From contig JAWMAR010002559.1 of assembly GCA_036785375.1 (NCBI GenBank), forward strand, positions 62,001-125,167: a DNA stretch of 63,167 bases. The letters run 5' to 3'. How positions within the stretch are numbered: position 1 is the first letter of the stretch; each line of letters starts with the position of its first letter. Positions 1 to 63,167 of this stretch are shown one piece after another. The DNA is from Leucoraja ocellata (lineage: Eukaryota). The notes below the pieces were generated by a model. That model saw only the letters and a list, made by a program, of their open reading frames with translations. It was not told where the DNA came from and searched no databases. Position numbers and translations under genes: made by a program.

Positions 1-490
1 AATAGAGAGAGTACAGTGGAGATTTACTAGAATGTTGCCTGGGTTTCAACAACTAAGTTACAGAGATAGGTTGAATAAGTTAGGTCTTTATTCTCTGGAG
101 CGCAGAAGGTTAGGGGGTACTTGATAGAGGTCTTTAAAATGATGAGAGGGATAGACAGAGTTGATGTGGACAAGCTTTTCCTTTGAGAATAGGGAAGATT
201 CAAACAAGAGGACATGACTTCAGAATAAGGGACAGAAGTTTAGGGGTAATATGAGGGGGAACTTCTTTACTCAGAGAGTGGTAGTGGTGTGGAATGAGCT
301 TCCAGTGGAAGTGGTGGAGGCAGGTTCATTGGTATCATTTAAAAATAAATTGGATAGGCATATGGATGAGAAGGGAATTGAGGGTTATGGCATGAGTGCA
401 GGCAGGTGGGACTAAGGGGAAAAAAAGTTGTTCGGCACGGACTTGTAGGGCCGAGATGGCCTGTTCCGTGCTGTAATTGTTATATGGTTA
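1..490 (+). mobile_element. CR1-clade LINE 3' fragment
   Basis: Degenerate RT C-terminus (LGLYSLERRRLRG-LIEVFK, FFTQRVV-VWNELP) followed by the 3'UTR and a TTATATGG tail; the same subfamily recurs at ~45010-45520. Confidence 0.85.
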
Positions 491-1450
491 TTAATGATCT
501 GGATGAGGGAATTGAAGGCAATATCTCCAAGTTTGCGGATGACACTAAGCTGGGGGGCATTGTTAGCTGTGAGGAGGATGCTAGGAGACTGCAAGGTGAC
601 TTGGATAGGCTGGGTGAGTGGGCAAATGTTTGGCAGATGCAGTATAATGTGGATAAATGTGAGGTTATCCACTTAGGTAGCAAAAACAGGAAAGTAGACT
701 ATTATCTCAATGGTGGCCGACTAGGAAAAGGGGAGATGCAGCGAGACCTGGGTGTCATGGTACACCAGTCATTGAAAGTAGGCATGCAGGTGCAGCAGGC
801 ATTGAAGAAAACGAATGGTATGTTAGCTTTCATAGCAAAAGGATTTGAGTATAGGAGCAGGGAGGTTCTACTGCAGTTGTACAGGGTCTTGGTGAGACCA
901 CACCTGGAGTATTGCGTACAGTTTTGGTCTCCAAATCTGAGGAAGGACATTATTGCCATAGAGGAGTGCAGAGAAGGTTCACCAGACTAATTCCTGGGAT
1001 GTCAGGACTGTCTTATGAAGAAGACTGGATAGACTTGGTTTATACTCTTTAGAATTTAGGAGATTGAGAGGGGATCTTATAGAAACTTACAAAATTCGTA
1101 AGGGGTTGGACAGGCTAGATGCAGGAAGATTGCTCCCGATGTTGGGGAAGTCCAGGACAAGGGGTCACAGCTTAAGGATAAGGGGAAATCCTTTAAAACC
1201 GAGATGAGAGAACTTCTTTCACACAGAGAGTGGTGAATCTCTGGAACTCTCTGCCACAGAGGGTAGTTGAGGGAAGTTCATTGGCTATATTTAAAGGAGT
1301 TAGATGTGGCCCTTGTGGCTAGGGGGATCGGAGAGAGAAGGCAGGAACGGGATACTGAGTTGGATGATCAGCCATGATCATATTGAATGGCGGTGCAGGC
1401 TCGAAGGGCCGAATGGCCTACTCCTGCACCTAATTTCTATGTTTCTATGT
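491..1450 (+). mobile_element. CR1-clade LINE, 5'-truncated RT and 3'UTR
   Basis: ORF 406-990 [23 protein letters not shown]...LVRPHLEYCVQFWSP; ends in a (TTTCTATG)n tail. Confidence 0.92.
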
Positions 1451-1754
1451 CTTTTGGTCGAGTGGGACGATCTTGCTCGCTGTAGGATCTTTGCTACACA
1501 CTGTCCACGGGCAACCTGGGGGATTTGCCGCACCATTGGGCACGGCGGGGGTGGAATGCATCCTTGACAAGGAGTGTAACATAGTTGTATAGTCGTTTAT
1601 TTAGTATATTTGTTGGTCTTGTATTATGGGGTGGGATCTGGTTTGTTTCATTTCATTTTCCAAATCCTCTGCAGAAAACATGTAATGATATAAAAATAGT
1701 ATCAGGATTAATCTTGCACCTGCTCCGCTATTAGATGACCATGACTGATTAGAT

Positions 1755-2432
1755 TTAGTTTAGTGTAGTTTAGAGACACAGGGCGGAAACAGGACCTTCG
1801 GCCCATCGAGTCAGCGCCGACCAGCGATCCCCGCACACTACACACACCCAGTCAAGTCAAGTCAAGTCACTTTTATTTCTATAGCACATTTAAAAAACAT
1901 CTTCTCGTTGACCAATGTGCTTTACATTGGTGGAGGTACTAACGTTATACAACGGTGGTTCATAGATTAAGTACATACATAAATACATACATATAGCCCT
2001 CCCTCAGAGGACGTCAAGAAAGGCTTGAGAGTAAAGATGAGTTTTAAGTCTCGACTCAAAGAGTCGATGAAGGGGGCAGTTCTGATGGGAAGAGGGATGC
2101 TGTTCCACAGTCATGGAGCTGCAACCGCAAAGGCACGGTGGCCCCTGAGCTTATGCCTAGACCGCAGGATGTTCAGTAACCCCAAGTCTGCCGATCTGTG
2201 GGACCTGGAGGTGGTGTGGTGGGTAAGCAGGGACAATGTACATTTACAGAAGCCAATTAACCTACAAACCAGCCCATCTGTGGGGTGTGAGAGGAAACCG
2301 AAGATCCCGGAGAAACCCACGCAGTTCACGGGGAGAACGTACAAACTCCGTACAGACAGCACCTGTAGTCAGGATCGAACCCGGGTCTCTGGCGCTGTGA
2401 GGCAGCAACTCTACCGCTGCGCCACCGTGCCG
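1755..2432 (-). mobile_element. HE1-like tRNA-derived V-SINE split by an L2 insertion
   Basis: Reverse complement begins GGCACGGTGGCGCAGCGGTAGAGTTGCTGCCTCACAGCGCC...GGTTCGATCC (A/B boxes); (TAAAC)n tail at ~1755. Confidence 0.8.
1851..2228 (-). mobile_element. L2-clade LINE 3' end
   Basis: Encodes RSADLGLL..RSRHKLRGHRAFAVAAP-LWNSIP, a typical L2 ORF2 end; (CTTGA)n tail. Confidence 0.8.
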
Positions 2433-2879
2433 CCCTTTGTCAGATTTCCAGCGTCTACATTTCATTATTATTATTACTCACCAATGCCACACAGAGAGCT
2501 GCTTGCTATGTTATAGAACATGGTGCTACAAGAGCAAGAGCTTCAGAATAGCATTAGCAACAATCCCACAGGATTGTCAAAAAATAAAGGTCTTCATTTA
2601 ATAGCTACGAGTGGATTTTGTAACTGCAGGTAAAGACTGTGTTTAACAGACTATCATTTGATAGAAGCAATTATTGTCAATGTTAATAGTTACCCGCGGA
2701 ACAGTCTGGGTTCTAAAGAAACAAAGGCTTTTTTAAAGAGATACAGCGGGGAAACAGGCCCTTCAGCCCACCGAGTCCGTACTGACCATCGATCATCCAT
2801 TCACACACTAGTTCTATGTTATCCCACTATGTCATCTATTAATTAATCTATGAAACCCAAGGTAGTTAAGGCTGGTGTA

Positions 2880-3750
2880 GCTCTCTCCCCATCGCCTGTC
2901 CCTCCTCACCGCCCCTCCCACAGCACGGCGTCCCTCGTCACCGCCCCTCCCCTCCCTCCTCACCGCCCCTCCCACAGCACGGCATCCCTCCTCACCATCC
3001 CCTCCCTCCCCCCCTCCATACTGCCCCTCCCCTCCTCACCGCCCCTCCCTCCCCCCTCCTCACCGCCCCTCCCTCCCCCCCCTCACCGCCCCTCCCTCCC
3101 CCCTCCTCACCGCCCCTCCCCCCCTCTCACTGCCCCTCCCTCCCCCCTCCTCACCGCCCCACCCCCCCCTCCTCACCGCCCCTCCCTCCCCCCTCCTCAC
3201 CGCCCCTCCCCCCTCCTCACCGCCCCTCCCTCCCCCCTCCTCACCGCCCCTCCCCTCCCCCCCTCACCGCCCCTCCCCTCCCCCCTCACCGCCCCTCCCT
3301 CCCCCCTCCCTCACCGCCCCTGCCCCCCCTCCTCACCGCCCCTCCCTCCCACCCCCTCACCCGCCCCTCCCCCTCCTCCTCACCGCCCCTCCCCCCTCCT
3401 CACCGCCCCTCCCTCCCCCCTCCTCACCGCCCCTCCCTCCCCCCTCCTCACCCGCCCCTCCCCTCCCCCTCTCCTCCCCCCCTCCCTCACCGCCCCTCCC
3501 TCCCCCTCTCCTCCCCCCCTCCTCACTGCTCCTCCCTCCCCCCTCCTCACCGCCCCTCCCTCACCCTCTCCTCACCAACCCTCCCCCCCTCATAATGCCC
3601 CTCCCCTATCCCCCTCCCCTCCCTCCTCACCGCCCCTCCCTCCCCTTCTCCTCACCACCCCTCCCTCCCTCCCTCCATACTGCCCTCCCCTTCCCCCCCC
3701 TCACCCCCTATCCCCTCCCTCCTCACCGCCCCTCCCCTCCCCCCCTCACC
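2880..3750. repeat. C-rich low-complexity expansion of CCTCCTCACCGCCCCTCCC-like units (G4-prone on the minus strand)
   Basis: Directly visible; only ~50 bp at the paralogous position in copy B (~49930-49980). Confidence 0.9.
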
Positions 3751-3779
3751 CCGCTCAGCGTATTCCACCCCCTCGCCAC

Positions 3780-3817
3780 CAAAGCTACTAGTGGAGTAGC
3801 TCCTCTAGTGACTTTGG
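3780..3817. mobile_element. ~38-bp palindromic mini-MITE (hAT-like) inside the Siglec A last exon
   Basis: CAAAGCTACTAGTGGAG-TAG-CTCCTCTAGTGACTTTG(G), flanked by CTCGCCAC (3772-3779) and CTCGTCAC (3818-3825); absent in copy B. Confidence 0.75.
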
Positions 3818-3915
3818 CTCGTCACTGTGCCCGGTGTCTCCGCTGCTCAGCACCTCCCGCATGTTGACGTACACGGCCGATTGCTCTTCCCCCTCTCCCG
3901 ATTCCCCTCCTCCTT

Positions 3916-3957
3916 TCAGCTCCACTGGGGCCGGCCCGTTCTCTCCACTCCCGCACT
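3916..3957 (-). CDS. Siglec-like copy A, last coding exon (short Tyr-free tail SAGVERTGRPQWS*)
   Basis: Acceptor ccctttccttccag; a phase-0 join to the 67-nt exon gives a stop at 3916-3918; the ancestral motif region (AVYVNM, VEYAE) lies downstream out of frame. Confidence 0.65.
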   Translation of the reverse strand, partial: SAGVERTGRPQWS

Positions 3958-4143
3958 CTGGAAGGAAAGGGAAGCAGATGGGCAGTTGTGGGTTTAGTAC
4001 AGAGCAGTGTGGCCCGGCATTTAATACCATCAGCGAGAAGGTTCACAACTCCTGAACTCCCACAGACCCAGGTTCAGCCATGTTGTTTATGTTCTCCTCT
4101 CACACACTCTCACTCTCTCTCCTTCTCTCTCACTCACGTTCTC

Positions 4144-4174
<31 letters not shown>

Positions 4175-4570
4175 CTCTCTCTCTCTCTGCTCTTCCTCTC
4201 TCACACACTCTGTCTCTCACACTCACAGTTTCACACTCTCTCTCTCCCCCTCTTGCACTGTCTTCCTCTCCCAAACATTCTCTCACACTCGCACCCCTCT
4301 CTCACACTACCTCACACTCTCTCACACACACTCATGAGGTTAGATAAATCAATATTCATACCCCCGGTTGCTAAATACTTTAATTCCCCTTCCCACACTG
4401 ACCTTTCTGTCCTCGGTCGCCTCCATTGACAGAGTGAGGCTAAACACAAATTGGAGGACAGCATCACATATTCCACTTGGGCAGCTTACAGCCCAGTGAT
4501 ATGAACATTGATTTCCCTCACTTGAGGTAGCCCTGTATTCCCTCTCTCTCCATCCCTCCCCCACCCAAGT

Positions 4571-5144
4571 AATAATAATAATAATAATAATAATAATCTT
4601 TATTGTCATTGTACAAGGCAACGACATTTTGTTGGAGCAGTCCTCCAGCTGCACAGGAATATGTATAAAAAAGAACTATTAAAAAAATTAGACTCTAAAC
4701 ATATCGTAGTATGGGCGGGTGTGTGAGAGAGAGGGGGGGAATCAGTGTGGGAGGGGGATAGAGTTCAGTAGTGTCACAGCTCTATGGTAGAAGCTGATTT
4801 TTAGTCTTGTCGTGCGGGCGCTCAGTGTCCTGTATCGTCTTCCTGAGGGCAGGGGGGTGAAGAGGCAGTGTCCATGGTGTGTGCTGTCTCTAATGATGCC
4901 CTTGATCCTCCGGATGCTGCAGGGTCCGGTAGATGTCCTCCAGTCTGGGGAGCTGGGTGCCAGTGATACTCTCCGCAGTCTTAATGACGCGTTGGAGAGC
5001 TTTCCTGTTCTCTGCGGTGCAGCCAGATTACCATACTGTGATGCAGTATGTGAGAACTGACTCGATGGCTGACCTGTAGAAGCTCACCAGCAGCTGTTGT
5101 GGGAGACGTGCCCTCTTCAAGCACCTCAGGAAGTGAAGCCTTTG
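4571..5144 (-). mobile_element. Rex1/Babar-type LINE 3' fragment inserted only in arm A
   Basis: Starts QRLHFLRCLKRARLPQQLLVSFYRSAIESVL; (TTA)n tail; AAGT repeated at both junctions; empty site CCCAAGTCGC in arm B (~49130). Confidence 0.75.
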
Positions 5145-5786
5145 AAGTCGCACCAGCTTCTCATTTTCACCCAACAAACCACTAACAGTGGCCTGTTTCC
5201 TTTATCAACGTTACTTTGTTTACATCTATCTTTCATTCATTGTTCTTTATCTCTCTCTACATCATCATCTATATAGAGTCATCCATTGTGGAAACAGGCC
5301 CTTCTGCCCAACTTGCCCACACCGGCCAACATGTCCCAGCTACACTAGTCCCACCTGCCTGCGCTTGGTCCATGTACCTTTCTAACTGTTTCTTAAACGT
5401 TGGGATAGTCCCAGCCTCAACTACCTCCTCCAGCAGCTCGTTCCATACACGCACCACCCTTTGTGTCAAAAAGTTACCCCTCAGATTTTTTTTCCCTTCA
5501 CCTTGAACCTATGTCCTCTGGTCCTCGATTCCCCTACTCTGGGCAAGATCTATTCCTCTCATGATTTTATACACATCTATAAGATCACCCCTCATCCCCC
5601 TGCGCTCCAAGGAATAAAGTCCCAGCCTCCTCAACCTCTCCCTGTAGCTCAGGCCCCTCGAGTCTCGACCGAAACGTCAACTGTTCCTTCTCGTCAGAGA
5701 TTCTGCCTGTTCCACTGAGTTACTCCAGCTTTTTGTACCCACTTTTGTATCATCTGTAGTTGAGATTAAATACAAAGTTCCACTAC

Positions 5787-5853
5787 CTGATTGGTGGCAG
5801 AGTGTGGGCTGTTGATCACATTGGTGTCTTGGTTTCCTGAAGCATCTTCCCTC
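5787..5853 (-). CDS. Siglec-like copy A, first cytoplasmic exon (67 nt, RREDASGNQDTNVINSPHSATNQ)
   Basis: ttctgtttctgcag acceptor and cag|gtagtg donor; phase 2 to 0 matches the TM exon; paralog at 48409-48475. Confidence 0.75.
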
Positions 5854-5949
5854 CTGCAGAAACAGAAGATCACACCAAGTTTACAGCACATCAGCAAAGT
5901 CCAAGTACAAAGTTGCAGTTGTATTAGACGTTGGTCATAAAGTCGTGAG

Positions 5950-7500
5950 GTCATTAATGATAGGAGCAGAATAAGTCATTCGGCCCATCAAGTCTACTCT
6001 GCCATTCAATCATGACTGATCTAACACTTCCTCCTAATCCCATTCTCCTGCCTTTTTCTCCCCATACCCCTGACACCCGTACTGATCAATAACCTATCTA
6101 TCTTTGCCTTAAAAATATCCGTTGACTTGGCCTCCACAGCCTTCTGCAACAAGAAATTCCACAGATTCACCACCCTCTGACTAAAGAAATTCCACTCATC
6201 TGCTTCCTGAAGGAACGTCCTTTAATTCTGAGACTATGTCCTCTAGTCCTAGATTCTTCCACTAGTGGAAACATCCTCCCCACATCCACTCAATCCAAGC
6301 CGTTCACTATTCAGTAGGTTTCAATGCATTTAGAGTATTGTGTTCCGTTCTGGGCACCATATCGTCGGGGAGATGTTGTCAAGCTAGAAAGGGTGCTGAG
6401 AAGATTTACGTGTATGTTGCCAGGATTCGAGGGCTTGAGCTACAGGGAGAGGATGAGCAGGCGGCTTCTCCATTCCTTGGAGCACAGGAGGATGAGGGGT
6501 GATCTTATAGCGGTGTTTAAAATCATGGGAGGAATAGATCGGGTAGACGCACAGAGCATCTTGCCCAGAGTGGGGAATCGTGGAGCAGAGGACAGAGCTT
6601 TAAGTGTGGGGGGGTAGGGGGGGGGGAAAATTCAATAGGAACCTCAGCGCTAACATTTTCACATAAAGGGTAGTGGGTGTATGGAACGAGCTACCGGAGG
6701 AAGTAGTTGAGCCATGGGAGTAATGTTTAAGAAACATTTAGACAGGTACATGGATGGGACAGGTTAGAGGTATATGGACCAAACGCAGGCAGGTGGGACT
6801 AGTGTAGATGGGTCATGTTGGCCGATATGGGCAAGTTGGGCCGAAGGGCCCATTTCCACTGTGTGACAACTACAAACAGGGGCCATTGAGTTTTCCAATT
6901 TCATGTCACTCCTGCACTCCTTTCTCCCCTCTCTCCACCCCACCCCTCCCCCACCCTAGTCATCCTCCTAGTTCCACTGTTCGCATCCTCTATTCCTGTC
7001 TTTAGCACACCTTCCCCAGCCAGCAAAGGGCCATTGTGGGCTCCACCCATCATAAGTTCAAGGAACAGAATTACGCCATTCGGCCCATCAACTCTACTCC
7101 GCAATTCAATCATGGCTGATCCATCTCTCCCTCTTCAACCCCATTCTCCTGCCTTCTCCCTATAACCCTGACTCCCGTACTGATCAAGAACCTATCTATC
7201 TCTGCCTTAACCATATTGATTGGCTTGGCCTCCACAGCCTTCCGTGGCAAAGAATTCCTCAGATTCACCACCCTATGACTGAAAAATTACTCCTCTTCTT
7301 TGTCCTTTAGGTAGTCCTTTAATCCTAAGGCTGTGGCCACTGGTCCCAGAGCTATCCCACTACTTGAAACCTCCTCTCCACATCCACTCTATCCAGGCCA
7401 TTCACTATTCATTACATTTCAAAGAGGTCCCCCCTCATCCTTCTAAACTCCAGCTAGTACAGGCCCAGTAAGTGTCAAACGTTCATCATATGTTAATAAT
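5950..7500. mobile_element. Cluster of CR1 3' fragments (minus ~5950-6320, plus ~6325-6865, minus ~7050-7500)
   Basis: HLEYCVPFWAPY..KLERVLRRFT and CR1 3'UTR signatures. Confidence 0.8.
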
Positions 7501-7532
7501 TCGCGTAAAAATGTGGATTTATTTAAACTTAC

Positions 7533-7632
7533 CGCAGTATATACTTGTAGATGAAGAATCCAGCTAGCACAGCGCTCAGTATTATTATCCCTGTTCTGAG
7601 CAAAACTTGCATCCAAATACTGAAGCTTTTAT
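7533..7632 (-). CDS. Siglec-like copy A transmembrane exon (DKSFSIWMQVLLRTGIIILSAVLAGFFIYKYILR) with an intramembrane Arg
   Basis: gttgttcttacag acceptor, cg|gtaagt donor, 100 nt, phase 1 to 2; hydrophobic stretch followed by KYILRR. Confidence 0.85.
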
Positions 7633-8019
7633 CTGTAAGAACAACCAGAGTTGTGGTTTCAGTTTAATTTATTGTCACGTGTAAACAAGGTACAGTGAAA
7701 GGCTTTTGTGTCGTGCTATCCAGTCAGCGGGAAAGACAACACATGTTTACAATCGAGCTGTCCACAGTGTACAGTTACAGGACAAAGGGAATAACGTTTA
7801 GTGCAAGAAAAAGCCAGCAAAGACCGATCAAAGATAGCCTGAGGATCACCAATGAGGTAGATAGTAGTTCAGGACTGCTCCCTAATTGTGGTAGAATGGT
7901 TCAGTTGCCTGATAACAGCCGTGAAGAAACTGTCCCCGAATCTGGAGGTGTGTGTTTTCACACCAGTGGGCAAGAGGTGCAGATCTCTCTGCCTCTCTCT
8001 CTGCCTCTATCTCTCTGTC

Positions 8020-8980
8020 TCTCTCTCTCCAGTGTTACTCACCGTCCTTCTCTGCTCCAAATTTTGTTCTGATTACAAAAGTTATGAGGTTTAAAAAATC
8101 GTGAGTTCAGCAGATCGGTCTTCTCGCCTGTCAGTCACCATGAAGGTTACGCCCCTTCTGGCACCCGCTGTTAATCATCGGGCGGGGCGAGGAGAATAAA
8201 GCCCTGGAGGCGGGACTGAGTCCTCAACCTGTGCTGATAGAGTCTGCGAGCCTTGCGGAGGAGGGAGACCAACGAAGTGACCAGCGCCCGCTGTGAGTCC
8301 CCATCGCACCCCAACCTTTTCCCCTCTGGTCCTCCTCGCTGGCTCCTTCCCCCCCACCCCCGTAAAACCACACACTCCCCCATGGCTCTTCCCCCCGTCT
8401 TTTCTCTGAGCTCTCTCCCCCCCTGCTCCATACCCCTCCCCTGCCACACACCCCTCCCCAACACCCCACCCATACCCCTCCCTCCCACACCCCCTGCCCA
8501 CACACCCCTCTCCCCAAACCCCCCTCTGCCCACCAATACCCCCCACACACCCCTCACCACCCCACAACCCTTCTCCCCACACACCCTTACCTCCCACACA
8601 CACCCCCCACAATGTCCCTGCCCACCCACCCACACCACAACCCCAGCCCACACACCCCTCTCCCCCACAACCGCCCCTCTCCCCCACAAAATCCCCCCTC
8701 CTCCCACAACCCCCTCCTCTCTCCACACACATACACACTCCCTCCCCCCCACACAACCCCCTCCTCCACAACACCCCCTGCCCCCACACAACCCTCCCCC
8801 AAACCACTCCCTCCCCCTCCCACACCACACCCCCTCCTCCCCCACATTCCTCCTCCTCCCCGCTCAGAAACCCCTCCAGCCCACATACACCCTTTCTCTC
8901 CCACCCCACACCCCCCCCTCAATATCCCCCCCCCCCCCCCCCCCGTGGGACTGAGACCCAATGGTCCCACTTAGTCTAGT
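8020..8980 (+). mobile_element. Putative non-autonomous Helitron-type element with a C-rich interior
   Basis: GTGGGAC...GTCCCAC hairpin (8945-8970) followed by CTAG|T (8976-8980); left boundary uncertain. Confidence 0.45.
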
Positions 8981-9575
8981 TCTTTATGAAAGTCCAGGTA
9001 CACTACATCCACTGGCTCTCCCTTGTCCCTTTTCCTAGTTACATCCTCAAAAAATTCCAGAAGATTAGTCAAGCATCATTTCCCCTTCGTAAATCAATGC
9101 TGACTCGGACCGATCCTGTTACTGCTTTCCAAATATGCCGCAATTTCATCTTTTAGAACTGACTCCAGTATCTTCCCACCACCGATGTCAGGCTAACTGG
9201 TCTATAATTTTTCTCTCTCTTGCCTTTTTTAAAAAGTGGGCGAACATTAGCTACCTCCAATCCCTTCCCTTGTCACCCCTTACTCCCGTTGGAATCATTC
9301 TCCCTCTTTGGAATTAACTGACCCTGCACCTTCTGTATTATTCCCACCTGCCATTGTTGTTCCACTGTCATCCCTGCCAGGGTATTTTTCCAGTCAACTT
9401 TGGCCAGCTCCTCCCTCATGTCTCCATAGTCCTCTTTGTTCAACTGTAATACTGACATTTCTGATTTTCCCTTCTCCCTCTCAAATTGTAGATTAAAACA
9501 TATTGTGGTCATCACCTCGTATTGGTTCCTTTGCCTCAAGTTCCCTTATGAAATCTGGTTCATTACACAACACTA
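8981..9575 (-). mobile_element. CR1 internal ORF2 fragment
   Basis: LNKEDYGDMREELAKVDWKNTLAGMTVEQQWQ; paralog at 44449-45000. Confidence 0.75.
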
Positions 9576-9584
9576 AGGGTATTG

Positions 9585-10135
9585 TGTAATGAGAATGTTG
9601 CCAGCACTGGAGAATTAGACAGGTACACGATGAGGTCAGGTTTGCCGGGGTATGAGCCAAATGCAGGCAGGTGGGACTGGTGTAGGTGCGACATGTTGGT
9701 TGGTGTGGGCAAGTTGGGCCGAAGGGCCTGTTTCCACACGGTATGTGTAGGAGTCATTTATGTTTCAGCCAGCTACTGTTGGCATATTATATTAGTTTGT
9801 CTAGATATTTCTAGCGCTATTATTTTGGACACATAGAGGTGGTCATTTGATGAATGGAGGGGTGTAACACATGGCTTAGTGGACAGGGAGTGATTCAGAC
9901 CAGCTACAGGAGGTGGAGGGAACACAGTTCACACAGATCGGGAGGACAGGAAGTTACAACTTGTATGAGAATAAAGGGAACCTGGTACATTCATCACTTT
10001 GTTTGTACAACTACTTCAATAAAGAATAACTGGAAGATCTGTTCTTTTTTGGTCTGTGTAAGATCACTCCTACTTACCTGTGTAGTAATGGCAATGGAAA
10101 GTTGGACATTGTAAAAGTTAGAAATGGCCATTACA
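9585..10135 (+). mobile_element. Putative solo LTR containing a small CR1 fragment
   Basis: Inverted termini TGTAATG...CATTACA, internal AATAAA (10018-10023), near-matching flanks GTATTG/GTATG. Confidence 0.5.
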
Positions 10136-10183
10136 GTATGCCCCTCTGGCTCTCTGACTTCCCTCGCCCATAAATGTCGTCAC

Positions 10184-10477
10184 CTTCCGTCCACAGATAC
10201 ACCATGAACATGGCTTCCCCGTGCCGGTTTCGGACTGAGCACAAGGCTGTCACATACTCCCCTCCCCCACCCCCTCTCAGAGCGAGGGAGCCATTCACCA
10301 GATGCCCGCTTGCCACCTGCCAGATGTGGAGACGTCCGTGGGTTTGATTTCCGCTGAGGTTGGCGAGGGGGAGGTGACGGGTGAGCTCTCCGGGTGGGTT
10401 GCACCTGGCCGCACACATACAGGTGACACTCTCAGGTGTGTGAGTGCATCCCGAATCCCGGGAAATCTTTGGCGCAT
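10184..10477 (-). CDS. Siglec-like copy A Ig exon 4 (membrane-proximal, MAG domain-5-like)
   Basis: YAPKISRDSGCTHTPESVTCMCAARCNPPGELTRHLPLANLSGNQT...LCSVRNRHG, with the extra-Cys pattern of MAG/Siglec proximal domains; 294 nt, phase 1-1; weak splice sites and an alternative in-frame acceptor at 10486. Confidence 0.75.
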
Positions 10478-10589
10478 CTGGAGGATCTGTCCTATCTGCC
10501 TCCATCACTGCCCTTGGCAGTGTGTTGCGGATGCTCTCCATGGTTAAACAGTTTACCAGGGAGTACAAGTACCTTATACAAATATCACC

Positions 10590-11035
10590 AGTCTGAAGAA
10601 GGTCTCACCCCAAAATGTCACCTATTCCTTCCCTCCAGAGATGCTGCCTGTCCTGTTGAGTTACTCCAGCATTGCAATACCAACCTGATCTCCCAGTGGC
10701 TCAGCACTTCAACTCTTCCTCACATTCCCAATCCGACCTCTCTGTCCTGGGCCTCCTCCATGGCCAGAGTGAGGCCCACCGTAAATTGGAGGAGCAGCAC
10801 CTCATATTTCGCTTGGGCAGTTTACACCCCAGCGGTATGAACATTGACTTCTCTAATTTCAGGTACTCCCTGCTTTCTCCTCTCCTTCCCAGCTCTCCCT
10901 CAGCCCACAGTCTCCTCCTCTTCCTATCTTCTTCCCGCCCCATCCTCCTATCAGTCTGAAGGGTCTCGACCTGAAATGTTGCCTATTTCCTTCACTCCAT
11001 AGAAGCTGCTTCACCCGCTGAGTTTCTCCAGCATT
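10590..11035 (+). mobile_element. Penelope-like element 3' remnant (GIY-YIG C-terminus with terminal repeats)
   Basis: PVAQHFNSSSHSQSDLSVLGLLH..RKLEEQHLIFRLGSLHPSGMNIDFSNF, flanked by CTGAAGAAGG.CTC...GAGATGCTGCC...GAGTTACTCCAGC repeats; related pieces at ~4350-4570, 13770-14280, 18630-18990, 49050-49360. Confidence 0.75.
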
Positions 11036-11084
11036 GTCTGCTCCAGAATTTTGTGTCTATCTATCACGGGACTGATCCAAGAAC

Positions 11085-11680
11085 TCTGAGGCCCTGTACA
11101 AGAAGGGACAGAGCTTTCTGAGAAGGCTCCGCTCCTTCAACATCTGCAGCAAGAAGCTGCAGATGTTCTACTAATCGGTGGTGGCCAGTGCCATCTTCTT
11201 CGCTGCCGTGTGCCGGGGCAACAGGGCGAAGGCTGCGGATGCCAATGGGATCAACAAGCTCATCAGGAAGGCCGGCTCCATCCTGGGGGCGGAGTTGGGT
11301 TCACGGGAGGTTGGTCTTGGAGAGGAGGATGCTCCTCAAACTGTGGAGCATCCTGGACAATACAGCTCACCCCCTCCGTGACACATTGGTCAACCTGAGG
11401 AGCACATTCAGCAACAGACTGGTTCCACCAAGATGCAGCACAGAATGCCACAGGAGATCCTTCTTCCCTGTGGCTATCAAACTGTACAACTCCTCCCCCT
11501 TCTGTCATAGTGTAGACTGAGACTGACTCGCCTCCCCACCACCCCCCTCCCATGTAATCTTTGCACAGCCCCCAAGCCTTTCCACTCGTCATTTTAATTT
11601 CATATTTCAAGTATTTTGTGTTTGTGTATTTTGTGTATTTAGTTCTCTCCTGGGATATATAAAGTTCTATTGTGTCGTAT
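11085..11680 (+). mobile_element. Rex1/Babar-type LINE 3' fragment
   Basis: VVASAIFFAAVC...KLIRKAGS...AHPL...RRSFFPVAIKLYN. Confidence 0.75.
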
Positions 11681-12896
11681 CGTATTGTAAAAGTTGCCCC
11701 GCACATCTCCTTTATAATTTTCCCCTCTCACCTTAAAGCTCTGCCCTCTCAACCTTGACATTTGCACCATGTGAAAAAGATTCTGACTGTCTACCTTCTC
11801 AATGCAACTCATAGTTTTATATATTTCTATCAGGTCTCCCGTCAGCCTTTCAATTGGGTGGTGAATCTGTGGAATTCTTTGCCACAGACGGCAGTGGAGG
11901 CCAAGTCAGTGGTTATATTTACGGCAGAGATAGATGGATTATTGATTAGTACGGGTGTCAGAGGCTATGGGGTGAAGGCAGGGGAAGGGGAGGGAGAAAT
12001 AGATCAGCCATGATCGAATGGCAGAGTAGACTTGATGGGCCGAATGGCCTTATTGTGCTCCCATCACTTATGAACATGAACTCCAGAGAAAGTCTATCCA
12101 ACCTCTTCTTTAGTTTAGTTTAGAGATACAGCGCGGAAACAGGCCCTTCGGCCCACTGTGTCCATGCCTGCCAGCATTCCCGACACATATACTATCCTGC
12201 ACACACTAGTGACAATTTACAAATATACCAAGCCAATTAACCTGCACACCTGTATATCTTTGGAGTGTGGGAGGAAACCGGAGCACCCGAAGAAAACCCA
12301 CGTAGGTTATGGGATGAACTTGCCAACTCCGTACCGACAAGCACCCGTAGTGAGGATTCAACCTGGCTCTCTGGTGCTGTGAGGCAGCAACTCTACTGTT
12401 GAACCACTGTGTGCCCCCCTTAAAACCCCTTATTGGTAATACTCTCTAAACTAGGCAGCGTTGTGCACCCTGACCACATCCTTCCTGTAATGGGGTGACC
12501 AGAACTGCACACAATGCTTCAAATAATTTTATCTAAACTTCCTTATCTTAGAAGAGGAGCGAGGAAATATAGGAAGTATGTTGTCAAGCAGGAAAGGGTG
12601 CAGCGAAGATTCATGAGGATGTGGCCAGGACTAGAGGGCCTGAGCTATAGGGAAAGGTTGAGCAGGCTAGGACTCTCTTCCTTGGAGCGCAGGAGGATGA
12701 GCGGTGATCTTATAGAGGTGTTTAAAAATCATGAGAGGAATAGATCGGGTAGACGCACCAAGTATCTTGCCCAGAGTAGGTGAATCGAGGACCAAAGGAC
12801 ATAGGTTCTAGTGTGTGTGTTAGTGAATTCCAGCATCTCTCATGGACCAATAAACCATTTGCCTTTACATAGACATGACAGTGTGTGGCTACACAC

Positions 12897-13616
12897 ATTC
12901 TACAGTGAGGGTCACATCCCTCTCTGCTGTCCCGTGTTTATTCACCTCCACACACTGATAGACCCCAGCGTCCTTCCCTGTCAGCTGAGGGAATTGAAAA
13001 GACTAGGCTTGTATTCACTGGAGTTTAGAAGGATGAGGGGATATCTTATAGAAACATATAAAATTATAAAAGGACTGGACAAGGTAGATGCATGAAAAAT
13101 GTTCCCAATGTTGGGCGAGTCCAGAACCAGGGGCCATAGTCTTAGAATAAAGGGGAAGCCATTTAAGACTGAGGTGAGAAAAAACTTTTTCACCCAGAGA
13201 GTTGTGAATTTGTGGAATTCCCTGCCACAGAGGGCAGTGGAGGCCAAGTCACTGGATGGATTTAAGAGAGTTAGATAGAGCTCTTGGGGCTAGTGGAGTC
13301 AAGGGATATGGGGAGAAGGCAGGCACGGGTTATTGATTGGGTACGATAAGCCATGATCACAATGAATGGCGGTGCTGGCTCGAAGGGCCGAATAGCCTCC
13401 TCCTGCACCTATTTTCTATGTCTATATCTATGTCCATCCACAGCTCGTTGCTGGAACGTGTTGTGTTCAGTGTGACACCGGGATGTCTCCACGTCAGGTT
13501 AGATGCTGGGAAACTCTGGAGGGAACAGAGGATCGCTGCAGAGTTTCCTTCTTTTATACTGACCCAGGAATTGTTCACATTGTCGGGGGAAGTGATTGAG
13601 AGATTCTGAGCGGCGT
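12897..13616 (-). pseudogene. Siglec-like copy A Ig exon 3 (C2), interrupted by a CR1 insertion
   Basis: 13616-13431 encodes YAAQNLSITSP..IKEGNSAAILCSLQSFPASNLTW..NELWMD; 12992-12897 encodes IPQLTGKDAGVYQCVEVNKHGTAERDVTLTVE; rejoined 282 nt, phase 1-1. Confidence 0.85.
12993..13430 (+). mobile_element. CR1 3' fragment (438 bp) inserted in Siglec exon
   Basis: LKRLGLYSLEFRRMRG-LIETYKI, CR1 3'UTR and CTAT(G/A)T tail abutting exon sequence. Confidence 0.9.
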
Positions 13617-14491
13617 CTGCAAACAGATAACATTCAGCAACCAGTTTTGCGGCACTTTCGTTGATCCTTGTAAAAGACTTTAGTCTTCAGACTTTAGAGA
13701 TCCACTGCAGAAATAGGCCCTACAGCCCACGGAGTCCGCGCCAACCATCGATCACACATTCACACACTAGTTCTATGTTTAGGGAAATGAGAGATATAGA
13801 CAATGGTGTAGAGACATATAGAACAAAGAATGAAAGATATGCAAAAGATTAACGATGATAAAGGGAACAGGCCGTTGTTAGGGGTTTGTTGGGTGAGAAC
13901 AAGAAGCTGATGAGACTTGGGTGGGGGAGGGATGGAGAGAGAGGGAATGCCGGGCTACCTGAAGTTAGAGAAATCAATATACATACCACTGGGCTGTAAA
14001 CTGCCCAAGCAAAATATGAGATGCTGATCCTCCAATTTGCATTTAACCTCACTCTGACAATGGTGGTGTCCGAGGACAGAAAGTTCAGTGTGGGAATGGG
14101 AAGGAGAATTAATGTGTTTAGCAACCAGGAGATCAGGTAGGTCATACATCTCTCTACATCATCGTCTATATCTCTCGTTTCCCTTTCCTGTAACTTTCAG
14201 TCTGAAGAAGGTTCTCGACCCGTCACCCATTCCTTCTCTCCAGAGATGCAGCCTGTCCTGCTGAGTTTCTCCAGCTTTTGGTGTGATTTGATTAGTACGG
14301 GTGTCAGAGGATATGGGGAGAAGGCAGAAGAAAGGGGTTAGGAGAGAGAGATTGATCAGCCATGATTGAATGGCAGAGTAGAGTTGATGGGCTGAATGGC
14401 CTAATTCTGTACCTATCGTCTATGACCTTATATACCAGCGCTGCTAATAGATTGTTGATGTTCCTGCACAATAAACGATCTCCGTACTTAC

Positions 14492-14785
14492 ATTCCACAG
14501 TCAGTGTGAGGGTCTGCTCCGATGACACAGTTGGGTATGTGACTCTGCAGGTGAGGTTTTGCCCGTGATGTTTGAGCGCTGGGGTCAGGGACAGAACAGA
14601 AGTATATGTCAGAGTGTCACCCTGCTGAGTTACGCTGTGTGAGGCTGACGGTGGTACATCAGCGGGGGTGACCCAGGTTAAGGTGGGTGCCGTTCCATCA
14701 CACGTGGTGCTGAAGGAGCAGGTCATGTCCACAGGCTTTCCTGCCACCAATTCAGCAGGGAATATCGTGGGTTTATCCGTGAAAT
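14492..14785 (-). CDS. Siglec-like copy A Ig exon 2 (C2-set)
   Basis: DFTDKPTIFPAELVAGKPVDMTCSFSTTCDGTAPTLTW...TSVLSLTPALKHHGQNLTCRVTY; canonical AG/GTAAGT, 294 nt, phase 1-1; extra Cys typical of Siglec domain 2. Confidence 0.92.
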
Positions 14786-15231
14786 CTAACACACAGAGAA
14801 ACAAATACTGTTAGTTAAATATCACTGGATACATCGGTTCACATCGAAATCCTAGTCCCACACGAGCAAGGATGTTTTTACAAGGTATAGAAGTGTGAAA
14901 ACACACATCTCCAGATTCAGGGACAGTTTCTTCCCAGCTGTTATCAGGCAACTGAATCATCCTACCACAACCAGGGAGCAGTCCTGAACTACTATCTGCC
15001 TCAGCAGAAAGATTGCAATCAAGCCATTTGCAGTGTATGGATACATGATAAGGGAATAACGTTTAGTGCAAGGTAAAGCCAGCAAAGTCCAATCAAGGAT
15101 AGTCCGATGGGTCACCATTGAGGTCAACAGTAGTTCAACACTGCTCTCTGGTTGTGGTAGGTTGGTTCAGTTGCCTGATAACAGCTGGGAGAAACTGTTG
15201 AGTGAATGAGTGAATTATACAGAGCACTTAC

Positions 15232-15597
15232 CAGTAACAGTGAGCTGTGTTACAGGGAGGTAGATGTAATTATTTCCCCTTCTGAATTCAACTCTGAAAA
15301 AATAAGGACCTGCATCTTGCTGCGTGATGTTGTCTATAACCAGGGAACAGTCGTTGTCTTTCAGGATTCCTGACAGCCGGGTCCGATGCTGAAACTTTGT
15401 TGATTCTAGACTGTGATTCCTGGAGTGGAAGGCTACAGAATCTTCGTTGTACGACTCACTGTTAAACCAGATTCCAGTCCGTGGTCTACTGTTCAGTTTC
15501 GACGGGTATGTGTAGTTACATGGAATCCGTGCACACAAACCATTCTGCGCTGTCACAGCTCCGGGAATGTCCGCTCTCCACTTTCCCGACATCACGG
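15232..15597 (-). CDS. Siglec-like copy A V-set exon (sialic-acid-binding domain)
   Basis: W..VTAQNGLCARIPC...DCSLVIDNITQQDAGPYFFRVE: Siglec Cys arrangement and the essential F-strand Arg; canonical splice sites, 366 nt, phase 1-1. Confidence 0.93.
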
Positions 15598-15731
15598 CTG
15601 AGGAGAGAAGGAACAATCTTTAGCAGTGAACACCCTGTCAGTTCACTGGACTTTCCACACCGTTTATCCTGCGTTGTGGACGCGGTGTGAACAGAGCGTA
15701 GAAGAGCAGCATGGTGGCGTAGAGGTAGAGT

Positions 15732-15869
15732 CTCCCTCCTCACCGCCCCTCCCCCAGTGCATCACTCCCACCTCACCGCCCCTCCCCCAGTGCATCACTC
15801 CCTCCTCACCGCCCCTCCCCCATTGCATCACTCCCTCCTCACCGCCCCTCCCCCAGTTCATCACTCCCC
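15732..15869. repeat. 33-bp minisatellite, ~4 copies, in Siglec intron
   Basis: CTCCCTCCTCACCGCCCCTCCCCCAGTGCATCA units. Confidence 0.9.
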
Positions 15870-15900
15870 GTAAACACTTCTGAGTTGCTGCTGATGGTAC

Positions 15901-15940
15901 CTTGGAGAAGGGAGAGGAGGAAGAACGATCTCCCGATCAT
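15901..15940 (-). CDS. Siglec-like copy A start/signal-peptide exon (MIGRSFFLLSLLQ; exon spans 15901-15982)
   Basis: tttctcttccag acceptor at 15983, ATG at 15940, caag|gtacc phase-1 donor matching the V exon. Confidence 0.82.
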
Positions 15941-17166
15941 TGTCCGATCCCAGATATCCCGTCAGTTACCCGATGTCCCGGTCTGGAAGAGAAAGTTATT
16001 GCAGTAAAACTCCAGCGACCAATATACATTAAGCAACATGGATGCAATGCTGAGGCTCTATGAGGAGCTGGTGAGGCCACATTTGGAATATTGTGAGCAC
16101 TTTTGAGCCCTGTATTTGATGAAGGATGTGGTGGCTCTGGAGAGGGTCCAGAGGAGGTTTACAGGAATGGTCCCAGGAATGAGTGTGTTTACATATGAGA
16201 GTGTTTGTCAGCACTGGGTCTGTACTAGCTGGAGTTTAGAAGAATGAGGGAGGACCGCATTGAAACCTACCGAATAGTGAAAGGCTTGGATAGAGTGGAT
16301 GTGGATAGGACTTTTCCACTACTGGCAGGGTCATAGCCTCAGAATTCAACGTTGTTCTAGGAAGGAGATGAGGAGGAATTTCTTTAGTGAGAGGGTGGTG
16401 AATCTGTGGAATTCTTTGCCACAGAAGGCTGTGGCGGCCCAGTCAGTGGATATTGTTGAGGCAGAGAATGATAGATTGTGAATTTGTGCGGGTGTCACGG
16501 GTTATAGGGAGAAGGCAGGAGAATGGGATTAGTAGGCAGAGTTGGATCAGCCATGATTAAAAGGCGGAGTAGATTTGATGGGCTGAATGGCCTAATTCTG
16601 CTCCTATCACATGTCTGTAAATATCACCAAAAGCATACGCTGCACCAACTACATTGAAGCTGTGGTCAATAAAGCAACTGATGTCTCATCTTGCTCAAAA
16701 GATGAAGGAAGTTCAGCATTTCTCCAGTGACTCACACCAACTTCTCCACATGAACTGTGAAAGAACACTGTTAAGTTGCGTTACACTTTGGTTTGGGACC
16801 AGCTCTGCCCAAGACCACAAGAAATTGCTCAGAGCTTAGTTTAGTTTAGAGATACATCACAGAAACAGGCTCCCACGGCCCACAGACCATGCCGACCACT
16901 TCACACACTAGTTCTATGTTTACTTTTTGAGATACAATACGGAAACTGGACCTTTACCCCACCGTGCCCCATCGACCAGCGATCACCCGTTCACACACTA
17001 GTTCTGTGTTTAGTCTAGAGATACAACGTGGAAACAGGCCCTTCGACCCATCGAGTCTGTGCCGACCAACGATCCCCCGCACACTAACACTATCCTACAC
17101 ACGCTAGGGACAATTTACAATGTTGCCAAGCCAATTAGCCTACAAACCTGCATGTCATTGGAATGA

Positions 17167-17710
17167 AGGGGGAAGGAATGTGTGGGGAGGGGTTTGTGGG
17201 GTTGCGTGACTAGGGGGTGTCGTGTGGGTAGGGGAGGGAGTGTGTGTGGGAGGGGGGTGTGGGGGGTGAGTGTGGGGGGTGAGGGTGGGGGGTGAGGGTG
17301 GGGGGTGAGTGCGGTGGGGAAGGGGTGTAGGGAAGGGGGGTGTGTGGGAGTGTTGGGGCGGGGAAGGGTGTGTGTGGTGTGTGGGGGAGGGAGTTTTGGA
17401 AGGTGGGGTGGGGAGGGCGGGTGTAGGGAGGGGGGGTGTGGGGGGAGGGGGGCTGTAGGGGAGGGGGGCTGTAGGGGAGGGGGGTGTAGGGGAGGGGGGG
17501 TGTAGGGGAGGGGGGTGTAGGGGAGGGGGGTGTAGGGGAGGGGGGGTGTAGGGGAGGGGGGGTGTAGGGGAGGGGGGGTGTGGGGGAGGGGGTGTAGGGG
17601 AGGGGGGGTGTAGGGGAGGGGGGGTGTGGGGGAGGGGCTGTAGGGGAGGGGGGTGTGGGGGAGGGGGAGTGTGGGAGGGGGGGTGGGGGAGGGGGAGTGT
17701 TTGAGGGGGG
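17167..17710. repeat. G-rich (GTAGGGGAGGGGG)-type low-complexity tract
   Basis: Directly visible; adjoins a truncated HE1 SINE. Confidence 0.9.
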
Positions 17711-19672
17711 TCAACAGCCCACACTCTGCTGCTTCAGCTTTATTCTCGGCAGCTTCTGGACGGGCGACATCTGAACCGTTTTTGAGCAAATTTAAAAACA
17801 ACACAGAGGGGAAGTGGTCAAGATGAGAGTTTTAGTAATAGTGTAGACAGAAGATAGATTGTATCAGGATGCATCGCAGCTTGCTTTGGGAACAGCTCCA
17901 TCCAACATCGCAACAGGTCCTTCGGCCCACCATGTCCATGCCAGCCCTTTTTTCAGCCCATCTATTGGTCTGATTGTATAATTGCCATGTGTACCAGAAT
18001 TCAGTGTTTGCACGCAACCCAGGCTGGTCGTACTGTATAAGGACATAAGAGATAGGAGCAGAATTAAGCCATTCGGCCCATCAAGTCTGCTCCACCATTC
18101 AACCATGGCCGATATATCTCTATCTCCTAACCCCATTCTCCTGCCTTCTCCCCATAACCTCTGACACCAGTACAAATCAAGAATCTATCCGTCTCAGCCT
18201 TAAATAATCCACTGACTTAGCCTCTACAGTCTACTGTGGCAAAGAATTCCACAGATTCACCACCCTCTGACTGATGATATCCTTCCTCATCTCCTTCCTA
18301 AAAAGAACATCCTTTAATCCTGAGGCTGTAATCTCTAGTCCTAGACTCTCCCACTAGTGGAAACATCCTCTCCACGTTCACTCTATCCAAGCCTTTCATT
18401 ATTCTGTCTGTTCCCCCCTCATTCTTCTAAACTCCAGCGAGTACAGGCCCAGTGCTATCAAACACTCATCATATGTTAACCCACTCATTCCTGGGATCAT
18501 TCATGTAAACCTCCTCTGGACCCTCTCCAGAGCCAGCACATCCTTCCTCAGATATGGGGCCCAAAATTGCTCACAATATTGAGTACAATATATAGTGAGA
18601 GTCATTGGAGAGGGAGACACTGAAATACCTTCACTGTTAGAGTCAGGCCCAACGCAAATTGGGGAACAGCACCTCATATTACGCTTGGGCAACTTACATC
18701 GGTACGATTATCGACTTCTCTAACTTCATAGCCTTGCTTTCCCTCTTTCTCCATCCCTCCCCTTTCCTATTCTACAACCAGTCTGACGTCCCCTTGATTA
18801 AATCTTATCTCTGTTTGCTTCGTTGTCACCTTCTCCTAGCTAACAATGATCTATTCTACATTTTCATCCAACCTCATTCTCTTTGCCTTGTTTTCACACC
18901 TTTCGCTTCCTTATCTCTGTGCCTCCCCCTCACCTGACTTTCAGTCTGAAAGACGCTCGACACGAAACATCACCCATTCCTTCTCTCTGATTCTCAGATT
19001 CGGGGACAGTTTCTGCCCAACTGAATCATCCAACCACAACCAGAGAGCAGCGCTGAACTACTGTCTACCTTTTTGATGACCCTCGGACTATCCTTGATCA
19101 GACTTTGCTGGTTTTACCTTGCACTAAACACTATTCCCCTATCTGTACACTGTAAATGGAACAATTGTAATCATGTGTAGGATGGAACTGCAGATGCTGG
19201 TTTAAACCGGTTAGACACAAAATGCTGGCTTAACTCAACAGGACAGGCAGCATCTCCTGAGAGAAGGAATGGGTTTTCACACCTTACCCTTCCATATCTA
19301 GACTCTGGATAGAAGAAATGGGTGACACTTCAGGTCAAGACGAGATGCTGCTTGTCCCGCTGAGTTACTCCAGCATTTTGTGTCTATCTTTGATTGTAAA
19401 CATGTGTTGTCTTCCCTCTGACTGGTTAGCTTGGAACAAAGGCGTTTCCCTGTAACTCACTGCACGTGACAATAAACTAAACTAAATTCTCCAGAGATGC
19501 TGCTTGTCCCGCTGAGTTACTCCAGCGCTTTGTGTCTATCTTTGGTGTGAACCAGCATCTGCAGTTACCTTAATACACAAAGTATTTCAGTGATCAGACT
19601 CTGCACAAAGTCGCAACTCAGCTGAACTGGTGGTTGTACGTGGGAACGAGCGACAGACACGGAATTACGTAC

Positions 19673-19760
19673 CTGGGTTCTGTCCGCTGGTCAAGTATCG
19701 ACTGACAAACACTCAGGGGGCCAGTGTCCTGATCCTCAGCGGCCGTCACTGTGTGGAGAA
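19673..19760 (-). other. Probable non-coding first exon of Siglec-like copy A
   Basis: Strong donor cccag|gtacgt at 19672 in unique sequence just downstream of ETS motifs; start approximate. Confidence 0.5.
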
Positions 19761-19789
19761 CACAAATGTGTAGAGGGGTAGCTTAGCAT

Positions 19790-19820
19790 CTGAAAACGGA
19801 AGTAAAATAAGGAAGTATTA
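19790..19820. promoter_or_regulatory. Tandem ETS/PU.1-like sites, probable Siglec promoter
   Basis: AAAACGGAAGT (to 19803) and AAAATAAGGAAGT (to 19816) directly upstream of the putative first exon. Confidence 0.45.
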
Positions 19821-19837
19821 TTTTATCAGCAAACGGT

Positions 19838-22830
19838 TAAGTAAGTAAGTAAATAAGTTTATTGGTCATGTGTCCATATACAAGGAATTTGCCTTGGTGC
19901 TCTGCCCACAAGTAACAACATGACATACAGTGACAGTTACGAATGACTCAGAAAACACGAAACATTAATAATAATAAAACATTAATGATAAAACACCATT
20001 GATCAAGCATGTGAACCAACAAAATACCAGATCAAAGGGAGGCTACCAATTTTTGGCTGTTGAGTAGAACAACTATTCGTGGATAAAAACTGTTTTTATG
20101 TCTGGCTGTAGCAGCTTTGACAGTCCGGAGTCGCCTTCCAGAGGGAAGTGATTCAAAGAGTATGTGGCCAGGGTGAGAGGGGTCAGAGGTGATCTTGCCC
20201 GCTCGCTTCCTGGCCCTTGCAGTGTACAGTTCATCAATGGAGGGACGGTTGCAGCCAATAACCTTCTCAGCTGATCGGACGATTCGCTGCGGCCTCCAGG
20301 TGCCGTGCTTGGTGGCTGAGCCAAACCAGACCATGATGGAGAAGGTGAGAACAAACTCTACGACGTCCGTGTAGAATTGGACCATTATTGCCTGTGGCAG
20401 ATTGTGCTTCCTCAGCTGCCGTAGGAAGTACATCATCTGTTGTACCTTTTTGACTGTGGGGTCGATGGTAGCCCCCCACTTAAGGTCCTTGGAGATGATG
20501 GTTCCCAGGAACTTAAAAGACTCCACAGATGTGACTGTGGTGTTGTTGATGGCGAGTGGGGTGAGGGGAGGGGGAGCTCTCCTAAAGTCTACAATCAATT
20601 CCACTGTCTTAAGAGCATTGAGCTCCAGGTTGTTGCGATAGCACCAGGACACCAGCTGTGACACTTCCTGTCTGCAGGCAGATTCCTCCCCATCCTGAAT
20701 CAGTCCAATCAGGGTTGTGTCATATGCAAACTTGAGACGCTTGATAGAGGAGTCAGTGGAGGTGCAGTCGTTGGTGTAGAGAGAGCAGAGGAGAGGAGAG
20801 CGCTTTGCGGTGCTCCTATGCTGAGTGTTTGCGGGTCCGAGATGTGCTTTCCCAGCCTCAAAAGCTGCTTCCTGTCTGTCAGGAAGCTGGTGATCCACCG
20901 ACAGAGGGGTTCACGCACAGTCAACAAGGAGAATTTGGAGTGTAATAGCACTGGCACAATGGTGTTGAATGCAGATCTAAAATAAACAAATAAGATCCTC
21001 GCATAGGTCCCCTGGCGGTCTAGGAGCTGTAGGATGAAGTACAGGCCCAGGTTGACTGCATCATCCACAGATCTATTGGCCCGATATGCAAACTGCACAG
21101 GGTCCAGCGTGATATTTTTGAACTTGGCCAGCATAAGCCTTTCAAGTGTCTTCATGACTACAGAGGTCAGTGCGACAGGCCTGTAGTCATTAAGACAAGT
21201 GATCCTTGCCTATTTGGGTACAGGGAGAATAGTGGAGACTTTGAAGCAGGCAGGAACAGTACATGTTTGCAGGGACTGGTTAAAAATGTCTGTATAGACC
21301 TTTGTTGTGGGTGTAGAAAGGCCCAGTCTTTGCAGACTGAGGTCAGACTGTGAGTGGGTGTGAAGTGTTGGTTGGGGTGGGAAATGGTCCAGTCTTTTCA
21401 GACTGCAGTCTTGCCTTAAGTAGGTGTGAAGTGGTGAATGGGAAGGAGAGGGTGCAGGGTCGATTCTTTGCAGACTGGGGTCTGGCTGTGTTGGTTGGGG
21501 TTACGTTTCCGATTTTCAAACCTGCAGTAAAACTCATTCAGGTCGTTGGTCAAAGAGCGGGGACCTCCCTCTTGTAGCTGGTAATTTCATGCCCCTCCAA
21601 ACTGAAGAAGGGTCACTAGCTGAGAACTTGCTCCGCTATTTCTCAGAGTACCTTTCCTTGGCAGCTCTGATTCCTCTTCTCAGCTTGTACTTGGCCTGCC
21701 TGTAGAGGCCTGCATCCCCGCTCCTGTAGGCCTCCTCTTTAGACTGCCGGAGCTGTCTGAGTTCTGCAGTGAACCAGGGCTGTTGCTGTTGAACCATGGT
21801 GTTAGTTGGAATGCAACTGTCCTCGCAAAAGCTGACATATGATGATACAGTGTGATACAAAGCCAGGTCTCGGTGAAACACAGGGCAGCAGCTCCTTGTT
21901 TGTCGGATGCAGGAGTTGCAGTTCGTCCACTTTGTTCTTGAGAGAATGTACGTTTGCCAGGAATATGCTCGGGAGTGGTGTGCGTGATCCTCGTCGAGTG
22001 AGTGCTCCAGAGCATTTCCCACGGGTCCTCCTCCGTCTCAAGACCTTGAACGCAGTCAAGTCAAGTCAAGTCAAGTCAAGTTTATTTGTCACATACACAT
22101 ACGAGATGTGCAGTGAAATGAAAGTGGTAATGCTCGCGGACTTTTGTGCAAAAGACAAACAACAAAACAACCATACAAATTGGTGAGATAGGCGTTTACA
22201 GTCCGAATTGCCTCTGGGAAGAAACTCCTTCTCAACCTCTCCGTTCTCACCGCATGGCAACGGAGGCGTTTGCCTGACCGTAGCAGCTGGAACAGTCCGT
22301 TGCAGGGGTGGAAGGGGTCTCCCATGATTTTGTTTGCTCTGGAGTTGCACCTCCTGTTGTATAGTTCCTGCAGGGGGGTGAGTGAAGTTCCCATAGTGCG
22401 TTCGGCCGAACGCACTACTCTCTGCAGAGCCTTCTTGTCCTTGGCAGAGCAATTCCCAAACCAGATGGTAATGTTCCCGGACAAGATGCTTTCCACCGTC
22501 GCTGCGTAGAAGCACTGGAGGATCCTCGGAGACACTCTGAATTTCCTCAATTGCCTGAGGTGGTAAAGGCGCTGCCTTGCCTTACTCACGAGTGCTGAGG
22601 CGTGTGATGCCCATGTCATATCCTCGGCGGGGCTGAGGCCAGTCACAGCCCCGCCGACGAGTACGTCCAAATAATCCAGCGAGTGAGAGAAATCCGCAAC
22701 AATATTTGCAGGTATCGTATGTCCGATGTTTATGAATACATCTCTCATAAAAGTAATCTTTGTAGGGTTTTCAGACGACACAAACGAACAAACACATACA
22801 AAACAGCAAGGAGCAGTACACCGTGGCCGC
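19838..22830 (-). mobile_element. Rex1/Babar-type LINE, decayed and internally deleted
   Basis: ORFs 20032-20898 and 20709-21155 (QFAYRANRSVDDAV, KFAYDTTLIGLI); endonuclease start PSIFLANVHSLKNKVDEL; (CTTA)n tail at 19838. Confidence 0.85.
22056..22625 (-). mobile_element. Second Rex1-type 3' fragment nested in the first
   Basis: KARQRLYHLRQLRKF...RLRRSFFPEAIR with a (CTTGA)n tail; same family at 35420-35780 (+). Confidence 0.8.
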
Positions 22831-25005
22831 CATCGTCGCAAGCAAGCTACACTGCAAGCAAGCTACACTGCAAGCAAGCTAACCCATTTAACCCCAGATG
22901 GGACATGACTGACTTATTGGAGGGAGTGCTGTACTGTGGGAAGAGTCCCTCACTATCTCTGCAACCCTATTCTGGCTGTGACCCTATTTTTGGTCTCTAC
23001 AACCCTCTCCCCACCAGCCCCTACACCCCTCCCTGTCAAATTGGAGGTGTTTAATCTAACGGGTGTGCCAGCTTCCTGTTTGACAGTGCCATGTTTAGGT
23101 TGCTGATTTGGATAAGTGCACTGATTCAAGAATTGTTTAGGAAAGAACTGCAGATACTGGTTTGGACAGGCAGCATCTCTGGATAGAAGAAGGGTCTCGA
23201 CCCGAAACATCACCCATACCTTCTCTCCAGAGATGCTGCCTGACCCGCTGAGTTACTGATTCAAGAATGTCTGCAATTGTGCAAGGCAAGTTTGCTCAAC
23301 TAACTATGCAAACTTTTATAATGAATTAGCAGAGGGTCAGAACCAAGAACAGAGAACAGCACAGGAACAGGCCCTTCGACCTAAAATGTCCGTGCCGAAC
23401 ATAATGCCAAATTAATCTTCTTTGCCTGTACATAATCTGGAAATCTCTGCATGTCCATGTGCCTATTTAAAGGCCACCAAAACACCTCTATTACCGCTGG
23501 GTCGACCATCACCCCTAGGCACCACCACTCTCTGGGTAAAAAATAATCCCACACATTTTAGATCTCGTTAAGTTTAGAGATACAGCGTGGAAACAGCCCC
23601 CTCGGCCCATTGAGTCCGCGCCGACCATCGATCACCCGTTCACACACTAGTTCTATGTTTAGTTTAGAGATACAGCGCGGAAACAGGTCCGTCGGTCCTT
23701 CAAGTCCGTGCCAACCAGCGATCCCTGCACAGTAACACCATTCGATACACACGAACAGTGGCGGACTGGCCAGGGTGTCAGCTTGCAAGTGGCAAGTGGG
23801 CCCCTGATGAAGTGGGCCCCATATATCAAATAAAAATGCAACAAAGAAACAAACACAGACAACTGTTTTAGTAATCAAAAGGAATAAGAAAAAAAAGAGA
23901 ACAGCACACAAATAAGCAGTGCATGAAAAGGAACAAAGCAGGAGAGGTAGTGGAAGGATGTGGAATAGGGGGGCTCGGGTCGGGCATAATTAAGGAAATT
24001 CAATGTTTGCAGCAAGAGTGTGTGAATTTAAAGATAAAGTTACAGTTCGTGGTTTGAGATGGTCGGCAACTTGAAAGGATATCAAGCCGTACATAGCGTC
24101 GTGAGGTCACCGAAAAGGAGAAGCGGTACATTTGACCGTGAATCATGAGGTCAAAGATATTGAAGTGATAAGCCATGAACGGTAAACTCAAAGGGTTGCG
24201 ACTTGTAACACTACACTGGTATCAAACTGGACATGTTCACTTTGGTCGTGGGACCATTATTAATGCCTTACTATAATCGGACCAAACTTCTAAGTTTCAA
24301 CAGTTGGCTCAGTTGCTTGCTGGTGTGAGCACTGGATAAGTGGATTGTCTCCTCTTCTGAAGCTGCATAGGCCACAGTAGTATTGACTAATGAACATAGC
24401 CTATTGAAGTGTAAGTAAGTTATTTGATATTTTTTATCAAGTATGGGGTTTATCTGGCGTTCTTTCAAGTTATTCTTGCAATCATCAATATTCATAATAT
24501 GTTTAATGTGGCATATGAAACGTATCTACATTGGAAATCTTCGTAAAGTTGTTGGGTGTATGTTTTCCTACCATTTGTAAATGCTCCGATTGAAAGTCTT
24601 TAAAGCAGTCTGAAGTTAATCAAAACCGAGCATAGAAATAGCCCCAAAAGAGAAAGTTACACGAGTTATTACATTCAAAAGAAGGGTTTGCAGTCATTGA
24701 GAAAATTGCTGATCAATTAGAGTTACATACCTATCCAGAAATGATCAGGCTTTTGAAGAATGTAAAAAGCAATGCCACCGATTCTGAGGCCAATATGGTT
24801 ATTGAAGAACATTATTTTGAAATTTTGAGTTTTTGTATATGTATTATAATGTAGGCTAACCTAGTGAAAGGAAATGTTAAGTTTTCAATAAAAGATCATT
24901 GTTGCATATAATTTCTTGTTGCATCATTCACCAGGCAGCTAGACGTGGCCTTTATCCTTTTATATATTTTTTCGAGTTTCGTATCGGTAAACAATATCCA
25001 AGTTC

Positions 25006-27830
25006 CATCTCCCAGAAGTACTGGAGGACAGAGGATCTAAGGGGGTAGAGGAACTGAAAGAAATTTTCATTAGGCGAGGAACAGTATTGGGTAGGCTAAT
25101 GGGACTGAAGGGTGATAAATCCCCTGGGCCTGATAGTCTGCATCCCAGGGTCTTCAGGGAGGTGGCTCTAGATATAGTGGACGCATTGGTGATCTTTTTG
25201 GAATTTTCAATAGATTCAGGATCAGTCCCTGTGGATTGGAGGATAGCTAATGTTATCCCACTTTTCAAGAAAGGAGTGAGAGAGAAAACGGGGAATTACA
25301 GACCAGTTAGCCTGACGTCGGTGGTGGGAAAGATGCTGGAGTCAATTATTAAAAAATAGGTAATAATAGAAACATAGAAACATAGAAATTAGGTGCAGGA
25401 GTAGGCCATTCAGCCCTTCGAGCCTGCACCGCCATTCAATATGATCATGGCTGATCATCCAACTCAGTATCCCGTACCTGCCTTCTCTCCATAACCCCTG
25501 ATCCCCTTAGTCACAAGGGCCACATCTAACTCCCTCTTAAATATAGCCAATGAACTGGCCTCAACTACCTTCTGTGGCAGAGAGTTCCAGAGATTCACCA
25601 CTCTCTGTGTGAAAAAAGTTCTTCTCATCTCGGTTTTAAAGGAGTTCCCCCTTATCCTTAAGCTGTGGCCCCTTGTCCTGGACTTCCCTAACATCGGGAA
25701 CAATCTTCCTGCATCTAGCCTGTCCAACCCCTTAAGAATTTTGTAAGTTTCTATAAGATCCCCTCTCAATCTCCTAAATTCTAGAGAGTATAAACCAAGT
25801 CTATCCAGTCTTTCTTCATAAGACAGTCCTGAGATCCAAGGAATCAGTCTGGTGAACCGTCTCTGCACTCCCTCTATGGCAATAATGTCCTTCCTCAGAT
25901 TTGGAGACCAAAACTGTACGCAACACTCCAGGTGTGGTCTCACCAAGACCCTGTACAACTGCAGTAGAACCTCCCTGCTCCTATACTCAAATCCTTTTGC
26001 AATGAAAGCTAACATACCATTCGCTTTCTTTACTGCCTGCTGCACCTGCATGCCTACCTTCAATGACTGGTGTACCATGACACCCAGGTCTCGCTGCATC
26101 TCCCCATTTCCCAATCGGCCACCATTTAGATAATAGTCTGCTGTCCCGTTTTTGCCACCAAAATGGATAACCTCACATTTATCCACATTATACTGCATCT
26201 GCCAAACATTTGCCTACTCACACAGCCTATCCAAGTCACCTTGCAGTCTCCTAGCATCCTCCTCACAGCTAACACTGCCCCCCAGTTTAGTGTCATCTGC
26301 AAACTTGGAGATATTGCCTTCAATTCCCTCATCCAGATCATTAATATATATTCTAAATAGCTGGGGTCCCAGCACTAAGCCTTGCGGTACCCCACTAGTC
26401 ACTGCCTGCCATTGTGAAAAGGACCCGTTTACTCCTACTCTTTGCTTCGTTTGCCAGCCAGTTCTCTATCCACATCAATACCGAACCCCCAATGCCTTGT
26501 GCCTAATGGGGCATTTGGGTAGCAGTAAAAGGATTAGTCCAAGTCAACATGGATTTATGATAGGGAAATCATGCTTGACTAATCTTGTGGAATTTTCTGA
26601 GGATGTGTCAAGTAAAATGGCTGAAGGGGTGCCAGTGGATGTAGTGTATCTAGACTTTCAGAAAGCCTTTCATAAGGTCCCACTCGGGAGACTGGTGACT
26701 AAAATTAGAGCACATGGTATTGGGGGTAGGGTGTTGACATGGATAGAAAATTGGTTGGCAGACCGGAAGCAAAGAGTGGGAGTGAACGGGTCCTATTCAG
26801 AATGGCAGGCAGTGGCGAGTGGAGTGCCGCAAGGCTCGGTGTTGGGGCCACAACTGTTTACCATATACATTAATGATTTGGAAGAGGGAATTAGGAGCAA
26901 CACTAGCAAGTTTGCGGATGACACAAAGCTGGGTGGCAGTGTGAACAGTGAAAAGGATGTTAGGAGGTTGCAGGGTGACCTGCACAGGTTGAGTGAGTGG
27001 GCAGATGCGTGGCATGCAGTATAATATAGATAAATGTGAGGTTATCCACTTTGGCGGCAAAAACAAGGGGGCAGATTATTATCTCAATGGGGTTAGGTTA
27101 GGTAAGGGGGAGGTGCAGCAAGACCTGGGTGTCCTTGTACACCGGTCACTGAAAGTTGGCGTGCAGGTACAGCAGGCAGTGAAGAAAGCTAATGGAATGT
27201 TGGCCTTCATAACAAGAGGATTTCAGTATAGGAGTAGAGAAGTCTTCTGCAGTTGTATAGAGCTCTGGTGAGACCACATCTGGAGTATTGTGTACAGTTT
27301 TGGTCTCCTAATTTGAGGAAGAACATCCTTGTGATTGAGGCAGTGCAGCGTAGGTTCACGAGATTGATCCCTGGGATGGCGGGACTGTCATATGAGAAAA
27401 GATTGAAAAGGCTAGGCTTGTATTAAACTGGAGTTTAGAAGGTTGAGGGGGATCTTATAGAAACATATAAAATTCTAAAAGGACTGAACAAGTTAAATGC
27501 AGGAAAAATGTTCCCAATGTTGGGCTAGTCCAGAACCAGGGGCACAGTCTTAGAATAAAGGGGCGGCCATTTAAGACTGAGGTGAGAAAAAACTTTTTCT
27601 CCAAGAGTTGTGAATTTATGGAATTCCCTGCCACAGAGGGCAGTGGAGGCCAAATCACTGGATGGATTTAAGAGAGAGTTAGATAGAGCTCTAGGGGCTA
27701 GTGGAGTCAAGGAATATGGGGAGAAGGCAAGCACGGGTGATTGATAGGGGACGATTAGCCATGATCACAATGAATGGCAGTGCTGGCTCGAAGGGCCGCA
27801 TGGCCTCTTGCACCCATTTTCTATGTTTCT
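25006..27830 (+). mobile_element. CR1 LINE nested in the hAT element
   Basis: KSPGPDSLHPRV, SQHGF..KSCLTNL, SGVPQGSVLGP, KFADDTK; AAGTTC at both junctions. Confidence 0.9.
25366..26503 (-). mobile_element. Young CR1 3' fragment nested antisense in the preceding CR1
   Basis: Open ORF 25464-26198; (TTTCTATG)n tail; the host CR1 reading resumes at TAATGGGGC 26504. Confidence 0.92.
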
Positions 27831-28424
27831 AAGTTCAACTACATGAGAATTCAAACGTAAATTACTAGTTATGCATGGTAATGATCTCATTTACATAAAT
27901 CGACAACAACATATGTCAGAAATACTCCGCAATCTATCAATGTGGTTAATGATGCCACCTTAGATAATTTGTTTGCAGCAGCATCACTAATTAAAAGGAA
28001 AGAAGAAGTATTAAAGCAGAGAAGTATTGTCATGAGGATTATAGACATCATGAAGATGTTAGGCAAGCAAGCACTTCCTTTTCGAGGTCACAGAAATGAA
28101 TCGGCCTACATTCTAGATAATGAGGTTCAGAATCAAGGCAATTTTTTAGCTACAGTGTAGCTGATGGCAAAATATAACCCCATTATGGCAGCTCGTGTTT
28201 CTGCAGTGCAAAACAAGTCTAAACAAAGAATCAAATGATTAGAGCAACAAGGAAAGGCTCAAAGTAAAGGCCGTGGTGGACTTGTTACATACCTGAGTAA
28301 AACTACTATAAGCATGTTAATCAAAATTATGAAGAATATGATACAAGAAAGAATTAGTCATGAAGTTTCTCAAGCACAATATTATTCTATTGGTTGATTC
28401 AACACAAGATAAAATTCATCCATC

Positions 28425-31400
28425 GATTGATACAAATACATCGATAGATGCTCCTGAACACATCATCAGTGATGTAACCTGGGGTCATTGGGCGTTTCAG
28501 GTCTTTCAACATCAGACACCCTCACCCAGGCGACCCAGCCGTGGTTGATCAGACCACGACTTGTGTTCAGGTGGCATTCGCTCCTCCCCATTGTCTTCCT
28601 CTCCTGATCCAGAGCCATCTCGAGGCCTTCTCCGCTGCCTCTGTGATGTTCTTGATGGCCCTTCTCCTTGCCACTCCGTTTATGTCCAGTGCACTCAAGG
28701 CTTTGTAGAGCGATTGCCCTGCAAAACCTCTGCAGCCAACCTCGATGGGCATACACCTTGCCTTCCAGCCCTGCTTGCGGCAGTCTATGACCAGTTCTTC
28801 ATATTTGGCCATCTTCTTCTCGTGGGCCTCCTCCAGACGGTCCTCCCACGGCACTGTCATGTCCAACAAGACAATGTTTTTGGTCGCCTCTGAGACCAGG
28901 AGGATATCTGGCCTCAGGGTGGTCGTGGCAATGTGCTGTGGGAACTTCAGCTGTTTCACCAGGTCTACGGAAAGCTGCCAGTCCTGCGCAGTCGCCAGGA
29001 TTCCTGACGGATTCCTGGCTGCTGTGGTTCTTGGCAGCTGCACTCCGGCCTTCGCGAAGGTGATCATCTGGGTGGTGGGGCGTTCTCGTCTGCAGCTCCT
29101 GATTCCCATGCTGATGGCTTCTGCAATGGGTTTGAGAACCTGGTCGTGACGCCATGTGTACCGGCCCTGCCCAAGAGTCTTTGGGCAACAGCTCAGGATG
29201 TGTTCCAACGTCCCCTTGCCTGAGCATTGCGGGCAATCTGGAGATTCCGCTTTGCCCCAGATGAAGAGGTTCGATGGGCTGGGCAGGACATCATACACTG
29301 CCTGGACCAGGAACTTGATGCGCTGTGGTTCAGCCTGCCAGAGCTCAGTCCATGTGACTTTTCGGTCCATGGCCTGCTCCCACCTTGTCCAGGCTCCCTG
29401 CTGCCTCAATCCAACTGCTCTGGTACACCTCTCCTCCTCCACCACTGCCCTCACTTCATCCTGGACCAGCCTGCACCTCTCCTTCCCCTTGGCCTTGTCA
29501 AACTGGGGAGATGGGAAGATTCCCAGGCCTGCTCTTCCCCGAGTCACTGCTCCCACCAGGACTCTGTGGCGTATCCAGGACTCTGCTTGCAGCACGGCTT
29601 CGCCGGCTCTCCACTTCCTCCCAGTTTTCACATCCACCCCTGCTTGAGCCACCTTGGGGTCGCTGGAGTCCCTGTACAGCATCACCTCTCTGGCCCGAGT
29701 CACCTTGAACTCCTCCTCCAGGGACTTCAGGGGCAGCTGGAGCTTGGTGTTATTTCCGTAAAGGGCGATGGTGCTAAGGCTCCTGGGCAGTCCCAGCCAC
29801 CTTCTGAGAAAGCTGCTGACTTTCCTCTCCAATCTCTCTACGATGGATATTGGGACTTCGTAGACAAGCAGTGGCCAGAGTATCCTTGGCAGGATACCAT
29901 GCTGGTAAATCCATGCCTTTAACTTGCCGGGAAGCCCCGACCGATCCACTGCTCTCAACCAGCTCTCCAGCTCCTGTCAGGTTGCCTGGACAGATGCTGT
30001 ATCCTTCAGGCTGCTGTTAAACACCTTGCCAAGACTCTTCACCGGCCTTTCAGAGACAGTTGGGATTGGTGTCCCTTCGATGTTGAAGCGGAACCTGTCC
30101 ATGACTTTGCCCTTCTTCAGCACCAGTGACCTTGATTTTCCTGGCTTAAACCTCATCCTTCCCCATCCAATCAGTTTCCCCAACCCCTGCAGGATCCACC
30201 TGCCTCCTGGCACTGACTCAGTGGTCGGCCATGAAGGCTCTGATTGGTGGTTGCCGCATTCCTGACTTGGTCCGAGGGCCCCGGCACTCTGTCTCAGCAG
30301 ACTTGACGATCATGTTCATCGCCAAGGCAACAAGGATCACAGAGATGGTACGGCCTGTGATGATCCCAACCTCCAGTGTGTGCCACTCTGATGTTACTGA
30401 CCCTGGTGAGACGTTCATGCTGAACTGGTTGTAATAGTCCAGGATGAGATCTGCCACTTAACCCGGCACATGATGCTTGGCCATGACTGTCTGGATCAGC
30501 TTGTGCGGGATGGAGCTGTAGGCGTTGGCCAGGTCAAGCCAGAGCACTGTCAGGTCACCCTTGTTCTCCCTGGCTTCTCTGATGAGCTGGGTCACCACTC
30601 CCGTGTGCTCTAGACACACCGGCACTCCAGATAAGCCTGCCTTTTGCACTGAGCTGTCGATGTAGCCATTGCTGGAGAGGATGTTGGTTAGCCGCCTCGA
30701 CGCTATATGCTGAAGAAAATCTTGCCTTCAACACTTAGCAAGGAGATGGTTCTGAACTGATCGATCTTTTAGGAATCTTCCTCCTTTGGGATCCAGACTC
30801 CTTCAGCGAATCGCCACTGCTGCACCACTTTTCCTCTCCTCCAGATGTCTTTCAGGATCTTCCACAGCAGTTTCAGTAACAAGGGGCAGTTCTTGTAGAC
30901 CTTGTAGGGGACTCCGCTCGGGCCACGGGCTGAGCCAGCTCTTGCTCTCTTCACAACGTCCTGGACCTCTTTCAGGAGTGGCTATCTACTATCAAACTCC
31001 TTGATGGGTGGAGGTGGTTTTATCAGGATGTTGCATTGGCCCAGCTCCTGCTGCCTGATGGGGTCACTGTAGGTCGTCTGGATGTGCCGGTCGATCTCCT
31101 CCTTAGGGCAAGCCAAACTCCCACTGCGCTTCTGCCCGAGTAGTTGTTTGGTGAAGCCGAAGGGGTTGGCTATGAAGGATGCTCGCTTCCTGGCTATTTC
31201 CTTCCGGCGTCTTCGGTGCCACTCAGCCCTACGGAGGATCATCAGCTTCTTCCTCAGGATGGTTCACAGCTCAGTCAAGGGGGGGCGTTGCTCTTCCCTG
31301 GCCCCTTCATACTGCTTCTTGAGAGACTTCATCTCCTGCCGGATCTTGTGGATCTTCGTTGCTCGTTGGTTCATGGTGAAAGGTGTTCAGGACGGCTTCT

Positions 31401-32111
31401 TCTCCACTTCTCCAAACCTTTCCACAGCTAGCCTGATGATGATTGTTGTCATCGACCGCAGCCTTTGGTACATGTCTCCCTTCACAGTTGCTTCCAGCAC
31501 CTTGTCAACGTCCTCGTCGAACTGATGCCAGACTGCCGTCTTGCAGGCCTGAGGCCATCTGACTCGAACCTTCTCCGGAGAACTGTTCCAAGGGACTAGT
31601 TGCGCCACTTGGAGGCTTCGGGCTCTATGGGGTGATTCCGGGCCTGGCTCCTCCTGTGTCTCACCAGGTAAAATACCTGTGCGTTGTGACACTCCCTGTC
31701 CATCCAAACACTTCATCCGGATCTGGTGAATCTTCAGGCCTTGGCTGTTCTTGCAAACCTTACCACATTTGCATTTGATACTCATAGTCGGTTGTCCATT
31801 GCCATTAGTCGTGAGCCTTTGATCCGTCCAATAGAGGTGCTCATCCTCCCCCCCTTTCGGGCACCCTGGGGGTATTTTTCCATGTGTTTATCTGTAGCGT
31901 GATTTGGGTCTCCTCCTCTCAGAGGATGCGGTTTGGGCTGCCAACCCGCCCCACCCCAGTTACCGTCTTTCCGAGCTGTCCACTGTCTCTCCAGTCGTCA
32001 CCACCCTATTCTTGGTTGTCAACCAGTCTATTCCTGGTTGCCACTGGTTTCACCAGCACAGTGATTGATACAAATACATCAATAGATGCTCCTGAACACA
32101 TCATCAGTGAT
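28425..32111 (-). mobile_element. HERO-like non-LTR retrotransposon with a restriction-like endonuclease, near full length, frameshifted
   Basis: N-terminal CKCGKVCKNSQGLKIH zinc finger, RT (WLDLANAY), CCHC knuckle CPQC..EHILSCC, RHD and RPDILL REL motifs (ORF 28567-29958); interrupts the hAT transposase. Confidence 0.85.
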
Positions 32112-35100
32112 CAGTAGCATTATTATTCGGTATGTGCTTAAAGGTATTATCTGTGAGCGACTACCTTCAGTTGTGCCAAGTAATAATGGTACAGGACAGG
32201 GACTTTTTGATCTATTGATTGAAACATTACAGCATCTTAAAATCGCCCCCCAAAAATGTTTATCTGATAGTACAGATGGCGCTGCAAGCTACCATGGCCA
32301 GTATAATGGATTACAAAGTAAAATTGCTGATGTGGCTGATCAACATGTTCATATGTGGTCCTATGCCCATGTCTTGAATTTGGTGATAACTGAAACAACA
32401 AAGTGTTGTATGCCTGCAGTTTCTTTTTTCAATTTGCTCCAGAATATAGCAACTTTTATGAAAGCATCATACAAGAGAATGGCTGTATGGATAGAAGTTG
32501 GTGGAAAACATCTAGGACAAGAAAAAATGAAACGATTAAAGCTAATTGGTGAGACCAGATGGTCAGGAAAATCCAATGCAGCAACAACTATATTTGGACG
32601 TTTTGATGATGCCGCTGCCAGTACTTTCGTAAATCTATTGACATGCTTATTATCAATGATACAAGATTCAGAAAAGTTTGATGCAAAAACAAAACATGAA
32701 GCAAATGTTTTACTTCAAAGTCTTCTAAAGTTTGAAACCATATTGACAGCATTTACTTACTTGTATATATTTGAAACTACAAACCTGTTGTCAAGTTATC
32801 TACAGACAAGTGGTTTAGATATTTTTACAGCATGGAGTTTGCTAGATTCAGCTACAACAAACTTGAAGGAACAGACAAGAACATTTGATAACGTTCACAG
32901 CAAGGCTTTGGAATTTGTAAATAAGTGTAATGACAGGATTTCACAGATGAATATGGATGAAAATCACACATTGGAAATTGATGCATTGGAAACAGCATTG
33001 CCAGTTAAGGCAGAGGAAGAAGAAAAGAATGGCAGATGAGCTTATTGATGATGAAAGGAATTCCTGATTCTCTTGCTGATTTTGGGGTAAATGTGTTTAA
33101 CCCAATAATGGATCGCATTGTCCAGTCACTAGAATCACGCTTTGTACAACACAAACAGTTGTATAAAGAATTGTCCTGCTTGGACCCAGCAAAGTTTAAA
33201 ACTATTGCAGAGAAGGGCCTTGAAGATGAAGCATTGGAAGATATTATTAAGCTTTTTCCACAAATCAGCAAAGATCAAGTAATATTGGAATTGTTTTCTT
33301 TTGCTTCAAACTTTGATGTATAAAAACTATTGCTTAATGATGGTGAGAATATGGATTCCAGTTGCAACAATTGTAAAATTTGCAGCACTTGCCCATCGGT
33401 GTTCTAAAAATTCTGGCATCCAACAGACTTCATAACACGGCATATGATAACCTTTATGAACTTTATAAAGTCATCTGCACACTATCAGTTACTCAATCCA
33501 ACGTGAGAGGACATTTTCAAACCTAAAGATTATAAAGACAAGGTTAAGAAATTCACTCTCTGAGGAGAATTTTGAATCATACATGTTGATATCCATTGAA
33601 AAGGAATTGTTAGATGAATTGGATGCAGAAGCAATTATTGGCAGATTCGCACAATCATCTGCGAACACAAATGATTGCTCTTAATATAGTAGACCATGCA
33701 ATGCTCTATTGTGCTTTTGAACTATGTTAATGTGTAAATTGTGCAGTAAACTATTTAAAAATATCAACCATTTACTTAATGTAAAAAAGTAAATAAAGAA
33801 TTCAATTATAACATTCTGTATTTAGATTTGGTATCGACTGCCAGTAATATGTACAGTACATGTACACTGTAATTACTAAGAAATACACATTTTTTCCACA
33901 AACATTTTAATTGTACCCTTTTTTCCCCATATGTATTTTTTGAAAATGTTATTTATTCGTTATGAAAATTAAATGATAGCATTGTAGTTGTGGGTGGGCC
34001 CCCTTTGTCTCCTGGCAACCAATATTTTTAGACCCCGTCCGCCACTGTGTGACTGAGTGAGTTTGCTGACGACACAAAGGTTGGAGGAGTTGCAGACAGT
34101 GAGTAAGCTGTCGGAAGATATGTTGGGATGAAAATCAGATGCAGAAATGGGCGGAGAAATGGCAGACGGAGCTTAATCCGAGCAAGTGTGAGGTGCGCAC
34201 TTTGGGAGGATGAAGGCACAAGGAGAGAGTGTAGAGTTAATGGCAAGACCATTAACAGCATTGATTTTTTTTAGTTTACTTTAGAGAAACAGCGCAGAAA
34301 CTTTGCAGCACACACTGGGGACAATTTACATTTATACTAAGCCAATTAACCAACAAACTGTACCTCTTTGGAGTGTGGGAGGAAACATAAGATCTCGGGG
34401 AAACACACACACACACACGTACAAACTCCGTACAGACAAGCACCTATAGTCGGGATTGAACCTGGGTCTGTGGCGCTGTTAGGCAAGATGCTGGTGATCT
34501 CGGGCTTGTCCCAACATCTTATTCCTGTGATCTTCAAAGGAGGTGTTGTGGCGACCTCAGGCTTCTTTCTGCAGTCCACCTTTGCCATAAGCAGTGCTGG
34601 CAGTGCAGATTTCTTCCTGGCAGCTCAACCTTTGAGCTTGAAGAAGTGATGATTGCAGTATCTCGATTATCCTGTCGGGCAGTCTATGCCTGTGTGTATG
34701 TGTGTGGGTACAGTCCCTCGTTGTCTTTGGGCCAGAAGAATCACTGGCACCTCAGGCTTGCCAAGGCCACTCTATAAGCCTGAGGTTGAAGCCTTGTATA
34801 GGCTTCTTTCCAGCAGTCCAGACCTGACCATTGCAGGTGGTCTCGGGTTTGGCCTAGTGGCTCAGTCTTCCTTGAACCTGTGACAGGGGGATCGCAAGGA
34901 CAGCATGGTGGCACAGCGGTAGAGTTGCTGCCTTACAACGCCAGGGACCCAAGTTAGATTCTGCCTATGGGTGCTGTCTGTATTGTGTTGACACGTTCTC
35001 CCTGTGACCATGTGTGTTTCCTCCAGGTGCTCCGGTTTCCTCCCATATTCAAGAGACAGACAGGTTTACAGATTAATTGGCCACTGTAAATAGTCCCTAG

Positions 35101-36376
35101 TGTGTAGGATAGAACTAATGTAAAGGTGGTCGCTGGTCGGCGGGGACCCAGTTTCTGTTTCCACATTGTATCTGCGATTAAACTAAAATGAAAACTCTGA
35201 CTTCTTTCTGGTCTTCTCCCGGTCTGTCCATCGGGCGAGAATGCGTGTGTTCCCGCCAGGGGCGGTGAGGAGGGAGAACTGTGCTTTGGAAGGGGTGGTG
35301 AGCAGGGAATGCTGCATTGTATTAGGGAGAGTGAGGAGGGAGAACTACACTGTGGGTGGAGGGGGTGAAGGAGTTCCGTGTTGCGGAAGGGATGATGAGG
35401 AAGCGCTGTTCTGTGAGAGGAATAGGAGGTGCAACTCCAGAGCCAACAATATCATGAGCGACCCCTTCCACCCCTGCAACGGACTGTTCCAGCTGCTACA
35501 TTCAGGCAAATGCCTCCGTTGCCATGCGGTCAGAACGGAGAGGTTGAGAAGGAGTTTCTTCCCAGAGGCCATTCGGACTGTAAACGCCTATCTCACCAGG
35601 AACTAACTCTACTGAACGTTTTTCCTTCCATTATATATTATGTAAAAGAATATGTGTGTTATGATTGTGTTTATAGTTTGTTTGGTTGTTTGTCTTTTGC
35701 ACAAAAGTCCACGAGCATTGCCACTTTAATTTCACTGCACATCTAGCATGTGTATGTGACAAATAAACTTGACTTGACTTGTTCACTCCTTACCCTGCCT
35801 CACCATCCCTCAGTCCCTCCTGACTTCCCCTCAAACCCTCGTCCATCACAACTCAGACCCTCCTACCCTCTGTCCCTCACAACAGTCCTTCCTCACAGAG
35901 TCCCGACTGGAAACGTGGCCTATCCATGTCCTCCACAAATGCTGCCTGACCCACTGAATTACTCCAGTGCTGTGTTGATTTGTAATCCTGCATCAGCAGT
36001 TCCTTGCGTCTCGCCCCCATTTCCTGACATCGACCTCGCTCTCCCTTCCGCCCACACTCACCGGGGTCCCACACACACACACGGTTTCCTCGCCTACCAT
36101 GGGAACCTCACAGTGGATGGAGGAGCAGGGTCCACGTCACAAGCGCATCGTACACAGACTGGGGAAACCGCTTGCATGAGCCGCGTGTGCATCAATGCAG
36201 CGTTGCTGAGGGTGAAGCCGGCCGGCCTCAGACACATTCACAAAGTAAACCAGTGGAGTGAAATGGAAGGACCTGGTCTCAGAAAGCATTTAGATATCAT
36301 GTAGGAGAAAAAAACTCATATCAGCATGCATCATTAAAAAAAAGCAAATAAAAGGGAAGTAATATTTTCCACAAAC

Positions 36377-36500
36377 CCCAATGACAAGCACGGCTTCATA
36401 ATTCTGCTTCATGTTCTTATAACGGACCTTCACCCAGTCACTTATTTCTTCAAACTTTTCCATGGAAAAATAGCCAGCAATGTCTTTGAACGTCAACATC
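36377..36500 (-). pseudogene. PRDM9: PRDM9/SSX-type ancestral KRAB exon
   Basis: FKDIAGYFSMEKFEEISDWVKVRYKNMKQNYEAVLVIG matches the recalled PRDM9 KRAB ([38 protein letters not shown]); tttgtttttccag acceptor; no recognisable SSXRD/PR-SET exons downstream. Confidence 0.8.
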
Positions 36501-37429
36501 CTGGAAAAACAAACATTGTACCTGATACACTTTGGTGCATAATCTGAAATAATCAGATATTAATTCCAAAACTGATTTTAAAATATCATTTGTTTATTAA
36601 ATACAGGACAATTCCAGTATAAAGTGTCAACAGCTTAAAATAAAGGGTAACTTCTTCAGGATAGAAATTAGATATTTCTTCGCTCAGAATATAGTGAGTG
36701 AAGGGTTGAAATAAATCAGTTGTTAATTGCATTCCAGCAATATCAAAATATTATTGATTCCATGAAGTAATAAACCGTATGACAGTAAGAGAGGAAACTG
36801 CATTTAGGGTACAGGCCAGGCTTGATCTGCCGGAAAGGTCCAGACCCTAAATGTTGCCTGTCAAGATTCACGATTGCAGCTTCCAGCCAACAGACATCAG
36901 TGTCCATATTTCTGGCAATGAATACAGTGAATATCATGGGCTTCCCCCACACTGAAGCACCCAGGGGCTGCTGCAAAACTACTATTGTAAAAAATAAGTT
37001 GTCGGAGATAAAATAGGAGATAATCAGCAAGCCAGGCAGCATCTGTGGAGGTAGAAATTGAGTGAATGTTTCAGGTTGATATTCTTTCCTCACAGCTGGG
37101 GAAAGTTGTCAGATAGAGAAAGACATCTAGGGGGATGGGGGAGATGATCTGAATGGCCTCCCGGTTCAATATTAATGTCAGTGATCCACTCCAGAGCCCA
37201 GGGAACTCATCCACTCCTCACTGACACCAGTTCCTGGGATTGTGATGGTCTGAGAAGGAGCAGCAGCATTTTCCCCATTCCCAGGCCCCTGAGAGGACAT
37301 TTATCCGGCATCTTAGAAAATAGGTGCAGGAGGTCATTCGGCCCTTCGAGCCAACATCGCCATTCATTGTGATCATGGCTGGTCATCCACTATCGCCGCT
37401 GAAGGTAGGTTTTGTAACATCGCTACCTT

Positions 37430-37700
37430 ATCTACTCTGGACAGGAAGAGGAGGGAGTGAAGCATTGAAGGAGAAAATGGAGTTGGATTGGACACACCCT
37501 CAGGAAACCTGCCACAAACATCACCCGGCAAGTCCTGAAATGGAACCTCCAAGGAAAAAGGAAAAGCGGTCGCCCCAGGAACAGACAAATGTCTGAGAGT
37601 GGGCTCAACTGGGGAGATCTCGAAAGAACTACCAACAACCGAGTGAGGTGGAGGACACTTGTCAATGGCCGATGCTCCCTAGACGAGCAAAGGGCTTAAG
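37430..37700 (+). mobile_element. RTE-type LINE 3' fragment
   Basis: RRKWSWIGHTLRKPATNITRQVLKWN..GKRKSGRP..RVRWRTLV. Confidence 0.7.
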
Positions 37701-37704
37701 AACT

Positions 37705-38230
37705 AAACCCCTCAACCACCTCGACCAAACGTCACTTCAACTAAACCTCACATCAGCTAAATGTCACACCTCGCTAAATCTTGCTTTGATTAAACCCCTA
37801 GCTTCAACTAAACCTCACATCGACTAAACCTCACACCTCACTACCAAACTACTCCTCACACCTAAACCTCGCTACAACTAAACTCCTCGCCTCGAACCTC
37901 ACCTCGACTAAACCTCGCCCCAGATAAACCTCACACCTCAACTAAACCTCACCTCGACTAAACCTCACCTCGACTAAACCTCACCCCAGATAAACCTCAC
38001 CCCAGATAAACCTCAAATAAACTAAACCTCACCCCTCGCTGAAATTTTCCTCACTAAACATCACCCAACTAAACACACCTCACCATTATATTTCACCTCA
38101 CACCTAAACCAACTAAACTTGACCTCACTAACCCTAATCCCTCACAACTAAACTTCACCTCAACTACACTTCTCCTGAACTAAACCTAAACCTCGCCTCA
38201 GCTAAACTCCACCTCACTAAACTCCACCTC
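37705..38230. repeat. Degenerate CTAAACCTCACC-type tandem repeat
   Basis: Directly visible, abuts the CpG island. Confidence 0.85.
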
Positions 38231-38530
38231 CCGCCTAATCGCCGTCTCTCTCTCTCTCTCTCTCCCGCCCTCTATACATTTACAGCCCCGCCCCCTCCCC
38301 ACCCCCGGCCGTTGGCGACGACTCACGTGAGCTGAGCGGCTCCAACCAGAGCGCGGGTCACGTGGGCAGCTCGAGCCCTCGGCGGGAAAAGGCGTCAAAA
38401 GACGTCGCGAGTCTCTCGCCATCCTCGCTTTGGCTGACGTTGACGGAGGGCGGGGCTCTCCATCAACGTCAACGCGCCTGCCCCCCCCCCCCCCCGGTTG
38501 TCTTGGACAGTGCGCCGAGGCCTCGAGCTG
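38230..38530. promoter_or_regulatory. CpG-island promoter, possibly bidirectional
   Basis: High CpG density; GC box 38286-38294, CCGTTG 38309-38314, TCACGTGA 38323-38330, GTCACGTG 38357-38364, GGCGGGAAAA 38381-38390. Confidence 0.7.
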
Positions 38531-41365
38531 TCCACGTCATGGACTCCAGTGGCAGATGCTGCAGTGGAGCGACTCCAGTAGTAATGCAGCCGCCCTGCAA
38601 TGGAGCAGCTCCCTGCAATGGAGTTGCTATTACAATGGAGCTGCTGCTGTTGCAGTGTGGTGAAGCTTCTCCAGTGGAGCATCTCCCGCAGCAGCAGGAA
38701 CAGTTCAAGCCTCCACCATCTCCTCAGGCAGCGTGCCCCAGATTGCATCCACCCTCTGGGTGAGTTTAATCTCATACACGTCCGTTTTATTGTTCTGTTA
38801 GTATAGTCTGGTCTGCAGTTCCTTGTACCATTATCTTATTCTAATTGCTGACTACAAATACTAAGTTGCTTCATCTGTACAATGATGTCCCCTTTGTTCC
38901 ACCAATCCACCCCAACCCCTCTCTACAACTGAAAAATAACTTGTTTTTGCTCTTTTATATTCTGGTGAAGGGCCTCTGATCCGAGACTCTTTATTTCCAC
39001 AGAACTGCTGTCTAACCTGCTGATTTAAAAAAAAAATATTCTATTTTTATTTCAGATTTTCAGCCTCTGCGATTCTTTGCTTTACACATTTATTTTTTGT
39101 GACCTGCCAACAATGGATCAAAGGAAATCAGATGCGTGATGTCGTAATCTACTGGGATTCAAGTAATTAGTAAGTGTTTCAATGGGAAAGTTCTACCTAC
39201 CCGGAATAGACTCCATTTATGTTTCGTTTAGAGATACAGCGCGGAAACAGGCCCTCTGTCCCACCGAGTCCATGCCGATCAGCGATCCCCGCACGCTACC
39301 ACTATCCTATACACGCGAGGGACAAATTACACTTATACCAAACCAATTATTATTCAAATCTTTACGTCTTTGGACTGTGGGGGGAAACTGAAGATCTTGG
39401 CGAAAACCCACGCAGGTATTAAGTGATTGGAGCAGAATTAGGCCATTCGGCCCATCAAGTCTACTCCGCCATTTAATCATGGCTGATTGCTCCCTCCCAA
39501 CCCCATTCTCCTGCCTTCTCCCCAAAATGTCCATTGGTGTGGCCTGCATTGCCTTCTGTGGCAAATAATTCTGTGGCAAATAATTCCACAGAATCACCAC
39601 CCTCCGAGCTGAAACATCACCAGATACCTCTCTCCAGAGATGCTGCATGTCCCGCTGAGTTACTCCAGCATTTTGTGTCTATCTTCGGGAAGTATACTGA
39701 TTTATCTAACTTCAATTAACGCTTTCATCCCCTCTCTCTCCCTCCCTTCCCTACCCATGTAATTGAACAAGTTTCAAAGTCGTCTTGTTGTGTCTCATTG
39801 TCTGTAACTCGTTTTCACCAAGCCCTCAGCTAACAATGTCCTATTTCCTTTATCATCGTTACAGTTTTTCACATTTCTTTCATTCATTTATTCTATATCT
39901 CTATATATTCAATTTCCCTCCTGGGATAAATAAAGTTCTACTGTATCATATCATACACCCATCTGTATCGCTCGTGCCAATTTCCTGACTCGACTCCAAA
40001 CGTCACCTATTCCTTTTCTCCAGAGATGCTGTCTGACCCGCTGAGTTACTCCAGCTTTTTATGTCTATCTTCGGTTTAAAACAGCATCTGCAGTTCCTTC
40101 CTACATACAACATATGTTAATTGGGTGTACGGGGAGATTGTGCTGAAACTGTGATGTTTAAAACTTGCAGACTGTGGAAGTCAGAGCACCAGTTGTGACT
40201 TGGAGGTGTGGTGTTATGTTGGAAGCACACATATGGCCTGGGACAGAACACTTGCATTAGATGCATAAAGAAGTTGCTATGGAGACGGTGCAGGACATTC
40301 CCCCCCCGGCTACGGCAGGGTTCCCTTCCTGGGAACCGTTCCCAAACGGAACATGCGGCCGTGAACAGAGTTCTCACACGGCAGAAGATGCCTGACGCCC
40401 AGCAGCAGCCGGTAAATCCATCCCACATCTCCCAGACACTCGCTCATGTGTACGGGCTGTACTTTAATGTGTCCGTAAGCTGGGGATGACCTACACCTCA
40501 GGGTCTGGACAACCATTAAGGAGAATACAACAAAGAAATAATGACAGAAAATGCTTGAAATACTCATCCAGTCGGGCAGCATCTTGTGGAGAAAGAAACA
40601 GTTCATGTTTCACGGTCATGTAGAAACAGACCCTTCGGCCCAACTTGTCCATGCTGACCAAAATGCCTCCTCTAAGCTGATCCTATTTGCCCATATTTCA
40701 CCCATAGCCCTCTGACCTTTCTTAACCATGTACAAATGTCTTCGGAAAAATGTATTTTCAGATCAATGACCTTCATCGGAACTGGCTGCAGTCACATGAT
40801 GTGGCCAGTTCTGATACAAACTGCAAAGGCTGGTTATCTGAAATTGCCCATATTGATGACGACCTCAAGGATTGCACCACACCCAGACGTGGTGCTGCTC
40901 CACAAGATTTTGTCGACTTTGTTGGAACAATGAGAATGGTTACATTTGTGGCAGCACGGTGGCGCAGCGGTAGAGTTGCTGCCTTACAACGCCAGAGACC
41001 CGGTTTGATCCTGACTACGGGTTCTATCTGTACGGAGCTTGTAAGTTCTCCCCGTGACCTGCATGGATTTTCTCCGAGGTCTTTGGTTTCCTCCCACACA
41101 CCAAAGACGTACAGGATTGTAGATTAATTGGCTTGGTATAACTGTAAATTGTCCCTAGTGTGTGTAGGATACTGTTAATATGCGGGATTTATTGGTCGCA
41201 GCGGACTCGATAGGCCGACTGCCTGTTTCCGCGCTGTATCTCTAAACTAAACTAAACAATGCAGATTAACTAATATTTTAATATGCAATAGCCTGGAAAA
41301 TCTGCCATTCAGTAACAAATTCCCAAGTGCACCAGATTTATGAGTATGTGTGCACTGTGAGAACT

Positions 41366-41748
41366 AGTGTGTATCCAATGGTATTTCTGGAGGACCCCTG
41401 AATATGTGAAGCTCTTCCCACAGTCAGAACATTTGTGTGGCCTCTCTCCGGTTTGGATCGACAGGTGTCGGTGAAGGCTCCCTGCCCACGTGAAACACTT
41501 CCCACATTCGACACATTCATGCCATCTCCCCTTTCTCGTTCTTGTTGATCACCAGATTTTCCAATTCCACTCCTTCCTTCAGATGGTGTGAACGGACTCT
41601 GCCCACGTTTACATTGTGAATCTGGGTTATCCAGCTGACATTGGTCTGGGTGCTTTAGGATGCCTTCTTAAATGCCGTGTAAGGAACTCTGCCGTGGTAA
41701 ATGCAACAGTGCACTGAGGGCAGGGATGACAGTCTCCTTGGGTCATTC
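41366..41748 (-). pseudogene. PRDM9: PRDM9-like terminal zinc-finger exon, decayed
   Basis: HPCPQCTVAFTTAEFLTRHLRRH (PRDM9 post-SET finger pattern HPCPxCxxAF..xFL..H), frameshifted linker, then HECVECGKCFTWAGSLHRHLSIQ-TGERP-HKCSDCGKSFTYSGVLQKYHWIHT, each finger missing one His. Confidence 0.7.
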
Positions 41749-41789
41749 CTGACTTGTGGCAACAAAAAAGTTGATTTATCAATTGTCTT

Positions 41790-42620
41790 GTTGATGAACT
41801 GAGTGCGACAACCAGTCTGCATCACAACAGGACCGATCCCGCACAGTCAGAATATCCAAGTGGGGGCAGTTTATCCCAGTCAGAAGATGCAGTCTGTTTC
41901 TGTGTCTGTATCTTGATGTCACGGGTTGTTGCATATATGAGGTGGGTCATGTGCAAAGTTGCAATTAAATATTAAAGTGGGCCTGGGAAGTCAGCATCTT
42001 AATATTGATTGTTTCTAGCATGGTCTTGAAAGTCTTGATGTCGGGTGCAGTGCGAATGTCATGGTGGAGATGATTATATTTGTGAATTGTCTTTGGGTGC
42101 AGTTAATACCTATAACTTTATTTGTTGGGATGATGTTTTATTTGATAACCCCCGATTGCCAGGTCTTTGGTTGACTGGATGAATTTGTCGATTGATGATG
42201 ACTCTTGATGTTGCTTGGAATAAACCCGTGCATTTCATTATAGATGGTCGTCAGATGTAATTTGGTCCTACGGTCTTGAGGAGTTTCCCCACTCTAGATC
42301 AGCAAGGATTTCAGTGATACTGGACTCCCTGCTGTAATCATCAACGATAAACCTTGCAACTCTATTTTGAATTCTTTCTAACTTGTCCCCATCTGTTTTG
42401 TTTTGTGGATCCCAGACCGCAGAGCAATACTCAATGTTTGGGTCTCATCAGAGTCTTGCAGGCTATACACTTGGTTCCGTTAAATGACAAATAAAGGATC
42501 TAATTCTAATTATTACAACAATAAATATTTTTCTTCTGCAATCCCAGCATTCTGTTAGCCTTGGTGATTCTTTGGTTTATGTGAATAAACCATTTCAAAT
42601 CAGCGACTCTGACCATGGAC
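41790..42620 (-). mobile_element. Old non-LTR RT C-terminal remnant (CR1/L2-group)
   Basis: EYCSAVWDPQ..KLERIQ..ARFI..DY..LEW..RR; heavily degraded. Confidence 0.55.
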
Positions 42621-42757
42621 AGTAAGATATAATCATCCAATTAGGAACCACATTGTTGGAGGGCTCATACATTCGACTTGCCAAGGCTTACTCGATCTTC
42701 CAGTGGTGAACCATTTTCACTCCTCTTCCCATTATCATACCTGGAGACCACACCTGG

Positions 42758-44000
42758 AGTATTGTGTGCAGTTTTGGTCTCCAAATTTGAGGACAGATAT
42801 TCTTGCTATTGAGGGAGTGCAGCGTAGGTTCATGAGGTTAATTCCCGGGATGGCGGGACTGTCATATGTTGATAGAATGAAGCGGCTGGGCTTGTATACA
42901 CTGGAATTTAGAAGGATGAGAAGGGATCTTATTGAAACATGTAAGATTATGAAGGGATTGAACACGCTAGAGGCAGGAAAAATGTTCCTGTTGCGGGAGT
43001 CCAGAACCAGGGGCCACAGTTTAAGAATAAGGGGTAGGCCATTTAAAATGGAAATGAGGAAAAACATTTTTACCAGGAGAATTGTGAATCTGTAGAATTC
43101 TCTGCCTCAGAAAGCAGTGGAGGCCAATTCCCTGGATGCTTTCAAGAGAGAGTTAGATAGAGCTCTTAGAGATAGCGGAGTCAAGGGATATGGTGAGAAG
43201 GCAGGAACGGGGTACTGAATGTGGATGATCAGCCATGATCGCATTGAATGGCCTTGCTGGCTCGAAGGGCCGAATGGCCTACTTCTGCACCTATTGCCTA
43301 TTGTCATGAATCTTCTCTGCACTCTTTCCAGCTTCCTTCCTAGAGCAGTGTGACTAAAACTGAATGCATCACCTCAAATGCGGTCTCATCAACGTTTTGC
43401 ACAACAACTAAACTCTAACATCTGCGGCAGGCAAGATATCATTGAGTCATAGCGACATTGCATGAAAACAGGCCAATATCCGTCTAAACATCCTTTCACA
43501 GAGTTATAGTGATACATTGTGGAAACAGGCCCTTTGGCCCAACTTGCCCTCACCAGCCAACATGCCCCAGCTTCACTAGACCCACCTGCCTGTGCTTGGT
43601 CCATATCCCTGCAAACCAGTCCTATCCATGTACCTGTATAACTGTTTTGTAAATGTTGGGATAGTCTCTGCCTCAACGGCCTCCTCTGGCAGCACATTCC
43701 ATACACCCACCACCCACTGTGTGGAAAAGTTACCCCTTAGATTCCTATTAAATCTTTTTCCCCTCACCTCAAACCTATGTTTTCGATTCCCCTACTCTGG
43801 GCATGAGACTCTGCGCATCTACCCGATCTTATCCTCTCATGATTTATACACTACTATAAGACTACGTTACAGTTTAGTTTATTGTCATGTGTGCGCCGAG
43901 CTACAGTGAAAAGCTTTTGTTGTGTGCTAACCAGTCAGTGTACAGACCATACATGATTACAATCAAGCTGTTTACAGTGTTTACATATATAATAAGGGAA
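42758..44000. repeat. ~1.25-kb direct duplication, copy 1 (copy 2 at 45699-46944)
   Basis: Same order of CR1 3' end, unique junction CATGAATCTTCTCTGCACTC..., antisense CR1 and the downstream repeat end. Confidence 0.85.
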
Positions 44001-47000
44001 TAATGTTTAGTGCAAGGTAAAGGCAGTAAAGTCCGATCAAGGATAGACCGAGGGTCACCAATAAGGTAGATAGTAGTTCAGCACTGCTCTCTGGTTGTGG
44101 TGGGATGGTTCAAGGTGCATCTGTGGTTCGTTCAGTTCAGTTTAGCTTATTGTCCCGTGTACCGAGGTACAGTGAAAAGCTTTAGTTGCGTGCTAACCGC
44201 AAGAAATTGCATAAAGTTGTGGAAACAGCCCAGACCATCGCACAATCCAACCTCCCTACCAACGACTCCATCTACACCTCACGCTGCCTCGACAAGGCCA
44301 GCAGCATTATCAAGGGCCAGTCTCACCCCGGCCACTCCCTCTTCTCAAGGGCGGAAATCACTTTTAATACATGGGGGGGGGGAACACAATTTCCTGGCGG
44401 CCCAAAGACAACACAATGTCTACGACAAGCTGCACCTAGTCGACGATTAATATGTTTTAATCGACAATTTGAGAGGGAGAAGGGAAAATCAGAAATGTCA
44501 GTATTACAGTTGAACAAAGCGGACTATGGAGACATGAGGGAGGAGCTGGCCAAAGTTGACTGGAAAAATACCCTGGCAGGGATGACATTGGAACAACAAT
44601 GGCAGGTATTTCTGGGAATAATACAGAAGGTGCACGATCAGTTCATTCCAAAGAGGGAGAAAGATTCCAAGGGGAGTAAGGGGCGACCGTGGCTGACAAG
44701 GGAAGTCAAGGACAGTATAAAATTAAAGAGAAGAAGTATAACATTGCAAGATGAGTGGGAAGCCAGAGGATTGGGTAACTTTTAAAGAGCAACAGAAGAT
44801 AACTAAAAAGGTAATGCGGGATATAAAAGATGAGGTACGAAGGTAAGCCAGCCAAGAATATAAAGGAGGATAGTAAAAGCTTTAGATATGTGAAGAGGAA
44901 AAAATTAGTTCAGACCGAAGTTGGAATCTTGAAGACGACAACAGGTGAATTTATTATGGGGAACAAGGAAATGGCAGACGAGTTGAACGGGTACTTTGAC
45001 AATAGTCGCCTAATTATAGGAAGGATGTCAACAAAATTGAGAGAGTACAGAGGAGATTTACCAGAATGTTGCCTGGGTTTCAGCAACTAAATTACAGAGA
45101 AAGGTTGAACAAGTTAGGGCTTTATTCTTTGCAGCGCAGAAGGTTAAGGGGGGACTTGATAGAGGTCTTTAAAATGATGAGAGGGATAGACAGAGTTGAC
45201 GTGTATAAGCTTTCCCCACTGAGAGGAGGGAAGATGCAAACAAGGGGACATGACTTGAGAATTAAGGGACAGAAGTTTAGGGGTAACATGAAGGGGAACT
45301 TCTTTACTCGGAGAGTGGTGGCTGTGTGGCTTCCAGTGAAGGTGGTGGAGGCAGGTTTGTTTTTATCATTTAAAAATAAATTGGATAGTTATATGGACGA
45401 GAAAGGAATGGAGGGTTATGGTCTGAGCGCAGGTAGATGGGACTAGTGGAGAATACGTGTTCGGCAAGGACTAGAAGGGTCAAGATGGCCTGTTTCTGTG
45501 CTGTAATTGTTATATGGTTATAATAGACAATGGGAGCAGAGTAGGCCATTTGGCCCTTCAAGCCAGCACCTCCATTCAATTTGATCATGGCTGATCATCC
45601 ACATTCAGACACCCGTTCCTGCCTTCTCACCATATGCCTTGACTCCACTATCTTTAAGGGCTCTATCTAGCTCTCTTGAAAGTATCCGATCAGTCTTAAG
45701 TATTGTGTGCAGTTTTGATCTCCATATTTGAGGAAGGACATTCTTGCTATTGAGGGAGTGCAGCGTAGGTTCACCAGGTTAATTCCCGGGATGGCGGGAC
45801 TGTCATATCTTGATAGAATGGAGGGGCTGGGCTTGTATACTCTGGCATTTAGAAGGATGAGAGGGTATCTTATTGAAGCATGTAAGATTGTGAAGGGATT
45901 GGACACTAGGGGCAGGAAACATGTTCCTGATGTTGGGGGAGTCCAGAACCAGGGGCCACAGTTTAAGAATAAGGGGTCGGCCATTTAAAACGGAGATGAG
46001 GAGAAACGTTTTTACCCAGAGAATTGTGAATCTGTGGAATTCTCTGCCTCAAAAGCAGTGGAGGCCAATTCAATGGATGCTTTCAAGAGAGAGTTAGATA
46101 GCGCTCTTAGAGATAGCGGAGTCAAGGGATATGGTGAGAAGACAGGAACGGGGTACTGAATGTGGATGATCAGCCATGATCACATTTAATGGTGGTGCTG
46201 GCTCGAAGGGCCGAATGGCCTACTCCTGCACCTATTGTCTATTGTCATGAATCTTCTCTGCACTCTTTCCAGCTTCCTTCCTAGAGCAGTGTGACTAAAA
46301 CTGGACGCAATATCTCAAATGCGGTCACACCAACGTCTTGCACAACAACTAGAAACTAACATCTGCGGCAGGCAAGATATCATTGAGTCATAGTGACATC
46401 GCATGAAAACAGGCCCATATCCGTGTGAACATCCTCTCATAGTGTTATAGTGATACATTGTGGAAACAGGTCCTTTGGCCCAACTTGTCCACACCAGCCA
46501 ACATGCCCCAGTGACACTAGTCCCACCTGCCTGTGCTTGGTTCATATCCCTGCAAACCAGTCCTATCCATGTACCTGGATAAATGTTTTGTAAATGTTGG
46601 GATAGTCTCTGCCTCAACGGCCTCTGGCAGCACAATCCATACACCCACCACCCACTGTGTGGAAAAGTTTCCCCTTAGATTCCTATTAAATCTTTTCCCC
46701 CTCACCTTAAACCTATGTTTTCTGATGTTCGATTCCCCTACTATGGGCAAGAGACTCTGTGCATCTACCCGATCTAATCCTCTCATGATTTATACACTAT
46801 TATAAGACTACGTTACAGTTTAGTTTATTGTCATGTTTACCCAGCTACAGTGAAAAGCTTTTGTTGTGTGCTAACCAGTCAGTGTACAGACCATACATGA
46901 TTACAATCAACCTGTTTACAGTATTTAGATACATGATAAGGGAACTGGTGTGAAAACGCACATCTCCAGATTCAGGGACAGTTTCTTCGCAGCTGTTATC

Positions 47001-47274
47001 AGGCCATTTTACCACAATTAGGGAGCAGTCCTGAACTACTATCTACCTCATTGGTGACCATCGGACTATCTTTGATCGGACTTTGCTGGCTTTACCTTGC
47101 ACTAAACGTTATTCCCTTTGTTCTGTATCTGTACACTGTGGACAGCTCGATTGTAATCATGTATTGCCTTTCCGCTGACTGGATAGCACGACACAAAAGC
47201 TTTTCACTGTACCTCGTTACACGTGACAATAAATTAAACTGTAAAAACTGAAAACACACCTCTTGTTTTTACAG

Positions 47275-49932
47275 ATAAAGGCTTCAGTATTTGGAAGGCA
47301 GTTTTGCTTACAGCAGGGATAATACTGATGGCTGTGCTAGCTGGATTCATCATCTACAAGTATATACTGCGGTAAGTTTAAATAAATCCACATTTTTACT
47401 TCCAAATCCATCTCTTTGTCATCTGCTTATGACTGCTTCTGCCAGGCTAACTCCTGTTCACAGACACAAAGTGCTGGAGTAACTCAGCGGGTCAGGCAGC
47501 ATCTCTGGAGAACATGGACAGGTACAAAGTGCTGGAGTAACTCAGCGGGTCAGGCAGCATCTCTGGAGAACATGGACAGGTACAAAGTGCTGGAGTAACT
47601 CAGCGGGTCAGGCAGCATCTCTGGAGAACATGGACAGGTACAAAGTGCTGGAGTAACTCAGCGGGTCAGGCAGCATCTCTGGGGATTCAGGAATAGGTGA
47701 CATTTCGGGTCGGGACCTTCTTCAGACTGAAAGGTTGAGAAAGTTAGAACAAATCAGAGCCAGCGACAGATGGCCTTTAGACTGTTGAGCCGTTTTGGGC
47801 CCCATATCTGAGGGAGAATGTGCTGGCTCGGGAGAGGGTCCAAAGGATGTTTACGAGAATTATTAACATATGATGAGTGTTTGACACTTACTGGGCCTGT
47901 ACTAGCTGGAGTTCAGAAGGATGAGGGGAGACCTCATTGATATTTAATGAATAGTGAATGGCCTGGATAGATTGGATGTGGAGAGGATGTTTCCACTAGT
48001 GGGAGAGTGAGTTTAGGACCAGAGGCCACAGCCTTAGAATTAAAGGACTACCTTTAGGAAGCAGAGTAGGTGTTTCTTCAGTCAGAGGGTGGCGAATCTG
48101 TGTAATTCTTTGCCACAGAAGGCTGTGGAGGCCAAGCCAATCAATATGTTTAAGGCAGAGATAGATAGGTTATTGATCAGTACGGGTGTCAGGGGATATG
48201 GGGAAAAGGGCAGGAGAATGGGATTAGGAGGAAGAGTTAGATCAGCCATGATTGAATGGCAGAGTAGACTTGATGGGCCGAATGACTTCATTCTGCTCGT
48301 ATCATTAATAACCTCACGACTTTATGACCAACGTCTAATACAACTGCAACTTTATACTTGGACTTTGCTGATGTGCTGTAAACTTGGTGTGATCTTCTGT
48401 TGCTGCAGGAGGGAAGATGCTTCAGGAAACCAAGACACCAATGTGATCTACTGCCCACAATCTGCCACCAATCAGGTAGTGGAACTTTGTATTTAATCTC
48501 AACTACAGATGATACAAACGTGGGTACAAAAAGCTGGAGTAACTCAGTGGAACAGGCAGAATCTCTGGAGAGAAGGAACAGGCGATGTTTCGGTCGAGAC
48601 TCGAGGGGCCTGAGCTACAGGGAGAGGTTGAGGAGGCTGGGACTCTATTCCTTGGAGCGCAGGGGGATGAGGGGTGATCTTATAGAGGTGTATAAAATCA
48701 TGAGAGGAATAGATCGGTTAAATGCAGAGAGTCTCTTGCCCAGAGTAGGGGAATCGAGGACCAGAGGACATCGGTTCAAGGTGAAGGGGAAAAAATCTGA
48801 GGGGTAACTTTTTCACACAAAGGGTGGTGCGTGTATGGAACGAGCTGCTGGAGGAGGTAGTTGAGGCTGGGACTATCCCAACGTTTAAGAAACAGTTAGA
48901 AAGGTACATGGACCAAGCGCAGGCAGGTGGGACTAGTGTAGCTGGGACATGTTGGCCGGTGTGGGCAAGTTGGGCAGAAGGGCCTGTTTCCACAATGTAT
49001 GACTCTATATAGATGATGATGTAGAGAGAGATAAAGAACAATGAATGAAAGATAGATGTAAACAAAGTAACGATGATAAAGGAAACAGCCCACTGTTAGT
49101 GGTTTGTTGGGTGAAAACGAGAAGCTGGTGCGACTTGGGTGGGGGAGGGATGGAGAGAGGGGGAATACAGGGCTACCTCAAGGGAGGGAAATCAATGTTC
49201 ATATCACTGGGCTGTAAGCTGCCCAAACGGAATATGTGATGCTGGTCCTCCAATTTGTGTTTAGCCTCACTCTGTCAATGGAGGCGACCGAGGACAGAAA
49301 GGTCAGTGTGGGAAGGGGAATTAAAGTATTTAGCAACCGGGGGTATGAATATTGATTTATCTAACTATGTGAGAGTGTGTGAGTGTGAGAGTGGGTGTGA
49401 GAGAGAGAGAAAGTTGGAGAGAGGGGGAGACGGAGCGAGAGAGGGAGAGAGTGAGAGTGGGTGAAACTGCGAGTGTGAGAGACACAGTGCCTGAGTGTGA
49501 GCAAGTGAGAGAAAGAGGAGAGGGAGAAAGGGATAGAGAGAAAGTGTGAAACTGCAAGTGAGAGGAGAGGGAGAGAAAGTGAGAGAGGAGGAGAGAGAAG
49601 GAGAGTGTGTGAGAGGAGAACATCAACAACATGGCTGAACCTGGGTCTGTGGGAGTACAGGAGTTGTGAACCTTCTCACTGATGGTATTAAATGCCGGGC
49701 CACACTGCTCTGTACTAAACCCACAACTGCCCGTCTGCTTCCCTTTCCTTCCAGAGCGCGGGGAGTGGAGAGAACGGGCCGGCCCCAGTGGAGCGGAAAG
49801 AAGGAGGGGGAAGAGCAAGCTGTCGTGTACGCCAACATGCGGGAGGTGCTGAGCAGCGGAGCCACCGGGCACAGTGGCGAGGGGGTGGAATATGCGGAGC
49901 TCTGGTTCCAGTCCAAGAAGGGGAAGGGGTAG
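47275..49932 (+). pseudogene. Siglec-like copy B: TM exon 47275-47371, tail exons 48409-48475 and 49755-49932; no ectodomain exons found
   Basis: TM DKGFSIWKAVLLTAGIILMAVLAGFIIYKYILR, tail VIYCPQ, VVYANM, VEYAEL; intact splice sites; 14-nt deletion in the last exon relative to A. Confidence 0.8.
47466..47682. repeat. Perfect 58-bp tandem repeat (~3.7 copies) of a Penelope-type terminal sequence
   Basis: CAAAGTGCTGGAGTAACTCAGCGGGTCAGGCAGCATCTCTGGAGAACATGGACAGGTA at 47467, 47525, 47583, 47641. Confidence 0.92.
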
Positions 49933-50190
49933 GTGGGAGGATGGAGGGAGGGGTGGTGAGGAGGGAGAGGCGATGGGGAGAGAGCGCTGCACCAGCCTTA
50001 ACTACCTTGGGTTTCATAGATTAATTAACCCTCTGTAGATGAAATAGTGGGATAACATAGAACTAGTGTGTGAACGGATGACCGATGGTCGGTGCGGACA
50101 CGGTGGGCTGAAGGGCCTGTTTCCCCGCTGTATCTCTTTAAAAAAGCCTTTGTTCTTTAGAACCCAGACTGTTCCGCGGGTAAATATTGA

Positions 50191-52812
50191 TTTTTTTTTT
50201 ATTTTATTTTTTTTAAAGAATAGAATAAGAAAAAGAAGTTAGATAGTAAAGGATAGAAAGATGTGAAATATAGCGTGTGAAGAAAGAAAACGAGTAAATG
50301 AAGAAAGTTGAGAGAGAAAATAGAGAAAAGAAAAGAAAATGAAAAAGAAAAGGGGATCATTATTTATAATCTTGACCAACCCTCGTCCAGTCCTGAAACA
50401 GTTATTTTTTACAATTGTGTTGCACCATATGATTCCAAAAAAACAACGAATGGAGACCAACTCGTTATGAATTGGTCTGATTTATCCATTAGGAGAAATC
50501 GCATTTCCTCAAGATGAGCGGTGTCCAACATACTTGCAATCCACATTTTAAGCGTTGGTATTGATGTACCCTTCCAAAATTTAAGTATTAATTTTTTTGC
50601 TATTATTAAACCATAGTTAACTAATAGATTTTGAGATGTGTTCAATTTATTCCCATCTTCTATTACACCAAATATAATCATTTCAGTATTAGGTTCCATT
50701 CTTGTCTTGAATAATTTTGTAAATATTTCAAAAATATCATTCCAAAATCTATAAAGTTTTATGCAGGAAACTAAGGAGTGTGTTATAGTTGCCTTTTGGG
50801 CTAGACATTTATCACAAGTGGTGGATATATTTGGATAAAATTTGTTCAATCTTCTTTTTGAATAATATAATCTATGTACAATTTTAAATTGAATTAGATT
50901 ATGTCTTACATTAATTGAACATTTGTGAATATATATCAGGTATTTTTCCCATTTAAGCTTCGTAATTTTTATCATTAATTCCCGTTCCCACTCTTCTCTA
51001 AGTACCTCTGTCGATGGTAGATCTATATTTAGAATACTATTATATAAATAGGATATTAATTTTTGTGAGTCAGCTTCAATATTCATTGCTTCTTCCAATA
51101 AGTCAGGAGTTACTTTTTGATATCCTTGTATATATTTTTTCACAAAGTCGCAAATCTGAAGATATTTAAAATATTGGTTGTTTTTCAATTTAAATTTTAA
51201 TTGTAGTTGTTGGAATGATAGTAGGTTTCCCATTTCGTACATATTCCTGATCCTTCTAATTCCGAGACTTTCCCATTGGTTATATGTCTTATCAATAAGA
51301 GATGGTTTAAATAAAGGGTTGTTCGCTATTGGCATTAACAGTGATAGATTTCTTAATTTTAAAGATAATTTTATTTGTTTCCAAATTCTTATTGTACCAT
51401 ATATAATTGGGTTCTTCTTATATATTGTGTTATTCAGTTTTTTGGGGGAAAAGAGGATCGTTCCTATATTACAAGGATGGCAATCCTCCTTCTCCATTTT
51501 TATCCATTCTGTCTGTTGGGTAGAACTATCCAACCAATAAATCATATTCTTAATATGCACTGCCCAGTAATAATACATAAAATTCGGAAGTGAATTTCGG
51601 AAGTGAAAGTCCCCCGACCTCTTTTGGTTTACATAAGTGTTTTTTTGTGATTCTATGTGATCTATAGTCCCAAATATAATTTGTAATGTTAGAGACTAAT
51701 TTTTAAAAAAAATATTTTGGTATATATACTGGTATAGACTGAAATACGTATAGTAATTGTGGTAGGAAGATCATTTTTTATTGCATTTATTCTACCTAAT
51801 AATGATAAGGGAAGTGTTTTACAAAATTTAATCAGCGTATTAAGTTTATTTAATAAAGGTATGAAATTAGCGTTGAATAATGCTTTATATTTTCTAGTAA
51901 TCTGAATACCCAAATATTTAAATTTTTCTGTTGCGATTTTAAAGGGGAACTTCAATAAGTGTGTAGGTTCTTGAGGTTTTAATGTCATGATTTCACTTTT
52001 GTTCCAGTTTATTCTATATCCAGAAAAAGACCCAAATTCCTCTATTAAGTTTAATAAATTTGGTATGCTTGTTTGTGACTTTGTAATGTATAAAAGTATA
52101 TCGTCTGCATATAATGAGATTTTATTCTTTGAGTCCCTGGTATTATAGCCCTGAATATTCGGATGAATTCTTATACTTTCAGCCAGGGGTTCTATCATAA
52201 GGGCAAATAGCAGGGGTGATAGTGCACATCGCTGCCTATTACCCCTTGATAGTTGAAATTTTTGAGATAACATGTTATTAGTTAAAATTCTTGCCATCGG
52301 TTTATCATATAATAATTTTACCCATGTTATAAAATTCCCATATTAAATTTTTGTAGTACTTTATATAAGTATTGCCACTCTACCTGATCAAATGCTTTCT
52401 CTGCATCCAAAGAAATAATTGATATATCTTCTTCCTCTACTTTATGCGAGTACATTTTATTAAACAGGCGTCTCAGATTATTAAATGAGTATCTTTTAGG
52501 TATAAACACCGTTTGATCAGGGTTTATCAATTTACTAATATATTTGCTTAATCTTCTTGCAAAAATCTTTGCTAAAATTTTCTGATCTGTATTTAAAAGT
52601 GATATAGCTCTGTACGAGCCCGGATCTTCTAAATCTTTATCTTTTTTTTGGAATAAGCGTAATAGTTGATTCTGTTAGTAGTTTGTTTTCTTTAAAAGCA
52701 TGGGAGTATAAATTAAATAAATAAGTGGTCGTTATCTCCCGAATTTATTTATAAAATTCATTATTAAAACCATCTGGTCCCGGTGTCTTACCATTTTTCA
52801 GCGATTTTATTG
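50191..52812 (-). mobile_element. AT-rich L1-clade LINE, 5'-truncated ORF2, specific to arm B
   Basis: ISLDAEKAFD, LSPLLFAL.IEPLA, ISLYADD, C-terminal CDKC..H..C; poly(A) tail; ~13-bp TSD GGGTAAATATTGA (50178-50190) / GGGTAACTATTAA (52813-52825); empty site in arm A at ~2683-2695. Confidence 0.92.
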
Positions 52813-53069
52813 GGGTAACTATTAACATTGACAATAATTGCTTCTATCAAATGATAGTCTGTTAAACAGTCTTTACCTGCAGTTACAAAATCCGCTCGTA
52901 GCTATTAAATATATATTTTGAGAATCCTGTGGGAATTTTGCTAATGCTATTCTGAAGCTCTTGCTCTTGTAGCACCATGTTCTATAACAAGTTTCATAGC
53001 AAGCAGCTTTCTATGTGGCATTGTTGAGTAATAATAATAATGAAATGCAGACGCTGGAAATCTGACAAA

Positions 53070-53765
53070 GGGCGGCACGGTGGCGCAGCGGTAGAGTTGC
53101 TGCCTCACAGCGCCAGAGACCCGGGTTCGATCCTGACTACAGGTGCTGTCTGTGCGGAGTTTGTACGTTCTCCCCGTGACCTGTGTGGGTTTTCTCCGGG
53201 ATCTTCGGTTTCCTCCCACACCCCACAGATGGGCTGGTTTGTAGGTTAATTGGCTTGCTGTAAATGTACATTGTCCCTGCTTACCCAGCACACCACCTCC
53301 ATGTCCCACAGATCGGCAGACTTGGGGTTACTGAACATCCTGCGGTGTAGGCATAAGCTCAGGGGCGACCGTGCCTTTGCGGTTGCAGCTCCGTGACTGT
53401 GGAACAGCATCCCTCTTCCCATCAGAACTGCCCCCTCCATCGACTCTTTTGAGTCGAGAGTTAAAACTCATCTTTACTCTCAAGCCTTTCTTGTCATCCC
53501 CTGAGGGAGGGCTATATGTATGAATTTATGTATGTACTTAATCTATGACCCACTGTTGTATAACGTTAGTACCTCCACCAATGTAAAGCACTTTGGTCAA
53601 CGAGAGTTGTTTTTTAAATGTGCTATAGAAATAAAAGTGACTTGACTTGACTTGACTTGACTTGACTGGGTGTGTGTAGTGTGCGGGGATCGCTGGTCGG
53701 CGCTGACTTGATGGGCCGAAGGTCCTGTTTCCGCGCTGTGTCTCTAAACTACACTAAACTAAAAC
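53070..53765 (+). mobile_element. HE1-like SINE with nested L2 3' end (paralog of 1755-2432)
   Basis: Reverse complement of the arm-A composite. Confidence 0.8.
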
Positions 53766-54859
53766 TAATCCGTCATGGTCATCTAATAGTGGAGCAGGTG
53801 CAAGATTAATCCTGATACTATTTTTATATCATTACATGTTTTCTGCAGAGGATTTGGATTTGTTGCATTTGTAAACAAAGGGATTAAAATGCTGAACCAT
53901 TACAGTCACATGTCTCAGAATTATTATGTTTTACACATCTCTTTTATTTGATTTTTGTTTCCAAATTTGAGGAAGGACATTCTTGGTATTGAGTAGGTAG
54001 CATAGGTTCACCAGGTTAATTCCCGTGATGGTGGGACTGACATATGTTGAAAGAATGGATCGACTGGGCTTGTATTCACTGGAATTTAGAAGGATGAGAG
54101 GGCACTTATAGAAACATATACATCCTTAAGGGATTGGACAGGGATGCAGGGAAAATGTTCCCGATATTGGGGGGAGTCCAGAACCAGGGGTCACAGTTTA
54201 AGAATATGGGGTCGGCCATTTAGGACTGAGATGAGCAAAATCGTTTTCACCCAGAGAATTGTGAATCTGGGAATTCTCTGCCACAGAAGGCAGTGGAGGC
54301 CAATTCACCTGATGTTTTCAAGAGTTAGATTTAGCTCTTTGGGCTAACGGAATGAAGGGATATGGGGAGAAAGCAGGAACGGGGCACTGATTTTGGTTGG
54401 TCAGCCATGATCATATTGAGTGGCGGTGCTGGCACGAATGGCCGAATGACCTACTCCTGCACGTATGTTCTGTGTCCTCGCTGTGTCTCTAAACTAAACT
54501 AAAGCCTTCCGATTACATTCCCGTCTGAATATCTTGTTAAAGTCACGATTGTGTCCTTTCGAAAGATTCAATTTTTAAAATTTCAAAATATACTTTATTT
54601 GGGAAATAAATATATCCGATAGTTGATCCTTACAAGACTCCATCCAACATTCTTGGAGGCCATATATACTTTCAATAATGTTTACACAAATTACACAAAT
54701 TTATCCCCCACCCTTGCCACTCATGTGGCCCACTGGCATGGAATCCCTTCCCTTATTTTTGAGGGGCGTCTCCACCACACACTGCCCCCCATGTCCAGCA
54801 GCGGAAGGAACCAAGACTGTAGTCCTCCCTCACTAAGAAATGTTTTTATATCAAAAAAT

Positions 54860-56960
54860 GTAATCAATTATTAAAAATAATATTTACAATACAATGAAAC
54901 AACCCAGATCCCACCCCCATAATACAAGACCAACAAATATACTTAATAAACAACTATACAACTATGTTACAATCCTTGTCAAGGATGCATTCCACCCCCC
55001 GCGGTGCCCAACGGTGCGGCAAATCCCCCCAGGTTGCCCGTGGACAGTGTGTAGCAAAGATCCTACAGCGAGCAAGATCGTCCACTCGACCAAAAAGACA
55101 TAGTACGGTCATGGGCAGATTCATGGGTAATTTAAGGCCCCATTCCCGTAACCGGCTTCCGTCTCCGCACCACAGATCCCATGGGATAATAGTGCGGAGA
55201 CGGAAGCCGGTTACGGAAACATCCTCGTAAAAATAAAAGTTAGTTGGTAAAAATCTTCTTATTTTCAGAATTTTAATTTATTAACACAAACTGATCCCCC
55301 GCAGCGTTCATTACACTGCGAGTCGGGTCGGGTCCGGTTACGGAAATGGATGAAAAAAAGGCCCACGTTCCGTTCCGTTGCCTACTACACGTCAGCCCAT
55401 TGTATTTAGCAGGAGTGGTCTATCTTGCTCCGCTATAGGATCTTTGGTGCGTAATCCCTCTCTAACACCACCCGGGCACGGACGTAACCCTGGAAAAGGG
55501 GCAGGCAGCTGGCTCGGGCAGAGCCCTCTTCTGCCTGACCCAGTGACTCGAGGATGGCCAGCTTGGCCAGGCCCAGGAGCAACCCAACCAGGACATCTTC
55601 AGCCCTACCCTCTCCCCCATGCACAGGGTGTCCAAAGATGAGGATGGTGGGTGAGAAATGCAGCCAGAAGGCAAGTAGCAGCAGCTTTAGATATTGGAAC
55701 AGGGGATGCAGCCTCACACACACACACGTGGCTCACAGATTCTTCCAGCCCACAAAAGTGGCAGGCGGCTGGTGAGTCTGTGAACCGCGAGAGAAACAGG
55801 TTGCAGGGGACTCCGGTGCAATACCCTGCACCCCAGGTCCCCGATGTAGAGGGGGAGAATCCCTGCGTAGAAGGATCCCCCCAACCGAGCCTTGGTGTTG
55901 GCTACACCAAGCTTCAGTGCGTCCCTTCAGCGTGTACTCCTGCAGTCTGCAGCGGGCCAGTCGGCAACATTCTCCGACAGACATCCCGCTCCGCTGGGTG
56001 GTCAACAAAGCTCGTGCAGACCAAAGGGCGTCTTTCACCGAGTTGATGACCTTCCAGCAGCACTCGATGTCAGTCTCTGAATGTGTCCCTGGGAACAGTC
56101 CGTAAATCACAGAGCCCTCTGTGACGGAGCTGTTCAGAATAAATCGTGACAGGGACCCTTGCAAACCTCTCCAGACTGTCTTTGCAAATCCACACTCTGC
56201 AACGAGGTGGGCCACCGTCTCCTCTCCATAGCAGCCGTCCCAAGGGCAGTGTGCGCTGGTAGTGAGGTTCCGACAGTGCAGGAAGGATCTGACTGGGAGG
56301 GCTCCCCTCACCGCCAGCCAAGCCAGGTCTTGGTGCTTGTTGGTGAGTTGTGGCGATGAGGCATTTTGCCAGGCAAGCTGGGCAGTCTGCTCTGGGAACC
56401 ACGCCACAAGATCCATGGAGTCATTTCACTGTAGAGCATGCAGGTCGTTCCGTGCTGACCACTGCCCGATGGACTTGTGGTCAATGGTGTTGGTCTGGTA
56501 GAACCTTTCCACAAACGACAGATGTTGCACAATGTCCAGCTGACTGGCATATTTCATGGCATCTGCGCCAGGCCCATCCTTCGCAACACCGGGGACAGGT
56601 AGAACCTCCGCAGGTAGTGACACTTGGTGCCCACGTGCCTTTGCTCTACGCTCCGCCTGATGCAGCCACACACGAAGGTGGCCATCAGGGTGAGGGTGAC
56701 GTTGGGCACGCATTTATCCCCTTTGTCTGCCAACTTGTGTATTGTGGCCCGTCGCACCCGGTCAATCCTCGACCCCCGGATGATGAACTGGAAGACGGCC
56801 CGGGTGCTCCCTGTGGCATAGGAGGGAGGGACAGGCCACACGTGCACCAAGTACAGCAGCCCCGAGAGCACCTCGCACCTGATGACCAAGTTCTTTCCCG
56901 TTATAGAGAGTGAGCGTTGTTTCCACAGCTCCAGTTTCTTCCCAACCTTGGCTATCACTC
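54860..56960 (-). mobile_element. Tx1/L1-type LINE fragments
   Basis: WKQRSLSITGKNLVIRCEVL, LTNKHQDLAWLAVRGALPVRSFL..CPWDGC..ETVAHL..C; 3' end RWAPRGVECILDKDCNIVV*. Confidence 0.8.
55055..55446. mobile_element. Non-autonomous hAT MITE inserted in Tx1
   Basis: TIRs CAAAGATCCTA(C/T)AGCG..AGCAAGAT; 8-bp TSD GTGTGTAG/GTGCGTAA; internal perfect inverted repeat CCGTAACCGGCTTCCGTCTCCGCAC. Confidence 0.8.
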
Positions 56961-56964
56961 CAGT

Positions 56965-59900
56965 GTAAATAAAATACACAGAGAGTTGTGGACGTAGCCC
57001 TGTCCCTGTCACACAAACCAACCTCGCCCCTCGCCTATCGCCCCATATCTCAGGAAGGAGGTGCTGGTTCTTGTGAGGGTCCAGAGTAGGTTTACAAGAA
57101 TGATTCCAGGATTTAGTGGGTTAGCGTCTGATGAGCGATTGACGGCACTGGGCCTGTACTCGCTGGCGTTTAGAAGGTTGAGGGGGGAACCTCATTTAAA
57201 TGTACAGAATAGTGAAAGGCCTGCATAGGGTGGATGTGGGAAGGATGTTTCCATTGGTGGGAGAGTCTAGGACTTAGAGATAGCCTCAGAATTAAAGGGC
57301 ACTCTTTTAGAAAGGAGGATTAATTTCTTTAGTCAGTTGTGGTGAAAATTGAATTATTTGCCACAGAGGGCAAGTCAATGGATATTTTTAAGGCAGAGAT
57401 AGACAAATTCTTGATTAGAACGGATGTCAAGGGTTATGGGGAGAAGGCAGGAAAATGGGATTGGGAGACTGAGATCAGGCATGATTGAATGGGGGAATAG
57501 GCTCGATGGGCCGAATGGCCTAATTCTACTCCGATAACTTGTGAACTTGCAACTCCATCTATACATCACGCTGCCTCGGGAAAACTACCAACATAATCAA
57601 GGGCTGTTCACACCGTAGCCATTCCCTCTTCTCCCCTCTCCCATCGGGAGGCACGGTGGCACAGCAGTAGAGCTGCTGCCTTACAGCGAATGCTGCACTG
57701 AAGACCCAGGTTCGATCCCTTCTCATCCGTCAACATATAAAATTATAAAAGGGCTGGACAAGCTAGATGCAGGAAAAATGTTCCCAATGTTGGGTGAGTC
57801 CAGAACCAGGGGCCACAGTCTTAGAATAAAGGGGAAGCCATTTAAGACTGAGGTGAGAAAAAACATTTTCACCCAGAGAGTTGTGAATTTGTGTAATTCC
57901 CTGCCACAGAGGGATGTGGAGGCCAAGTCACTGGATGGATTTAAGAGAGAGTTAGATAGAGCTCTCGGGGCAAATGGTATCAAGGGATATGGGGAGAAGG
58001 CAGGCACGGGTTAGTGATTGGGGACGATCACCCATAATCACAATGAATGGCGGTGCTGGCTCGAAGGGCCGAATGGCCTCCTCCTGCACCTAATTTCTAT
58101 GTTTCTATGATCCGACTACGGAGCTTGGACGTTCTCCCCGTGACCTGCATGGGTTTTCTCCGAGATCTTCGGTTTCCACCCACACTCCAAAGACGTACAG
58201 GTATGTAGGTAAATTGACTTGGTGTAAATGTTTTTAAAAATTGTCCCTAGTGTGTGTAGGATAGTGTTAGTGTGCGGGGATCGCTGGTCGGCGCTGATCC
58301 GGTGGGCCGAAGGGCCTGCTTCCGCACTGTATCTCTAAACGAAACTAAATAGAAAAGCTTGAAAGAGCGTACCCCCAGATTCAGGAAAGGATTCATCCCC
58401 TTAGTTATCAGATTACTGGAGTGCAGGAGGATGAGGGGGTGGGGGAATAATGAGAAGAATAGATTGGGTAGACACGCTGAATCTCTTGGCCAGCGTAGGG
58501 GCACCAGAGGACATAGGTGAAAAGATTTAATAGTAGTCTGAGGGGTAACTCTTTCACACAAAGGGTGGTGGGTGTACGCAACGAGCTGCCGGAGGAGGTA
58601 CTTGAGGCAGGGACTGTCCCTACGTTTAAGAAACAGTTAGACAGGAACATGAATAGGACACATTTGGAGGGATATGGACCAAACGCAGGCAGGTGGGACT
58701 AGTGCAGATGGTACATGTTGGCCGGTGTGGGCAAGTTGGGCCAAAGGGCCTGTTTCCACACCGTATCAGTCTATGTTCCTTTCATAAGTTAGAAATGAAT
58801 TTCCCAACCTTCCAATCTACCTCATTGTAGTCCCTTTTGTATTAGTCACACAGCGTGGAAACAGGCCCTTCGGCCCAACTAGCCCACACCGACCAACATG
58901 TCCCAGTTACACCAGTCCCACCTGCCTGTGTTTGGCCCAAAAGCCCCCCAAACCTGTCCTATCCATGTACCTGCCCAATGTCTTTTAAATGTTATAGTTG
59001 CTGCCTCAATCACCTCCACCTGCAGCTTGTTCCATACACCCACCACCCTCTGAATGAAAACCTTTCCCAAAAGTTCCTATTAAATCTTTCCCCCCTCACA
59101 TTATACCTATGTCCTCACGTTCTTCATTCCCCAAATTTCGAGTTGCGACCCTTCTGTAACAGCACCTATTCTTCCAGAGATGCTGCCTGTCCCGCTGAGT
59201 TACTCCAACACTCTGTCTCCAATGTCTGTGTCGGGGCCTGGGTTGGTCTCTGTGACGGGACAACTGCAGATGCTGGAAAAATCGAAGATAAACAAAAATG
59301 CTGGAGAAACTCAGCAGGTGAGGCAGCATCTATGGAACGAAAGAATATGTGACGTCGCCTACTCCTCTGTTCCACAGACGCTGCCTCACCCGCTGAGTTT
59401 CTCCAGCATTTATGTTTACCTTCGATTTTTCCAGCATCTGCAGTTGTTTCTGAAACATCAGACAGCGGTTGATCAGGTCCAGGAACGTGGAACAGAGCCG
59501 GCGGTCACCGTTCATACAAGCGCAGCCCCTGTGAGCCAACGTGGCGAGGAGGAGAAACACAACAGCCAGATTATTCTGGGACATCTTGACCTCGGCGATG
59601 GATGAAAAACCTTCTCGCCTTGTGGGCGGCATCGTCCGGGAACCTCCCCGACGCTCAACAAATGTCTCCAGGATGTCCCGACACAGAGACCAACCCAGAC
59701 CCCGACACAGGCATTGGACACACAGAGAGCTGGAGTAACTCAGCGGGACAGGCAGCATCTCTGGAGCACACGGATAGGGAGAGGGATGAGGGAGGGAGAG
59801 AGGAGGATGGGAGAGGGGGAAGGAAGGGAGTGAGAGAGGGGGAGGGAAGGGAGGGGGAGGAAGGAAGGAATGAAGGAGGGAGGGACCGAGGAAAGGAGGG

Positions 59901-61476
59901 GAGGGGCGAGTCGGGGGGGAGGGTGCGGAGAGGGAGGGAGGGAGGGGGAAGGGGAAGGAGGATGGGAGGGGCGATGGAGGAGGGGAGCATCGGTTATTAA
60001 ACAGACAATTGTACCTGGGAATAGTCAGGATGTGTTGGAGAGAGTGGACGTGTTTGGCTTTCGTGAGGAAGCAGCTAATTGTGTTCAGATAAGCTCACGG
60101 CTCCCGTCTTTATCAGCATTGTCTCTCTCTCTCTCTCTTCCTCCCTTCCATTAGCCTAAACAGAGACTATGGTTTTCAAGAGGAACTGCAGATGCTGGAA
60201 GATCGAAGGTACACAAAATTGCTGAGAAACTCAGCGGGTGCAGCAGCATCTATGGAGCGAAGGAAATAGGCGACGTTTCGGGCCGAAACCCTTCTGGAGA
60301 ACACGGATAGGGAGAGGGATGAGGGTGGGAGGAAGGGTAGAGGGACCGGGGAAAGGAGGGGAGGTGAGAGGAAGGGAGGGAGATGATGGAGGGGGAGGGA
60401 AACAGGGAGAGAAACAAGGAGGGAAAGAGGGAGAAACATAGAAAATAGACGCAGGAGGAGGCCATTCGGCCCTTTGAGCCAGCATCGCCATTCATTGTGA
60501 TCATGGCTGATCGTCCCCAATCAATAACCCGTGCCTGCCTTCTCCCTACATCACTTGATTCCATTAGCCCTAGAGCTCTATCTAACTCGCTCTTAAATCC
60601 ATCCAGTGACTTGGCCTCCACTGCCTTCTGCTTCTGGACTCGCCCAACATTGGGAACATTATTCCTGCATCTGGCTTGTCCAGTCCTTTTATAATTTTAT
60701 ATGTTGAGGGATGAGAAGGGATCGAATCTGGGTCTTCAGTGAAGCATTCGCTGTAAGGCTGCAGCTCTACCGCTGTGCCACCGTGCCTCCCGATGGGAGA
60801 GGGGAGAAAAGGGAATGGCTGCGGTGTGAGCAGCCCTTGATTATGTTGGTAGTTTTCCCGAGGCAGCGTGAAGTGTAGATGGAGTTGCAAGTTCACAAGT
60901 TATCGGAGTAGAATTAGGCCATTCGGCCCATCAAGCATATTCCCCCATTCAATCATGCCTGATCTCAGCCTCCCAATCCCATTTTCCTGCCTTCTCCCCA
61001 TAACCCTTGACATCCGTTCTAATCAGGAATTTGTCTATTATATGCCTTAAAAATATCCATTGACTTGCCCTCTGTGGCAAATAATTCAATTTTCTCCACA
61101 ACTGACTAATGAAATTGCTCCTTACCTCCTTTCTAAAAGAGCGCCCTTTAATTCTGAGGCTATCTCTGGTCCTAGACTCTCCCACCAATGGAAACATCCT
61201 TCCCACATCCACTCTATGCAGGCCTTTCACTATTCTGTACATTTAAATGAGGTTCCCCCCTCAGCCTTCTAAACACCAGCGAGTACAGGCCCAGTGCCGT
61301 CAAACGCTCATCAGATGCTAACCCACTAAATCCTGGAATCATTCTTGTAAACCTACTCTGGACCCTGTCAAGAACCAGCACCTCCTTCCTCAGATATGGG
61401 GCGATAGGCGAGGGGCGAGGTTGGTTTGTGTGACAGGGACCGGGCTACGTCCACAACTCTCTGTGTATTTTTTTAC
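56965..61476. repeat. ~1.1-kb inverted repeat (arms 56965-58106 and 60432-61476)
   Basis: Both arms share unique sequence plus the same CR1/SINE/CR1 junctions in opposite orientation. Confidence 0.88.
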
Positions 61477-61824
61477 GGTCTTGGGCAGAGCTGTTCCCAA
61501 ACCAAGCTGTGATGCATCCCGATAGGAAGTATACAGTAGTTCAGTAGAGTCATTGGGAAAATACCAAATGTTTACGAGGATGTTGCCAGGACTCGAGGGT
61601 CTGAGCTACGGGGAAAGGTTAAGTAGTCTGGGACTCTATCCTTGGAGCGCAGGAGGATGAGGGCTGATCTTATAGAGGTGTACAAAATCGAGAGGAATAG
61701 ATCTGGTAAACGCACAGAATCTCTTGCCCAGAGTAGGGGAATCGAGGGCCAGGGGACATAGTTTTGGTCTCCTAACTTGCAGTTTGATCTCCTAATTTGA
61801 GGGACGTTCTTGCTATTGAGGGAA

Positions 61825-62920
61825 TGCAGTGTAGGCAGAAACCTCCCCTCGGAGGAGGAGGAGGCGACATCGTGGACCCGGCGACGGAGGCAGAGGAAGA
61901 AACCGGGAGAGGAGATCGGAAAGGGAAAGGACTCGCTTGTTGTCCTGCAGGACCGGGAGCAGTTCAGCGGCCAATGGGCTCCAGCTCCGGGAGACCGGGA
62001 ACAGTGCAGCAGCCAATGGGCCCCAGCTCCGGGAGACCGGGATCAGTGCCGCAGCCAATGGGCTCCAGCTCCGGGAGACCGGGAACAGTGCAGCAGCCAA
62101 TGGGCCCCAGCTCCGGGAGACCGGGGAACAGTGCAGCGGCCAATGGGCCCCAGCTCCGGGAGACCGGGAACAGTGCAGCAGCCAATGGGCTCCAGCTCCA
62201 GGAGTCCGGGAACACTGAATCAGCCACCGTACGCCAGCTACAGGAGACGGAGGGGGGCGCTGAGCCCAGAAGTGGGTGGAACAAGGAGGGTCCCTCCAAC
62301 AAATTCAGCTACGCCAGAGGAGACCCCCCTCCTTGAGGATGCCAGCACCCAGTACCTGAGCCCAGAAACGGCGCTGCAATTCACCAAAGCGGTGGGCATG
62401 AGAGGACAAGATCATGGTCAGTGACAATTTAAGGGCAATGGAGCTAAAACTGGCCTCGCTAAACGTGCGCAGTGTGAAGAACACTGTGCGATGTGTAAAC
62501 GCCTCACAGTATCTGGGCCACACGGACTGTCGGTACGGTCGGGGGGAGGCAATGATTTCCGCGCTTCCGGTCCGGAGATCTTGCTGCAGGGAGGGAGATT
62601 CACCATCACTGAGGTCATGGAGGTGGTTGGAGGGGGTGGGGGGGGGGGGGGGGGGGGGGGGGGGAGGGGGCTTCTCCTGGTGGTGGATGTAATGTACCGC
62701 GGCTCTCCGCTCCAGCTGACTAATGTGTATCGGAAGGCAGGCAGAGGGACGTGGAAGTTAAATGTGAAGCTGTTAACCCCAGAGTACTTGAGGAGCAAAG
62801 AGGGACTATGCATGTTGGAGAACGGTGAGGCCCTCTTTGACTCCCCGCACACTGGTGGGAAGCAACCCAGGAAAACATCAAGAGGTTCTTCATAATTTAA
62901 AGGGGTTCAGAGAGCAAGAC
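61825..62920 (+). mobile_element. Tx1-type LINE remnant (ORF1 end / ORF2 endonuclease start)
   Basis: MELKLASLNVRSVKNT, LLLVVDVMYRGSPLQLTNVY, GRGTWKLNVKLL. Confidence 0.65.
61952..62216. repeat. 42-bp tandem repeat (~6 copies; PGTVQQPMGPSSGR in one frame)
   Basis: CCGGGAGACC at 61987, 62029, 62071, 62113, 62156. Confidence 0.9.
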
Positions 62921-62924
62921 AGTG

Positions 62925-63167
62925 CTGAGTCCCATCTTATACACAAGATACTCCGATGACTGCACACCAACACACAGCACAACCGGATCATCAAGTTTGC
63001 GGATGACACGACTGTGGTGGGGCTGATAAATAACAACGACGAGTCTGCCTACCAGAGATGAAGTCCAAAAACTGACTGTCTGGTGCACTAAAAATAACCT
63101 GGTACTCAACCCAACCAAAACAAAAGAACTGGTTGTTGACTTCAGGAGGAGGAGTGTGGAACCTGCT
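62925..63167 (+). mobile_element. Rex1-type RT fragment running off the window end
   Basis: IIKFADDTTVVGLINNNDESAY..WC..NNLVLNPTKTKELVVDFRR. Confidence 0.8.

What the first reader, a model, noticed from the sequence alone, without database searches (positions are those of the whole stretch)
3916..19820. Candidate activating Siglec in a cartilaginous fish, derived from an ITIM-bearing paralog (paired-receptor system)
Seen: a phase-consistent gene SP-V-C2-C2-C2-TM-tail with the Siglec sialic-acid Arg (YFFRVE). Its TM reads VLLRTGIII (AGA at 7595-7597) where the inverted paralog reads VLLTAGII (ACA). When spliced, its tail has no tyrosine motif, whereas the paralog has VIYCPQ, VVYANM and VEYAEL. 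Established: mammalian paired Siglecs (5/14, 11/16) couple an ITIM receptor to an activating one with a basic TM residue, and an Arg near the outer TM end (LxRxG) is the FcR-gamma docking signature of LILRA, GPVI, OSCAR and NKp46. Inference: an independently evolved inhibitory/activating Siglec pair in chondrichthyans, possibly signalling through FcR-gamma rather than DAP12.
Basis: partly seen in the sequence, partly recalled or inferred. Interest (0 to 1): 0.88.

Follow-up and report, generated by a model that had tools for sequence, protein, structure and literature searches.

The report
Skate Siglec gene with degenerate signalling end
A skate sialic-acid-receptor gene keeps an intact binding end, but its membrane and tail exons carry many changes, one of which happens to make it look like an activating receptor, and its supposed partner copy is only a broken tail fragment.

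Summary
The sequence facts mostly hold. A minus-strand Siglec-like gene runs from 15940 to 3916. It has the sialic-acid Arg (YFFRVE), an AGA Arg codon at 7595-7597 inside the predicted membrane helix, and a spliced tail without tyrosine motifs.

The "phase-consistent" gene is damaged, though. The second C2 exon is split by an antisense LINE fragment, and the third C2 exon has lost a Trp that all 49 homologs keep. The tail is cut by a 1-nt deletion.

The "ITIM-bearing paralog" at 47-50 kb has no Ig exons. A 14-nt deletion puts its two distal tyrosine motifs out of frame, so this window holds no receptor pair.

The nearest annotated relative is Amblyraja radiata XP_032870542.1. It shares the LINE insertion but keeps Thr and a full inhibitory tail, so the Arg is a young, lineage-specific change. 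No homolog with this tail type has it.

- The TM exon has diverged no faster than its introns, and pN/pS is not significant.
- Two RNA runs gave no exon reads, which is weak evidence.

My best reading is decay of the 3' signalling module (0.5). A nascent activating receptor remains possible (about 0.27). Sharks do have a conserved Arg-TM, short-tail Siglec class.

First-stage notes on this window and a neighbouring stretch had already touched this gene cluster.

The parts
15901..15940 (-). Signal-peptide exon of gene A (MIGRSFFLLSLLQ plus 1 nt, phase 1; donor AAG|gtacca)
   Evidence: tblastn of the N-termini of P0259, P0237, P0173 and P0159 gives 13 of 13 identical residues. Splice context.
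15232..15597 (-). V-set exon with the sialic-acid Arg (YFFRVE); 366 nt, phase 1/1
   Evidence: Pfam V-set 2.7e-10 and Ig_CD22 1.1e-8. Solved structures: MAG 1.2e-15, Siglec-5 3.9e-13, sialoadhesin 5.5e-13, with the Arg aligned. All 37 positions that are at least 90% conserved in 120 homologs are kept.
14492..14785 (-). First C2 exon (294 nt, phase 1/1), intact
   Evidence: Pfam C2-set_2 1e-9. 93 of 97 residues match P0261 and P0237. 39 of 40 conserved positions are kept.
12897..13616 (-). Second C2 exon, split after ...NELWM by the LINE fragment. Reading on gives an in-frame stop at 13359-13357.
   Evidence: Sequence. Both halves match homologs. 3 of 24 conserved positions are changed in the 5' half.
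12993..13433 (+). 5'-truncated LINE 3' end, inserted antisense to the gene (bounds approximate)
   Evidence: blastn: 12978-13421 is 90% identical to 27385-27826, which lies downstream of an RVT_1 ORF at 26152-27021. Further copies at 57732-58108 and elsewhere. The same insertion is read into by A. radiata P0237, 21 of 23 residues and the same stop.
10184..10477 (-). Third C2 exon (294 nt, phase 1/1); invariant C-strand Trp replaced by Arg (ELTRHL)
   Evidence: 81 of 97 residues match P0244. All 49 homologs have Trp at that column. No Pfam hit for the ORF.
7533..7632 (-). Transmembrane exon (100 nt, phase 1 in, phase 2 out): KSFSIWMQVLLRTGIIILSAVLAGFFIYKYIL, with Arg codon AGA at 7595-7597
   Evidence: Against copy B there are 10 substitutions plus a 3-nt insertion.
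5787..5853 (-). First cytoplasmic exon (67 nt): ...NVINSPHSATNQ, with Tyr to Asn and Cys to Ser in the first tyrosine motif
3916..3957 (-). Last coding exon as spliced at the first AG: SAGVERTGRPQWS, then stop TGA at 3918-3916. A 1-nt deletion just after the acceptor causes the frameshift.
3797..3955 (-). Remnant of the ancestral tail frame (...GEGEEQSAVYVNMREVLSSGDTGHSDE...). It is in frame only from the second AG. The third motif is displaced by an insertion.
   Evidence: One continuous frame matches P0259 and P0261, 43 of 52 residues. VEYAE-like letters lie further downstream in another frame.
47275..47371 (+). Copy B transmembrane exon (Thr where A has Arg)
   Evidence: 31 of 32 residues identical to P0259. 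Sequence.
48409..48475 (+). Copy B first cytoplasmic exon (VIYCPQ)
49755..49932 (+). Copy B last exon, where a 14-nt deletion splits the P0259-like tail over two frames
   Evidence: P0259 residues 55-80 align in frame 3 and residues 84-125 in frame 1. The phase-0 translation has no tyrosine.
44449..55103 (.). Arm of the inverted duplication that matches 1445-9504 (86-94% identity in pieces). It ends inside the intron between the third C2 exon and the TM exon.
   Evidence: blastn.

Best explanation
Gene A is a real member of the large, fast-turning-over Siglec-like (CD33/MAG-type) family of skates. Its ligand-binding half (signal peptide, V domain, first C2 domain) is intact. Its membrane-proximal and signalling half is degenerating.

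The ancestor was an inhibitory receptor like A. radiata XP_032870542.1 (P0261) and XP_032870526.1 (P0259). A LINE fragment had already split the second C2 exon in that ancestor. In the window's lineage the in-frame bypass annotated in A. radiata is out of frame. Transcripts that include the split exon meet a stop inside the LINE. I infer that the exons downstream are no longer held by selection.

Those exons then collected a Trp-to-Arg change in the third C2 exon. The TM exon collected ten substitutions and one extra codon, one of the substitutions being Thr to Arg. The tail collected a Tyr-to-Asn change, a 1-nt frameshift and a further insertion. On this reading the Arg is incidental.

Copy B is a headless, inverted, frameshifted duplicate of a P0259-type TM-plus-tail module, not a receptor.

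Shown here: the lesions, their positions, the shared LINE, and the state of copy B. Inferred: that the 3' exons are unselected and that the Arg has no function.
For: - Lesions sit downstream of the LINE. At family-conserved positions, V plus the first C2 exon show 1 change in 77. The third C2, TM and cytoplasmic exons show 9 in 94 (Fisher p=0.024). Adding the 5' half of the split exon gives 12 in 118 (p=0.017).
- Against P0261, C2a plus the split exon's 5' half differ at 8 of 146 aligned residues. The 3' exons differ at 28 of 181 (p=0.004).
- The invariant Trp is lost; 49 of 49 homologs keep it.
- The split exon reads into a stop at 13359-13357.
- The P0261-type bypass donor is in phase 1 in the window, while its acceptor needs phase 2.
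- TM exon divergence between A and B is 10 of 95 (10.5%), against 2.3-11.4% in five flanking intron segments of 323-641 aligned bases (a sixth, 29 bases long, showed no mismatch).
- pN/pS is 0.126/0.047 from only 10 differences, which is not significant.
- No protein with this tail type carries the Arg: 0 of 3.
- No near-identical protein exists for the V exon; the best is 77%.
- The last exon has zero depth, and no listed exon-to-exon joint appears in two RNA runs.
Against: - The 5' exons have perfect splice sites and no lesion.
- All exons are phase 1/1, so skipping the split exon, or it and the next, stays in frame. The second case gives exactly the V-C2-TM architecture of P0259.
- The only frameshift in C2c, TM and the cytoplasmic exons lies just upstream of the ITIM, and the TM indel is in frame.
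- The premature stop is in the last exon, so by general knowledge it should not trigger mRNA decay.
- Amino-acid changes in TM plus cyt1, polarised with A. radiata proteins, fall about 10 on A and 2 on B. That is my own count from the alignments.
- The A. radiata relative with the same LINE still has an intact TM and tail, so the LINE alone need not disable the gene.
- The 'conserved position' criterion is weaker for the 3' exons (3-4 sequences) than for the 5' exons (49-125 sequences).
- The RNA runs are of coded organisms that may not be the window's species, and nearly all laid reads were repeat fragments.
Confidence: 0.5

Rival explanations
1. One reading: gene A is a young activating-type Siglec. 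It would be expressed as a 2-Ig or 3-Ig form by skipping the LINE-split exon, and possibly the next one. The Arg in the outer third of the membrane helix would dock to the paired aspartates of a zeta/gamma-type ITAM dimer. The tail would have lost all inhibitory tyrosines. It would counterbalance inhibitory relatives of the P0259/P0261 type.
For: - The Arg is inside every best 17-21-residue hydrophobic window, 3-12 residues from the window's N-terminal end.
- A Gln sits four residues before the Arg. This parallels the polar turn above the Arg noted for CD89, QNLIR (PMC13107469, passage read).
- The tail is tyrosine-free with first-AG splicing.
- V and the first C2 exon are intact, with the sialic-acid Arg.
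- The C2a exon is 92-93 of 97 identical to the inhibitory A. radiata proteins.
- TM changes are concentrated on the A lineage.
- Sharks have a conserved Arg-TM, 13-17-residue-tail class in the same family (P0006, P0024, P0246, P0250). An adaptor for such an Arg therefore probably exists in cartilaginous fish.
- An arginine near the top of the TMD is the known contact for gamma/zeta dimers (PMC13107469).
- Paired Siglec-5/14 and Siglec-11/16 are established (PMC8198044, passages read).
Against: - No expression or splicing evidence.
- The Arg is not found in any relative.
- The substitution count in the TM exon is about neutral.
- The Trp loss in the third C2 exon is unexplained unless that exon is skipped too.
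- The V domain is only 76-80% identical to the known inhibitory relatives. Mammalian paired Siglecs have near-identical V domains (recalled, not checked here).
- FcR gamma was reported absent from cartilaginous fish in 2014.
Confidence: 0.27
2. Gene A survives only as a secreted or truncated Siglec (V, C2, part of the next domain) that ends in the LINE, as in the A. radiata isoforms XP_032870550.1 and XP_032870551.1. The 5' half would stay under selection as a soluble lectin or decoy, and the TM and tail exons would be dead weight. This is a special case of the best explanation in which the 5' half still has a function.
For: - P0237 (302 aa) ends by reading into the same LINE.
- 76 of 77 conserved positions are kept in V plus C2a.
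- The lesions are polarised towards the 3' exons.
Against: - P0237 is a prediction, and I could not see its RNA support.
- The divergence from the A. radiata relative is small in C2a and the split exon's 5' half (4-6%). Intact 5' exons could therefore just reflect too little time to decay.
- No reads were laid on the 5' half.
Confidence: 0.15
3. Gene A makes a membrane-anchored, signal-less receptor. The Arg would snorkel to the outer interface, needing no adaptor, and the short tail would simply remove inhibition (a decoy or ligand sink).
For: - The hydrophobic run after the Arg is 16 residues, lengthened by the inserted Ile, and can extend through KYIL.
- The ancestral helix was flanked by a Lys three residues upstream, which A has lost.
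Against: - Sixteen residues is short for a membrane span.
- All best windows include the Arg.
- The same lack of expression evidence applies.
Confidence: 0.06

Closest known systems
Amblyraja radiata XP_032870542.1 'sialic acid-binding Ig-like lectin 13' (P0261), with its short isoforms XP_032870550.1 and XP_032870551.1 (P0237)
   Same: - Same signal peptide.
- C2a 93 of 97 identical; the split exon's 5' half 42 of 44 identical.
- Same LINE insertion at the same site.
- Shares the Met after Trp at the start of the TM exon.
   Different: - It has Thr, not Arg, in the TM, and Trp in the third C2 domain.
- Its tail is intact, with VIYCPH, VVYANL and VEYAEL.
- It has a 2-nt deletion that makes a cryptic C2b-to-C2c splice in frame.
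- Its V domain is only 93 of 122 identical.
Amblyraja radiata XP_032870526.1 'CD33-like' (P0259), an inhibitory-type V-C2-TM receptor
   Same: - Its TM and tail are the template of both copies. Copy B's TM is 31 of 32 identical.
- A's ancestral tail frame is 43 of 52 identical.
- Its 2-Ig architecture equals what gene A would give on skipping two exons.
   Different: It has no basic residue inside the helix and carries two canonical ITIM-type motifs (VVYANL, LEYAEL).
Human paired Siglecs (5/14, 11/16)
   Same: An inhibitory receptor and an activating one that has a basic TM residue and lacks ITIMs (PMC8198044, passages).
   Different: - Those pairs have two complete genes, with near-identical ligand-binding domains kept alike by gene conversion, and DAP12 as adaptor (the first two points are recalled).
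- Here the second copy has no ectodomain, and nothing shows adaptor use.
Receptors with an Arg in the upper TMD that assemble with FcR gamma or zeta dimers (CD89, NKp46, NKp30)
   Same: - The position of the Arg in the N-terminal part of the helix.
- A polar residue one turn above it (PMC13107469, passages).
   Different: - There is no homology of the TM exon to those receptors.
- Association was not tested.
- The gamma chain was not found in cartilaginous fish in a 2014 survey.
Shark Siglec-like proteins with a conserved ...ILGIRA... helix and ...TVKGSRQTV end: XP_072326180.1 (Scyliorhinus torazame), XP_072409577.1 (Chiloscyllium punctatum), XP_041037150.1 and XP_041037231.1 (Carcharodon carcharias)
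   Same: - Same family; they hit the V exon.
- An Arg in the helix, a 13-17-residue tail and no tyrosine motif.
   Different: - A different, unrelated terminal exon that is conserved across three shark species.
- Gene A's Arg sits in an inhibitory-type TM exon and is unique to it.
Unprocessed pseudogenes and gene fragments of birth-and-death immune-receptor clusters
   Same: - A transposon in a coding exon, a frameshift, loss of an invariant core residue, and a headless duplicated fragment nearby.
- Neighbours in the cluster with similar notes (s1-884876, s1-885020).
   Different: The 5' half shows no lesion at all.

Membership tests
Siglec (sialic-acid-binding Ig-like lectin) | N-terminal V-set domain with the conserved Arg on the F strand | tested here: met
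   Pfam V-set and Ig_CD22. The Arg of YFFRVE aligns with the Arg of MAG and Siglec-5.
Siglec (sialic-acid-binding Ig-like lectin) | Family-conserved residues of the V domain, including the Cys pattern | tested here: met
   37 of 37 positions that are at least 90% conserved in 120 homologs are kept.
Siglec (sialic-acid-binding Ig-like lectin) | One or more intact C2-set domains after the V domain | tested here: met
   The first C2 exon is intact (C2-set_2 1e-9). The second is split by a LINE and the third lacks its Trp.
Siglec (sialic-acid-binding Ig-like lectin) | Binding of sialylated glycans | not testable with these tools
   Needs a binding assay.
Activating partner of a paired immunoreceptor | Basic residue inside the membrane helix | tested here: met
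Activating partner of a paired immunoreceptor | Short tail without ITIM or ITSM | tested here: met
   Met if the first AG (3958) is used. The second AG, 2 nt on, would restore AVYVNM.
Activating partner of a paired immunoreceptor | A complete inhibitory partner with a closely similar ectodomain in the same genome | tested here: not met
   Not met within the window. Copy B has no Ig exons and its tail is frameshifted. The rest of the genome could not be read.
Activating partner of a paired immunoreceptor | Transcribed and spliced into an mRNA containing the TM exon | tested here: inconclusive
   No exon depth and no listed exon joints in two RNA runs of coded organisms. No near-identical protein in the collections.
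Activating partner of a paired immunoreceptor | Association with an ITAM adaptor through the basic residue | not testable with these tools
   Needs co-expression.
Activating partner of a paired immunoreceptor | Conservation of the basic residue in orthologs or paralogs | tested here: not met
   0 of 3 proteins with this tail type. No family protein matching this TM exon has it.
Unprocessed pseudogene or decaying gene | Disabling lesion in a coding exon | tested here: met
   LINE in exon 13616-12897 with an in-frame stop. 1-nt deletion in the last exon.
Unprocessed pseudogene or decaying gene | Neutral pattern of substitution | tested here: inconclusive
   TM exon divergence is 10.5% against 2.3-11.4% in the introns. 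pN/pS is 2.7 from 10 differences. The 5' exons look constrained, or are too young to have decayed.
Unprocessed pseudogene or decaying gene | No functional transcript | tested here: inconclusive
   same limits as above.

The most novel reading that the evidence does not exclude
Gene A is an inhibitory-to-activating conversion caught early in a skate. A single Thr-to-Arg change, remodelling of the outer half of an inhibitory-type membrane helix, and three separate losses of tail tyrosines would turn a P0261-like inhibitory Siglec into an adaptor-coupled one. It would be expressed by skipping the LINE-split exon, and it would be independent both of the mammalian pairs and of the older shark Arg-TM class.
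Probability: 0.25. Interest if true: 0.65.

Novelty: new member of a known kind. Interest (0 to 1): 0.35.

Why it matters
If the activating reading were right, it would show the route by which inhibitory immune receptors turn into activating ones: one charged residue plus tail loss. That route would be operating in cartilaginous fish, independently of mammals, with the ancestral state still readable in a sister species.

As things stand, the locus mainly illustrates birth-and-death turnover in a very large, essentially undescribed chondrichthyan Siglec-like family. My searches found no paper on that family.

The stronger lead for activating Siglecs in cartilaginous fish is the conserved shark Arg-TM, short-tail class seen in passing.

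Tried and rejected
**Ig exons for copy B.** I looked with the four Ig ORFs of gene A, with 12 homologs and with 259 family proteins. None turned up between 20 and 47 kb. Outside the exon set, the only hits were the signal-peptide exon and two transposon-related stretches.

**Signal peptide.**
- My first model (MLLFYALFTP at 15712, as in P0008) is kept only as a possible alternative start. The canonical exon at 15940 fits better.
- My first acceptor for the third C2 exon (10493) was replaced by 10477 after comparison with P0244.

**Which last-exon frame is ancestral.** Distant tails gave an ambiguous answer. P0259, P0244 and P0261 settled it.

**Positive selection on the TM exon.** Not demonstrable from 10 differences.

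**RNA.** The run search found no holder on record as RNA.
- The one reads call (3780-9770; X21 and X24 RNA, X1 and X2 probably DNA) gave almost only repeat fragments. For X21, 1603 of 1652 laid reads lay only partly on the stretch; for X24, 3166 of 3254.
- Depth was zero over 3780-4179.
- None of the 15 listed joints lay at an exon border, but 116 joints were not shown.

**Other searches.**
- A search for near-identical short proteins of the V exon found one protein at 77% identity.
- The earlier-findings search by sequence was blank, which means nothing.
- Literature on FcR gamma or DAP12 in sharks gave nothing relevant.
- Supplementary files were not consulted. The genome list behind the 2014 statement on the gamma chain may be in them.

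**Assembly artefact.** I considered this as the origin of the inverted copy and rejected it as unlikely. The arms differ by 2-11% and by several indels.

Full report
**What is there.**

On the minus strand lies a Siglec-like gene with eight exons:
- signal peptide, 15940-15901
- V, 15597-15232
- first C2, 14785-14492
- second C2, 13616-12897
- third C2, 10477-10184
- transmembrane, 7632-7533
- first cytoplasmic exon, 5853-5787
- last exon, from 3957

The Ig exons are all phase 1/1. The TM exon leaves in phase 2 and the first cytoplasmic exon in phase 0. The signal-peptide exon was found by homology: MIGRSFFLLSLLQ is identical in 13 of 13 residues to the N-termini of four skate proteins. The window has no N.

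**Identity.**

The V exon matches Pfam V-set (2.7e-10) and Ig_CD22 (1.1e-8). Among solved structures its best matches are MAG (1.2e-15), Siglec-5 (3.9e-13), sialoadhesin, Siglec-8 and CD33, and the Arg of YFFRVE aligns with their sialic-acid Arg.

A scan of 1.84 billion representative proteins gave 1107 hits at E of 0.001 or better, 28 of them at 1e-30 or better. A word-indexed search gave 154 proteins at 1e-20 or better. The named ones among the 120 listed are from sharks, rays and skates, annotated as Siglec-5/6/8/10/12/13, CD33-like or MAG-like. The closest are from Amblyraja radiata.

**The observation.**

The Arg codon AGA at 7595-7597 is real, and the other copy has ACA. The first tyrosine motif reads VINSPH instead of VIYCPQ. 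Spliced at the first AG (3958), the last exon reads 13 residues and stops at 3918-3916, because one base is missing just after the acceptor. The third motif is pushed away by a further insertion.

There is a caveat. An AG two bases further on (a GAG, normally the weaker choice; general knowledge) would restore the frame ...GEGEEQSAVYVNM....

The second C2 exon is cut after ...NELWM by about 440 bp. This insert is 90-93% identical to other copies in the window, one of which lies downstream of an RVT_1 reverse-transcriptase ORF. It is inserted antisense, and reading on meets a stop at 13359-13357.

The third C2 exon reads ELTRHL where all 49 aligned homologs have Trp.

**Copy B.**

Blastn shows an inverted duplication of 1445-9504 onto 55103-44449, which ends in the intron upstream of the TM exon. 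No V or C2 exon exists between 20 and 47 kb.

The tail of P0259 aligns to B's last exon in two different frames. B lacks 14 bases that A and the A. radiata proteins have. In the canonical phase-0 frame B therefore reads on without any tyrosine.

The "ITIM-bearing paralog" is thus a headless fragment that keeps only VIYCPQ in frame. Its TM peptide is 31 of 32 identical to P0259, whereas A shares a Met with P0261. B looks like the 3' end of a P0259-type neighbour rather than a copy of A.

**Nearest relatives.**

A. radiata XP_032870542.1 (P0261, 471 aa) sits in the same 90% cluster as XP_032870550.1/XP_032870551.1 (P0237, 302 aa), on the same 13.4-Mb contig as P0259 and P0008. Gene A compares with them as follows:

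| Exon | Identical residues | Compared with |
|---|---|---|
| First C2 | 93 of 97 | P0261 |
| 5' half of the split exon | 42 of 44 | P0261 |
| Third C2 | 64 of 74 | P0261 |
| TM | 22 of 32 / 24 of 32 | P0261 / P0259 |
| First cytoplasmic | 20 of 22 | P0261 |
| Ancestral tail frame | 43 of 52 | P0261 |
| V | 93-97 of 122 | P0261 and others |

The last 23 residues of P0237 match the window at 13480-13412 in a shifted frame (21 of 23) and end at the same stop inside the LINE's terminal repeat. The insertion is therefore shared.

P0261 keeps Trp in the third C2 domain, Thr in the helix, and all three tyrosine motifs. Its model bridges the LINE by a cryptic donor in the split exon and a cryptic acceptor in the next exon. 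In the window those two sites are in phases 1 and 2, so the bridge would be out of frame. The Arg and the tail lesions are thus younger than the LINE and private to the window's lineage.

**Function or decay.**

For decay:
- Changes at family-conserved positions are 0 of 37 in V and 1 of 40 in the first C2 exon. They are 3 of 24 in the split exon's 5' half, 1 of 31 in the third C2 exon, 2 of 16 in TM, 1 of 15 in cyt1 and 5 of 32 in cyt2.
- Comparing upstream with downstream gives 1 of 77 against 9 of 94 (p=0.024). The downstream criterion rests on only 3-4 sequences.
- The TM exon differs from B at 10 of 95 aligned bases, and five flanking intron segments of 323-641 aligned bases differ by 2.3-11.4%.
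- pN/pS is 0.126/0.047 from 9 nonsynonymous differences and 1 synonymous one. That cannot reject neutrality.
- Only three proteins in 5.8 billion clusters carry this tail type, and none has the Arg.

For function:
- The 5' exons and all splice sites are clean.
- Skipping one or two exons stays in frame and gives architectures that the family uses, such as P0018 and P0259.
- The Arg lies within every best hydrophobic window.
- The amino-acid changes of the TM exon fall almost all on A.

RNA gave nothing either way. No holder is on record as RNA. In two RNA runs of coded organisms the laid reads were repeat fragments, depth over 3780-4179 was zero, and none of the 15 listed joints sat at an exon border, with 116 joints not shown.

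**Known biology.**

Paired Siglecs with a basic TM residue and DAP12 are established (PMC8198044, passages). An arginine near the top of the helix contacts the aspartate pair of gamma or zeta dimers in CD89, and is assumed to do so in NKp46 and NKp30 (PMC13107469, passages). A 2014 survey found no gamma chain in cartilaginous fish (PMC4016189, abstract and passages), though it predates most chondrichthyan genomes.

Within the family itself, four proteins from three shark species end in a conserved Arg-bearing helix with a 13-17-residue tail and no tyrosine motif. Activating-type Siglec-like receptors therefore probably already exist in cartilaginous fish, on a different terminal exon. My searches found no paper on chondrichthyan Siglec expansions or activating forms.

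**Verdict.**

The pair claimed for this window does not exist. The Arg-plus-short-tail architecture is real but young, unique and unsupported by expression, and it sits among other lesions of the 3' half.

I put decay of the signalling module at 0.5. That includes the variant where the 5' half lives on as a truncated product. I put a nascent activating receptor at about 0.27. Junction-level RNA data from this species, and the TM exons of orthologous loci, would decide.

Noticed in passing
proteins P0006, P0024, P0246, P0250 (not in the window): Four Siglec-like proteins from three shark species (Scyliorhinus torazame, Chiloscyllium punctatum, Carcharodon carcharias) share a conserved C-terminal module. 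It has an Arg inside the helix (...ILGIRA...), a 13-17-residue tail ending ...TVKGSRQTV, and no tyrosine motif. This looks like a conserved activating-type class.
   Followed up: partly
proteins P0261 and P0237 (A. radiata), compared with window 13479 and 10404: The A. radiata model bridges the LINE-split exon by joining a cryptic donor in the second C2 exon to a cryptic acceptor inside the third, which makes a hybrid Ig domain. A 2-nt deletion puts this in frame there. In the window it would be out of frame.
   Followed up: partly
window 15732-15868 and 3011-3750: A 33-bp minisatellite (4.2 copies, 95% matches) lies in the intron between the signal-peptide and V exons. A long C-rich array with a related unit (...CCTCACCGCCCCTCCC...) lies just downstream of the last exon. 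Similar G- or C-rich arrays lie at 8428-8846 and 17212-17700.
   Followed up: no
window 15712-15682: A second possible start (MLLFYALFTP, good Kozak context) lies inside the first intron. It matches the N-terminus of A. radiata XP_032870539.1 (P0008). Its donor is weak.
   Followed up: partly
window 22067-22358 and 35421-35781: A second inverted pair (94% identity) lies closer to the centre of the window. The inverted arrangement may therefore extend beyond the TM and tail arms.
   Followed up: no
window 26152-27826, 25372-26346, 20032-21155, 28567-29958, 32086-33039: The space between the two copies is filled with retroelement remains: an RVT_1 ORF, a weak zf-RVT hit, and an ORF hitting ALKBH8_N. 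A 317-aa ORF at 32086-33039 has no Pfam match.
   Followed up: partly
window 49822-49839 and 3878-3895 region: Both copies in this species have Met at +3 of the middle motif (VYANM, VYVNM), where A. radiata has Leu (VVYANL). This changes a canonical ITIM into a YxNM-type motif. The reading of YxNM as a Grb2/PI3K-type site is recalled, not tested.
   Followed up: no
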